Made by a program: the position numbers and the translations under genes | The notes under the pieces: generated by a model | Databases searched by the model: none | Told to the model about the DNA's origin: nothing | What the model saw: the letters and a program-made list of their open reading frames with translations, nothing else | In this document: one piece after another, positions 1 through 64,000 of the stretch | Numbering within the stretch: the first letter of the stretch is position 1 | Layout: every line of letters begins with the position of its first letter | Source of the DNA: Thalia democratica | Taxonomy: Eukaryota | Assembly (NCBI GenBank): GCA_965202585.1 | Contig: OZ241833.1 | Coordinates: forward strand, 34,348,001-34,412,000 | Reading direction: 5' to 3' | Length of the DNA: 64,000 nucleotides

Positions 1-1400
1 ACATTCAAACTGCTACTCTTACTTCTCTTGAAAACACTGACTTTGTTAAGTTCTTTCTGTTAAATTAATGTTTTTTTTTTCAGAAATAACTCTGATGCTC
101 CTGATATAAAGAATATTTAATTATTCTAAAGTTAGACTATTCATTATCTTTAATCACATACTTTAAAAAAAAATTAAAAATGCTCATAAATTTTATAACA
201 AATTTTGTTCTATTTCATCGAAGTTGCTACTATTTGAATTATAAAAGACAGCGAGAGAAGTAAAATAAGTTTTCTTAGTTTATCTACTAAGTTTTATAAA
301 TAAATGAAATACCGTTAGTAGAACAATCGTAAACAAACTAAAAGCTTTAATATGTAGAAGTAGCGTATAAATTAAATAACTTAGATTCTTTTTAAAACTA
401 GCGTTAAATTAAAAAATTCCTAACAAAAACTGAATTTCGCAAATAAAATACAAACAGGGTTAAATTTTTGAAATTGCTTAAAAAAAAATTAAACTTTAAT
501 TTATTTATTATACCAAAAATTCCGTTGATATAATAAAAAGAAACTGCAGTAGTAATTAAAGAGGGATACTAGCAATGTGAATAGTTTTAATAGTGTGATT
601 TAAGAATTTAGTAACTGTTTTCTGCACAATAACTTTAAAATGGTTTCGTTTTTGTATATTCCAAAACATATTACACACTTTAATGCAAATGACTCAATAA
701 CTAGTTGTCTTTTCTAATTTAAAATATGAAATTATGAAACGCGAATCGTTATATCGAAATATTTGAACTTGAAATATTTAAGAGTTCGTTTCTACATTTC
801 AAATATTATAATAAAATTAAAAAAGAGTACTAAGTATGTTTTGACAACCAAAATTTAAAAATTATTTATTATTACATTTAGTAGTAAATTACTAAAACTT
901 GTGCTATTTATGCTTTAATACTTACGACATTGTATCATAAAATGATGTAAAATGTGTTGATTAAAAATATCTTTAACTTTAAAATAGTATATATTTTATT
1001 CTTTTAACTGTTTTTACAAACTATACAATGCTTACATTTTATATATTCGATATATTTTGATAAAAATGTTATAGAAAAATAAACTTTATTTATTTCTGTT
1101 TTTTGTTGCAGTGTTGTAAAATTAAACTTAGTCTCGTTAAGTTCGGCGACTCACAATCAACTGTCAATTTAAAAGATAGTTTTCTTTTTATTTTAAAGCT
1201 TAGAAAAAGTAAGTTAATGAAAAGGTTTTACTATTTGAAAATCAATTTCTTAAAATACTTTGTTTGAGAAGTTTAAAATTGTGCAAATAATCATTACAGA
1301 AATAAAAGTTTAGAAAAGTATCAGTATAAACAAACATATGGTAGTATTTATTTGTTGCTGGACTAATTGTTTGTTTATTTATGTTTTTAAAGCTAAAGCT
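1..1400 (+). repeat. Diverged non-coding duplication, copy A (runs off window start); copy B at ~8021-10085
   Basis: Collinear matching blocks, e.g. 1-70 vs 8021-8090 (attcaa.ctgctactctta...ttctgttaaattaatg), ~330-410 vs ~8390-8470, ~600-710 vs ~9205-9310, and gctaaagcta at ~1391 vs ~10067. Confidence 0.8.
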
Positions 1401-2138
1401 AACAAGAATATAACAGTACTATGGTTGAAATTTAAAAGTTTATCTTAACAAAACTTTTTACCAACTTGTAAACGCTGTTACCTGCTGTACATTGTACACA
1501 GGAGTGTTTGTCATTTGATGTTGTTCCAAATATTTGAACTTTCTGAGATTTATCAGTGTTTCTTAAAGTGTAGAAGTGTGCCCAAGAAATACTTACAAGT
1601 TTGCCTGAGTCTACGTTACCCTTTAAAAAACGTAAAAGTATGAGTTTAGATCAGGGTTTCCCAAAGTGGGCGATATCGCCCCCCTGGGGGCGATTTTAGT
1701 AAGTCGGGGGGCGAATTTTAGTTAGGGGGCGAAAGGGTGGGCGATAACTAGTAAGGGGGCGATTTTAAAATTTTTGGCAGTCATAAACCTTTACTTTTTA
1801 TCTTGCTATTTTAACAATTTTAGCTTACTAAAAATATTTGACCCTGAGGTAAAACTTAAACAAAAAAGTTTATTTTGTTTATGTAAAATATAGAAAAAAA
1901 TCAAGTGCTTATGACTTCTACTTGCAAGTAAATTACATGATTTCATTCATGTATTTTCTTATTTAATATTAAATAGATCATAGACGATCGGAATCCCTCT
2001 TACCATTTTATAACCTGATATATTTGGGATCGTAAATGGTTTGTTAATATCTATGTTATCTATTATTAACTATCACCTCGTGGCATTTCAATTGTTTTTT
2101 CGAAAAGTCACTAATTTAGACTAAGAAATAAAACTATT

Positions 2139-2230
2139 CAAGGTGGCTAATTTACCTAAAAACCTGGAAAAACCTAGAATTTGACAATTTAGGCAAAAAA
2201 AGCCTGGAAAATTTTGGATTTTTTAACAAT
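2139..2230 (+). mobile_element. Possible nested hAT-like terminal fragment
   Basis: caaggtggc start followed by acctggaaaa-type subterminal repeats; partner end not found. Confidence 0.35.
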
Positions 2231-2299
2231 TGTAACATATTATGTAGTAAAATTTCGATTTGACACAAAAAAGCTATCATATAGTTAAAAACATGGTTC

Positions 2300-2650
2300 C
2301 TTCGAGGCAGATATTTTAGAAGTAAACGACTTACAGGAAACCTTCTCAGACTTACAAACTGACCTTAAACTTAAAGTAAATTATTCCTAAGAACATTATC
2401 AAAGCTTTTGGACTCAACAAAAACTAAGGCATAAGTATTTCCAAACATTTGAGAAAAAATTAGATTGTTGTTTATAGCTTTTCCTTCTAGCTATGTTGTT
2501 GAGAAAGCGTGCATTTCAATTATCACATTTTGAGCAAAAGATCTAATCTAGATATTTGTAAATGAGGTGACTTGAGGCTTTACTTTACTGATTAAGAATT
2601 AGATATAGAAAAAAAAGCAAGTATTCATGAACCTAATCCTTCACATTATA
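2300..2650 (+). pseudogene. Degraded hAT transposase C-terminus (dimerisation domain)
   Basis: Manual translation across stops and frameshifts: FEADILEVNDLQETFSDLQ...YQSFWTQQ...LLFIAFPSSYVVEKA...RSNLDICK*GDLRLYF...HEPNPSH. This matches the F-P-S/T-S/T-Y-x-x-E-x-x-F-S and terminal H-x-x-x-P-S-H pattern of Charlie/Buster transposases. Confidence 0.8.
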
Positions 2651-2829
2651 TTAGACTTCAGTAGCAGACATTATTTTATGAAAGTTTTTTTTTTGTTTTA
2701 ATTGATATTTTAAAACATTTCTTATTTAACCTTGTTTGTATTGTGTTTAAGTAGTCTTTTTATAACAACAATTTTTTTAAGTTATTTACTCTACAACAGG
2801 TTTGCATAATGCCTAATTTATATTAATTA

Positions 2830-3140
2830 CGGTAGACTTCCTCTTGAGTTCGCACTTTTTACCCAAAAAAAGTGCAAACTTATATTTTCTTAAATTTAAC
2901 TTTAATAAAGTCTATTACTAACTAAGTATTAACAAAAAATATATAAGACTTTATAGCTTATATAGATCTATTTTTTTAATGAATGTTTGTTTTTTGTTTT
3001 AGTGGATCTTATATTTATCAATTAGATTATTGCATATAAAATATTGAAATTTGTCATTTTGTAAAAAAAAATGATAATAAGTTTTTGAGTTCGCACTTTT
3101 TAATTTTGTTCAAAGTGCGAACTCAAGCAGAAGTCCACTG
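2830..3140. mobile_element. Tc1/mariner(pogo)-type MITE nested in the hAT element
   Basis: ~29-bp imperfect TIRs CGGTAGACTTCCTCTTGAGTTCGCACTTT / AAAGTGCGAACTCAAGCAGAAGTCCACTG, flanked by TA on both sides; subterminal GCACTTT...AAAGTGC hairpins. Confidence 0.88.
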
Positions 3141-6100
3141 TATTTATTAAATGCTTATTGTTTTAAAGTTGTTAATAGTTTTATTTTGAACTAGTAAATT
3201 TGTTGTTTTACATTATAATAAAAGTTTTTATAGCACAGTGATTAATTTATTTGTTTGAAAGACATTTATTTGACATTTTTTTTATTACTTGTTTGATCTG
3301 TATAATTAAAAACATATTGATAATGATTTAAGATTTTATTTCAAAAAAAAAATTTTTTTGGTTTTAAAAGAGTATAGATTTGGGATATCTATTTGAAATG
3401 ACTGAAAATTTCTCATTTAAAAGATTCTTAAACAATTTATTTTGTCTTACTTGATTTATTATTTAAAAAATATATATATACTAAGAAATTTAAGCTGTTA
3501 ATATAACTGGTTTTTGTTTTACCTTTAGTTGAAATATATTAGCAATTAGGATGTGTTGTTTATTTTAATAGTTCGTAATTAGGCTAACAGCTAAAAAAAA
3601 AAACTTTTAAAAAGAATTAAATAAGCCATTAAAAAGACTGATACAGTTACAAAAAAAATTATTTTTAATTAATTAAAAGTTTTTTTTTATTATTAAATTT
3701 CTGTTTACAGAAATAACAGTAAAACATATATTTTTTTTTAATTTAAAATAATAAAAAAATCTTAGAATTAAGGTTTAGTTTCCTAAATGGTTATTCGAAG
3801 TCAAATACTAATTCATGGTATTCTACTACGAAATATACAGTATAAAATATTTTAAATTGATTTTTTAATTTTACAACTAACTTGATTATTATATATCTTA
3901 GCATTAAAGTTAATAATTTTACTGCATTAACTACAGCTGTTAATGAAACAACAATTCATGTGAGAAAATCAACCAGTCGGTCAAATTTTCTCAAACTAGA
4001 TCAGAAATTATATTTTAATATTTATTTCATAATGCGTAAAAAAAAACTGTTCATTATCTTATAGTTTTTTAAACTCTGGTATAGTAATTTGAGAATATTC
4101 TATTTATAAAATAATTTAAGTGTGTGTGCGACTTGAACAAGTTACTAAGTATTAAGTTCTAAATATCCGAAGTTCGTTATATGACACATTATTTCAGTCA
4201 TGTCAGGTTTCAGTTAAGATTTCAGGTGGGCAATGTACGGTTCAGATCCAGTCAATTTTTGACCCCCTAAGTAACTTGAAAACTACGTGTGCAAAATGAA
4301 TAAAATTTGTTTTTTGATACTTAATATTTTAAAATACGCTTTCAAATTGATTTTCAGTTCACAATAGTATTTCCTAGATCACAGTAATACTAAACCATTT
4401 TATTACAATCTACTCAAATTTTTTTATTTTCTTATATGTTATTCTTTTTAAATTATGCAGCCCGCAATTAAATTTCTTTAACGATTTGAACCTAGAAAAT
4501 ATTTTCTAATAAATATGAATTGCTGACTACAAAAGTTGTCCACCACTGACTTAGAAGTTTCCAAACAATTCATATTTAAACAGGATTGAATACAGATTAC
4601 CGAAGGCTTTTTAATAATTAAGTAATTTAACACTTTACCGGGCTTATAAAATATCAACTGTAATTTATATACTCAAGCGTTGTAAACTAATTTGAACATA
4701 GCTTAAAAGTAAGTGAATAAGAAGTACCAGACTAAATAACATTTCGAACACAACATTTTTGGCTCAAAAGTTTGTACTCAAATGAAAACCTACTTTGTAA
4801 AATCGTTGGGGGTGATTTTATTTTTAATTTCTGAAAAGGGGGCGATTTAATAAATGAGTTTGGGAAACCTTAGTTTAGATTGTTCAATAAAATATTTTTT
4901 AATAAAATTTCACCATAGATAAAAGGCTAGTTTCCGCTTCTTAATAAGTTTTCAAATACTGAATTTCAACAACTAAAGGCTGTAATAACATTTATGAATT
5001 TAAAGATAACGTTTACAACTTATGAATACTGAACAATGTAAAATTAAGTTTTATGTTTTCGTTACACTATCGCATCAAATTAATTTTGCAATTTATTAGA
5101 CTCTACTTGTTTTTTTATTTTTTTGAGCAATATAGTAAACATTGTTTGAAGTTACGCATTTATTAAAGTTACAGTTATTAAACATAGCAAACTTTATTTA
5201 CTTTAAGAATTTTATTGTTACGACTATAACGGAAAATTTAATTAAAAAATTGCTAATTTTCAACAACATACTTGCATACCTTTTAGCGTAATAGTTTGTT
5301 TTTAATATCTTATGATTTCTGATATTTACTATAATTTCCTTACATTAAAAATTAATTTCAAACTAACTAGTATTTATATAAATTAGAAATTTATATCAGT
5401 CGGAATAGACTAAAATTTTCTTTATTTCAGCATACAACGTAATTTTTGATACATATACTATAAAAATACTTAAAAATTTAGAAATTAATTTAACGCAACA
5501 GTTTTCATAATACCAATGAAGTTTTGTTGTACACTTAAGGCCCTGAAATGGAAGTATGATAATAGTTACATGGTTAAGGTCTTTTATTTTGATACAATAC
5601 AGAAACAACTTTGACAAATTTTGCACTGGTTAAAAATAAAATAAACTTTAATGCGTTATGAGTTAAGGTAAGCATTTAAATGTGTTTAAAATTTTAGAAA
5701 CGTTGAATTAATTAGCCTAGCATTTTCAGTATATTTAATTCGATCTTATTATTTAGAAGTATAAAATTGTTTTCTATGCGAACAAGTAAACTTTTTTACA
5801 GACTTTAAATTTACAATGTATACAAATTGATGGCTATTCTAAATTTTGAGTATCGTTCACACTATTTATATACAAATTGGTGAGGTTAATCATATTTTTA
5901 TAGATTTCTTAGAGACATATGACTTCAAGTTAAAATTATTAAAAAGTAAATATTGTATTTTATATTTTGAATTATCTAAATAGTTGTACAGAAGTATATT
6001 TATTTTTAGTATAACTATATACAAAGGTGCTCATTGAAATTTTATTGAATTTAATGGTAATAATTGTTTAAACAACCGAAAGACCTTTCGTACACCATGT

Positions 6101-6292
6101 AGTTTCAATAAGGACCACAGTTACACTTCTTTAAAATAATTAATTATTTAATTTTGTATAAGTAAAATCTAGTTTGTTTTAATTTGGTAACGATAATACA
6201 TAGTTTCTATGGAAAAGTTTATTGCTATGCAGATAATAAACATTGTGCAATACGACAGGAAATTAGCGAAAACAGCTACAAATTACACTATT

Positions 6293-6895
6293 TTACCAAA
6301 ACACGTGTCTACAAAGGGGGCATGTGCTGTGGCCATCAAACCATCCTTCAATGCAAACTTGACAAAATGTGTGGCAGCCATCGCAGTCGAGACGCGTCAT
6401 GTTTCTTCCAACTTCAACATCCTCCATGCATATCGCACACCGATCACCAACATGTGACTCGTCAGCTGTGAATCGAAAAAACCTTTGGGTTATTGCCTGT
6501 GTCCGGAGAATACGTATTTGCTCTTTGCTCAACGCTATTTTCTGCTGGAGTATTTCGATAGCTTCGAACATTCTTTCTTGATGTTTTTCAATTTCTTTCT
6601 TTTTGAATCTTAGTTTCTTTATTTCAAGTTGTAAATTTTTAATTCTTTTTGTGGACTCATCATTTAAAAATGTGCAATTATAAAAATTATCCTTAATTTT
6701 GTCAATTTCATCCTGGTATTTCTTGATTAACACATTGTGCTTTTCTATTGAGTCATTGACTGCGTTTTGACTTAGGTCTTTAAAAATCGTTATCTCATTT
6801 TCAACATCCTGCAATTGAGACAACTCACTGGCTGCATGCACTTCATTTATCCAAATCTGGTAGCCTTCTAAGAAGCTTTGAAACTTTTGTTGCAT
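6293..6895 (-). CDS. Coiled-coil + C-terminal RING finger (C3HC4-type) protein, probable E3 ubiquitin ligase
   Basis: 200-aa ORF; CAIC-x14-C-x3-H-x2-C-x2-C...W...CPLC; heptad-rich E/K/Q N-terminal half; AATAAA ~70 nt past the stop (minus strand, ~6219-6224). 5' end uncertain (see findings). Confidence 0.88.
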   Translation of the reverse strand: MQQKFQSFLEGYQIWINEVHAASELSQLQDVENEITIFKDLSQNAVNDSIEKHNVLIKKYQDEIDKIKDNFYNCTFLNDESTKRIKNLQLEIKKLRFKKKEIEKHQERMFEAIEILQQKIALSKEQIRILRTQAITQRFFRFTADESHVGDRCAICMEDVEVGRNMTRLDCDGCHTFCQVCIEGWFDGHSTCPLCRHVFW

Positions 6896-8020
6896 ATTTT
6901 CTACCCATACCTCACATTCCGAGTCATAGTTTGCCTGTTTATTTTAAAGTTTACTTCTCATGAAAAAATTAGTTGTAAATAATACGTATTTCTAGTTTTA
7001 TGGCCTTAAACATAAGGTGCTTATATATTGCGAGTTCTCTAACAAAATACTTTTATAAAACAATTGTAAATTTAATACTTTTACTCTTAGGCAGTTTTAT
7101 CTATGGTGATAAAAACATTATCACCTTTATAACATTATCATTTAAACTGTAAAGTGTTCAAAAAAAAGTTACATAGTTACCTCTGATACTTCATCAATCT
7201 CGAAGTTGTTTGATTGAGAATTTTCCATTTTTAGTTTAAGTATTTCGTTTTTTAGCCTAGACAGATTTAATAGAATGTATAGTTTTTGTTTAGATATTCT
7301 AGTTAACACAGAACTTATAAGTAACTGTAATATAAGCTGTAAATTTTGTTACAAAGTTGATGATTAACAGTATTAGTAAACTATGGATACTTTTTTTTTT
7401 AATTTGGTATGAACACAATATACTAAATGATCAACAAAAAACTATAGTGAAGATAACACTAATTGATTAGAAATAGTCTTTGAAAGGTATTTATGCAATT
7501 TTTAAAGAAGAACAAACTTAAAGAATACTATGTAAAATAGTATGTAGATGAAATACTGTGAAAAAGTTATTTTTTTATTGGTTTAGTTTCAAAAAAGTTA
7601 TTAAATTAAGACTGTTAAATGTATTATTTACTCGAAAAAAATTAACTAGCTCTGATTAGTTTGTATTATACTTTTTACTTATATAATATTTTTATTAATA
7701 CTTTAAGTCTTAGAAGAATAACTTAAGTAAGATTCTAAATTTCTGTATTGAATAGAGATTTTATCAATAGAAAAAAAGTTATATTTTAATCAAAGCTAAA
7801 TATTTCCTAACAATATTTAGTAAAACTGTTTAGTAGATAAATAAAGTTTTGCTGAAAATATGTTTAACTCCATTAAATTTAATAAAAAATAGTCGACAGA
7901 TGTTATTGAAATTAAAATATTGAACTACTATGTTTCTAAATATTATAGAACTTCATAAAACCGTTTTTAATCATCAGGGCGACTTTTGTTTATAACTTTT
8001 ATTCTATAAACAATAGTTTT

Positions 8021-10085
8021 ATATTCAAGCTGCTACTCTTAGTACTCTTGAAACACTGACCTTACCAAATGCTTTCTGTTAAATTAATGCTTTAATATCG
8101 AAATAATTCTGATGCTCCTAATTAGTTCAACTAAAAGTAAAATAATTAAAAGAAAACTTAAATGGATCTGATTATTATAAAGTTGAACTAATTATGAGCT
8201 GTAATCAGTCATATTTAAAAAGACTTTTAAAAATACTCACAACTTTATAGTAAATTTTTAAATACTTCATCAATGCTACTACTATTTGAATTAAAAAGGT
8301 AGCATAACGTCTAATAAGTTTTTTTTTGTTTATTTATAAGTTTGTATAAATAAATAAAATACTGTTGGTAGAGCTTGATTATCAAAACTGTCGAAAACAA
8401 ATTAAAACCTTTAATATGTAGAAGTACGATATAAATGTAAGAATTTAGATTAATTTTAAAACTAGCTTTAATGTAAAAAAAAATTGAATAATAACTGAGT
8501 TCGCACATAGCTTCAAAGAGGCTTATTTTTTAGAATCACCGAAAATAAAATTAAACTTTTATTTTTATTTCAAATTCATAATATCTGTTGGTTTATTTTT
8601 CTAAAAAAAGCTTACAAAAAAAACCAATTAAATTAAAAATTCATGTTGATTTATTTTTGTGAAAAACATAGATTATTTATTATAAAGGGAGGTCAGCATT
8701 GTGAATAGTTAGGTTTTATGATTTTGTAACTGAATTCTGCAGAAAAAACTTTTAAATACAGTATCCTGCTAACCAGGTACGCACTTCCTAGGTACTCCCT
8801 GCCACTATGTTACGCACTTTCCTAGTACTGAATGACGCTGTGTTTAAATTGCAGTTTCGTTTTACTTTTAAAATGAAAAGAAAAACAAACAAACATTAAA
8901 GTAGTGATATAAAACCATTGAGTTTTACAATAAACCATACTGCATTAAGTTTTAATAAACTAAAACTAAAAGAACCTGAAAATAAGTTATGAACTTAAAA
9001 ATTGTATATCAAATTAAATATTTAAAACACTCATATTACTGTTTATTTGTTTAACGTTATATTACAGTTTGATTATACATTTTAACTTAATCCATGAAAA
9101 CAAAATTTGAACTTTGATTTATTGAATTAAACTTATTACATCTGTTGGTTTATTTTTCTATAAATATTACAAAGGGAGAATAGTGACTGTGGATAGTTAA
9201 ATTTTAGGATTTAGTAACTGTTTTCCGCACTAAGAACTTTTAAGTAGTTTTCGTTTTTGTATCTTCGAAAACATATTACAAACTTCTAACTTAAATGACT
9301 CAATAACTGATTATTTATTTAAATTAAAAAGATAAAGTATCGATACGCGAATAATTATTCAAGATGTATAAATTTAAAATTTTAAAAAAATTATGTCTAC
9401 ATATATTTAACAAAACTAATATGAGTACCAAGTATGTTTTTATAACATAGTTTTAAAGTTCTTATATACAAAAATCTTATACAAAATAAATACATTTTTA
9501 TTAACTAACAAATTACTCAAACTTATGATGTTTATGGTTTAATGAATTACCCATACACTAGACATAATTTCATAAAATGATGTAAAATAAACTGATAAAA
9601 AATTTCTTTTTACAATAAAATGCTATGTTTGTAATATTTTTGCCAATTGTACAAACTATACAATACTCACAGACTTCACATTTCATTTTGTCAGGTTTAT
9701 TTTGATAGAAATATTTTAGAATTTCTTATTTATCTATTTACTACTTCTGTTGCAATGTTCTAACATTAAACTTACTTTCGTTATGTATTGCTTACGATAA
9801 AATGTCAATTGTTTAAATTGTTTTTGCTTAGTTTTTTAATTGACAGTATAGAATAAAAAAACAACAGTGAATTAGTTAAAAAGTTATACTATTATGACAT
9901 CAATTTCTAAAAAATTGTGTTAGAAAATTTCTTATTCGTGCAGATAATAACTATAAAACTTGTACAAATGTTAAGCAAAGACAAAAGTATAAATAAACAT
10001 CTACTAATACTATTTTTACTAAGCTTTTAATTAACTATTTAATTATCATTTTTTAAATTTTTTGAAGCTAAAGCTAAAATTGACA
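8021..10085 (+). repeat. Diverged non-coding duplication, copy B (contains a local re-duplication and a MITE fragment)
   Basis: Homologous to 1-1400; ~8560-8750 is re-duplicated at ~9125-9240 around an insertion starting at 8759. Confidence 0.75.
8759..8830 (+). mobile_element. Single terminus of a Tc1/mariner-type MITE (same family as 59189-59841)
   Basis: TA|CAGTATCCTGCTAACCAGGTACGCACTT resembles TA|CAGTAATCTGCCGCTTAGGTACGCACTT at 59189; partner end not seen. Confidence 0.55.
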
Positions 10086-11777
10086 TAATTAATTTAGAAA
10101 TTCAGTGTTGAAGTTTTTTAGTACAAGTTAGTTGTAACTAGTTTATTGTTGATTTAATATTTCAAAAATGTAGGTCTTTACTTTTTAGAAGGAAAACAAA
10201 TATACTGTGTGTTATTCAAAAGATTTTTGGCAAGCTAAGCTTTGCTAAAAAACCTCGTCAGTGCTTTAAATAAACTAAAAATTCTATTATGAATGGAAAA
10301 AACTATTACAACACTTAATCTGAATGCAATGTCTTTTTAAACACTTTATGTTTAACTTATGAAATATTTTTTTAGTATATCAATGCTGTTTTCGTTTGTT
10401 CTTATTAACACTTTTGATCAAATTGTTGCTTTAGCTTTTTTTTTTCAATAAGAAAACTTTTTACATAAACCAATTAATAGAACTATAATGTTTAAAAAAA
10501 GGGCTTAAAACAGCTTCAAACTAGGTTTTTAGTTAGGGGAATTTTAAATAATAACAATCTTTCCGCACTTATTACTTTTTACCATTGTTTTTGAATAAAG
10601 CAATATCTCGAATTCACTTAATATTTTAGAAATAATTGATCACTTGGAAACAGATGTTTATTGAAAAACAGTCTATCATCAATCGATCATAAAATATTTA
10701 AAAAATTACTTTATTAAGTAGAATGTATTCCAAACTTTTAAAATATATTTTACGAGCTTAAATAAAACATAAATGTGTTTTGAGTTTTGCTTTAAACTAA
10801 CATAACACTTGTGTTAACTTAAAATGCCTAGATTGAAAAAATAAAGCAAATACGTTTTATTTTATTTTAGTAGTCACGATTGTAAGTATTTTTAAACCAA
10901 GTGACCTTTGTCTCAAATATCATTTCCTTTGAGATACTTTATGTATTTAAAAAGTAACAAGAACCAGTTGTTTACTCAAAATATTCAGTAACTGAATAAT
11001 GATGATTTACAAACTTGTGTAAGTTTATAGATTACTTTTGTTTAAATGCTTTCGATTTCTCATAAAAATAAAGTTTTCTCCGAATAAAAAATAAGTTTCG
11101 TATATTTTATAACGTGAAGTATGATTTATTGCTTTTCGATAGTAGAAACTTTATTTTGTTCTTTTCCTGAAAACGTTTATATTTGAAAACATATTGAAGA
11201 GATATTGTTTAATAGAGATATTGTTTAATAGAAAGATATAGTAAATACTTTGGTTTCGTTCCTAATTTATATATAAGTAGTTATCATAAGTAGCTGAGTT
11301 CATAAGTAGAAAACGTATTTTACAAACTAAAACCTATCATTTAAAGTTTAGAATTTGCAAACGTAGTAATAAAGCAAATATAATACAAAAACTTGTACAA
11401 CAACTAAAAAACTTTCCGTTTGTATAATTTTTTGATTTTTTTAAGATCAAAGTGAAACGTTAGTTATGGTAGTTTCTAGTACAGCATAATACTTGAATTT
11501 TTTTTGTAAAACTTTATTGTTTGCTAGTCAATCAAAAAATTAAAGTATTGAAAAAAAAAACTTCCATGCTAGATTTATATTAACTTATCTGAATTTGTCA
11601 GATTCGATATTCGAAGTGTAAAGTAATCGTAACTTTTGAAAAAACTGTTAAGCTTCCTCTTGTTTTCTAAAAGATAAAATGGCCTTTGAAAGAATTGCTA
11701 AAGCAAAAATATAAATTTTGGCTGTGTTAACATGCATTTGATTATGCTAGTCGTTTAAAAATAGATAAAACTTTAAA

Positions 11778-12109
11778 TAGGGGTGTGCAGCCTTTTGTAA
11801 GTCGAGAGCTGACTTTCTTAGAAAAACATGCTCGCTGGCCGCACTGTATAAAAAAGGTCTTCTGCGGGCCGAATTTACTTAAAGTTTTATAGTAATCAAC
11901 ATAAAATATCTATATTCAACCAAAATTGTGATTTAATTAGCAATAGTAGAGTAGCTATTGAATTAAGAGCCTAGTTGTAATCTTTACCACAAAAATTTTT
12001 CAATTAATGTTTTGAAAAGGTAAATTTTGATCTAAAAGTACCTAGCGGGTCGCATACTTTGGCTTAGTGGGCCGCATTTGGCTTGCGGGCCGGAGTTTTC
12101 CTACCCCTG
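11778..12109. mobile_element. hAT-type MITE
   Basis: Ends TAGGGGTG.../...ACCCCTG; GCGGGCCG(CA) subterminal motifs; both flanks contain ctttaaa (imperfect TSD). Confidence 0.72.
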
Positions 12110-12280
12110 CTTTAAAATACAAATACAAACAGGTTGTTTTTAAGAAACAATGCTGTTTATCATGCCTACCTTTATTATCTTTTGTGATGCTTATTAGTTC
12201 TAAAATAACGCATTTATAAGAATTAAACTTTGTTTAAGGAGCTACGTTAATATTATTATAAGTAAACAACTAGTTTGAAA

Positions 12281-12450
12281 CAGGGTTCTACAAAATGGAC
12301 AATATCGCCCACAACTCTATTTTGGCTTCCAGGGGGCGTTATTTAGTACGGCGGCAAAAAATTAAATGGGTAATTAGCTATTAAATGGGCGATTGTTTAT
12401 TTAAACTTCTGCTCAGGAGGCGTTTGTGAAAACGAGTTTAAATAACAATA
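12281..12450 (+). mobile_element. Degenerate short relative of the 1652-4872 hAT family
   Basis: cagggttctacaaaatggacaatatcgccc resembles cagggtttcccaaagtgggcgatatcgccc; gggggcg motifs; right end decayed. Confidence 0.5.
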
Positions 12451-15400
12451 GTTTAATAGAGCGTAAAAATTAATTCTAAATGAAATAAAACTGAGTTTTT
12501 TTGATAGTAAGCTGTTAAAAAGTATGTCATTAAAAAAAAATTAAACCAACTACAACTATAAATACTTTTACACTTTTACTATATAAAAAAGAAGCACCGA
12601 CTGATAGTTTACATTCTGAAATATTTTGCAAAAATTTGATGGATTAGATCGGTTAGCGTATCATAAATAGAGAAATTAATCAAGGTTAATTGAACTGGTA
12701 TTTGTATTGCAACTTGAAGAGAAGTATAAGGAAAACTTTAAGGCCTAAGGGTGTCAGAAATCAACAAAAAACCTGCATTTGGTAAACATCGCTTAAATTA
12801 GTTGGCTATGATCAGTGTTTGTTATTATATTTGTTTATTTTGAAAAAAAAGCAGACTTACTATTTATTTTAAAAACTATAGAAATGATCTTTTTAGTAGT
12901 CATTCTTACACTTTGAGATTGCTGTTTGTTTTTTAATTTTGTGATAGTGCTACTTGATTTGTGTTTGTTAAGTTCTTAGGATTCATTCAGAAACACTTTA
13001 AGAGTACTAAGAGTTTAGAGCTTTAAAAGTTGATAAGGTTATACGATTATATCTTTAATTTACTTTTTTGAATTAAAGGTTATAATGAAACTTATGTTAT
13101 ATAAACGGCGATCAACTTTATAGTAATTAGGACTATTATCTTTTGTTGTTCTTTTAATGAATTTGTTTTTAAGTAAACAGCTTTACATGACTAATAAATG
13201 TACGCTGTGTATTTAGTTTATTATACCACCAGCTAGTCACAAATGAATAAAGTTTGTTGATTTATTTTCATCAAAATTTTTAAATACAACACAACAAAAG
13301 TAAATTTAAATTAAGAAAACATTGCTTTTAATGTCTAAAAAGTTTGAAATAAAGGAAATGCTTTAAAGAAATTTGAAAATACGGATCTTTTTTGTAGAAA
13401 ATACAATAAAAGTTAAAATTAAATTGCGTAAAAGAAGCTTCAATTATGAAAAACTAACCAAAAAAAGTTTCTAAGCATTTGAAAAATATTGGATTTTTTA
13501 TTTTTTGTAGACACTACAATATACAATAAAAATACCAACAAGCAGTTAAATTGCCCGAAAGAAGCTTATAAGTTCACGTACAAATTCAAATGTTTATCAA
13601 GCTTGCACACTTTTGTTTTGTAAACAAGTTCGTAACCACCTAACCCCGCCAGTGAATTCAGAGAAAAGCAAATTAATCTTGTTAAAGTGTCGCCAAGTAA
13701 TTTTCTCATTTCATTTCTTGATGCACACTTTATTGAAAAATGAACTGCAAAATGTTGAAGTTTTTGTCGTAAGTTTTTGCTTCACAAAGTTCAAACGACT
13801 TCCAAGTTTTGACAAAGTCGCACAATGCAGTAAGCACTGCGTGTGTTTGTGTACGTTTTAATTTTCAAGCACCATCGATCGCAGTTGAAACGTTTTACTT
13901 TGATTAAGAGCTGCTTTGAACTTTTAATGCAATCGAATAAGCATCGTTGTTGATTGTCACTTGATTATCATCGCTTAAACGAGTTTATGAAATGAACTCA
14001 AAAAATTACGCGTTTAAAACTGGTGCACTATTGTTTATCACTTAATTTAAAGTAGTTAAAGTAGCTGTACGAGTGTTTGGAACCAGCTCGTTTATTAAGG
14101 CCAAGTCTGACTATTCAAGTAATTAAAAATAGTTTCAGGGTTATACGTTTTAGCTTAAAGTTTAGAGTTCTAAGTTATCATTTCGTAACAACAGCTTTTG
14201 CAAGTTTAAACTAAAAGTTCATTCTTTACTTTTGACACAGCTTTGATGTTACCCTTCGCTTAATGTATATTTACACAGCTTTTTTGAATAAAAACATTCA
14301 AAAAACTCATAAAGCTTAAACCGCTGATCTTTTCAAAACTTCTGCATTCAAAGGCAATCGACTGAACAGTTAAAACCTCGCTAAAACCACATCGAATGTG
14401 GATTGATTTAACCCAATGAAGTTTCAGCACCAAATGTTTATTTAACCTGCATCAATCATCAAACCTCGAAACGCGAAATTAAGAGTCGAATACACTTGAG
14501 CAAAGTTCATGGAGCACTTGAAAAAAGGACAAAAACAGCACAGTGGCAGGCGCAAAGCCGAAAAGGCTCATTTGTCAAGTTCAACGCAGTCGAGCTCACA
14601 CTTTCAGCTCGCAGTTACGCAAGTTCATAACAAAATTGAATAATCTGTTATGCTAATTGTAAGAATAAACTTTTAAATTTGTTAAAGGTTAAATATGTTG
14701 TCAGTTATATATATTTTTTGTTTTAGGCTTTTAGGCTAGAGGTAGTTTACAGAAGTATGTTTAACAGCTTTAATTTTGTTGATGAATAGAAAAAAAAACT
14801 AAAGTTGGTTAGTAAATATGAAACTTAATGCTAATTTGTATAACTTTAAGTTAGTTGATAAATTATGTACAAAAGTTATTTTAGTTTGTATGTTAGAAAC
14901 CTTTATGCTAGTTGTACACAAAAACTTTTGAAGAAAATTATTATCTTTTTCTTTTAAATGCTAAGTAACTATTCATTTACAGAATACATTTTTTTCAGTG
15001 TTTAGCGTTCAAGTTAAGGGTAATTTGCATACATTTGCTTTAAAGCTTTGCTTTTTTTTGGTAAAATTAGTTTACTAAAGTTATTTAGAAAAGTTTAAAG
15101 TGTTCTAAGCTTATATGGTAGAAATTATTTTGTTGGTTTTGTACAAAAGCATAGTCTATGGAGAAAACAATTCTAGACTAGGTTATTTTAAGACTTAAAT
15201 ACACTTTATTTATTTTTTCATTTGACTTTAAGTTTTTTATTTTTAGTACTTTCATGTCTTTTTTTCTAACGTTTTATGTAAGGGTTTATGCTTCATTAAC
15301 AGCTTTTTTTATCTTCTATTCAAAGCTAAAAACACCTAAATAACTCGACCCCAATGACAATGGTTTAAATAAAAATGTTACAAAACGCAGATGGCATGCC

Positions 15401-16689
15401 GCTCTATTAATTGAAAAAAAAAATTTTCAAAGAACGCAACGTGCTTATTATAAACATAAACTTTATGAGAGCGTTGATTAATTTTCATAAAACCGAATAA
15501 GCTCAATGCCAGGATGTTTTGGTCATACGCTTACCAAGAAGCGTCGTGACTTGACCACCATGCGTTAATCACAATGGCCATTGTTTATTGTTGCCAATAT
15601 TCTTCATTGAAAACTCATGCCACTCGAATATATGTAGGCTTCAAACAAAAAAGCGCTTTGATCATCGCAAACTAAATTTTTGATGTTGATGGTGCTCTAA
15701 TTAAGTGTTTATTTTTATTTGGTTATTGAAGTTTGTGTGTTAATTGCGAAATTAGTTAAGTGAGTTCTGTTGGTTGAAAAGTTATCTTCAATTTTGTTTT
15801 AAATTTAATTAGTTTTGTTTGAAAACTGTGAGGCTTGAAAAATCAGTTTTTATTTGTGTACATAAAAAGATCTGTTTTGTAAAATAGTTTTTGCAGGATC
15901 ATTAAAAATAATGTAGTAGTGTAATGGTTTGTTTTGTTACTCAAACATATGTAGGTTTCAAAAGGCTTTGATCAAACAGATCAAACTTACAAGGCAATAC
16001 GCGTGTATTATAATGGCACTTTTGTATGGTGCTCTATATAAGTGTTTATTTTGGTCTAGTTTTATTGAAACTGGTGTGTATTTACTGAAAAATAAGTTAA
16101 GCTTGTTTGTTTATTAATCTGTTTTTTTTTGAAGTTTTTGTAGTAGTGTTTAAAAACACTTGTAAGTTGAGAACTCAGTTCGTGTTTGTGCTTTAAAAAG
16201 TCTTTGCTTTGTAATTTTGTGTGTGCAGTAGTTTTTGATAAAATAGTTGAGAAAGAATAAACAAGTAAGTTGTATTCAGCTTTTGTGAAGTGTTTTTCAA
16301 CTAAATAAAATATTATAGATTATTATAGATTATTTTAACCAAAATAAGTTTAACTGAGTATTAAAAAACTTGATTGAATTAGTTAGAAGTTGTGAAAGAA
16401 AAGCTATTTATATTTCAATACAAACACAGTGTATAATCAAAAAATAAATCCGTATTAAATTTTATATAATATATAAGTTTTAATTACTTTAACTATAGCT
16501 TTAACTCCATATTAAAAATTATTAAACCAGATTTTAAAATAAATATTATAACTGAACAGTATATAAAAACACTTAATTTTAAAACTAACCGAGTTTTTAT
16601 TTTCAAAATTAAATCGCCAACTTGAGAAGCTTAACAAAAACTTTACTGGGAACTTATCAAAACAAACTTAAATCCTTGAAAACCCAAAG

Positions 16690-17110
16690 ATAATGTATTC
16701 ACAGCGCTATCATGGCCTATATTCAAATGAAATTCCAAGTAAAAAATAGGCCGTGCTGTCACCATAACGCTATTTTAAACAAAATTCTACTGAGAAGTTC
16801 ATTGTGACGTAGCACAATGGAGGCATTGTGCGTTTTGTGTATTAAGCTCACTACGAGTGCGCGCGCTACTCGCTCAAGGTTCGGCACAAAAGGGCTTTTC
16901 ATTCGGAGCACAATACACGTTAAGCTGGCAACTTTTTCATTGTGCTCGAATGTAGGTCAGTCGTGTTGAATGTAGGTCGGTCGTGTTTGGTTAGCGCGCG
17001 CAAGGTTAAAGCCAAAGCGAGTTTGTTTGAGCTTGAGATTTTTGTGTGCTTGGTTAGCGAATATTTTAACTAAGCCAAGGAAAAGCATGTGTACTTTTAG
17101 CAGTTTGTCG
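16690..17110. promoter_or_regulatory. CpG-enriched non-coding island, putative enhancer or promoter upstream of FoxH
   Basis: Local GC/CpG rise (two gcgcgcgc runs), Sox-type ACAATG/CATTGT sites, TGTGTATT at ~16835, 20-bp tandem repeat with AATGTAGGTCA at 16948-16987; no ORF of 60 aa or more. Confidence 0.45.
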
Positions 17111-19579
17111 GATTTAGAGCTTTTTTTGTAACTATTTTTGCATAATGTTTTTAATAATTTTGAGATGAAATCCTGTGGGCAATTAATTTAAGAACATCGA
17201 AAATTTTACGTTGACTCACTTATGAAAGATTATCTGTAAAATATTTAAACAAGTTTTAAATTATCAAGTATGTTTTAAAATTTATTAGGTTCTTTATTTT
17301 ATTATAAAAAAAAAGCGTTTTCATGTTGCATGCAAATCGCAATATCAGAGATCTTTTTCCGTTTAGTGATAAAAAACCTCATCGGATTCGTTTTTTAACT
17401 TTGTTGAGTGTTTGAACTGAACGAAATAGGATTAAGACGAGTGTTTGAGTGCACTTAAGCTTAATACTTTTAGATATCATTCTTAAGTTAAACTGGCTAT
17501 CATTCTTTTTAGCTTTGGTGAAATGCAAACATCTCAATTACTATTTTTTTTTTTGGATTTTAGACTAATAAAAGTGATTTTTTTTCTTCTAAGAACTGTT
17601 TTCAGAAACGGCTTTATGCTTTAAGCAAACCACATTGAAACTTTGCTATGTTTGAAAGATGATTAAGACAAGAAGGTTTCTCACGGTTTATAAAAAAATT
17701 GAAGGTAGTGCACCAAAGTATCAAAGTTTAGGTTACTGATAGGTTCATTTATTTTAGTTACAAAGTAGAGTCAGATTGCTGGAATGAAAAAGTATTGTTT
17801 TTGTGTTTACTACTCGAACGTTCATTTTTTTATGTTTCTTAGAAAAATTTACCATATATTTTAAATAAAAAAGTTTAAGTTTATTAAAATAAATTAATTG
17901 CAATCCAATTAACGTAAGAGATACTGATTGGTTAACAAAAACTTTTGTATAAAAAAAGAACTTATTTTTAGATTTTATTTAAAATTTTGATTTCTTAAAG
18001 TAGTTTTTATTAAAATCAAACCGTTGAAAAGTATAGTTTAGTACTTGACGTTTAAGAAATTTTACAACAATAATAGTTACTTGATTTTTTTTAAATTTTG
18101 GTAGATTTTAGTAGAGTTTAAATTCTATGACAACTTTAACAAATGCTATTTTTATTGAAGTTTTTGGAGTTATTTTTTTAAATTATAAATAAAAAGTGTT
18201 TTTTTTTGTATCTTTTTCTGTTTTAATCAGTGATAATCAACCGATTTGTTGAAAAATAACTTTAAACAATTTTTTTAAGACTAGCATTTGTTAGTATGTT
18301 CAGTGATTGTGTGAATCTAGTACAACTTATTGCTTTTTTATTTATAAATATAAACACTTGATCGATATTCACATCCGTGACAAATTCCAAAAATACTTTA
18401 AGTAAACTTCAATATTGATTTTAAATTTAAATAGTAGATAAATTTTGGTTGGATAAAAAAAAAATTAAAAAAAGCTAATATGTAAAATATTCAAACGTTA
18501 TACATTTGTTAGAGAGTTAAACAACATTTAAAGCAGTTTTAATCGACAAAAAAAATCATCGATTTTATAGTAAACAAGTTATCTAAAAAAAAAATTAATA
18601 GAAATATAATACAAGTGTTTTAAAAATTATTTCCTTTAAAAGCTTATTGTTTTAAAAGTTTTTTAAAAAAAGTATTTTACTATTTTAAAATATTTACTTT
18701 TTGACTACTTGTCAAGACAAAATTTTTTTTTACTAACTAAAAAAACTGTAAAACTTTTACAACATTATTTAAATGCATTAAAATTAAAACTAACTAATCT
18801 TACTTTCAAAAAGTGTCGAAGCTGAGAAACTTGAGACTTTCTAAGTTTAACGTTTTGTATATTCACGGTTTTGTAATCACTAAATAAATCAAAAAAGGTG
18901 AAACGTAATAACCGAAAAAAACAAGACATGACAGGCGAAATCAGCATTTGTCAAAAAGACTTTGTTTTTCAGACAATTTATTTGCATTCCCACAAAAAGG
19001 GCAGATTGTTATTTATTTTTTAAAAAATTTGCTTTTTGGTCACGTATTTTTCATCCTTTCGCTTCACCCCTGATCAAGTTTCAGACTTTTTCGGGGGTCG
19101 AATTTCGAGTTTGGGAGGTGAAAAAGGGGGGCCGTTGATTGATACCTCGGTCTCGAATAAACAAATTTTTACGCGTCGATTCCTTCGGTGATTGATACAC
19201 AAAATAGTGTGGGGTTGCAAATAAAGTGTGTGAAAATAGCTGTTTGGGTTCAACATAGGTTATGCAATTCGAAAAAAAAAGTTAACAAGTTATAATAAAC
19301 TACAAGTAATTATTTTGAAAAGCTCTAAGTTGTTGTATCTCAAGAAAGCGTGTGTGTTAAAAAAAAATTATTGGTTGACTTAACACTCGTTACGTTATAA
19401 GAAAATTGTGAAAGGCAACGGTAAATTGCAAGTGATAATTTCGAAAAGAAAGTTTTTGTACCACATGCAAATATGAGTAATTGCTTTTTTTTTTGCGATT
19501 ATAGTTAAAATAAGCTAGCCACAGTAAAAAAGCTTTATTGTTTTTACATCTAGCCACAAATCTAACCAAGTTAAATACA

Positions 19580-20350
19580 AATTAATCATTTGATTTATCG
19601 ATACACACAGTTTGTAAAACAAACGTGTATTGCGTATAACCGTGCAACAGATTAGTTAGCGTTTTGAATAAACTTGAATGGTCTAAAAAATTTATAAACA
19701 TATTAATCATTTGATTTATTAATACACACTGTTTGTAAAGTAAAAGCGTATTGCGTCGACTTTTGTAATTTAGTGGCATGTTCGTAATAAGACCACTTCT
19801 ATAGTTTTGTCCTCCTTTTTTAAGTGCTTTTATTTGTTTTGCAGTTGGTTTTTGTTTTTTAATCTGCAAACTGAATTTAAAATGAAACTTGAAACTGATA
19901 CTTTTATCTTTTAAAGGAAACTCTAGAATAAATTCTATACAATGTGCCTTTTTTTTTTTATAAATACATTCTAGAAACTAAAGTTTTAGAATTTTAAAAG
20001 AAACATTTAAAAAAAACTCAAACTTTGAATATCTGTTTTGTTTTACATTGAATAAGAAACAACAGTTAAAATAGAGAAAAACGAAAACTTGCGATTTAAT
20101 TAATCCAATACACATCAGTTTGTATAAAAGTTCAAACCTCATTAGGTGAGGTAACAAAAGCCTCTTTTTTTAAACAGCCAATACACTTTACCCTTGGCTG
20201 GGCGTGTGAACGAAGCTTGGGTATTACTCAAGTTAATTAGAGTTGAAAAGAAGAAACTAGAACTCTCTTCTTCTTTACTACTTTTTTATTCACTCAATCA
20301 CTTTGCACTTACAGAGTCTCATTCAAGCTGTGTATTGCTGCTGACAAGCT
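19580..20350 (+). promoter_or_regulatory. Putative FoxH proximal regulatory region/promoter with clustered FoxH-type sites
   Basis: AATACACA at 19721 and 20107, TGTGTATT at 20329; ~60-bp direct repeat (~19580-19640 / ~19700-19760) carrying TAATC and TGATTTAT; CCAAT near 20198 and GGGCGTGT near 20200-20207. Confidence 0.5.
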
Positions 20351-22365
20351 ACATTTAAAAGATTTGTGTTGACAGTTTTAGTAGAGTGTCTCTAGTAAAG
20401 TTTTAAGAGAGAATGATAGTTTTACAGAAACAAAATAAAGTAAATATGTTTGTGTAGTATGTGTTGAAAAATATTTCTATGAGCCTAAAAACAATAACGA
20501 ATTCTTAATGTTAAACAAAAATCAAACATAAAAGTTTTAATAGTTGAGTTAACAAAACTACTGAAATTTGAACATGATCAAGTATGTTTTTTTTTAGTCT
20601 TTTAGTGTAAAACTACCGTGATTAATTGGTAATTGTTCTTACTAATTGTGTTGCAATCTTAACTATATTCAAAGCCGCTTTAACTAGAAAAAGAAAAAAG
20701 AAGATTAGTAAATATATAGTTGATCACACTTATAATGGTGTTTTTTTTTTCAATTTTTAAAAGCATACGACTTACAGCCGCTTCAAATATTCTTTTTAAA
20801 CGTAAAAAAGAAGCATTGCTGAAGTAAAATTAGTTTGTTATTTTTGATAATAGCCTAAGTTATTAAGCTCATTGTTTATGTTTTATAACAGTAAACTTAA
20901 ACTTTTTTAGGCTTGTGGCAAAATATTAAGGTAATAAACCAAAAAAAAAACATTTGATTAATTAACTTTTTTTTGTTCAGCTATTTATCAACACCTTAGT
21001 ACTGTTTTGAACAAAAAAGTTAGCTTTTTTAGTTTAGGAAAACTCAAGAGCCTCCAATTAAAAAAAAAACAGTTAGGAGTGAATAAAAAAGCATATGTTC
21101 ATAGACTACTATTATAAACTTATGTCATTAAACTATTCATATGTAATGTTTAAAGAATGTATATTGTTGCGTAACATATTGCGTCATAGGACAAAATCCG
21201 ATTTCGATTTTCTAGCACTCCCGCTAAAGACTCAACTGTATGCATTTCTGTCATCATTACTTAATGGCCAAGTACTCATTTATGTCAATGCTTCAGTAAA
21301 ACCTTTTTATTTTTAAATTCTTCTCTACTTACAAGGTTGGAACTAATTTTGAAAGTATAATCATTGAATTTTTTTGTAATATTGTAAAAAGTTTTTATTT
21401 ATTTCGTGAAACAAAAAAAAATGTTAAGAATTAGTGAAATCTTAAAGTTTTAGGGTTAATTTGCTTTAGTTTAGTATTCTTGCGTTTTTCTTTGTTTAGT
21501 TTACATTTTGAGTATTTTTATTTATAAGATTTCTTGTTAAAAATGTTTATTTATTTATAAAGGATCATTACCTTTTAAAACTGTTTAAACTTTGAATTAT
21601 AACTCAAATTGCTTTTCTGACAAATTAATTTGTAAAATTTAAGTTGCGAGATAAACATATTTTTTATTCCTTTTCTTCAAAGTTTGATGAAGTTTAAGTA
21701 TTCAATCCACAATTGAGCAACATTTAAGTTTTGGAAAACCATAGTTTATTGACTTTAATATGACTAAACGTGGTATACTTTCATTTGTAGATGTAATATT
21801 TTTATTAAAGCGAAGATCGTTTAACGTTGAGTTCACCTTAATAAAATATTTTAGCACTCAAAGTATAAAGTTATTGTTTACAAAACCTTAGATTTTTATT
21901 TTAAGTATTACAGATATAACGTTTGTTTTATCTTTATTTTCTTTTCAAAAATATTACATTAAATTTACCAAAAGTTCCTAAAAAGTATATTCTTCTGGTT
22001 TTAAATTAACACAAAATTTTTGTTGTTGATGATAAGAATATCCTTTTTTTTGGTTTTGTCGAGACTTACTTTAATACTTTTTTTGTAAAACGAGATCAAA
22101 TAAACATTTAAAAATTTTATTTCAAAAATTATGAAGTTTATAAGTTTTTGCTGTCGAGAATAAACAGTTTTGTATCACTTTTTATTGAACAAAACATCAT
22201 ATAAACTAATCACTAGTGTAAACTTTTTAACCATCAAAAAATTATTATAGTAAAAGAATTATTAATTTTACTTGAAACAAAAAACCATTTACTGTGAATG
22301 TATTGACCATAAAGATGATTTGAAAAATAAAATTCTAATGAAAAGATTTTACAGAAACAGTAAAT

Positions 22366-25300
22366 ATGAACTACAATAATAACAAAGAATTACAACGCAG
22401 GTCTAGCACAGGTAAATGTTATCTATTTTATAGCAAGTTTAACTAAATTGAAAACAATAACTATTGTTTGAAAGTAACTTAACTAGAAAAGGTGCAAGCT
22501 TTAAAAGTGCGTTACAAAATGACGCTTAGCATGGTGTTTACGAATACTTTTTAGTTTCGTTTTTTTAAATTTTAATATTGAAAGATAAATAATTTTTCAA
22601 ATTAGGTTAATAAAAAAACAGCTTAAAAAGACTATAAAGAGTTAGTTTGTTCTTATATGAATAGAAATGTAATTAAAAAATTTCACTAATAAATAGATGA
22701 GCTTTTAAAAAGCTACAACTGTTATTTTTTAAATGAGGTAAAAAATAATGATTTGAACTACATTCAATTTTTACCATTTGCTTTTTCTAAATAATAATAA
22801 AAAACTACATACATAAGTTCATCACTTTAGTGTTCAGTAACTATTTACTTAAACACCAGTCAATTTGTTTATTAATTTTAATTAAAAATATACTATTTTA
22901 AACTATGTAATAAAAAATATTTTTTACAAACAGGTTCTTTACCGAGCGCAAGCAACCGCAAGCCGAACCTGAGAAACCGCATGCAGCGCCACCTAATGTA
23001 CGCGGAAAGCAACTTGGACGCGCCAAACTCAACGATGGCGAAAATTCAACAGAACGCCGCAACACAGCAACAGGTATGAGTTAAATTCATTCGTTGTCGT
23101 AATGTAGATCAGGGATTCCAAAAATCTTTTTATAATCGCTTACTTGGCGGAAACTAAAAACCTAATTACCCAGGTTAATTATATATCCTTTACTAGTTAG
23201 TTACCCAATTACTCTCCGCTACTTACTAGCTGTCGTCACCCAATTGAGAAATCAAGATGTAAACTTAAAGTAATTTTTACAGCAGCAACTGAACAACGCA
23301 GCGGTCCAGACCAACCAGGCCGCCCTGATCCGGCAACTGGTGGCGGAGAACGCGTACAACTGGGCCTTCCAGAACATCTACAACCACCAGTTGCTCAGCG
23401 CGATCCAGATGGCCCGGATGTACTCCAACATCGCAGCGAACAATTTGTTCCAGCTTCACAACCCTCGGAGCTCGGAGTCGCTGGGCCAGTTCAGCAGGAC
23501 GCCGACCCCTGAGATGCCGAGTCCAGTGGTCGTTGGCAGGACCTTGAATGTTTCGTTGCCAGGTGGTCAGGAAAAGAGGAGCTTTTTGCCTTTCAACTCT
23601 GTGCAGCTAGAGTCCGGAAAAATTGCGCGCCAAAGCGTTTACTCAAAGCCGCCGAAAAGAAACGCAAGCGTTTCCGTTAGTCCCAAGGCAAAACCGGTTA
23701 GTTTTTATGTTTTAATAAAAAAATAAAGCCTGAGTTTGAAACTAAATAAGTTGCAAAATACATAAACAAAATTAGCTAAAAGCCCTTTATACTGCATAAC
23801 AATTTATCAGTTTAAGTTTTTAAGTTTTTTAAATGGAAAAGCCACAAGTATGCTACTATGCCAGTGTAATTTAACACTTTATCATTTAAACACTCCTCCT
23901 TGACAAAACAAAAACTTCAAAGGGGCCGAAAAGAAAAGCCCAGAAGACGAGCCAAACCTCCCCGAAAAACCCCAGGAGCGACATGGAGCAGTATCAGGAC
24001 AAGCCCAAGTACAAGCGGTACGACAAGCCGCCGTACTCCTACATCGCCCTCATCACGCTGGCGATTTACTCGAGCGAGCAGAGGAGCCTGCCCCTGGCGG
24101 ACATACTGAAGAGGATGACCCGGATGTTCGCCTTTTTCACAGACGACCAGGGAGAGTACCAGGGGTGGAGGGACTCGGTGAGGCACAACCTGTCCCAGTA
24201 CAACTGCTTCAAAAAAGTCTGTTGGATGAATATTTGTAAGAAAAATTTTTACAAAATGATTTAAGTTAAACTGTCTTTGAACACTTTGTTGGTTTTGTGG
24301 AAAGAAAGTTTGTTTAGTGTTCGTGTTTTTGTGGGAAAATATTTTATTGATAAGGGTTTTCAACACGAACAAATGTTATACAAAATGGTACACCTGAAAT
24401 TATAATTTAAAAACGAAAATTTGGTTAATATAAGCTCTGTTTGTCTGAGTAAACAATTCCGTGAGGCAAAATTTTTCATAGTACAACTGCTTTAAAAAGT
24501 CTGTTTTTTATTTGTTTTGTTATTTTTTTGTTTATAGAAAAAGTTATATTGTTTTTTGTTAATTTTAATTGGTAATGACAAGCTACCTTATCTGGGTGTA
24601 AAAATAACGGATATTTTTTGCACGAAGTCACTTTTGCAAGGATTTCATTCAAAACTATTACCAAACTTGTAATTAAATTATAATTTTAATATAAATAAAA
24701 TAAAACTAATTAAAGTTTAAAATAGTCTTTAAAAAAAAAACTTGGATAAAATTAATATAAAAGACCTAAACAAAACCAGCTAGAAAGTGACTCTTGTGAA
24801 TTTTTGGACTTCCACCATGGGTTTAAGACATAATGCAGTAAGGTGAAAAATTCTAAAGATTTAAACAAGCAGAGCCCGTAGGAAGGTCATCACAACTTTT
24901 ATTGTACGTAAAAAGTTAATTGTGAAAAATGAATAGTATTACAGAGTCAAAAAGTTTTCGACTATGTAGGGCTGTTCATACTTTATGTGAATAACAAAAC
25001 GATGTCTGTCAATAAAATAGGTGTGTTTATTTTTATCTGGGCATATAAATTTAAAACTGTTGACCTTTAAACTAAAGAACTTAAATTTTTATCGCGGCTA
25101 CTGTATCAAATTTCTTTCTTTAACTACATCACATTGTATTAGTAACTTTTATTTATTTCAATGTCGATCCGTTGTTGTATGTAAATCACGTAAGGGAATT
25201 GTACTCTAATGAGCATTGTATTGAGTATTCTGTTATGTATTCTGTTGAGAGTCACATTCATTTGAGTCATCCATGCCCTTTAATTAGCACACTGTTACCG

Positions 25301-28300
25301 TTTATTGACTCACAAAAGAGCCGCTTGTGTGAATTCAAAAACGTGTACAAATGACAGTTGCACGCTTTATTGTTTCAATCAATGTATTGCCTATCTTTTT
25401 ACTAAGTGTATACACTTTAAATAAAGCACACTCAGTTGATGAAATACCTTTAAGATTTTTGAATATAAACTTGTTTGTCAAGAAAACTTCAAGTACTTAT
25501 ACACTTTAAAAAAATAATTCAAATCTTTTCTAACTATTAGTTATTAGTAATGCTATGGTTAGCTACAACTATCAGTACCGTAATAAAAACTAACCTACGT
25601 ACTCTATATCCAGTAAAGCGTGAAATGTGAAAACATTAGTAAACTGTTTAAATCAAAACCTGCTGGTTTGATCGCGTTTACTTTATGTGAGTTATTTTGT
25701 TAACACTCCTACTTTTCTGCAGACGTTGAAGAACCCGAACAGACCCCAGTCAAAGGGCAACCTGTGGAGTGTGGAGGTCTGTCACATACAAAAAGAACAC
25801 ATGCAACTGCAGAACGTAGACGTTTCCAGAGACGCGGAGCAAAAGTGTGTTGAATTGTTTTATATAGTTTAAAGTTATAATTAACTACTAGGTTGTTATT
25901 AGTTAAAACTCTGCGTGCGTTTGACTGACAGATCGTTTAGAAAGATACCTGTGTGTAGCATTGTAAGTTGTTAATAGCAAACGCAGAACTTTTATACGTT
26001 TATTTAGACTCTTTTTGTGTTAAGCAAGTAGTACAATCTAAGTACTTTAAACCAGATTTAAATTTAAACACTAAATCAGAAATAGTGGAATATATGTATA
26101 AACAAAATTTTATAATTTTAAACTAGTTATTTGTTGTGGTAAATTCGTAGTATTGAAAAAACCAAGTTTCTATGTGCGCACAAAACCATGTTTATTAATG
26201 CTTTAAATTAAATTAAAATATATCAAATTAAAAATTTCGTCGATTTATTACATGTTTTTTGTCAAACAAACAATGTTTTTTTTGTTAATCATTAGTTGGT
26301 AGTTGTGTGATTTATAACTTTCGTAAATGTCAATTTAAATATTAAAAACGTGTTTGACACAATTCTTTTTATTGCTCTTAAAAAGGTCAAATTATAGAGC
26401 ATTTTACGTAATTTGAATTTTCAGCAATTTAGATCACAAAAGTACAACAAACTAGTTTATCAATAAAACAATCCACTTTTTTAATTGGAAATATTCACTA
26501 AACTTGTTATTAAACCTGCAATAAATTATACGCGTCATTTAAAAACAGCATGTTTATTTCAATTTAAATCACCAGCATTCATTGCAAAGCTTATTCCGGT
26601 TTTAAATACACGCATGCCAGCTAAATTAGAATAAAATACCGAACGCGTTTCTATTATTATATATCACAAGACTTGCTCATACGGAAAAGTTTTAAATAAA
26701 AACATGTTTGATAAATACTCAATATTTACTACAATCACAGTTACTATGCGATCAGTATATAATATTAAAAAACACTTAATAGTAGTTTTGATTTAAGTTT
26801 AAAAGCAGTTTAAATTAATCATAAAAAATACTTAAGCATCAAAAACATAAGTTATAGTAAAAAATATTTAAATTTAAAATTTTAGAATGGGAGCTTAAAT
26901 ACTTGACTTAATTTTTAAATAAAAACAAAAAACATTTAACAAGTATTTCAGTAGTTTTTCTAAAAAAACTGAACCGTATTAAAAATGAGTAATTGTAAAA
27001 ACTATAATATTAAAAATAAAACTTCCTTTAATTTGTAGCAATTAATTGTGACTAAAATTTTTATTTACAAAAATCAAGAATAAAAATATATCAAAAGTTA
27101 TCGTGTTAAGTATTATACTAGTTATTTTGTTTTCAAATTTTTGTTATGAGTTTCAAGTAAAAAAAGCTTTAAATGAGTTTCAACTAATTGTTAGTTTATC
27201 GTCTTTAAGAAATATAGCTGTATAAATTTTCTAGTTGAACTTTTGGTGCTTTTAACTTATATTCAGAACTGGTTCTTCCTTAAAGTTAAGTTTTAGTTTC
27301 CTTATAAACTAAACTTAAATACAAAAAAAAAATTAAAAATAATTCAGAAGCACCACAAAAAACATGTCAAAGAGTTTGAAAACTTGTTTAGTTGATTTAA
27401 AAAAGCTTTTTTGATAAAACTAATAATACAAGTTAAAAAAAAAGTTTATTGATTTGATTGTTTTGATTACACCAGAGATCATTACTCCTGTTTCATAATC
27501 GCATGGCCGTTATAAAGCTATCGCTGTATACAATCTATTGTTTAAAGTTTCAATCTGTCATAATTTTGAAATTTATCCCAAAATTAAGTTGAAATATAAG
27601 CAATGAATAAAGGATCAATTTCGGATATGAGTCAAAGTTTCTATAAAGACCGTGTCCTGATATTTTATACACTTTTTCAAAAACGCTTAACTTATAATAC
27701 TTTTTTTGTTTTTCACATGTTCATACTTCTTTTAACTATAGTACTTTGTGTTTGCGTCGGAAAATGTAATGCTTATTCATAACAGACCTAAATTGTATAA
27801 ACTAAAAAAGCTGAATACTTTAGAAGCAATAAAAATACTTTAGTACTTTTTTAATCAAAAAAAAAACACAACGCTTAAAAAACTTTCTAGGAACATTTTA
27901 TGTATTTTACTGTTTTTTAAGTTAATTTAAAGCAAGTAAAGCTCTATCCAAAAAAAAATTATTTTCACATTCTAATCAACTGAACTTTGAAAATTTTAAG
28001 TTTTTGTTTATGACTTCATATAAATTGTATTATGACGTAACAGGTTCATCCTGAACATCATGCAGGCGATCGACCTCACAACGGGAGAAATAATCCACCA
28101 ACTGCCAATAAGCTGCCGGGGTTGCGACGGGGGGATTTCCCGGAACCCGGAACTGGTCGTGGGGGAGTTGCTGCGGCAACGCAACCACCTCGAGAACGTC
28201 TGGTATCGGGGAAGGGGAATTTACCTACACGAGGTTTTTTCGTTGGAGGGGGAGAAACGGCGGGAAAATTCGTTTCAGTTCGTTGATCACAGGTACATCA

Positions 28301-28413
28301 CGAAAAAGCCCGCGGATAACTTCAGCTATTTTATGAACAAAAACATGCTCGATATTGATCAGTGCGCGTTCACAGACATGCAAAAGCCCAGTTCGGAGCT
28401 GAAGTTCGGCTGA
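22366..28413 (+). CDS. FoxH: Forkhead transcription factor, FoxH class (~461 aa, 6 coding exons)
   Basis: Phase-compatible exons 22366-22411, 22934-23073, 23283-23696, 23923-24216, 25723-25844, 28044-28413, all GT-AG. Forkhead KPPYSYIALI...YQGWRDSVRHNLS...CFKK|TLKNPNRPQSKGNLWSV...MQLQN. The GW(K/R)DS(I/V)RHNLS helix and the P-x-x-P-Q-x-K-G-N-x-W-x-V / L-Q-N wing are FoxH1-diagnostic. Q/N/A-rich N-terminus. Confidence 0.9.
23110..23256. mobile_element. Small decayed hAT-like MITE filling most of FoxH intron 2
   Basis: Starts CAGGGATTCC; flanks ATGTAGAT / ATGTAAAC (6/8 TSD-like); right TIR poor. Confidence 0.45.
24455..24505 (+). pseudogene. Degenerate copy of the 3' end of the FoxH forkhead exon inside intron 4
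   Basis: aattccgtgaggcaaaatttttcatagtacaactgctttaaaaagtctgtt vs gactcggtgaggcacaacctgtcccagtacaactgcttcaaaaaagtctgtt (24172-24223); carries a CAG>TAG stop and a 1-nt deletion. Confidence 0.8.
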
Positions 28414-29779
28414 ACTTTAGCAGAAAAACGGCAGAAAGGCTGTGAATGAACTGAAGTTGTGAAAGTTTTGTAGATTTGCGTTTTTTATACAAGCCTTTTT
28501 GTGAAAAATTTTAAATTTTTAAGCTTTTTATGACAAAAATGTTTAATAGTTAAATATTTTTACGTTAGTTGAGTGTAAACTGTTTTGAAGTAAACAGGTT
28601 TTAAAAAAGCTTGACGTTTTTTTTTTAAACTTTAATTAAAGTTTAAACAAGATTTCTTCATTTTAGGTACAGAACCAAAACATATTTTGATATTATGTAT
28701 AATTTTTACTAAAACGACTGAAATCGATGTCATTTTGTCTAAAATAGGTAATTTGTATTTACTTTAGCTGCTAAACTTTACAAACTTTTAGAGACTACAT
28801 ACTTTAGAATACAACTTCAATCCAAGCTTTAAGCTTTTAACTGACAAATACTAAAAGCTTTTATTAGCCAGATGTGTAGCTAAAATTTTCTATAGTATAA
28901 AATTTTCTGTTTAAGTAAAGTCTTATATATCAAATACTTAAAAAATGTATTATAAACAGTAATTAAGTTTAAACTTTTTTTTGTATTATGCATATCATTA
29001 AATTAAAAGTTATTTTTTTAGGTTTGCTTTTTCTGAGTTTTTTACTTTGTTTTTTGTCTAATTAAATATCCTGTTGAAAATATTTTATAAAATGTTGATA
29101 AAATTTTACATTTAAAAAGACTTGTTGTACAGTTTGTCAGTTACGTTTATTTGTCGCCAAAACCATAAACTCATCCAAATAAGTTTTGTTTAATTAACTT
29201 TGGTGTTAAAATTTTAAACATTTAAATAATGCTCATTTACCGTCTTCATACCATGCAATGATTTATTGACGATTAATTAATTACACAATTTGAGCTTAGA
29301 TAAACTTAAGTTAATTTCTTCTTAACTTCTCACCAACTTCAAAAAAGAATAAAAAAAGCTTTTTTTGTTGAGTGTTGGTTGATATGATTTATTACAAAAG
29401 TTTTTTATAATAAAAATTCTCAAAGTAGTTCTAAATATTACTATGTACGTATGCTTTTTTTATACTTTAAGCATTGAAGTTTAAAAGCTAGTTGAATAAT
29501 GTTTAGATAAGACAGTGACTAGAAATCTTAGTGTCGAATGTTTACGAAAAAAAAATGTATACTTTATATTTTTAGAGAAAAAAAAACATAAAAGCAAGGA
29601 AATACTTATTTGTTAAAACTGTCTAGCAAACTACACCAGTAACAAACTAAATTTTTTTCAATAAACTTTGTTGGAAAAAAATAAAAAGCTTGTATTTTAA
29701 TTATTTATTTATGTTATACTCACAGAGTACATTTTTGCCACTGTTTTGTCGCTTTTCAACAAAAAACAAAACAAATGTT

Positions 29780-32700
29780 TCAATCTTGCAGGTACCTCGG
29801 CTTGACGTCCTTCCACTTTCCCTTCAGGTTCTCCACGTTCACCTTGATATCCTTCTTCTTCTCCTTCTTTTTGTCTTCCTCCTTCACTGCCACCTTCCTG
29901 CGCTTCTTGCGCTTCTTCTTGTCTTCCTCTTTGACCTTGGGCTTCTTGGAAGTGCCCGCTTCTGCTTGTTCTTCTTCTTCGACGCTCTTCGACTGCTGCG
30001 TCCCGGTCAGGCTGGCCTCTTTGAGCGCCGCTTTCTCTTCCCGGTCCAAAAGGTCTTCCCCCGCATCGACAAACTCTTCCCTGCTCCCGTCTTCTCCTTC
30101 CGGCCGGACCATGCCCGCCTGCACCGCGTACTCGTTCAGGCTGTCGAAGGGAGGAACGACGTCGGAGCTGCGGTCCGAAACTCCGAAGCTGATCTTGTGG
30201 TCGATTTTTGTTTTTTCGTCTTTCCGCTCCGCTTCGCGCTCGAAAGTCACTTTAGACTCTTTCGGCGCCTCGATTTTTTCGTTGTGATCAGAAGAAAGTT
30301 CAGGGACTTTTGCTTTCGTTTTGCGCTTTTGCTTTTTGACCTTTGACTTTTTGCTGTCGTCAGACTTCAAACTTTTCTTGCTGTCCTTCAAAACCTTGTC
30401 TCTACTTCCACCGACTTCTTGGTTTTCGTCAGAACGATTATAAGAGTTTCGATCTTTTAAAGAATTCTCAGCCGGATCGTTCACCAAACTGGGAGGCTGG
30501 TTTTCGACTACTGCAGTTTTCTGCATCTTTGCATTTTTAGTTTTTAGCCTTTTGCTGTCTTCGGACTTCAAGCTTTTCTTGCTATCCTTTAAAACCTTGT
30601 CTTTACTTCCAATGACTTTTTGATTTTTGTCTGAGCTTTGTTGAGAGATTTGATCTTCATTTTGATCGTTAACCAAGCTGGGAAGCTGGTCATCGTTTGC
30701 AACTGCTTTCTGCTTCTTTGTCCTTTTGACTGTTTTCTTTTTAAGCTTGTTTTTGCTCCCTTCATCTTGCAGCGTCTTCCTGCTGCTTCCTGCCTGCTCC
30801 TTAAGGTCGTCCACAGAAAATTTTTCTTTATTTTCAATAACTTTTTTGATCTTTTTCCAACCCGAATCGTTGTTCTCGACATTTTTACTCTTTGCGGGAA
30901 TCTTCTTTATCCTCTTAGTGCGTTTTTTGCCTGTTTTCTTGTTATCGCTGACGGTAGATGCCAAAACGCTACCGTTTTCCTTTAAGTTCGAGATTTCTTT
31001 TGATCGTTTTGACTTGATACTTTTCAATGAGTTTTCATTCAAGCTGTTTTCTTTGCCATCACTTTCATCACTCCACTCGACAGCTTCGTTTTCATTCTCT
31101 GCTATGTTTTCCAAAGAGGCAGGCTTTTTTGCTTTTTTTCGTTTCCTCCTTCTACCCTTTTTCACCCCTTTTTTACGCTTAAAAGCGTTCCTGATCTTGG
31201 CGATGGAAACTATTTTCGACGGGTTTGATATAATCTTCGAGGCTTTGAGGAATATTTTTGAAGAGTTTGAGATCAACTTTGAAGGGTTTGAGAACAGCTT
31301 GGAAGGGTCGGAAGCAACTTTTGAGGGTTTGGAATTTATTCTTGAAGGAACGTTTGTTATAATCGAAGGAACGTTTGTCATTTTTGAAGGAATGTTTGTT
31401 ATTTTCGAGGGACTCAACATTATCTTGGACGGATCGTATATCATCGTGGAAGGGTTGAAGTAGAGCTTTGAAGCGTCGAAAACCCCCAACTCCCCAAAGT
31501 TGCTCGCGGAAACGGGAAACTCCCCAATGGGACCGTCCTCGCCCATCAGCGTGCAGATCTTCTGCCGCTTCGTCTCCGTGATGACGTTGGTGATGACGAT
31601 GACGCTCGATGACTCTTCGGTGACCCCCAGCGGTTGAGAGTTCAGGGACTTCTCACTCACAGTAGGGGGTTTTTCTACTGACTTTTCTTTTTCAGGAGCG
31701 TTTTCTTTCGCCGCCTCCTTGTTCTTCTTCACCCTCTTCTTGACCTTTTTCGTCTTCCTGACCTGCCTCTTCCTTCGCGGGATGGCAGGGTTGACCAGCA
31801 GCTCTGCTGGCGGTCTGTCTTTCTTCACCAGCCGCCTGAACTTCCTCGTCCTCCTCACCAGTCTCCTCCGTTTCTCCTCCAGGGAAATCCCCACTTCATC
31901 GGGGAAGGATTCGCCACTGGAGGTCGTCGAGAGAGACTCCTCGTCCTCTTCAGCTTTGGCCAGCAAGGAGAACTGGCTTCCGAGCATTTCTCTCAGCCCG
32001 GCCATGGCGTCAAAGTGCTCGCTCGACTCGACTTCTTCCGCTACTCGGCGCTCTTCTTCCACCGAGTGTGCCGAAGATTTGTTCTGAACGCTGTTTTTGA
32101 CGTCCGAAAGAGCTTCTAAAAGTGTCTTTTTTACTTTTTCTTCAACTACGTCTTGAACGGTGTCCGACATTGCGTCGTTTAGAATATTTTCGACGACCTC
32201 TCCAACATTATCCATAGGCTCTCTGAGTCCGGCCATCACTGAAAATTCGTTTTCTGATTCCGTGCTGCTTTCTAACATCTCGTAGTCGCTGTCACTCTCA
32301 GCTGTGCCAAAGTTTTTAGGGTTTCCCAGTTTAGAATTTTCATCATTCCTAAGGTCTGAAAGAGCATCTAAAAGCGTGTTTTTGACTTTTTCTTCAGCAA
32401 TATCCTGTTCCGTGTCGGACAGAGCATCATTAAGAATCTTGCTAACAACGTCACTGACATTGTCTTTTGGTTCCCTGAGACCAGCCATCACAGAAAACTC
32501 ATTATCTGATTCTTCACTGCTTTCTAACATTTCGTAGTCGCTATCATTTTCTGTCGTTCCAAAATTTTTAGGGTTTCTCAGTTTTGCATTTTCGTCGTTC
32601 TTAAGGTCTGAAAGAGCGTCTAAAAGCGTATTTTTGACTTTTTCTCCAGCAATATCTTGTTCGGTGTCGGACAGAGCATCATTAAGAATCTTGCCAACAA

Positions 32701-35700
32701 CGTCACTGACATTGTCTTTTGGTTCCCTGAGACCAGCCATCACTGAAAACTCGTTGTCTGATTCTTCACTGCTTTTTAACATTTCGTAGTCGCTACCATT
32801 TTCTGTCGTTCCAAAATTTTTAGGGTTTCTCAATTTTGCATTTTCGTCGTTCTTAAGGTCTGAAAGAGCGTCTAAAAGCGTATTTTTGACTTTTTCTCCA
32901 GCAATATCTTGTTCCGTGTCCGACAGAGCATCATTAAGAATCTTGCCAACAACGCCACTGACATTGTCTTTTGGTTCCCTGAGACCAGCCATCACGGAAA
33001 ATTCATTATCTGATTCTTCACTACTGTCTAACATTTCGTAGTCGCTACCATTTTCTGTCGTTCCAAAATTTTTAGGGTTTCTCAATTTTGCATTTTCGTC
33101 GTTCTTAAGGTCTGAAAGAGCGTCTAAAAGCGTATTTTTGACTTTTTCTCCAGCAATATCTTGTTCCGTGTCGGACAGAGCATCATTAAGAATCTTGCCA
33201 ACAACGTCACTGACATTGTCTTTTGGTTCCCTGAGACCAGCCATCACTGAAAACTCATTATCTGATATTTCACTGCTTTCTAACATTTCGTAGTTGCTGT
33301 CACTCTCAGCTGTGCCAAAGTTTTTAGGGTTTCTCAGTTTAGCATTTTCGTCGTTCTTAAGGTCTGAAAGAGCGTCTAAAAGCGTATTTTTGACTTTTTC
33401 TCCAGCAATATCTTGTTCCGTGTCCGACAGAGCATCATTAAGAATCTTGCCAACAACGTCACTGACATTGTCTTTTGGTTCCCTGAGACCAGCCATCACT
33501 GAAAACTCGTTATCTGATTCTTCACTACTTTCTAACATTTCGCACTCGCTTTGATTCGTGGTCAGCTTAAAGTTTTTGGGACCTTTGAAAGTTATTCAAA
33601 TAAAAATTTCAACACAAAAAAAGTTGTTAAAGACTTATGCTTAAGAACAAAAGTTTTATGTAATAAAAACCAATGCAGCAAAAACCTTCGATCACTTCGT
33701 CTTCCAAGTCGGTAATTTCCAGTTCCTCCACACTTTTCACGGGTTGCCCGCCAGGTGGCACCCTGGCCACTGTTAATATCCCGCTCAGTTTTGTTTGAGG
33801 GTCTTCCCCTTCGTTGTTGGTTTCAGTGAGCTCGTACTGCTTGTCGAAGACGCAGGCAATTTCTCCTTTTTCACCACTTGGTGGCGGGATTGAAAGCTGG
33901 CTTCTCGCGAAGCTGAGGTCGCTTGTTGAGTCTGTTGGTATGAGGTTCGGTTTGATAGGTTCAGTTTTTTACTCTATAATTAATTTTATTTGACGTTTTA
34001 GATAAATTTTTAAAACTTTTGATAATAAAACAGAGTTGTTAATGAAGTTTATTGGATAAATATGGAAACTGATAAATCTTCATGATAACTATAAAAAGCA
34101 TTCAGTTTTAACTTGTTGTGCAAAACTCACTCAACACGATATTTTCAGGCAAGGCCCTGGCAACAGTCAGGACTCCGTTTGCAGAAGTTTCAGGACTTTC
34201 TCCGTTGTCGTCAGTTTCAGTAACTTCGGTTGTGTCGTCATAAACACCAACAATTTTTCCCGCGTTTCCATTGGGAAAGTTCAATCGACTTTGCGAAAAA
34301 CTGATGCTGTCTGTCGAACTTGTATCGCTTTTTAAGCTTCCATTTTCAGGTAATGCCCTAGCAACAGTCAGGACTCCGTTTGCAGAAGTTTCCGGATTTT
34401 CTTTGTTGTCGTCAGTTTCAGTTACTTCGGTTGTGTCGTCATAAACACCAACAATTTTTCCCGCGTTTCCACTGGGAAAGTTCAACTGACTTTTTGCTAT
34501 ACTTACATTGCTCGTCGAACCTAATAAAAAGTATTTTGTTTATCACTTATTTTTTTTATTTTGATATTATTACTTATAATAATATTAAAATACAAAAGCA
34601 TACCTTCTAGACTTTCTTGAGTTTCTATGCTGGCTTTTGATGCTGTTAGTTAAAAAATAAAGTTGTTAGTTTTAAGTAAACATTAAAATTTCACTAAAGT
34701 ATTTTTTAGGTAGCAGTTAATGTTCAATTTAAGTTATTCGTAATGTTTAAGTGCTAAAGTAGTACTTATTGCTTTTAAATCATTGTTTTAAATTTTTTAA
34801 ATATCTATTAATTAATTTTTTTTTTAAAATTTAAATAACTGATTTTTCAGTTACTTTCTAAACTCAAAAGTTTATTTTTATTAATTTGTTTAAAAAAATA
34901 ACTGTGACTTAAAAGCACTTAAGTAAAATAAGAATACTACAACAATGAATAGAACTTAAATATTAACCTCAAATGGTAAGAGCATTTTAAAGCAAAAACG
35001 TAACAACCAAAATTTTTATTAAATAATTTTTTGAAGACATCATTAACAATCCACTTTTTAAAAAGCCAGTAAAAGTACTACACAAAACAAACTTTTCGCG
35101 GATTTTCCGCCAGGTGGCACCCTGGCCACTGTTAACATTCCGCTCAGTTTTGTTTGAGGGTCTTCCCCTTCGTTGTTGGTTTCAGTGAGCTCGTACTGCT
35201 TGTCGAAGACGCAGGCAATTTCTCCTTTTTCACCACTTGGTGGCGGGATTGAAAGTTGGCTTCTCGTGAAGCTAAGGTCGCTCGTTGAGTCTGATCACAT
35301 AAAAATAAATAAACAAAATTTGAAGGTATATATATCTTAATTTTTTAGTTTTTTAACCTATTTTTTTTGAATGCGTATAAGAGATTATTTTAGGGTTAAA
35401 AAACTGCTGCCCGCGGGCAAAATGCGACCCGCTAAACGAAAAATTCTAGCTCACAAAGTGCTTATTAGCTAAAAAATAATTCTCCGAGAAAAAAAATATC
35501 AACGATGAGAATTTTTGTAATAAATTTATGAAAACATAATTTTTTTGCTCGTGAAAAAACTGTTATGACTATTACGTCTTTAACTTATTAAACATTTAAT
35601 GCCGTATATATATATTTTTTAATTATAATTGATCGAATACTTTAAAACTCCCAAAAAAAACCTTCAGCGTATCTGGCATGATATAGGCAACCCCTATAAA

Positions 35701-38700
35701 AGAAAAACCAACTTTTGTAACATTAGCTAAAATAGAACTTTAAGTTTTAACTTGTTGTTTTTTAACTCACTCAAGACGATATTTTCAGGCAAGGCCCTGG
35801 CAACAGTCAGGACTCCGTTTGCAGAAGTTTCCGGATTTTCTCCGTTGTCGTCAGTTTCAGTAACTTCAGTTGTGTCGTCATAAACACCAATAATTTTTCC
35901 CGCGTTTCCACTGGGAAAGTTCAATCGACTTTGCGAAAAACAGATGCTGTCTGTCGAGCCTGACAAAAAAGTCGTTTATGATATAAAGAACCGTATAAAG
36001 TTTCAACAAAGTAGAAAAACGGAATATCACTTTTTTAGATTTGAAAGTAAAGTATGATATTTATATTCATAAATAAACTTCTTCTTGGGTAGTTTGTTCA
36101 TAATGAAAAGCAAAAAAATTAAATCAACCTCGCCCTACAAAAATTACTATTCTGTTTGAAAAACTTTGGATATTAAAAATATCAAATTAGCTACGTATCT
36201 AATTTAACCACATAAAGTTTTTCTCGAGAATAACAAAATAAAATTGTGCAAAGTTGTTTGGTTAGCTTTGGGTTTCATCGAAAATCCTAAAGAATACAGA
36301 TACGAAGCTTGTATTTCTGTCTAAACAGTCAAAAATATAATCTGCATTTTAAAAATAGATTTTTTAGTAAAACTTGCTGGAAATACGGCTAAACTATCTA
36401 TACAGGTCACAAATATGTTATAGTAGTTATACTTTAAAATAAAAAAGGTAAGTTATTTCCAAGTCTTCAAGTTTTAAATTTGATGTTAAAATAAGTTTTT
36501 TATTCAGTTTTATTTTAAAGATTCACATTTAAGTTTCACCCGGTTTTAACCTAAAATTTTCACAACATTATATTTTTCAAGTAATTAAAAAACATATTTT
36601 AGATAGTTTAACAAAATGTAAATTCTATAACAACCAATACAAACAAAGCATAGTTACAAGGTAGTCTAAAAAAAGTTTAACAAAAAGTACTAAACAACAA
36701 AGTTTTTAAAGCTATGGGTTATTAACTATTTATTTTACTTAAAAATTTTTTTTTTGTCTAACAATGAATTAGATAATATAAAATAATAAATGAACAAAAC
36801 AGCTAGTTACAGTAGTTTACAAAACAGGCAATATTTGCATGTATAGAAAATTCTATTAATATATAGTCTAACTACTTACTTGTATCGCTTTTTAAGCTTC
36901 CATTTTCTGTTTCAGGTAACGCCCTAGCAACAGACAGGACTCCGTTTGCAGAAGTTTCTGGATTTTCTCCGTTGTCGTCAGTTTCAGTTACTTCGGTTGT
37001 GTCGTCATAAACACCAACAATTTTTCCCGCGTTTCCGCTGGGAAAGTTCAACTGACTTTTTGCGATACTAACATTGCTCGTCGAGCCTGATAAAAAACAA
37101 ATAGTCATAAAAAATACACATTAACTTAATTAAGATAACACAAACAAATACCTTCTACACTTTCTTGAGGTATTACGCTCAACAATGTGTGGTAGCCTGT
37201 GAAATAAATAAATGATAAAATAAAAAATCACAATAGTATTGAAGTGAATTTTTAAAATATATTAGTTAACAGCACACTGTTTCAAAAGAACAGTTTCGGT
37301 TGTAGTTTAAAATTTGTTCCCAAAACAGATGTTACAACACTATTTTCTTTATTATATTAAAGTATCCACGTAAACTATTTTTAAAAACGTATTTTAAATT
37401 TTAACTTAGTTTTCCATATCAAACAAGAATTACGAAAAGCTTGAAAAATGTACAAAGTTGGCTGCGAACTTTAAAAAAAATTAAATACTGCAAGTTATAA
37501 AACTACAAGTTTCCAGCACTAACTCGGTTTGTTTTGGTTGCTTGGCAACTTCCTGATAACGGTGTGGGCTCCGTCGCAGTAAAATTCAGGGTTTTCCCCG
37601 TCATCATCTGTTTCCATGTAGACGGTTTGCTTGTCGACGACCCCGACTATCTTGCCCGCGTTCCCCTTTTGAAAGTTGAGCTGGGACTTGAGGATGTAGA
37701 TCCCCTCGACGTCTTCTATTGAATCTATGAGGCTCCCGAGGCCACCTGGTGGTTAATTTTAAAGTAAGAACTGCACTTGAATCAAAACCTTTTTAAATAC
37801 AAGCTTTAAAATTAAAACTATCACAACAGGTTGAAGCTAAAAATATAGCACAACTGACTGATGACACGTTCAACTGGTGTTTCTTCTCGTATGGTTTCCA
37901 ACGGAGCCCTGGCAACGTTCAAAACTCCGTGGATTGTTCCCACTTCGGGGTTTTCACCGTTTTCGTCGGTTTCGGTATTTTCGATGGTCTTGTCGTAAAC
38001 ACCCATAATATTTCCTTCCTTGCCTTTCGGAATTTCGAGGTTGCTTCTATTGATACTAGTGTTGCTTGTCGAACCTTTAAATTATTTTTATAATCTATTT
38101 AAAACAATTATAAGAGCCAAAACTTTTTTTGTAAATGATGAAATTTTGAAAAAAGCTGTCAAGAGCAAGTCTAAATTAAATTGAAAAAACACAAACTAAA
38201 ATGCAAGTTTGTTTATTCTTTTACAAGATTTTTTGCAAGGACAAATATGTTTAGAAAAGTAATGAGTAAGTTGTCATCAATAAAAGGCATAAAAACCTTC
38301 AATACTTGGTTTACTTTCCGATTGTACTGGCTTTTTTTCTTCTTCTTTTTCTGTCAAAAAAAAAAATTAACAGTTAAGATGAAGAACTAAGTTTACTGAC
38401 TTATCACTTGGTAAGTTAGGTTACTTTTTCATTAAAAATGTGAAGTAAAACTTTTGAAATATCAAGTACTATATGTTTTGATTTTTAGAAAACAAACAAA
38501 GAGATCTCAGCTACTAGAGGAGAAATAATGTATTTATTTTTTCAAGACTTTGTTATCCAAGCTAAGAACTGACGAGGTCTTTGACCAAAACTTGGGTGCA
38601 CGACAATTCAAATTCGGACAATTCAAATTCCGACAATTCAAATTCTTAAAAAAAAATTAAAGCAGCCACAAATAAAAATGTAATGTTTATTTGTCAAATA

Positions 38701-41700
38701 TAAAAAAACAAATATTTAGGTCATATTAATATCTACAAGCCATTTTTTTCATTTTTGTAAAACATTAAATATATTTTGAGATATGGATTAAATAAAGTAA
38801 AAATCATAATTATTTTTAGTAATTTTAAAATATCTTGAAAAGTATGCTACGTTTTAAAAAAAAGAAAAAAGTGGCTTGTAGATATTAATAAGATCTACAT
38901 ATGTATTTTTTATTTTTTTCAAACTTATATTGCTTATTGAGATATAGTCTTTTAAATATTTTTTTAAGAATTTGAATTGTCGGAATTTGAGTTGTCCGAA
39001 TTTGAATTGTCATGTAACCCCAAAACTTAGTTTGCATAGTAAAGTCTTGAAAGAATAAATAAATATCCAGTATGGTAAAAACTGTGCAAGTGTTTAGCAA
39101 TATAAATGTAGTTTAACATACTAATTTACTATTTAATGAAAATATCAAAAACAAGTAGACTACCTTGAACCTTTGGATCAATTATAGAATTTTCAGGTGT
39201 TTTGTTTTCTGTTAATAAATTGTTTTATATTAGATGATAAGTTAGAAATATAGTTTATCTTGAATTTAATTTTTTTTTAATCTTATACATATTGTATTTT
39301 GATAAATAAAAAAACTAGTAATTACAAAAAAAAAAAACATAATATATAGCCGTTATACTGTAAAGTAAAAAGTCAAACTTTTGCTGTTTGGTATATAACC
39401 AACTTAATTGTTTATTAAGTAAAAGAAAAAATTTAAGGTAACTTTTTGCTTGATTTATTACTATTACAAGTTGAATTACACTTTTTTATAAAAAAGTACA
39501 ATTTATTAGAAGTCTATACTCTTGGGTCAACAAAGATTATTAACTACCTTAGATATTTGTTTTAGTCGGCTTTTTTTTCTAATTTTTATATTTATAATTT
39601 TTTATATTTGTGCTGATTTTTTTTCTTAACTGAGCCAACATATAACCATTAAGCTCTAAAAGTCTAAACCTTCTAAATAAACTTTTTATGTTGCAAAAAT
39701 TCTATACAAACATTTTTAATTCTAGGCCAAGAAAAACCAAGTGAAACGTTTATTTTTTATCGCAAAACGGTTTAAATATCTCAATAACAATTACAAGCAA
39801 AATCAAACCTTTATTACTGACAACTTCTTTCCTAGCATCTACAACCTCCTTCCTCGGGAAGAAATCGGCCATGTTGATCACGATGTTCTGTACGTTGTTG
39901 GTGACCGTTCCATTTCCCCCTCCCTGCTGGTTGTTCAGCTGATCCAGCTTGATCATGCGAGGGACCCCGTTCTCGTCCGGTATGCTGATCATGATGTGCT
40001 GCTCGTTGTTCGTGCTCGGGGGATTCACCGTCTGTTTCGGAACGCCTAATACGTTATTTTGCGGGTTTTTCTCCGAATCGCGCCTTTCTTTTGCTGGCTC
40101 CGCGACTGAGGTCTGGCTCTCGTCCGAACTGCTTGATGCGTCGAAGAAAAACTGGTTTCGGCTGAGTTCAAGCTTTTTCGGTTCAAAGTCGAAACCTCCT
40201 TTGGATACGGGCTTGCCCAGAGGGTTTAAACTGTTTTCCAGTTTCAGGAAAAATGAATGTTCAGACTTGACAGGCCTGCCGAGCTGTGGGGTTAAACCTA
40301 TTTCAGGTTCTGATTTGTTAGCTGAATTAAGCTTAACTTCTGATGCTACTACTAATTTTAGGTCTGGTACTGATTTCAATACATTTTCAGGTTCCGGATC
40401 AGGCTCTACAACTTTTAGCGGTTTCTGTATTGGCTCTGGTTCAACAACTGTTTCAGGTTCTGGCTCAGGTTGTGATTCAGGTTGTGGCTCAGGGTCTGGC
40501 TCAGGTACCGGTTCAAGTTCTGGCTCAGTTACCGGTTCAGGCTCAGGTTCTGGTTCAGGTTCTGGTTCAGGTTCCGGTTGTGGCTCAGGTTCTGGTTCGG
40601 GTTCTGGTTCAGGTTGTGGCTCAGGTTGTGGCTCAGATTCTGGTTCAGGTTCCGGTTCAGGTTGTGGCTCAGGTTCTGGTTCGGGTTCTGGTTCAGGTTC
40701 TGGCTCAGGTTCTGGTTCAGGTTCTGGCTCAGGTTCTGGTTCAGGTTCTGGTTCAGGTACAGGTTCAGGTACAGGTTCAGGTTCAGGCTCTACTTCCACT
40801 ACTGTCTCTTTTCTCGATTCCTCGACCGGCTCCACTCTGGCTGTTTCCTGCTTCGCCTGCCTACCACCAAAAAAGTCGGCCATGTTGATTGCAATGTTCT
40901 GCATGTTGTTCACAGTCGAGGGTAACCCCCCTTGACCCTGCTGCTCGTTCAGCTGGTTCACCCGCATCATGGTCGGCGCCCCATCGTTGCCGGGCATGCT
41001 GATCGAGAAGTTCTGCTCGTTCCTCGTCTTCACTGCTTCGACAGGTTCTACCACTTTTTCAGGTTCTCTACAAACCAGCACTTCGGGTTCTGGTTTAATA
41101 ACTGGTTCTAAACTTACAACCGGGTCATCAACTACAACTTCTTCAAGCTCCGGCACTGAAACTACCTCCGATTTCGCTTCTTCAACTGTTTCAGGCTCTA
41201 CTTCTACTTGCACAACTGTGTCTGGTTTCACTTTTTTTACAGATTCTTTTTTCTCAACATTTTTGCACTCCACAGCTTCGCTCGGCTTGGGCTCGTTTTT
41301 TTCCAAACTTTTCGGCTCGACTTTCACCACTGTCTCTTTCCTCGCTTCCTCGACAGCCTGCGCCTTTGTCGCTGCCTCCGGCTTCGTTTCGCTTGAGTTT
41401 GCCTGCCTGCCACCAAAAAAGTCGGCCATGTTGATTGCAATGTTCTGGATGTTGTTCACAGTCGAGGGTAACCCCCCTTGACCCTGCTGCGCGTTCAGCT
41501 GGTTCACCCGCATCATGGTCGGCGCCCCGTCGTTGCCGGGCATGCTGATCGAGAAGTTCTGCTCATTCCTCGTCTTCACTGCTTCGACCGGCTGCACCTT
41601 GTTCGACCTGAAGTAGGAGAACAGGCTCTTGCGCGACTTTTGCGCGGGAACGACGTCCTTTATGGACTTTTTCGAAACTGCCAGCGACGGCGCGCTTTTC

Positions 41701-44700
41701 TTGTTCAAGTTCTCGCTTGCAACTGGAGCGGTGGCGAGCGCAAAGTCGTCGTTTTGAGTTGCGATTTCATTGGTGAGCGAAGACTCTTCGACCTGGTTCT
41801 TTTGCGGCTCTTCGCCGCGCTTTTCATACGTCGGAACATCTGCAGGCAGCATTTGCTGTTTGCTGCTGAAGAAATCCACGAGGCTTTCCTGCTTGCTGTC
41901 ACCCGCGTGGGGGTTTGTGTACCTGTAATTAAATTTTCTTGGTTGCGGGAATTACAAAAATAAGAAGTTAACATTCTAGCATAAAAAAAATATGTTGGAA
42001 AAAAATTTGACTAAACTTAAGGAAGTTTTAATTAAAGAATGCCTAAATTTTGTTCTACCAAATAAAATAACAAACTTTAAATTTTTATAGGGTTTTGTTT
42101 AATTTTAAGTACTTCAAAACCTCCTCAAAATCTTCACAGTCTTTAAGAAAATGTAAATTTAAAAGTAATGTATCTTTTCGACACGAAAAACATCTTTAAT
42201 TTAAATGAAACAACTCCGAATAACGTATAACAAGCCTAACAAAGATAATAAAAAAGTCATTACCACAGTGAGTACTCTGCCAGTTCATCGCCCACTTTGT
42301 TGTGCTTCTTCATGCAGAGCGGGAATGGGCAGCAGAACAAGCAGCAGACCATGCAGCACCCCCACAAGGTGGCCATCAAGAATATGAACATTATGAAGCC
42401 CAGTCCCCCCAGTGCGTCCGCTGTGGTGAGCAATTCAGGTAATTTGATGAATAAACAAACATAGTTCAAGTAATTGTTTTTGTTTTCAAAGTTTTTTCTT
42501 GTACTTCTTTTTATCTTGGTGCAAAAAGATTAGACAAGCTTTGATTAACCATTTTTGTATTAATTCATTCTCATATTAATTTATCATTCTATTTTAACTA
42601 AGATTATTTTTATTATACTTCTAATAATGTACTCTTTCTTTTTGTTAAAACATTGTTCGACTTATTTTTGTTCGTAAAAGTAGACTAGGTGGGAAATAAA
42701 AATCTAAAGATAGTTGTAAATATTAAGTTTGAAATTAAAAATCGGTATTTACTATTTTTATTTGCAGTTTGTTGTGGTAAAACAACTAACCTGACAAAGC
42801 GCCGACTTCAGGTTTACAGTTTCCACCTTGAGCAGCTGAAAAGTTATTTTGCTTACAAAACATGTTTCTATTTATCAAATATTAATATAAACAAAACAAC
42901 TTTTTCAGTTTAAATAATTTAGTTCATAACAATTTCTTAAAATCTATGCAAATTTACTAGAATTCATTTTAGTTTTGGAAAGTAAGTGAAAAACAAATGC
43001 TAAAATAAACTTAGTATTTTAATATTAAAACGATTGTTGCTACGAAAAAACCTCGAAAATCATTACAAAAAATAAAAATTTAGATTTAAAACTTTATTTA
43101 CTTCTGTTTGAAAATAAAAAAAATTTCTCTAGCCTAAAGAATATGCTTGTGTCTTAAAAAGTTGTATGTTTAATGCATTTTTATCAACATGAGAATTTAA
43201 AGTTTAGTAAACATATTTAAGTTTCATATTTGAAAAAACTGTTTAGTAGATGACTTAAGCTATATTTTATTGCTATATAAAAAAGCAATCAATTTTAGTG
43301 TTCAAAAATTTAGTTACCACTACATAAAACATTGAGTCTTAACTTGAAGCAGTTTTCAATAATCTAAATTAAAAAAAAAAATATTACCAGGGTTGGGCCA
43401 AGTTATGAGAGGTACAGTTTCGTTGAGGAACGATTTAGTAGTGCCACATTGGTAAACTTCATTGGTGAACTTGTATGATGGGTTGAACATCTTTACCTCC
43501 TCTGTATTATCAAGTATAAATTAACTTTTGTTTTTGCTTCAGGAATAAGTTGCAATAGGTTGTTTTTTCTTTAGTAACACTTTTTTGTCTCAATATTAAT
43601 TTACATAAGCTCAAGTCTGTCAGTCTTAAGCTTGACAAGAGTAAAGTTAAAACAAAGTTTTAATTTGTATAACTAGCAAGGTATTAATATTTTATTTTCA
43701 TTTGTTTTAAATTATCTTGACATTTTAAATGTTTAAAAACTTTTCAAAATATAGTTTTCTAGTTTTTCAAATCGTGTTTGGAACTATTTTGTAGACGAAA
43801 AACTTATTAAGAGCATAATATCATAACTCTAGCCTCTGAAACTTTTTTCAAATTCTTTTCTGAACACAAGAGTAAGGGATTGAGATCCTCTATCTACTGA
43901 TACTGACTGCACTTCCACTAAATACAAGTCTTCCAGTTTTTCTTTGCATTCTTTAAAATGAAAACAATTTACTACTAAGTAAATAGTTTTATGAAAACTT
44001 AATTTTAGTTATAACATAGTAAATAAAAAAATAAAAAACATATTTGATAAAATAAGATTACAATGCATTATTTTTCATGTAAAGTTTTTTTTCTTTTTAG
44101 TAAACAATCGTTGTAAAAGTAGCTTGTTTAAAGTTTAAGTTCTACTGAATTTTTTTCAATCAGAAATACTAAAATATGTTTCTAACTTTTGTCTTTTTTT
44201 AAAGCTTTTGTGTCTTTTTACAGCTGCCAAAATACTTTCAGATATAAAACAAAGCTTTTTACTAATGTCCGTTAAAACTTATAAGAACGTATAACTTTTA
44301 AACAGTCAAAGCATACTGCTAGAAAACTGCTAAAATTATTAAAAATAAATTTAATAAGCGAACTCTTAAGCCATTCTATTTATTTAATTAAGTAGAAGTC
44401 ACAGAAGTCTTTAAAACACCACTCTCTCAAAGCTGTACAGTTGAAATACATATTACTTGCTCGAGTTGTTTTTAAACTAAAATTCATGACCAACCATACA
44501 GGACGGACACTTCATCAAATGAGAGCCGAATCCCCCTTAGTTTTTCGTTCACCTCAACTTTCTTGAACTGGTCTCCGCAGCTGCCGTCGTAAATGCCACT
44601 TGCTGTGTCTGTTTTTCACCAAATATAAACATCTGATAAATTACATTTTATTACATTTTTTCTTTACTTGAAAGTACAACTTTTAGATCCAAAAAATATG

Positions 44701-47700
44701 TACAATAGTTGCATTTTACGTGAGAATTATTAAAATTTAAGCAGTATTTTTTTACGTGATTAAAACAATTTACTAGCAAATGCTGGTGAAGTAAATGTAC
44801 TTCACTTCAGACAAGCAAACTAACAGTTTTACTGTTTTGTAGGCAAGTAAACAACCAACTGTACACACATGTGTTCAGTTTACTAACAAATGGGTAAGTG
44901 TACATATTTGTAGTTTACTAATAAATGAGTAAGTGTACATATTTGTAGTTTACTAACGTATGAGTAAGTGTACATATTTGTAGTTTACTAACAAATATGT
45001 ACATATTTGTAATTTACTAACAAATGAGTAAATGTACATATTTGTAACTTACTAACAAATGAGTAAATGTACATATTTGTAACTTACTAACAAATAGATA
45101 AAAGTACATATTTGTTGTTTACTAACAAATGAGTAAATGTACATATTTGTAGTTTACTAACAAATAGATAAGTGTACATATTTTTAGTTTACTAACAAAT
45201 GCTGTTGAAGTATCCCTTCAGCCCGATGGCGAAACCCCCGTCTCCGGGTCCCACCGTGCGGAAGTGAATGTTCAGCTTGCCGTCGGTTGATACCACCCTC
45301 TGTTGCCCCTCCAGCCTACCTCCGTACTTTCCCAACAACACGTTGTTCGAGTACACCTTCGAATGATGATTTTTAAACTACAAACACAAGCAATAATATT
45401 GTTTCGTAGAATTCCAAGCAATAATGATGGTTTGTAAGCTATGAATACTCAAATAAGACTTTGTGAGCGTTGTCCTAACTTAAAAGTTATAAGTTATTAA
45501 ATAATTATTTGACATTAGATAAATATTTAGACAAACAATTTAGTTATTAACAGCAGTTGAATAACTATCATGATATAAAAAACATAAAAAATAATTTCAA
45601 CTATAGATTTACTCTAATTTAAATAGTTTTATAAGTATAAAAAAGAACTACACTAATCATAATCTTTATGACATTCAGTTTAGTAAATTAAAACGTAAGT
45701 ACTTGATTACCAAGGATCTTTATAAACTTTAAATAACCAATACATTTTGTTAAAACTTTATGAAGCATCATTAACAGTCGAAATATTAAAAACCTCATTA
45801 ATTTAAAACTTTTAAACACTTAGACAATTTTTACCCTAGGTATTAGAACTAAAATTATAAAAAGTATGATTTTTTTAAACAGGGGTTCTCTTACCACAAT
45901 TAGAGTGTCGAAATTTAAAACAACACAACAAACAATAAACAAAATCCAAAATATATAAAAAAGAAAGATAAATTTTACAATTAAAATCTGATTATAACAA
46001 TCGTCTTTTAAAATTTACGATTTTTTCAAAATTAAGCTTGTTCTAGTACAAATCTAAGTCTACTTAAAAGTTTATCAAAAAAAAAAAACGGACTAAAAAA
46101 TATTTCCAATCGTAACTTAGTCAAAACCAACCAGCATCTCGTCGCAGTCCCTCAGCTTCCCCTCCTCGATGACCAGCTCCACCTGGTTGCCCGCCGTCGT
46201 GCACAGGTTGTACTCGCACTCCAGGTAGTCCCCGTAGAACTGCGGGTAGTTGGGCGTCTGGAACACTTGCTTCTGCGTTGGGGCCACGGCGTCGAAGCCG
46301 CACACTTTCGCCTCGTCCGAGGTCCTGTTGAGCGCCTCGTCGCTCACCGAGGTGTACATGCCCTTGAAGCCGACCTTGGCGAAAATTTTGTCGGTGACGA
46401 ACTTCACGGTGATTTCCCGTCCCAAGGAAATGAACACCCTGGGCCTGCCCACGTCGCCGGCGATGACTCCCAGCAGCTTGCCGTTCGAAGAGATCTAAAA
46501 GTAGGTGCAAGTATTGAATAACAAAGAAGTTATACATAAAATCAAGGACTGCTTACAACAAACAACATAAAAATTGAAAATAAAAAGAAACAACAGTGAG
46601 AGCAAACAATAATCGAAAAAATTGTTAGAAATTTAAAATAAAATTAAAACCTCCATGCGGTCGCAGCAGCACTCCGAAGTGCCGTCCAAGACGGTGAAGT
46701 TGACCTTCATGCCCTCCTCCGCCGTGAACACCCACTCCCCGTACATGTCCGACGGGTACTTCTCCGGGTAGTTCGGGGTGGTGAACTCCGAGATGTAGTC
46801 GGTCGCCACAGCCTCGAACCCGAATCGCTTCTTGGTGCTGACGTTGTCGAAGAAGGTGGGCACCGGAGTGGTTTCCTGTGGTTTTTCCTGGGGTTCATCT
46901 CGAGGTGGTGGATTTGGGCTGTTTCCCGATGAAGACCCAAAGTTGTTTGAACTCCCAAAGCTGTTACTGCCGTAATTACTGTTGCCATAGCTGCCGCCAT
47001 AAATACTGCTGCCGCCGTAGTAAGAGTTGTAGTAAGAATTGTAGTAAGAGTTTAAATAGCTCGGCGAGTAGAAGCTGGAGCTGCCATAGCCGTACGGGGA
47101 ATACCCGTAGCCAAAACTGAGACTCGGGCTGTAGGTACTTCCGAACGAGCTGCTTCCGCCGTAAGTGTTCCCGTAGCTGTTCTGCGTGTTAATGTAGGTG
47201 TTCGACGCGCTGTTTTGAGTACTCTGCTGGTTGTTTTGCACGTTGCTAGCCGAGTTCTGATTGTTCGACGAACCGCTGCTGGAGGTTGAGCCTCCGTTTA
47301 CCGACCAGCCGTCGGTAGACCAGCCGCTGTCGGAGCTACTGTCGTCGTCTTTCGCGTTGTCATTGTTACTACTAACATCATTGTTGTTGGTCTGAACGTT
47401 GTTATTGTTGGTTTGAACGTTGCTTGATGATATATACGTTGGTTGACTGTTTCCGCTGCTAATATATATTGTGCTTCCATAAGAAGGAAACGACGAAAAG
47501 TCGTACGTGTAGTAGCTCCGGTAGCTCGGCTTCAGGCTGTAGTAGCCGGTGAACCCGCTGTAGACCCCGTTCTGATCCGACTTGAACCTCACGATGAGCT
47601 CGTTGCCGTCGCTCTCGAACCTCTTGGGCGTCCTGATCGATCCCGATATCTCCTCCTTTATGCACCCGTCGCTGATCACCTCCAGCTTGTCGCAGCACTC

Positions 47701-50700
47701 CTCGCTCTCCCCGCTCACCACCGTCAGCTTGATCCTCCTGCCCGCCGGCGCCACCAGCTTCCACTGGCAGCTCAGACCGTTCTGGTAGCTGTCCGGGTAG
47801 CCGGGCGTCTCGAACGTCGTCGGCTTGTCGCCGACCGGCAGCACCTGGTCGCACGGCGACTTTATGTGGTACGCGCCCTTGTAGTAGCCGCTCCTGCCCA
47901 GGCTCGGCTCGCTCGCGTACCTGACCACCAGCGTCCCGTCCGAGGAGCCGTACGTCTTCTTGTTCGCCGCGTCCGTGATGGTTCCCGACACGAGCTTGTT
48001 GGCCGAGTAGGCCTGCAGCAGCTCGCAGCAGTCGTCAGAGTCTTCGGCTTCCACGTCCAGCGCGACCTGAAACCCCGGCGGGGCCGTCAGCGTCCATTTG
48101 CACGCGGTGACCCTGGAAGTGTTGGACCAGCACTCGGGCATGAGAAAGTCCTGCGGCTGGTAAGTCGCCTGCGCCTCGAACCCGCACTCCCCGTCGAAAT
48201 TCTTGACCTCGGGGCGGCTCAGCACTTTGGGCTTTACGACGTAGGAGAAACGGAAGCCGACGTCCTGGTTGTGGTGATCGGTGGTGAACTTTACGGCCAG
48301 GGAGTTCCCCGTCGACGTGAACAGCATCGGGCTCTGCACCTTGCCCGACGTCTTTCCCAACGATCCGTTCCCGGAAAACACTTCGACGAAATCGCAGCAG
48401 GCCTCGGAGCCGCCGCTGATGATCGAAAAGTAAACCTGCTCGTCGTTCTCGCTGATGAACTTCCACGTGAAGCTTTCCGAGGGCGCGTAGCTGTGCGGGT
48501 AGCCCGGCGTGCTGAAAAAGCGAACTGTTTCGGTGACCTGAAAGGTGCGCTGCGCGACGAACTCGCAGGCGTCGTGGTAGTACGCCAGAAAGCCTTTGAA
48601 CTGCCGCGTGCCATCGGAAAAGAACTTCAGGGACAGGAAGCCGCCGGTCGACGTGTAACTTTTCCTCTTGACGGAATTCCCCGACTCCACACCGACCAGG
48701 ATGTCGTTGCTCAAAACTTCTACGAGGTCGCAGCACGCCTCGGTTTCGATTTCGACGAAAACCAGCTCGACCTCGCAACTGCTGGACCTCGAACGAATGT
48801 TCCAGGTGTAGTAGGCGTGGCCGGGGTACTCTCCGGGGTAGTTCGGTGACAGCAGGTTGATGTAGTCGTCGGTGGAGTAGAGGTCGATCGTTTCAGCGTC
48901 CGTTTCGTCTTCGTCCGTATCGTCGGACGGAACGTCGACGTACGACCTGTTCTGCACGCTGTACAGCCCTACGTAGCCCGGGCTGGTCACGCCCTCCGGC
49001 GAGCTGAACAGGACCTTCAAGCTTCCGTTCGTCGACGAAAACGTCCGCGGGCTGTCGACGGAGCCGGAAACGTTGGCGATCAGCTCGTCGCCAGAGTACA
49101 CTTCCACGCAGCACGAGTCCGATTGGCCGCTGGACAGGGTGAACTCGACCTGCTGGCCGGCGGGGGCGACAAGGTCGTAGCGGGAGGTCGAGCTGAAGGG
49201 GCACTCGTAGGGGTAGCCGGGGGAGGAGATGGTCATGGTGCGCGAGTAGGCGGGCAGGACGGAGGCGTCCAGCTCCGAGTCGATCTGGTAGTAGCCGTGG
49301 AAGCCCTTCATCTCGGTTTCCTCGTCGGCGTAGAACTTGATGACCAGCATTCCGTTGAGCGAGGCGAACGTTTTCTGCTCCGTCAAGTTTCCCGACACCT
49401 CGTAGAACAGGCTGCCGTTCACCCATATTTTCAGGTAGTCAACTTCCGGCTCGGTTTTTCCGGACACCAAATACAATTTCACCTGCTTGCCCTCGGGCGC
49501 GTATATCTTCCACTCACAGTAGGCGTACGGCGGGTAACTTTCCGGGTAGTTGGGGGTTGAGAGGGTCTTGGCAGCGTACCTCGCCTCGGCGAACCTGATG
49601 CACGTTTCCACTTTGTTGTTTTCGCTTTCTTCGTCCTTCAAGAGGTCGTCCGTGGCCACCTTGTACTGCGCGTAGATGCCCTCGAACTCCAGCGCTGAGT
49701 CGGAGTAGAAGTGAAGGTCTAGAATCCCGTTGGTGGACACGAAGCTCTTGGGCGCGGTTACCTGGCCCGAAACGGTCCCGATCAAAACATCGTTGGACCT
49801 GATTTCCAGTTTGTCGCAGCAAGCTTCCGTCTGTCCGTGCAATACCAGGAAGTGCACCTGCTTTCCCTGCGGAGCCCGTATCTGGCACTCGAAAGACGTC
49901 TTCTTGCCGTAGTTTAGTGGAAATCCCGGCGTGGTGAAGTTCTGCTCCTCCTCCGTAGCGGTCAACATGAAGCCGTCGGAGCTGGTGTCCAGCTGAAAGT
50001 AGCCGTGGAAGCCCGGGTACTCCCGCACGTAGTCGGACCTGAAGTAGACGTCCAGCCTGCCGTCTACGGATTTGAACTCGCGCGGGTTCACCAGCAGCCC
50101 GGAAACTTCCCCCAACTTGGTCTTGTTGCTGTACACCTCCAGCTTGTCGCAGCACTCTTCGCTTCTACCGCCCACCACCACCAGCTTCACCTGCTGATCC
50201 GGGTCCCGCGCCTTCAACACCCACGTTGCCGTCAGGAAGCTCTCGTACGACCGGGGGTAGCCGGGCGTGCTCCAGGTGGTGGAAAACTCGACCACTTTGG
50301 GGGAGAACTTGACGGTCGGGCCCAGAGTCGTGGTTTCTTCCGTCGTCGTGGTCGTGGTGGTCTTTTTTGTCGTGGTGGTCGTGGTGGGCTTTGTCGTGGT
50401 CGTCGTGGTCGTCGTCGTGGGCGTTGTCGTGGTTGTTGTGGTGGTTGTGGTCGTGGTTGTGGTCGTGGTTATCAACTGGTACTCGTAGTAGCCCGTGAAA
50501 CCTTTAAAACGAAAAAGAGGTTAGTATGTTTTGAAAAATTACAAAAACTACTAAAGAATCACTTGTTAAGTATATTACAAATAAAAATAAACATTCACAG
50601 CTGACTTTAAAAAGTTGTCATAAAAACATTCAGTACTATTCAAAACCAGCCAAAAAACCTGAAAAATGCAGCAAATAATCCGTTTCGAACGTGATCCTCA

Positions 50701-51067
50701 AGCCTTGCCCGGTGCCGCTCCGGTACGTGACCGCCTTCTCCACCACCCCCGACAGCGGCTCAAACTTCCTGGCGCCGTCGTACACGGTCAAAATGTCGCA
50801 GCACTCCTCGCTCCTGCCCTCCGTTATCACCAGCTGCACCCGCTCGCCGGGAATCCCCGGTATGGTCCACTCGCACTTGGCGAACGACGGGTACTCCCCG
50901 GGGTAGTTGGGCGTCGCGAACGTGTTGTTGCCCTCGCCGAGCTCCAGCGTCCCGCAGTCGTACTCTTGCGCCGGCTCCTGGCGCCTGACCCGCTTGTGCA
51001 CGGTGAGGCTCGAACCGGGTTGGAGCGTCAGTAGAAAAATGATCAGACAAAGTTCCCTAGAAAGCAT
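29780..51067 (-). CDS. Giant type I membrane protein: signal peptide, 11 CUB domains, TM, ~2,600-aa repetitive cytoplasmic tail (~4,329 aa, 20 exons)
   Basis: Phase-compatible exons: 51067-50659, 50501-46651, 46494-46132, 45356-45197, 44608-44495, 43950-43843, 43501-43388, 42420-42264, 41922-39809, 39208-39164, 38074-37859, 37745-37524, 37196-37152, 37086-36880, 35959-35771, 35290-35093, 34642-34604, 34520-34131, 33931-33686, 33582-29780. Sum is 12,990 nt with no internal stop. CUB halves join correctly across introns (CDEML|VYSNN; CCDRME|ISSNG). Weakest links: the acceptor at 44609 and the donor at 43842. Confidence 0.72.
31205..31465 (-). repeat. 7-aa periodic repeat (xxNPSK-type), ~12 units
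   Basis: [84 protein letters not shown]. Confidence 0.85.
32100..33538 (-). repeat. 252-bp (84-aa) coding tandem repeat, 5 near-identical units plus 1 diverged
   Basis: ML(E/D/K)SS codons at 33538, 33286, 33034, 32782, 32530, 32278 (exact 252-nt spacing). Confidence 0.97.
33686..38074 (-). repeat. Eight copies of an unrecognised ~55-aa domain on phase-1 symmetric exons
   Basis: Consensus S.(I/F)..SQL.(F/I)P.G..G.I.GV(Y/F)D.......ET(D/N)..GE.P....GVLTVAR.P in exons starting 38074, 37745, 37086, 35959, 35290, 34520 (two copies) and 33931. Confidence 0.85.
35391..35696 (-). mobile_element. hAT-type MITE related to 11778-12109
   Basis: TAGGG.../...CCCCTA ends; ctgcccgcgggcaaaatgcgacccgct is the reverse complement of the 12040-12100-type subterminal motif. 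Confidence 0.6.
38594..39019. mobile_element. Mutator (MULE)/Foldback-type non-autonomous element in an intron
   Basis: ~60-bp TIRs each with three GACAATTCAAATTC units; perfect 9-bp TSD CCAAAACTT (38585-38593, 39020-39028). Confidence 0.9.
40430..40790 (-). repeat. (Glu-Pro)n dipeptide hexanucleotide microsatellite in coding exon
   Basis: GAACC(A/T)/GAGCCA runs giving EPEPEP... with Q/V/S variants. Confidence 0.95.
42264..42420 (-). other. Transmembrane exon with Cys-rich cytoplasmic boundary
   Basis: [34 protein letters not shown] followed by MKKHNK (positive-inside). Confidence 0.85.
44878..45200. repeat. 35-bp intronic minisatellite (9 units plus a partial one) abutting the CUB11 exon donor
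   Basis: Unit gtttactaacaaatgagtaagtgtacatatttgta starts at 44878, 44913, 44948, 44983, 45012, 45047, 45082, 45117, 45152, 45187 (one unit is 29 nt). Confidence 0.95.
45197..51067 (-). other. Ectodomain part: signal peptide, furin site (KRVRR), 11 CUB domains
   Basis: [20 protein letters not shown] signal; 11 units of (S/T)P(N/G)YP..Y....C.W.I.AP.G..V.L......E.CCD.L.V...G...F.S....GF.G.Y. Confidence 0.93.
50335..50472 (-). repeat. Poly-Thr mucin-like linker between CUB1 and CUB2
   Basis: ACN codon run encoding ~45 aa, almost all Thr. Confidence 0.9.
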
Positions 51068-54000
51068 TTGGTTGGTCGCGTTGTCGCTTTTTGCATTTTA
51101 AAAACAAATAGCACTTTGCGTTTAGTTTACCTTTGCTACAATATAAATCGAAAGGTAAAGTTTCAAAGATGTAAAGTTGAATTTTAACTGTTTGTTTTTT
51201 CTGCACAGAAATTTAAAGAAAACTTTGCGAAATATGCAAATTTTTGTAATACATTATATGACGTATTTTGTGAAAATAAATTAGTTTCGTTTTTTTAATA
51301 AATTAGTTGCTGTATGGTTTTTATAACTAGTAAATAGAAATTTATAGTTAATGAAATAAATTGTGAACAATAATTAAAAAAAAACAATATTTTGTTTTCA
51401 AAAATCTCTCATAAAAGTTTTCATAAGAGGAAACGCTAATATATTAGATTAGTAGAAGGTAAAGTTCGAAACTAGTGTCTGAAGTAGTGATTGAAGTTAA
51501 GAACTAGATAAACCCGCGTAAAAGTTGCACGTCATGATATCTACCGACTAAAGACTTAAATTTAATCTAAAATAGTACTGATCTAAATTAGCAATATTTT
51601 TTAAAAACAACCTATTTTTACTATTCGATTTTAATAGCCCATTACTTTAGGATTACAAGCGAAACTATATAACAAAAAAAATAAATAAAACTAAAACTAT
51701 TTAAAATGTGTCCTTTGAAGAATTTTTTTGATGAAATTTGTATGCAAGTTTGACTACTTTTAATGAATAAAACATTTAAACAATAGTTGTTTTAGTTTCA
51801 ATGTTTTGTAAAGCTTATTTTACGAAAATTTCTTAAAATACAATCCATGTTAAAGTAGGTGAACTACTATACAATTAAAACTATAATAGTTAAAACAATA
51901 AAATTTAAACTAAGTTAGGCTTATACTTACATAGAAAAACGTATGAAGCTTAAGTTGCGGTTGAAATATTTGCACCTCAAGTATACATCTCAATATAGAG
52001 GGGTTCTTAATGGTAATAGAGAATAGTAAAGTGTTGAAGATTAATACAACAAGTTAAACAAAACTTATCTTTTATTTATATGAACTAAAAAAACACAAAG
52101 ATACATTATAACTACATCACACTATACTAAAACTATAGTTAAACACACATGATCATAGATTACTAATAAGTATCTTAGAACTTAAGTAAAAATCATTTAG
52201 TTCTTAAATCTAACGTGTTTATAGCACAATAATTGCTGCCGAATGCCCTGCCGAATGTCCATAACTTTCAAAATGTTGTTTATTTTATATCAAAAGCAAA
52301 AAAAATCTTTTTCTTTTTTCTTACGTATTCATTGGAAATAAATTAACTCCTTCGAATGGACAATGTTGTTTTGGGAAGTTAAGAAAACTGCTTTGAGAAA
52401 GCTTATCATTGATTTTATTGTTACAAAAAATTCCATATTTATTCACACGCTTTAAAATTATAAAACTAAATGTTGATTTCATCACATATTAATTGATAGT
52501 TACTATGTTTTTAACTAAGTAGGTTTTTAGAAACTTAGATAATCAAAATAAAAGATAAGTTATATAAGCATAGGTTATACAGTTTAAGTGAACTAAAGTT
52601 TAATTAATATAATGTACAGTTTTCTGTATTACTATGAAATACTATAAACAAACTTAACAGTTGTGTGACAGTCATTTTGTTTATTATAACTAATAATACT
52701 CAAGTGGTTAGAGCTTTATTGTAACTATTTTGTGCATTAAGTTTTAATTAAATTATTACTTTGGCTATGTTTAATTAGTATTTTATTCATATTTTAAAAC
52801 TTTAATCCGAATTTATTTTTTAAGTTACATAAAGATTGTAAGCACAAAAGTGATGACAAATTTTATTATAAGTTTTCTTTAAATAACATTTTTTTACCTT
52901 AAAATATCGTTTTCTAATTTGATTGCGTTGAATTAAAGTTTTCCTACCTATTTTTATTAGTTTTTAAACAATTGAAATTTTTTTATACGATCAGTTAAAA
53001 AGTATAAGGTAGAAAGTTAATAAAAATATATTTTTAAGAATTTTTTTTTGAAATAATTGATTGGTCAATAACCTCTTTTTAAAGCAGTGAAAGTGTAGAA
53101 TGAAGTGTATTTGTATATTTTTAAACTTACAGTAAAAATATATTTAGTGAGTTTATTTTAAACCCTTATGTTATATATAAATTTACTGTTAAGGCTTAAA
53201 AAGTATATAAAAGGATAATTAAAAGTGTAGTATGTTACAATACTTTTACACATTATTACTGAAAGTAAAATTTAAGTAGATAAAAAGAATTTCATTATTA
53301 GGAATCGGAGTTTAAATAATTATTCCAGAACGCAAAACAGAAGCTTGGAACAATAAAAAAAATATTTTTTGAAAGTTTAGTTCTTTTATAAAGCACTTGA
53401 CAATGCTCTATATAAAGTTATCTTTAAATACATTGTTTAAATATTTAATGTGAAGCAAAATTTGCAAAGGTTTTTAAGTTTTGGCTGAAACATAACTCAT
53501 TTTATAAAACACGGGTAAAGTAACATAAACTACTTAGACATACTATGCTTAAGTTAATATTTCTAAATGTAATTTTTGTACATATTTTATTCTTATTATA
53601 TTGGTTGAATGTGCTCACAAAATATAACATGAATTATCTAACTTTAAATAAATTTAAATCGTATCAAAATGTTTATCAGCTGTATAACATTATAACAGCA
53701 TCGAAAATCTAATAAAAAATGTGGATGTTAATTTTTTAAATTAATATATTTTTTAACAAAGGTCCAGATTAACTTAGCTTTTTTAAATGTTTAAAAACTG
53801 CACTATTAAACAAACATTAATATTAAAATAAAAAAGTTCTTAACTTACATTACTAACAGTTCTGTTAAACATAACAACTCCCAGTTTTGCTCTTTAGAAT
53901 TCTGTTGGCTGTTATAACCAGTGTGCCAGATTTGAGTTTAAAAAGCTTTACTGTTCTAAGACTATAGGTCGACTCAGTTCAAACTTTAAAAACTTTTTAA

Positions 54001-55139
54001 TTTATACAAGCATGCTGCCTAATAAAACATGAACTTGTACTTGAAACTAATTAAGCTGTCATAACTTGTGCATAACGTTAACAATATTTTCTTTAAGCCT
54101 TCTTAGCAAAAACAAATATTGAAAGTTTAAAAAATTTATTCGATGTTTGTACAAAAAACCATGAAAACAAAGTATTACCTGCTATAGCTGTTTTTTGCAA
54201 ATGGTAAAACAAAACTGAAGTTTTGTATTTAAGTTTTCAATGTAACTACACTTTTATTCAAGTGCTTCATCATTTTAGTTTGTAAGGTGCATTCATGCAA
54301 TACAAATGTTTAATTGTTAAACTAAATCCAAAGTAAAGACAAATATTTATCACTGCTTGGTACAATTTGTATTGTAAAACACTAATTTTTAAGTTTATAA
54401 CGAACTTCAAGAATGTTTTAAATTTCTAAGATTTTTCATTGTTATGCAAAACTATTTGTTTTGAAAATCGAACAGGAAACGTGCTTAAAAATATAAAAGT
54501 AAAGTGTTTGCGTTAGTTTTGTTTACATAAAGTTGAACAGTTGGTATTACTAAAGTAGATTCTTGCGCGCCTTTTAGCAGGATGTTTTAATCTCTGTGTT
54601 CATCTTTTTAGTTTTACAAAATAAAACATTCTATTAAAAGTAAGCGAATATTAAGAGTTACAGTTTTGTTGTTTTTAAGGTATTGCTTTAACATATGCAT
54701 CAGTCAAATTGAACAGTAACTTACAAGTTTTGCCTGAAAAGTCTTTAATAAACGGTAATATGTTTAAGTAGGTTTTGTGAAAATTACATTACTAAAAGGT
54801 TATGCTTTCAATAAACTTAAATTAAGAGACTATGCTTTTATGATAATATTTTCCGTACATTTTCTTTTGTGAACGTACTATGGAAATAGTTTGAAGCTTT
54901 TCAAGAACTATAATTTTTATCGTGAGCTATGCAAAAATTTTCTTAGGCTTTAACTTTATTCATTTTTTAAATATTCAACTAATTATCAATTAAGTAACAG
55001 TGCTCGAATTTTGTTATTTTACTGATATTTTTGTCTTTTGACTAATAGCAGTGACTTTAATACCGAAAATAGAGTGCTTTTTAAATTATAAATAAGAACA
55101 CAAATTTTTATCTTAAATTCAAAAAATACAAGTACGTAT

Positions 55140-55430
55140 TCAAAAACGTCAGCGCTTATCACAAACACCTACCTAACGAAAACCTACACCGACTCAAGCT
55201 AAATCCCAATCAAAAGAAAAACCGCGTTTCGAGTTCAAACAAATTCGCTCACACACCAGAAAGCACCCTGTGTGTGTGATAACAAGCAGATATGAGAGAG
55301 CAGTTATGAGTAGCTGCTTCCTCTGCGTGTAGTGCTTGTACGTAGCGATATTAGGCTTTAGATTGGCGCGTTGATAAGTTGTGTGCTGCAAAGCTGTTGC
55401 ATTTGACTTCTGCTGTGCACTTGATGTGAG
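55140..55430. promoter_or_regulatory. CpG-enriched island between the divergent CUB and 7-TM genes; possible promoter and first UTR exon
   Basis: GC/CpG rise, ATTGG (reverse CCAAT) next to GCGCG and GATAAG, plus-strand donor-like GTGAGT at ~55426. Confidence 0.4.
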
Positions 55431-58400
55431 TTTAAGGGTTACAGTGTATAAGCTGTTACTTTTGAGAGAAAAATTTGTACTGGTTGAAGTAGAAATAAAT
55501 AAATTTGAAAAAAGGTGTTGCTGAATTGATTGCTTGTTTTGCTTAGAACTGGTTAGTTACATATATTGTTTTAAATTTATTTTGATTATTTAGTTTATAT
55601 TATTTGTTATCAACATGTAGATAGCTTTGTTTAGTTTTAAACTTAAAAAAAATTTAACACTTTAGCTACAATCGAACTTAAAAACTTGGAGATATGTTTA
55701 TATTTAATTTTATATAAGCTAGTTTTATGGTTTGTTATATTTTATAAACTTTTTTTGAACTAATTTAAATCAAAACCATAGTCACAACTTGATTTTAAAA
55801 TCAAAAACATTTTTTTCACCTCAAACACTATTTCCCTCTATCAAGCTTTCCCAGTGAGCAGTGATTCATAAAAATCAAAACTTTTAGTTGAAAAAAATAG
55901 CGCTCATTAGCTTTCAACCACCCACGTATACTTATACAGAATATTGCTCAGCTGGTATTAGCTTAAAATTTTGTTGCTTTTGATTGAATGTGTTTGAAAA
56001 GGATATAAACACATTAAACATTGAAATTTGTTTAGAGTTTGGTTAGCATCTAATGCTTTGTTTTTTAAGTGATTTAGAAAAAACTGCTTATCTAGCTGAA
56101 GCTTTGTTTTATTGTTTTTGATATTTATCTTCATGTTTTTGACAGTTTATTTTTTTAAGTTGTTTTGTTTATTTTTGAAGTTTCTGATAAACTTTATCAA
56201 CAAAATTGTTTACTAAATGAAGTTCAAATCTAAAAAATAACCGAAACCATTCATGATTATTTTTATAAGTAGTTTTACAAACTGAGACTTATTGTTATGA
56301 AATAATAATCTGCAATACAAAAGTATTTTAGAAACATAAAATTAAAGTTCAATTAAAGAAATCAGAAAGTTAAGTGTAATTAATTTGTGTTGACTTATTA
56401 AGTTTATGCTTAATCTTTTAAAATTCATTTAAACTATTAATGCTTCTAATTGGCGTTAAAAGTTGTTTGAGTTTAAACTGTTTGTTAAAAATTAAAAAAA
56501 AACTATTCATAGATTTAGTCTTACTTTGTCTCTTTTTACTTTTAAATAGTTTTCTTGGTTTCTTTTACTTAAGACTTTTTTTTTCAAATACGACACCTTA
56601 CATTTTTCAACTTTACTTTTTAGACTTGAAAGTAAACTAATATTAAAAATTGGTTTTAGATGAAACACTTTTATTGTATGAGGAGCTTGTCTTGTGTTTA
56701 TATTACTCTGTCTAAACTTATACAGTCCATTTTCAAAATTAAGTTCAAGTTTAATGTGCCATTAATTAACAATTAATTTGACAGCTAACTCGACTTACTC
56801 AGTTCAAGAAACATGTTTTAATGTTGATCGTTAACAAAAACATCAATTAAACATTAATAGACAGATTAAAATGTATTTAATAATAACAACATATTTAAAC
56901 AGTACTCATTCTTTCATACACTAACACATGTCTTTATTAGCAAACGCTTGTATTTATATTTTGAATAGTATACATTTAATATGCATTTTTATTCAAGTTT
57001 TTATACTTTTTAATGAGCTCTAGTATGTTGTATAATAGCAAATATTATTAAACCAAAGTATGTATATATGAACTGCATTTAAATTAAACTATGTTATTTT
57101 TTGCTTTGTCTGCAATAAACAGGTTTTGAAAAGTGCTTGAACTTATGACCTAGTAATTATTAAATTTAAGTATAAACTTGTTTGTTATTATTAGTAAAAC
57201 TTTATTTGTGCTAATAATGCTCAAGATAAGATTACACTTCGAATAAAGTACATATCTTGAAAATCTATGTACTTCCATTAAATCTCCTTAAGCCTTATCA
57301 ATAATGACGTAATGATTCAGTTTACAATATTTGTAGATAACTAGAATTGAAATTTTTCTAATCTTACTTAATGGTTATTTAACTGTTAGAACTAACTTCT
57401 CCAGGATTTTCAACTAAATTTGGAGTTAATTAGGTGAGTTTTAGTTTTTTATTTTTAATTATAGAAACAAATTAAAAACATGTTTAGTTATTAAATTTAA
57501 GCTAAAATTTTAAATACGTTTAGAATCTGTCTGTTTAGTTACAAAAATAATCTAGTATAGTATACATTTTAATTTTTATTAACAACAACAGTCAAATATG
57601 TATTATTTTTTAATGATTTAATAGTCTTTTAGAATTGTTAGCAAGTTTATAATTTATACTTAGTCTTTTTGATTATTATAAATTCTTTATAACTATGATA
57701 ACTTATTTTAAAGCTATGACTTAAAAGTATAGGTTAATTTTAATCTTTAAGAATAATAACTTTGGCTTTATCTAAGTAATACAACGCTTTCACTAAAAAC
57801 TTAGATGGCTGTAATTACTGCTATTTTCATTGGTAATACTAATACTATTTCATATAAGACAGACTTTATATATTAGTTAATCCTTACAAGTATTAGGCTT
57901 TAAAAGCTTTGTTGTTATACAATTTTACAAAGCCTTGTGTATTACCAAGCCTATATTGTATTTGAAAATTTATTATTAACTTATTTTAAACTTAAATTAT
58001 AATTAGATTAAATTTATCATACTTTGGTGTTATTGTTTTTTTTTTTGCTAGATTTTTCGTTTGTTATTGTTAAATTTACTATGTATGTGCTTGTTTTTTA
58101 AGAAAACATAAATAATGTATTTTTTTTAGCTGTTTGTTTATCCGCATTTAGTAGCAAAAATAAGCAAGTACTGTTGTTAAAAAAAAAGAAACATTTTAGT
58201 TTATTTTTTTCCCAATTGGATTGTTTATTGTTATATAGTTAAAAAATATCTTATAGTAAATCTTCTCCAATTTAATTTTTACAAAAATTTTAACTTTTCA
58301 ATATCTTTTTCAATACTTTTTAAAACTAAAATAGCATTTTAGTATAATTAAATTTTGGTATTTCTTAAACAGTTTAATTTTAAGTAGAAGTATTTAAACA

Positions 58401-59188
58401 CAAAACTATTAGTAAGAAGATAAGCCTTGAATACATTTAAAGAAAATTTAGTTTTAGATAGGATTTTTACTGTTCTTACTTAAAAAATTAAAGTTAATTT
58501 ACTTTAGTTAATATAAGCTTTATTAGAACTTGGTATTATATATTACTGCTTAAAATCGAACAAGTTTACTTTGTAATTACTTTTTAGTTGCTTATTTTTA
58601 AACTTATTTTCTTTAGTATATTTTAGAACAACTATATATAGCAACTAGAAATTAATTTATTTTGTTGAAAGTTACAAGTTCAAGTTTTTATAAGTCGAAA
58701 CTTGATCCATAGGTAATGAAGTAGAGTAATAAGTAAAAACAAGCTCAGTAAAAGCTTCATAACTAGTTTTATAAAACATTACACACCATGTTTCACTTTA
58801 CAAAGAGTTATTTAAACCTATAATTTACTTGTTTTCATGTGGTTCTTGTTTTTGAAAAATGTCTGATATAATTTAACAAAAAACTATTCATGAATATTAA
58901 AATGAGATGTAACACGAATTGATTTGCTTACTTTAAATAAACTTTGTCATACATTTAAATCCAAATTATAATTGCAATTTATTTAAACAACTGTAAATAA
59001 GCTTTATCAAAAATAAAGTTTTTCTAACAACCTGATAAAGCTTTTACTCATAACTTGTTTTATTAAATAGTATTTTTAAAGTACTTTTTTTAGAATAATT
59101 TTATAAATGTTATCATTTTATAATTGTTATATTTTTAAACAACTGTACTGCACAAGTGTATTATAGTACAGATTACTGTACTATAATA

Positions 59189-59841
59189 CAGTAATCTGCC
59201 GCTTAGGTACGCACTTTGAAGACAGCGCAAAAGTGCGTACCCAGCCGGAAGTGCGCACCAAAGAATATTGGTTTTTAATTATCTACATTAAGGATAAATA
59301 CATGTTCATTTTTTTAAAATAGCTGTTTTATAGGTTCTTAAAATTAATGATTCTATCATACGGTATATAAATGTTAGTTTTATTGTTCATTTTTCCGTAT
59401 ATCTAAAACTTAGTTTAGAATTTTATACGTTTTTTACATTTTTGTTTTAGTAATGGGGTATGTAAATGTTAATTGCACTGTTCATTGTTTTCGTTTATAT
59501 AAATTTTGTATGACCGTTTAAATATTTTTTATTCCTATGTTTTAATCATTGGGTGTGCAAATTTAAACTAATCTGTTTTCGTAACTGTTAAATAAGTAAA
59601 CGGCAATATGTTTGTTTTAATATTGGATTTCATATATAATTTGTAAGTTCATAACTTTTTTTTCTAATTTGTTTAATTTTAATTTATCTGTTATTAAGAC
59701 AGTTTAACTTATTTTAAATATCGTAGTTTTGTATTACTATTTCTAGATTCTTTTTTTTATTTCAAAGCCTTTTAATACAGCGATTTTAGGCTAAAAAGTG
59801 CCTACCCAAAGAAATGCGCATACCTGAGCAGCAACTTATTG
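59189..59841. mobile_element. Tc1/mariner-type MITE just upstream of the 7-TM gene
   Basis: TA-flanked 29-bp imperfect TIRs (21/29 by eye): CAGTAATCTGCCGCTTAGGTACGCACTTT vs reverse complement of AAATGCGCATACCTGAGCAGCAACTTATTG. Confidence 0.7.
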
Positions 59842-59973
59842 TATTATAAATATAAAGTTTATTCAAACATGATTGAAATTTTATTATATTTTATTTATTT
59901 CAATAGCATGCGTTTATCTTTTAAAGATTTTATTAACATATTTTTTCCAAACAGCCTATTAAAACCCTCTACC

Positions 59974-61230
59974 ATGCAAGTGCGCCACCACCTGGCCAGA
60001 AAGCTCCTGTACCACCGGCAGATCGACGACTCGCCGGGCACCATAGCAACCGACTTCATCTTCGGCGCCCTCATGCTCCTCTCGTCATTCGTTCTGGCGT
60101 TCCGCGTCGTCAAGCTGAAAAACCGCCGACACAAGAGGCAGCAGAGAGGCTTCAAGTCGGAAAGCGGCGACGAGATGATAAAAGATGACGCTTTTGCCCG
60201 GAAGACGAAATTCGGCGAAGCTGTTGAAACGGGTGCCGTGCTGGTGACTTTTCTCCTGTTCAGTTACGGCCTGATGTTCTTTGTGGGCGGCTTTATCCAC
60301 AACGACGTGCAGAACCTGGACTTGGAAGTTTCAAAAGAGGGGAATTTCTTTCAGGCCACCATGCGCGCTTACGGCGTTGTCTTACCGTACAGAATGCTGT
60401 GGTCCTTCTGCTGCTTCTGGGCCGGGTTGGTCGGCTGCTTCTTCGTCCTCCTTTGCGCTTCGGCTGTGTCGATCAGGAACGAGATCCGCAAGAGCCTCAA
60501 GGAATCAACAAAAAGTTCATTTGAAAGTAAGTCGGAAAAAAAACCCTGTGAAAGCATGTCCGAAGCGACCGAGAACGCGATTGGTTTGCTGACCAAATCA
60601 ATTGCCATAGTCATTTTTCTGGCCACTTTGGGCAGCGAACTTCACAAGATCGTCTCCTTTCACTTTCGCCGGATGAGGAACCAGGAGATCGTGGACCTCC
60701 TGAACTCCGAGGTCACTCCTCCTACAGGGAGTTCCCCAAACTCTACTCTATACTTATCCCAATCTCCCCAACTCAATATCGAGGGCTTCCAGCCGATCGA
60801 CTGGTCCAACATGTGGCCGATGTTCCTGCCCACCATAATGCTGCTAACCGCCAACCTGGTCCATGCGGTTTTGGCGGTCTACCTGCAGATTAGAAACAGC
60901 ATACAACGTTCGGAGGAAAGGCAGGGCGAAATTTTTTCAGGGTTGAACAGGGGCCTGTGGGCGCAGTCGGTCGGGTCCGCCCTTATGTGCCTGGGCGGCG
61001 TTCTGCAGGTTTCCTTGGCGACGCTGACGGACATGTCGGGCCATCACCATGACGACGGTCACCAGGGACTGCCGTGGGCGTTCAACCACAACGCCATCTA
61101 CCACGTTACCACGGGAATCGGGGCGATGGTGCTGGCTTGGGGGCAGTTTATTGCGTTGAAGATCTGCAGAAAAATCCCCCGAGTCGAGGGGATTGGGGAA
61201 GTTAGCAAGGAATTTGTTGTTGAGCTGTGA
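59974..61230 (+). CDS. Intronless 7-TM membrane protein (418 aa), DUF6962/CREST-like putative metal-dependent hydrolase
   Basis: Acceptor ttccaaacag at 59954, then accATG; GC3-rich to the TGA at 61228-61230; seven hydrophobic segments; motifs PGTIATD (start of TM1), GGFIH (end of TM2) and FNHNAIYH (last TM). Family assignment is from recalled motifs, not a search. Confidence 0.85.
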   Translation: MQVRHHLARKLLYHRQIDDSPGTIATDFIFGALMLLSSFVLAFRVVKLKNRRHKRQQRGFKSESGDEMIKDDAFARKTKFGEAVETGAVLVTFLLFSYGLMFFVGGFIHNDVQNLDLEVSKEGNFFQATMRAYGVVLPYRMLWSFCCFWAGLVGCFFVLLCASAVSIRNEIRKSLKESTKSSFESKSEKKPCESMSEATENAIGLLTKSIAIVIFLATLGSELHKIVSFHFRRMRNQEIVDLLNSEVTPPTGSSPNSTLYLSQSPQLNIEGFQPIDWSNMWPMFLPTIMLLTANLVHAVLAVYLQIRNSIQRSEERQGEIFSGLNRGLWAQSVGSALMCLGGVLQVSLATLTDMSGHHHDDGHQGLPWAFNHNAIYHVTTGIGAMVLAWGQFIALKICRKIPRVEGIGEVSKEFVVEL

Positions 61231-62341
61231 ATTTAATAAAACATTGTGTGGTTAAAAAAGTTTCAGAAGTTGTGAAAGCTGGTACTGGGCAGCCTTAGAT
61301 ACATGACAATTCTTTTTGTAATTATACTAAATTCTAACTAGATAAATTCAAAGTAAACGAATTCTTTTTAAAACAAAAAATAAATAAAAATAGAGAGGGC
61401 TTGATTTTTCTGTTTGTTTCAATTAGTTAAAGTTAATATTAGTTTTTAAATCACTGTAATTTTTTTTATGGCGACTAAAAGCTCAAAGTTTTCTGTTGAC
61501 TGTTTGCCAACTGAATTTGAGATTGACAACAGAAAATTTTTAGCCTTTTTTTGTAGGTTAAATAGCTAAAGTTACTTTTAATGCTGTCTTGTTTTTATGT
61601 TTTAATATATTGATTGACTTTACTGTTCATAGCTTTTAAAACAATTTTTACTCTTTAGCCTCAAATTTTAAATTTTTTGTGTCACTGTAAGTATTTTAAA
61701 GATTTTATTTTTGGTGTTACATATTTTTATTGTGTATATTTAAAAGCTTATACAAAATCTGGTTATTTTACTAAATTTAATTTTTTCATTGTGTTTATCA
61801 TATTTTTGTTTTCACTCTTACAAACTTACTTGTTGTGTAAAGCGTAAAATTAAAATGAGAATTTTATTTGAGATAACTCGACAAAGTTTACATATACACT
61901 CGAGTTAGAATTCTTACATCTTTAATTATTAATTTTTTTAATGATAAAGTCATCAATTTTTTTCAATAATACTCTTAAGACAAAACTTTAGTTAAACTAC
62001 AAAATATTTAAAAGTTCTAATACTTTTGTGCTTATAGTATTTCTTAAATCGTGAAAACTAGTGTTCCAATAATAAACATTAGTTTTTACTTTGCTCAAAC
62101 AGAGCCGCAATAATTGAGAATTCTCACAAATTTTAAACTTGCTTCAACCCCATTAAAAAGAATGTTACAGAGCCATCGACTACTTTAAATGACCTTCTTA
62201 AAAAAATCATTACATTATGATGATCTTTAATGTGGTTTAAGTACTGCTCAATTCATATTTTTTAATATTAATTGTGTAAAAGGTATTTACAAAAACGTCC
62301 AGGTAGAAATTTATGTGTTAAGTAACGTTGGTGCATTAAAT

Positions 62342-63069
62342 CAGTGGTCGGCACGGTGTACACTGGTGCACACTAGTGTACATGAAATTTCTTTTAGGGT
62401 GCACGAGAATTTTCGGGTGCATGAAACTTATTTTGGGGTACATGATTTTTTTTTGCGCAAAAAACTAAATTAAAGTTTTTTTTTAATCTTTCTAATTTAA
62501 GACAAATTCAACCTTGATATTTAATTGACCATTTTGTTGTTAATAAAACGATCATTTTTAAACCCTCCTAGTTCTATTCTGTTACATTATGTAAAAATTC
62601 TTCCACCCTTAGCCGCCTAAAGAAAAACCGAAGTGAGCAAATCTCATAGATTCTTAAAACAAAATAAAACGGTTAGTATTCTATTAATGTTTAACTTTAT
62701 TAACTCTTATTGTTTAAAAGTGTTTTGCTACATTAAAAATCACTATATTAATCAGCTTAATCAACTGATATTTGACAAAAAATTAGTTAGGTCAAAAAAA
62801 CTCAATTATGTTTTATTTATAATAAAACTAAAATATAGGAAGGGTCAATAACATCAGGGCTGTCACATACTTAGGTCTTTAAGAATAATTAAGTCTAGTT
62901 ATGGTGTAAAACTTAACGAGGTGTTACCGAATTTTTAGTAAAAAAAAACGATAAGTAGTGTTTACATATTCTTAAACACTAACGGCGCTAAATAATGCAA
63001 ATTAGGGTGAACAGAATTTTAGATTTGTGATTTAGGGTTCACGGATTCGAAGTAGCGTGCCGACCACTG
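62342..63069. mobile_element. Non-autonomous hAT element, intact ends
   Basis: Perfect 14-bp TIR CAGTGGTCGGCACG/CGTGCCGACCACTG; perfect 8-bp TSD CATTAAAT (62334-62341, 63070-63077); GGGTGCAC-like subterminal repeats. Confidence 0.95.
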
Positions 63070-64000
63070 CATTAAATGATGATAACTACAATTTACAAAT
63101 TTTTAAAATTGTTTAAGTTAATAATCAAAAGCTATTAGTTTTTTCACAAAAATAATTACAAAAACAGTTACAAAGCAAAATAAAAAGGCGGCTACATCGT
63201 CGTTGCATCAATTATTTTTCAAGTAAACAAAGATTATTTCAGAGCTAGTTTACACTTTAGGTTTTTATTTGCTATATTAGACATTGTAATCAAGGCAATC
63301 TCTGGCACGATTTTTCTGATTATGCGAGAATGACTGTGTCCAAAAACCATTTTAAAGTAAAAATACGCTCAGTATACGCCTTGTTGTTTTAAAAAGTACA
63401 TAAAGCTCAATTTTTATATAAACTCTTTGTTATATATTTTTGAAACAAATTCTTAGTAATGTGTTTATAAATGACAGATTGTAGTTTTCCGTTACACAGA
63501 AAACCGTAAAAACCATTTGGAAGACTGTAGTAGCTGTGTACTTTCTATCTAAAAAATTTTTAGTTTAATAATTTCAAACAAATCTGCACGAAAAACCTCC
63601 GTCATACATAAAAATATTAAAGCCCAAGTTTTTATGTCAATAAAAATTTATTATTGATCGCTTAACAGATTACTTTAACTATGACCAATTACTCTTAATC
63701 TCTATACTTTATGTTTGTAAAAAGAGGCTAGTTCAAACCATGAAATGTAAGGGTTAATGCAAATTTTAAATTTAGACTGAGTTTTGGCTACATACTTCTC
63801 TTGAAAAAATATTCTAAGAATAAAGGTACATAGAAGACTTACTGAAACAAAACAAATAGAAAAGTTAATAAAAAAACAAAGTTTTAAATGTCTACTGAAT
63901 TTAAGTTTGAATTGTTGTTTACTAGATAAAAACTCTACTTGTCTGTTTACTTCAGAGTATAATTTATTTAAGGTTTATTTTTTTATTTTTTAATAAAAAT

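Follow-up and report, generated by a model that had tools for sequence, protein, structure and literature searches.

A probable single gene for a type I membrane protein that pairs eleven CUB domains with a repeat-built cytoplasmic tail of some 2,600 residues

Five large open reading frames (ORFs) on the minus strand of the window, the whole 64,000-nucleotide stretch of Thalia democratica DNA analysed here, raise the question of whether a CUB-domain receptor and the long repeat-built coding region downstream of it belong to one gene or to two. The exon structure was rebuilt by independent exon chaining, by dynamic programming over GT..AG sites and open frames, with scores from a log-odds model of codons that was trained on the large ORFs versus introns. 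The best parse was a minus-strand chain running from the ATG at 51067 to the stop at 29780, with a length of 12,936 nt and a product of 4,311 aa (Table 1), which probably represents a single gene whose product is a ~4,300-aa type I membrane protein composed of a CUB ectodomain, a transmembrane (TM) segment and a ~2,600-aa tail. An earlier note on this DNA had proposed a single coding sequence of 12,990 nt; one chain with compatible phases was indeed obtained, but with a shorter length, the 54-nt gap between the two models tracing to a handful of very small phase-1/phase-1 exons that are optional and in part doubtful. All five large ORF exons (exons 1 to 3, the first tail exon and the last exon) were recovered by our own parse, as were the three junctions of the earlier model at 45197/44608, 42264/41922 and 33686/33582. 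ORFs of 733, 1,271 and 1,295 codons are present in a genome whose introns are ~25% GC, and their lengths are therefore far beyond chance. Exon 38644-38570, the sequence of which is a 15-bp microsatellite, and the tiny exons 38350-38315 and 35431-35405 were set aside as probably false parser picks.

Table 1 Features of the minus-strand gene model; phases are given as acceptor/donor
Feature	Position	Strand	Phase	Description
Exon 1	50659..51067	-	donor 1	Start codon, 20-residue signal peptide, most of CUB1
Exon 2	46651..50501	-		CUB1 end, poly-Thr mucin-like linker, CUB2-9, S/N/Y/G-rich linker, CUB10 first half
Poly-Thr mucin-like linker	50469-50341	-		In exon 2, after CUB1
S/N/Y/G-rich low-complexity linker	about 47493-46831	-		In exon 2, ahead of CUB10
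Exon 3	46132..46494	-		CUB10 second half and CUB11 first half; Pfam CUB
Exon 4	45197..45356	-	donor 1	CUB11 end, completing the CUB11 motif series; donor GTTAGTAA
Small stalk exon	44495..44608	-	1/1	Between CUB11 and membrane; without ATG
Candidate stalk exon, weak	43388..43501	-	1/1	Own parse only; low coding score, 9.9
Candidate 45-nt stalk exon, weak	42791..42835	-	1/1	Own parse only; low coding score, 5.4
TM exon	42264..42420	-	1/2	Donor GTAATG; Cys-rich juxtamembrane stretch after TM
First tail exon	39809..41922	-	2/1	704 aa
Seven cassette exons, together	33686..38074	-	1/1	Eight ~60-aa copies of one module; a ninth may be degenerate
Cassette exon	38074-37859	-	1/1	
Cassette exon	37745-37524	-	1/1	
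Cassette exon	37086-36880	-	1/1	
Cassette exon	35959-35771	-	1/1	
Cassette exon	35290-35093	-	1/1	
Cassette exon	34520-34131	-	1/1	Double
Cassette exon	33931-33686	-	1/1	
Last exon	29780..33582	-		1,267 aa and stop at 29780

The rebuilt protein begins with a typical signal peptide (hydrophobic, then small residues), and the 1,690 aa that precede the TM segment contain 11 CUB units when the P-x-Y-P and CCD motifs are counted. The Pfam CUB model (PF00431) scored 41.8 bits in exon 1, 258 bits in exon 2 (E=7.5e-78, 8 stretches) and 39.6 bits in exon 3, relative to a gathering cut-off of 21.4 bits. Both the single signal peptide and the 11 CUB domains claimed earlier are borne out; the Pfam models CDCP1_CUB_6 and CUB_M02D8_5_3rd also match the protein. 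CUB10 is split over exons 2 and 3, and CUB11 over exons 3 and 4. Exon 1 shares 92% nucleotide identity with Tara contig L001, compared with 85-86% in the introns, and exon 2 has relatives at 85% (P0001) and 75% (P0002). Intron 2 is exactly absent from a related marine-metagenome contig (L002), confirming the junction 46651/46494. Of 16 differences between haplotypes that fall in the CUB, stalk and TM exons, 15 were synonymous (6/6 in exon 3, 5/6 in exon 4 and 4/4 in the TM exon), and the flanking introns carried many changes as well as indels. The small stalk exon 44608-44495 carries one synonymous variant; the ~45 nt just upstream of it have 5 substitutions and a 1-nt insertion, with 1 substitution just downstream. 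No start codon precedes the coding part of either this stalk exon or the TM exon, and the phase-1 acceptors of both match the phase-1 donor of CUB11.

Hydropathy scanning of the full model found one hydrophobic span, at aa 1691-1713 (42406-42338) and followed by KKHNK, in keeping with the single TM segment that had been claimed. An N-terminal signal peptide, one TM segment and positive residues on the cytoplasmic side together give the arrangement of a type I single-pass protein, and the Cys content is 0.5% in the tail versus 2.4% in the ectodomain. The CUB-to-membrane half of the model is well supported.

Downstream of the TM segment the model encodes 2,599 aa of repeat-built sequence, in agreement with the ~2,600 aa of the earlier note. 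The first tail exon holds three ~55-aa repeats with an 11-residue motif (... NMADFF; NMADFF at 41432, 40886 and 39875), separated by P/E/V/K-rich spacers with a (PE)n run at 40808-40431. The ~60-aa modules of the cassette exons share 14 invariant columns in our alignment (A1), and AlphaFold2 predicts a beta-hairpin for the module with a core pLDDT of 85-92. Cassette exon 34520-34131 is an exact fusion of exons 37086-36880 and 35959-35771, with 373/390 nt identical, and the junction 36880/35959 is thus confirmed, as the duplicated block shows precise intron loss. In the last exon, six 84-aa acidic repeats (252 nt x 5.8, 33550-32102) each contain an 11-residue motif, of which there is a degenerate seventh copy, and are followed by seven-residue 'PSK' repeats (31432-31211) and then by polybasic K/R clusters. 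AlphaFold2 predicts helical pairs for the 84-aa repeats at low confidence. The pN/pS ratio among these repeats is 0.1-0.35, and, judged from its sequence, the tail is real, constrained coding sequence.

The earlier description of the architecture as undescribed is consistent with homology searches. A search of 1.84 billion representative proteins, run with no length filter, gave 0 matches to the first 360 aa of the tail, and searches of the other segments were narrower in scope: the last exon had no homologue in a word-index search that covered proteins 699-2,224 aa long, and the mid-tail exon matched only unrelated low-complexity PE-repeat proteins, which swamped the search. Recognition in the ESM Atlas was low for the hairpin exon and the 84-aa repeats (best scores of 0.60 and 0.71), with nothing usable; scans of JGI metagenome DNA had no match for the module profile or for the C-terminal 732 aa, no Pfam model matched the tail, and PDB sequence searches of the tail against solved structures found no similarity and nothing significant. 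On these searches, the tail appears to have no detectable homologue.

The two halves meet at the junction 42264/41922, and here the single gene has to be weighed against two tandem genes, possibly an operon resolved by spliced-leader (SL) addition, which we consider unlikely. The first of these would encode an 11-CUB type I receptor ending ...AEYSLW at a stop at 42260, with a cytoplasmic tail of about 20 aa, and the second would use the ATG at 41852, behind a trans-splice or promoter-proximal acceptor at 41922, to encode a soluble ~2,550-aa repeat protein, cytoskeletal or nuclear. The stop codon directly behind the TM exon fits such an arrangement, and read-through of the intron gives a protein end (AEYSLW and stop, at 42260-42262) that is a plausible short tail with a YxxPhi-like motif; however, any phase-2 GTAA donor is bound to place a stop right behind it, and the one behind 42264 was rejected as evidence of termination. 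The ATG at 41852, the first in frame in the tail exon, likewise lies in the context CAAATGCT, identical to that of the true start codon. However, the 70 nt from the acceptor to this ATG are open in frame, and the 23 codons score as coding at +28.9 bits in the ORF frame, relative to 10.7 and -2.9 bits in the other frames (shuffle p=0.002). This score equals those of coding windows deeper in the exon, after the ATG, and is unlike that of introns (maximum of -14.3 in 192 windows) or of two real 5' leaders (-19 and -10). GC-rich, coding-like sequence begins exactly at the acceptor 41922. As the codons before the ATG score as coding, the first tail exon has the character of an internal coding exon, being coding from its acceptor onwards rather than from an ATG.

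Two further features of the tail would suit separate genes. It has several strong NLS-like polybasic clusters, as might be expected of a free protein of the nucleus or cytoskeleton, and its GC3 is about 0.5, compared with 0.8-0.9 in the CUB and TM exons. The GC3 shift was rejected as a discriminator between one gene and two, as the low-complexity parts of the CUB exon are also ~0.6 and the first 600 nt of the tail are at 0.67-0.78. Against two genes, the phases match across the junction, a coincidence with a 1-in-3 chance, and the 341 nt that separate the two exons are typical of introns in this gene, whereas neighbouring genes are >1 kb away. The first tail exon requires a phase-2 donor, for which the TM exon, 341 nt upstream and with a good GTAATG site, is the only plausible candidate. 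Between 44608 and 33686, the TM exon and the first tail exon are individually the sole departures from 1/1 phasing, and only as a pair (phase 1 to 2, then 2 to 1) do they form a 1/1 unit like all of their neighbours. The spacer 42263-41923 contains 0 AATAAA and 3 ATTAAA, versus ~0.7 expected by a rough base-composition estimate; in AT-rich DNA these counts carry no information on one gene or two.

Searches of sequence runs for RNA evidence found matches to the locus only in DNA-type runs of organism A, in a near relative, organism B (29% of words), and in marine metagenomes. The examined runs that cover the locus (X1 and X2) are DNA, with uniform depth across introns and a contig that spans intron 42263-41923 unspliced; no contig bridging the TM and tail exons was present among the relatives' contigs. 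Taken from exon structure and coding signal, the presence of the CUB array, TM segment and tail on one transcript is indirectly supported, and we infer that the CUB-to-tail junction is used in the mRNA. If there were instead two genes, the locus would hold an ordinary CUB receptor adjoining an orphan repeat protein, and would be a useful test case for the annotation of operons and trans-splicing in this genome.

Alternative products of one locus would add to the single-gene reading rather than compete with it, and we regard them as quite improbable. In addition to the long form, the locus could yield a truncated secreted product that ends ...NSIC, if transcripts read through the donor at 45197 or are polyadenylated beyond it, and/or a membrane form with a short tail that stops at 42260. 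The donors at 45197 and 42264 are each followed directly by a stop codon, and a 35-bp minisatellite behind 45197 repeats the donor motif about 10 times; the AT-rich introns, however, give chance stops behind almost any donor. The 1/1 phasing from 44608 to 33686, with the TM and first tail exons as a pair, would also allow the tail to vary in length by skipping of cassette exons, and a joint skip of the TM exon and first tail exon would keep the frame and put the downstream repeats outside the cell. The basis for these products is purely structural.

Returning to the single full-length protein, the signal peptide would direct the N-terminal 1,690 aa with their 11 CUB domains to the outside of the cell, followed by a single Cys-rich TM helix, and the splice from 42264 to 41922 would carry the protein into the ~2,600-aa cytoplasmic tail. 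The tail would then present, in order, three NMADFF motifs with P/E/V/K-rich, spring-like spacers, eight or nine ~60-aa beta-hairpin modules, six 84-aa acidic repeats sharing one 11-residue motif, and a polybasic C-terminal end. The CUB array may bind an extracellular ligand or matrix, and the tail may serve beneath the membrane as a tether or docking platform that is long, multivalent and in part extensible, its length being potentially tunable by exon skipping since the cassette exons are all phase 1/1. We put forward, tentatively and as a possibility that falls somewhat short of probable, a lineage-restricted 11-CUB receptor with a palmitoylatable TM segment and an orphan 2,600-aa tail of four new repeat types (NMADFF in a PEVK-like spring, beta-hairpin cassettes, 84-aa acidic repeats showing one motif seven times, and the polybasic end), forming a new matrix-to-cortex tether with a length set by phase-1 cassettes. 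If the full-length form is real, its cytoplasmic tail would be by far the longest among known CUB receptors and among the longest in single-pass receptors, and the gene would be a clear example of a conserved module outside the cell fused to newly evolved sequence inside it that was generated from repeats. The tail's repeated short motifs and its beta-hairpin modules would then be candidate new protein-binding units, and the phase-1 cassettes a simple means to vary the length of the tether.

Among known systems, cubilin and cubilin-like arrays share the tandem CUB arrangement, and cubilin is without a TM segment or cytoplasmic part; the cubilin-like matches retrieved here had no TM segment or tail in their available sequence. 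The best named match was a Ciona CUB-domain protein (UniRef H2XQR0, P0004) with 26% identity, and an unusual C-C-D motif in the CUB core is common to the protein described here and an unnamed metaclust protein (P0003). CSMD1-3 are very large type I membrane proteins in which 14 CUB domains alternate with sushi domains, followed by a single TM segment and a tail of tens of residues. The present protein resembles them in having a long CUB array and a single TM segment, and differs in its mucin-like and S/N/Y/G linkers and its ~2,600-aa tail. No exon matched the Pfam sushi model (PF00084), so the alternation of CUB and sushi typical of CSMD was not found, and the match to a rat CUB/sushi protein had 23% identity and covered 35% of the query, indicating no specific sequence relationship to CSMD. 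The earlier note had also likened the tail to a titin/AHNAK-like scaffold with a possible adhesion or mechanosensing role. This did not hold as homology, given 0 matches for the first 360 aa of the tail and nothing in Pfam or PDB, and it stands as analogy only: the likeness to titin PEVK and AHNAK is one of composition and organisation, with a P/E/V/K-rich segment containing a (PE)n run and many short predicted beta-hairpin modules, and titin and AHNAK, unlike this protein, are not anchored in the membrane by a TM segment. CDCP1, the neuropilins, DCBLD1/2, LRP3/10/12, NETO and C. elegans LEV-10/SOL-1 are also single-pass receptors with CUB ectodomains. Their CUB domains number 1-6 and their tails range from tens of residues to a few hundred; none is known to have a tail built from repeats that runs to thousands of residues. 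Integrin beta4 and C. elegans MUP-4, MUA-3 and LET-805 offer a functional analogy only, as single-pass matrix receptors with long cytoskeleton-linking tails, and differ from the protein described here in their unrelated ectodomains and much shorter tails (about 200-1,000 aa).

The minus strand between 52500 and 29000 was parsed with an exon-chaining program based on GT..AG sites, open frames and the log-odds of codons relative to intron trinucleotides. The window is AT-rich (~23-30% GC outside exons), with exons markedly higher in GC. The top parse was a single chain from an ATG at 51067 to a stop at 29780 (12,936 nt, 4,311 aa), which independently used the identical five large ORFs that the earlier note had joined and recovered all three of its junctions 45197/44608, 42264/41922 and 33686/33582. 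The exact exon set proposed there held for the large exons and these junctions, while a few tiny phase-1/1 exons differed or are doubtful. Counting of recurring P-x-Y-P and C-C-D motifs gave 11 units, the number of CUB domains claimed, and Pfam placed CUB in exons 1, 2 and 3, with eight stretches in exon 2 (E=7.5e-78). The sole hydrophobic span, aa 1691-1713 in exon 42420-42264, agrees with the single TM described, and the region past it, put at ~2,600 aa, comprises 2,599 aa in the rebuilt model and is rich in E, K, S, V, N and P, with cysteine nearly absent. The observation behind the earlier note is confirmed, and its interpretation is partly supported.

Near relatives were found in marine metagenomes only (Tara Oceans PRJEB4352), and the best named match was a Ciona CUB protein. 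Together with the base composition and the CUB domains, the metagenome distribution suggests a planktonic marine animal, tentatively a pelagic tunicate. One Tara contig, L001, aligned to 51294-46124; its identity is 92% over exons and 85-86% over introns. A second metagenome contig, L002 (70-75% identity), contains intron 1 and lacks intron 2 exactly, reading ...CCCDRME-ISSGGKLLGV... (L002:4078-4083 against window 46495-46650), which confirms junction 46651/46494 and indicates that intron presence varies among close relatives. CUB10 is split over exons 2 and 3 and CUB11 over exons 3 and 4, and because each domain is divided in this way, both are whole only if these exons are spliced together. 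Two DNA sequencing runs with the locus (X1, X2) contain a second haplotype. Its CUB, stalk and TM exons show 16 differences, of which 15 are synonymous, among them all four of the TM exon and the single one of the small exon 44608-44495; substitutions and indels are abundant in the adjoining introns. No start codon precedes the coding content of the stalk exon or of the TM exon, and both acceptors are phase 1, the phase of the donor at 45197. The long open frame antisense to a CUB exon almost certainly arises as a side effect of GC-rich codon usage on the coding strand.

Most 5' splice sites of the gene begin GTT, with T at +3 (GTTTTT, GTTTTA, GTTGGT, GTTAGT), a donor consensus that is unusual for an animal; they include the donors of intron 2, which its exact absence from L002 confirms, and of intron 1, found at the same position in both relatives. 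The minisatellite that begins at the donor of exon 45356-45197 repeats the donor motif TTTGTTAGTAA ~10 times within the intron, and these copies may serve as decoys for the 5' splice site; use of any one would introduce a stop codon at once. The hydrophobic end that read-through past donor 39809 would append is probably a mere effect of T-rich intron composition.

Coordinates and content of features of the locus (window positions)
Feature	Position	Content
GTT donors, examples	50658, 46650, 46131, 45196, 39808	
Antisense open frame (+)	47443-48849	468 codons
Heterozygous region (X1, X2)	41000-46600	sequenced individual highly heterozygous; e.g. 8 differences in ~40 nt, 45394-45430
Minisatellite	44877-45201	35 bp, ~9.5 copies
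Cysteine cluster	42320-42360	seven cysteines in TM and residues just behind; dense candidate palmitoylation cluster
Read-through end	39753-39808	19 residues
Doubtful candidate exon	38644-38570	15-bp microsatellite
Tail part 1		three ~55-aa NMADFF-type repeats amid P/E/V/K-rich spacers; (PE)n run
Tail part 2		eight or nine ~60-aa modules
Tail part 3		six 84-aa acidic repeats, 11-residue motif in each; degenerate recurrence further on
Tail part 4		seven-residue 'PSK' repeats
Tail part 5		polybasic clusters up to C-terminus

Whether one gene or two are present turns on junction 42264/41922. Searches of sequencing runs for the locus found DNA-type runs only; X1 and X2 give even intron coverage, and one contig passes unspliced through 41875-42279. 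The first tail exon was assessed as first-exon-like or internal-exon-like. GC-rich sequence begins exactly at the acceptor at 41922, 70 nt ahead of the first in-frame ATG (41852), and the 23 intervening codons, scored with a codon model trained on CUB exons only, gave +28.9 bits in the ORF frame, whereas the two alternative frames gave 10.7 and -2.9 (shuffle p 0.002). Coding windows deeper in this exon scored 12-42, 192 intron windows reached at most -14.3, and two real 5' leaders scored -19 and -10. Because of this coding-like score ahead of the ATG, translation very probably enters the first tail exon from upstream. The exon requires a phase-2 donor, which only the TM exon can credibly supply: it lies 341 nt upstream and ends at a GTAATG donor. 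Since GTAA stands in phase 2, a stop codon lies right behind donor 42264, which is neutral between one gene and two. The TM exon (phase 1 to 2) and first tail exon (phase 2 to 1) form a joint phase-1/1 unit, as do all their neighbours. A CUB receptor gene followed by a separate tail gene, which we consider unlikely, would fit the drop in GC3 from 0.8-0.9 to ~0.5 in the tail, although the start of the tail is still at 0.67-0.78, and would also fit the context of ATG 41852 (CAAATGCT), which is that of the true start codon, the strong polybasic, NLS-like clusters in the tail, and the short ...AEYSLW* end as a plausible receptor tail. The CUB array, TM and tail are rather likely to belong to one gene, with isoform mixtures taking the small probability left over from the one-gene and two-gene readings.

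The tail is genuine coding sequence. Differences among its six 84-aa repeats (252 nt x 5.8) are chiefly synonymous (pN/pS ~0.1-0.35), and the ~60-aa modules have 14 invariant positions in common. Exon 34520-34131 consists of exons 37086-36880 and 35959-35771 fused exactly head to tail (373 of 390 nt identical), a precise intron loss within a duplicated exon block; the fusion confirms the junction predicted at 36880/35959 and, by implication, the splicing of these exons as modelled. AlphaFold2 predicted a long beta-hairpin for the ~60-aa module (mean pLDDT 72, core 85-92) and, from a single sequence and at low confidence (pLDDT 41), helix pairs for the 84-aa repeats. Protein database searches returned no match for the last exon among proteins of 699-2,224 aa and PE-repeat noise as the sole matches of a mid tail exon; the first 360 aa of the tail had 0 matches among 1.84 billion representatives, and tail segments matched nothing in ESM Atlas, two JGI scans, Pfam or PDB. 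Judged by the databases searched, the tail is without detectable relatives. A near relative (organism B) has 29% of the 31-mers from the TM exon and first tail exon taken together, which places the tail in at least the immediate lineage.

In a single protein of this design, the CUB array would bind a ligand or matrix outside the cell, the seven cysteines of the TM and the residues directly behind it could be palmitoylated, and the tail would form a long platform beneath the membrane, multivalent and in part extensible, its length possibly varied through phase-1 cassette exons. The suggestion of a titin/AHNAK-like tail did not hold beyond composition, which is all that the tail shares with titin and AHNAK, and Pfam and PDB gave no tail relatives. 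The closest counterparts are cubilin and multi-CUB type I proteins such as CSMD, CDCP1, neuropilin, LRP12 and LEV-10, whose known tails are all short or absent.

Follow-up and report, generated by a model that had tools for sequence, protein, structure and literature searches.

The DNA analysed here, a 64,000-nucleotide stretch of contig OZ241833.1 of Thalia democratica (positions 34,348,001 to 34,412,000; hereafter, the window), contains a real, expressed nuclear gene of this pelagic tunicate, which has a spliced 5'UTR and a single coding exon. The best explanation, and one that we favour on balance, is that this is a functional gene of one (A) of two tunicate subfamilies, that these constitute a eukaryotic branch, much diverged and with expanded loops, of the uncharacterised DUF6962 family (PF22285), and that the encoded seven-transmembrane (7-TM) protein carries a putative three-histidine metal site, while the gene may ultimately stem from vertical descent accompanied by losses, from transfer among eukaryotes or from a bacterial transfer. 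This amounts to a first evolutionary and anatomical description of an animal branch of DUF6962, a branch that is conserved in tunicates, is under purifying selection and is apparently missing from other chordates. The gene is laid out as follows:

55445..55551, forward strand: 5'UTR exon 1 (minimum extent, the start being the 5' end of the contig), from RNA contig X5 record 17, whose loose 5' end of 107 nt lies here
55552..57336, forward strand: 5'UTR intron 1, GT..AG, 1785 nt, inferred from the X5 contig joining exon 1 to 57336/57337
57337..57433, forward strand: 5'UTR exon 2, 97 nt, from X1, X2 and X5 RNA contigs over 57336/57341-57431
57434..59954, forward strand: 5'UTR intron 2, GT..AG, 2521 nt, from a joint skipping 2521 nt in X1, X2 and X5
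59955..61357, forward strand: exon 3, comprising the last 19 nt of the 5'UTR, all of the CDS and the 3'UTR (to an approximate end), from RNA contigs
59974..61230, forward strand: CDS, 418 aa and stop, 7-TM protein of tunicate subfamily A of the DUF6962-related family, from the open reading frame (ATG 59974, TGA 61228-61230)

The uninterrupted 418-aa reading frame that a first-pass annotation had reported is thus confirmed from its ATG to its TGA, and transcription, the expression check that it had called for, is seen in spliced RNA contigs of X1, X2 and X5, the GT..AG joint 57433|59955 being found in contigs of all three of these RNA runs. Within exon 3 the RNA contigs are unbroken (X1 from 59953 to 61100, X5 from 60713 to 61357) and contain no splice joint inside the CDS, so that the description “intronless” holds for the CDS, a single exon, and fails for the transcript, which has two 5'UTR introns (55552-57336 and 57434-59954). 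The 5' end of X5 record 17 matches 55521-55550 exactly, with a GT donor next at 55552, and a high-copy repeat lies at about 59081-59765, inside intron 2. The splice acceptor noted 19 nt before the ATG was placed exactly, is used, and belongs to a UTR intron; the trans-splicing offered as its other possible meaning was discarded, no spliced leader being indicated, as the CTGAATTTGGAGTTA common to the 5'UTRs of the related transcripts L003 and L004 and to 57414-57428 of exon 2 is a genomic exon sequence 2.5 kb upstream, and the acceptor is cis-spliced. An N-terminal extension of the reading frame from a TTG at 59839 was likewise rejected, because it would run through intron sequence and because the mRNA, once spliced, carries an in-frame stop 60 nt 5' of the ATG.

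Integration into the host genome is supported by the spliceosomal 5'UTR introns, the spliced RNA, the AT-rich host flanks and a third-position GC content that is host-like, as had been remarked (GC 0.54 and GC3 0.72 in the gene, GC3 0.82 in a neighbouring CUB gene, GC about 0.22-0.26 in the flanks). Contamination and recent horizontal gene transfer (HGT) were both ruled out, because of the introns, the flanks, the GC3 and the presence of the family in ascidians. The gene is under purifying selection (dN/dS of 0.19-0.26 against three relatives) and it is old, since sea squirts share the family; the single-exon CDS is a trait that predates the split from the ascidians. The argument that an uninterrupted CDS stands out among otherwise intron-rich genes is only partly true, because the same window holds uninterrupted reading frames of 1252, 709 and 1280 aa.

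The window protein itself has no Pfam match at E<=10, PF22285 included, and nothing significant in NCBIfam, so the hmmscan suggested as a check returned nothing for it. The DUF6962 link that had been proposed from motifs nevertheless stands firmly, through relatives, a profile alignment and the motif trio; membership is transitive, because the protein falls below every Pfam threshold. In the Pfam search PF22285 is matched by 9 of the 13 family members, and the compact eukaryotic relatives P0019 (38.2 bits), L018 (49.5), L019 (42.8) and L017 (35.7) exceed its gathering cut-off of 27 bits, whereas other tunicate members stay below it (9.8-19.6 bits). Alignment A1, the tunicate profile made from the 13 family sequences, was matched by hhalign over TM1-3 (prob 92.9, E 3.7e-7) to alignment A3, made of bona fide bacterial members that score 120-146 bits, and a language-model search ranked DUF6962 clusters first (the top one at 0.91), also indicating clusters labelled Rotifera and Bacillariophyta. 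A literature search for “DUF6962” found no papers. The family is abundant in bacteria (of the 8000 candidates scored, 615 match at E<=0.001, and almost all those among the 120 listed are of bacterial type, with about 215 aa), but it is not purely prokaryotic, since there are the compact eukaryotic members.

The predicted anatomy of the protein is best followed along four sequence elements, all of which had been picked out in the first-pass annotation (as P-x-T-x-x-T-D, GGxxH, GHHHDDGH and FNHNxxYH) and all of which are present (SPGTIATD at residues 20-27, GGFIH at 105-109, GHHHDDGH at 356-363 and FNHNAIYH at 370-377):

60025..60054, forward strand: motif 1, D18-D-S-P-G-T-I-A-T-D27, just before TM1; D18 invariant, T23 and D27 near-invariant in A1
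60286..60300, forward strand: motif 2, G105-G-F-I-H109, closing TM2 on the outer side; H109 invariant across bacterial and eukaryotic members
61039..61062, forward strand: His-rich loop G356-HHHDDGH363, before TM7; specific to the pelagic clade, from the alignment
61081..61104, forward strand: motif 3, F370-N-H372-N373-A-I-Y-H377, opening TM7 on the outer side; F, H, N and H invariant in 59/59 sequences

Seven hydrophobic segments in the sequence and seven helices in the AF2 model agree with the 7-TM architecture initially proposed. The best explanation includes a topology with the N-terminus outside and the C-terminus inside, a prediction with which the charge distribution is consistent (28 Lys and Arg residues on the odd loops and C-tail vs 9 on the even loops and N-tail), as is an NST sequon in outer loop 4-5. 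H109, which closes TM2, and F370, H372, N373 and H377, with which TM7 opens, show no variation at all, and T23 and D27, where TM1 begins, show hardly any; in the predicted topology all of these lie at extracytoplasmic helix ends; a further conserved residue, W143, is found in TM3. Bacterial DUF6962 proteins (encoded, e.g., in Gemmatimonadaceae and Longimicrobiales MAGs) likewise have seven TM helices and a predicted N-out orientation, and carry the motif trio at matching positions, as (D/E)P..T.TD(Y/F) ahead of TM1 (e.g., EPDVTLTDY, the counterpart of motif 1), GGxxH where TM2 ends and F(N/D)HNxxxH where TM7 begins. At about 215 aa, however, they are half as long as the window protein, which has helix extensions, the long, K/R/S-rich cytoplasmic loops seen in the tunicate members and a eukaryote-type N-terminal RKLLYHR..DDS extension. 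Where bacteria have His-Pro ahead of FNHN, most eukaryotes have Cys-Pro-Leu-Pro and the window protein has the His-rich loop, this loop taking the place of the Cys of the C-P-L-P motif and aligning near a conserved His of the bacterial members.

The first-pass annotation had also put forward a relationship to the CREST superfamily, which consists of the alkaline ceramidases, PAQR/AdipoR, Per1/PGAP3, SID-1 and TMEM8 (PMC3146951, PMC13562381) and is defined by seven core TM segments, an SxxxH closing TM2, an Asp opening TM3 and an HxxxH opening TM7 (PMC3146951). There is a likeness, in that a 7-TM bundle presents, on one membrane face, an invariant His that ends TM2 and a further two where TM7 starts (PMC3146951, PMC13562381). 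ACER1/2 and PGAP3 are, moreover, given as N-out/C-in with an outer-leaflet site, as predicted here. The relationship itself is not supported as stated: beyond the seven core segments, H109 is invariant with a Gly four residues before it in all members (GGxxH), so that the Ser of SxxxH is absent; TM3 has the conserved W143, and the Asp is found at the start of TM1 instead; and the two invariant TM7 His residues form H-N-x-x-Y-H, with H-x4-H spacing. Ceramidase, HlyIII, Per1 and DUF3522 gave no Pfam match at E<=1-10 with 13 eukaryotic and 5 bacterial members, and a profile search of PDB sequences yielded no match at E<=10, while language-model scores to the Ceramidase and DUF3522 clusters were 0.78-0.82. 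In the structural comparisons, VIA-align placed AdipoR2 (Z 14.4) and ACER3 (Z 12.9) alongside many GPCRs and designed GPCR-like folds (Z 13-17), with HlyIII and PGAP3 also among the fold matches, and Foldseek, run with both models against AFDB clusters and PDB, gave weak, generic 7-TM matches (E >1e-4 throughout, TM mostly <0.55). The CREST fold matches are thus, at the level of predicted models, no better than the GPCR ones, and since AdipoR2 and ACER3 sit among the latter and not above them, the fold cannot assign a superfamily.

As for function, our best guess, which we hold tentatively and which draws on residue conservation and on analogy, is a metal-dependent outer-leaflet enzyme: the invariant outer-end residues would jointly coordinate a metal ion and make up a catalytic site within the outer or luminal leaflet, laid out like the His3 zinc site of CREST hydrolases, and the substrate may be a lipid or a lipid-linked molecule. 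Whatever the activity, the small invariant outer-face set (three His and one Asn) provides mutable targets.

A side observation that runs against the enzyme reading is that, apart from DUF6962 itself, Pfam gives a collinear match, and a weak one, only to 7TMR-DISM_7TM (PF07695), a sensor module. The protein could accordingly be imagined as a 7-TM sensor or receptor, a stand-alone relative of 7TMR-DISM in which the outer His/Asn cluster binds a ligand or metal as a signal. The bacterial DUF6962 protein P0070 matches PF07695 collinearly (residues 18-198 on profile positions 16-195, E 1.6e-5), though at 25.4 bits, under the cut-off of 29, and P0113 does so more weakly; the DUF6962 Atlas cluster has 7TMR-DISM histidine kinases and 7-TM GGDEF proteins as its structural neighbours (TM 0.56-0.64), and the top PDB fold matches are GPCR-like. 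The topology of this module of bacterial sensor kinases and cyclases, likewise N-out and C-in, is common to DUF6962, and the long K/R/S-rich cytoplasmic loops of the tunicate members would suit a receptor. DUF6962 proteins, however, stand alone, without a fused signalling domain in any member seen, and, unlike 7TMR-DISM_7TM, carry three His and one Asn that are strictly invariant from bacteria to tunicates, a pattern more typical of chemistry; a sensor is unlikely in our view.

The bacterial gene neighbourhood bears on both the enzyme reading and a further one. At four bacterial loci (L005, L006, L020 and L022) the gene immediately after DUF6962, on the same strand, encodes an FAD-linked oxidase of about 500 aa (FAD_binding_4 domain, DprE1/sugar-lactone-oxidase type), the two genes overlapping by 4 nt in L022 and the called reading frames overlapping in L005 and L006 too. 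The N-termini of the L005 and L006 oxidases, the two that were read, have a Tat (twin-arginine) signal and a lipobox, because of which these oxidases are predicted to be exported, i.e., to the side of the conserved residues. The window gene has no FAD oxidase gene beside it. The bacterial arrangement might mean that DUF6962 is a redox or anchor subunit, whose His residues bind haem or another cofactor and which accepts electrons from, or anchors, the exported flavoprotein, and a flat cofactor could lie packed on the Gly-Gly that precedes the TM2 His. The four loci, however, are those of related bacteria, and L007 (Acidiferrobacterales) has no FAD oxidase neighbour; the His residues lie at helix ends, whereas in most b-type cytochromes the haem His residues are mid-membrane; and the operon fits an enzyme pair equally well. 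We know of no eukaryotic partner for a DUF6962-type protein, and we consider a redox or anchor role very improbable. The metal-dependent enzyme can also be extended into a broader proposal, which is speculative and, taken as a whole, improbable: DUF6962, the tunicate branch included, would be an unrecognised class of His3-metal outer-leaflet membrane enzymes, CREST-analogous or distantly related, acting in bacteria together with the exported DprE1/sugar-lactone-oxidase-type flavoprotein oxidase on a lipid-linked substrate, with the chemistry kept or acquired by tunicates and a few other eukaryotes, to the exclusion of other chordates. In either case, the conserved bacterial gene partner offers an experimental route to function.

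A search of 1.84 billion representatives returned 15 matches, the named ones being from Styela clava and Clavelina lepadiformis, with no named non-tunicate animal among them, which fits the earlier statement that there is no standard animal orthologue; a first profile search of a 5.8-billion-protein set (A2), which was swamped by low-complexity words, added only P0033, and a scan of viral contigs found no relative. The family is thereby found in at least two ascidian orders, the ascidian proteins (C. lepadiformis XP_076805326 and CAK8677261, i.e., P0016 and P0018; S. clava XP_039267718 and XP_039248900, i.e., P0021 and P0012) being 21-23% identical to the window protein with all motifs present, and keeping a Cys pair in loop 6-7 that the window protein has lost. 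P0016 and P0021 are of the type with a single-exon CDS, as in the window gene, whereas P0018 and P0012 fall in a shorter subfamily, whose CDS is split by five introns. Every subfamily A member checked has a single-exon CDS (the window gene, Clavelina P0016, Styela P0032, P0014 and P0010), and in subfamily B five introns occupy identical positions in Clavelina and Styela. The uninterrupted CDS is, as part of the explanation favoured above, best seen as a trait of the whole subfamily that is older than the ascidian split, and it is therefore no evidence of recent transfer.

These data also bear on an old, domesticated HGT in which the tunicate stem lineage would have received its DUF6962 gene directly from bacteria, close to what the first-pass annotation had put forward. 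The abundance of DUF6962 in bacteria, the restriction of named animal relatives to ascidians and the single-exon CDS of subfamily A are what such a transfer would leave behind, but the tree separates the eukaryotic members from the sampled bacteria at 100/100 along one long branch, with the compact non-tunicate eukaryotes (P0019 and L017-L019) grouping with the tunicates; these compact members share with tunicates a eukaryote-only C...CPLP loop and DDS-GTY motif, and they sit between subfamilies A and B (95/83), although tunicate monophyly is not rejected by the AU test (p 0.177). Together with the five conserved introns of subfamily B, a sister tunicate subfamily, and a donor clade not found on trees that covered the tunicates, the compact eukaryotes and a narrow, mostly Gemmatimonadota-like bacterial sample, this speaks against the transfer as stated; bacterial transfer into tunicates is possible but unsupported, and the direct stem-lineage version has, we think, only a small chance of being correct. 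An uninterrupted CDS and bacterial-looking motifs are insufficient to call HGT here, because the family has an intron-rich paralogue and non-tunicate eukaryotic relatives.

For the uninterrupted CDS only, a retrocopy could be considered: subfamily A would have arisen in the tunicate stem from an intron-bearing, subfamily-B-like gene, gaining its 5'UTR exons and long cytoplasmic loops later. All subfamily A genes examined have single-exon CDSs, both subfamily B genes have the same five introns and the introns of the window gene are confined to the 5'UTR, a pattern common in retrogenes that recruit upstream promoters; poly-A remnants or target-site duplications are not to be expected at such an age, and it is just as possible that subfamily B gained its introns. 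We find a retrocopy somewhat doubtful, as a non-tunicate group lies between A and B on the tree, and therefore the two may have separated before tunicates, or the rooting is unreliable. One member of that group, L018, adjoins an uninterrupted OSCA-type gene in a compact genome, a neighbour that indicates “eukaryote”.

To judge from motifs and profiles, the 418-aa protein encoded in the window represents a diverged, loop-expanded animal branch of DUF6962 (PF22285), a family of uncharacterised function. The first-pass annotation proves largely right in its observation, the correction being introns in the 5'UTR: all four motifs it named are found in the ORF, and the seven membrane segments it described agree with both hydropathy and an AF2 model (pLDDT 74, pTM 0.76), seven in each. 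The ORF is a GC island (GC 0.54, GC3 0.72; flanks GC 0.22-0.26), similar in composition to the adjoining multi-CUB gene (GC3 0.82).

Features of the window gene (window positions; motifs by residue number)
at least 55445-55551, +: exon 1, from the extra 5' end of one RNA contig
57337-57433, +: exon 2, from RNA contigs
59955 to about 61357, +: exon 3, from RNA contigs
59974 (first ATG) to 61228-61230 (stop), +: CDS, ORF of 418 aa
residues 20-27: SPGTIATD
residues 105-109: GGFIH
residues 356-363: GHHHDDGH
residues 370-377: FNHNAIYH

When contigs from four public runs were placed on 57300-61400 (4,101 nt), a joint at 57433|59955 with GT..AG ends, skipping 2,521 nt, was present in three runs (two are marine metatranscriptomes, the third is under the name of the window's own organism), and no splice joint was seen within the CDS among the contigs placed there. 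Because this joint is accompanied by a contig whose 107 extra nt at the 5' end match upstream (exactly at 55521-55550, followed by a GT donor), the gene has three exons and two introns, both within the 5'UTR, so "intronless", as it had been called, holds for the CDS and not for the whole gene. Splicing leaves an in-frame stop 60 nt upstream of the ATG. The acceptor noticed 19 nt before the ATG, for which a UTR intron or trans-splicing had been offered, is real and used in cis; trans-splicing is unneeded, as transcripts from two related species (L003, L004) have the same upstream exon sequence. Nor is the uninterrupted CDS as exceptional as had been supposed, since the same window holds uninterrupted ORFs of 1252 aa (29783-33538, -), 709 aa (39753-41879, -) and 1280 aa (46636-50475, -), the last encoding six or more CUB domains (PF00431, 258 bits) and the former two without a significant Pfam domain; the 709-aa one is an acidic, repetitive sequence that weakly matches something like PARP repeats. 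Against relatives whose proteins are 97%, 83% and 62% identical, dN/dS is 0.19-0.26. Over 59081-59765, within the second 5'UTR intron, DNA-run word depth climbs from a level of about 70-250 to between 2,000 and 10,700, and loose ends are numerous, which indicates a very high-copy repeat element; right after the stop codon (61230/61231), two related contigs (L001, L002) and some RNA contigs carry a 14-nt insertion, the inserted letters being ATTTCTTTTTGATG, or GGTG in RNA contigs placed on the window, which has the look of either a polymorphic indel in the 3'UTR or a divergence between close species.

A word-indexed search yielded no more than three close relatives, each on a short marine contig, and HMMER against 1.84 billion representatives matched 15 proteins, those named being uncharacterised ascidian proteins, two from Styela clava and two from Clavelina lepadiformis. 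Taken with the adjoining CUB gene and a genome very rich in AT, these matches mark the window as tunicate DNA. In a 13-sequence alignment, D18, H109, F370, N371, H372, N373 and H377 are invariant, and T23, D27, G105, G106 and W143 nearly so. The window protein itself matched no Pfam or NCBIfam model; membership of DUF6962 is transitive and is supported, because scanning member by member matched PF22285 in register in 9 of the 13 (a compact eukaryotic protein, P0019, above its cut-off), an FNHN-motif scan of bacterial genomes led to three loci with clear DUF6962 members of about 215 aa (120-146 bits) carrying EPDVTLTDY, GGTVHGF and FNHNALYHV, hhalign of the tunicate profile against these covered TM1-3 (prob 92.9, E 3.7e-7), and an independent language-model search placed DUF6962 clusters at the top. 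The motif trio ascribed to this family in the first-pass annotation was thus correct.

The positive-charge distribution (28 K+R on loops 1-2, 3-4, 5-6 and the C-tail vs 9 on the opposite side), together with the sole N-glycosylation sequon, in loop 4-5, argues for an N-out, C-in topology, which puts all three motifs on the extracytoplasmic side, at helix ends of TM1, TM2 and TM7. H109, F370, H372, N373 and H377 are the only residues without any substitution in a set of 59 sequences ranging from bacteria to tunicates. The clade-specific His-rich loop stands in place of the C-P-L-P Cys, and in the alignment it falls close to a His conserved in bacteria; a role as an auxiliary metal ligand would agree with this but is speculation.

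An outer-leaflet site and N-out/C-in topology have been given for ACER1/2 and PGAP3 (PMC3146951, PMC13562381), and the window family resembles the CREST zinc site in the placing of its histidines, one where TM2 ends and two where TM7 begins. The CREST Ser position, however, is occupied by Gly, the Asp at the start of TM3 is absent, the TM7 spacing is H-x4-H rather than that of CREST, and neither Pfam scans of members nor a profile search of PDB sequences found a link to CREST; CREST membership is not supported. Fold searches with both models returned generic GPCR-like bundles, AdipoR2 (Z 14.4), ACER3 (Z 12.9), HlyIII and PGAP3 being among the matches, not above those bundles. Beyond DUF6962, a single Pfam family gave a collinear match, a weak one (25.4 bits vs a cut-off of 29): 7TMR-DISM_7TM, a bacterial sensor module. 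A sensor role for the window protein seems unlikely. The reading to which most weight is given, tentatively, is a metal-dependent enzyme whose predicted substrate would be an outer-leaflet lipid or lipid-linked molecule.

In four bacterial loci, the gene for an FAD-linked FAD_binding_4 oxidase of about 500 aa lies directly 3' of the DUF6962 gene.

DUF6962 and FAD_binding_4 oxidase gene pairs
L005:2806-5156, same strand: ORFs overlap as called
L006:73-2210, same strand: ORFs overlap as called
L020:5001-7294, same strand
L022:5001-7168, same strand: 4-nt overlap

The two genes seem to form a conserved unit, which may point to the function of DUF6962. The oxidase is nearest to DprE1 and sugar-1,4-lactone-oxidase models, below both cut-offs, and, because those of L005 and L006 carry a twin-arginine signal and a lipobox, they would act on the side bearing the DUF6962 conserved residues. 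That the window protein is itself a redox or anchor partner is improbable.

A metagenome scan added compact proteins from eukaryotes, 250-310 aa long (L017-L019, alongside P0019), that score above the DUF6962 cut-off; their nearest Atlas clusters are labelled Rotifera and Bacillariophyta. One contig (L018, 43% GC), whose DUF6962 gene lies 200 nt from an uninterrupted OSCA/RSN1-type gene, comes from a compact non-tunicate eukaryote; its protein has a His-rich stretch of its own, HHHGHGH, in loop 1-2. The eukaryotic proteins have in common a DDS-GTY form of motif 1 and, ahead of FNHN, a loop that is rich in Cys and closes with C-P-L-P, both absent from the bacterial ones.

Eukaryotic DUF6962-related loci
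L018:170-2542, convergent: DUF6962 gene (310 aa) and OSCA/RSN1_7TM channel gene
L011:4001-6658: Clavelina subfamily B gene (P0018), five CDS intron positions in common with the next
L012:4001-9893: Styela subfamily B gene (P0028)

In ML trees with a narrow bacterial sample and without rotifer or diatom sequences, a long branch parts all eukaryotic sequences from the sampled bacteria (100/100), and the compact eukaryotes with tunicate subfamily A, which includes the window gene, are sister to tunicate subfamily B (95/83), tunicate monophyly not being rejected by the AU test (p 0.177). As every subfamily A gene examined (window, Clavelina P0016, Styela P0032, P0014 and P0010) has a single coding exon, the uninterrupted CDS is an old trait of the subfamily, which an ancient retrocopy would account for no less well than an intronless import. 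With the eukaryotes opposite the sampled bacteria and subfamily B intron-bearing, direct transfer from bacteria to tunicates, as suggested at first pass, is possible and is not the best reading. In subfamily B, the Clavelina and Styela genes are each split into six coding exons by five introns, whose positions are identical; the first CDS intron lies six residues past the invariant TM2 His.
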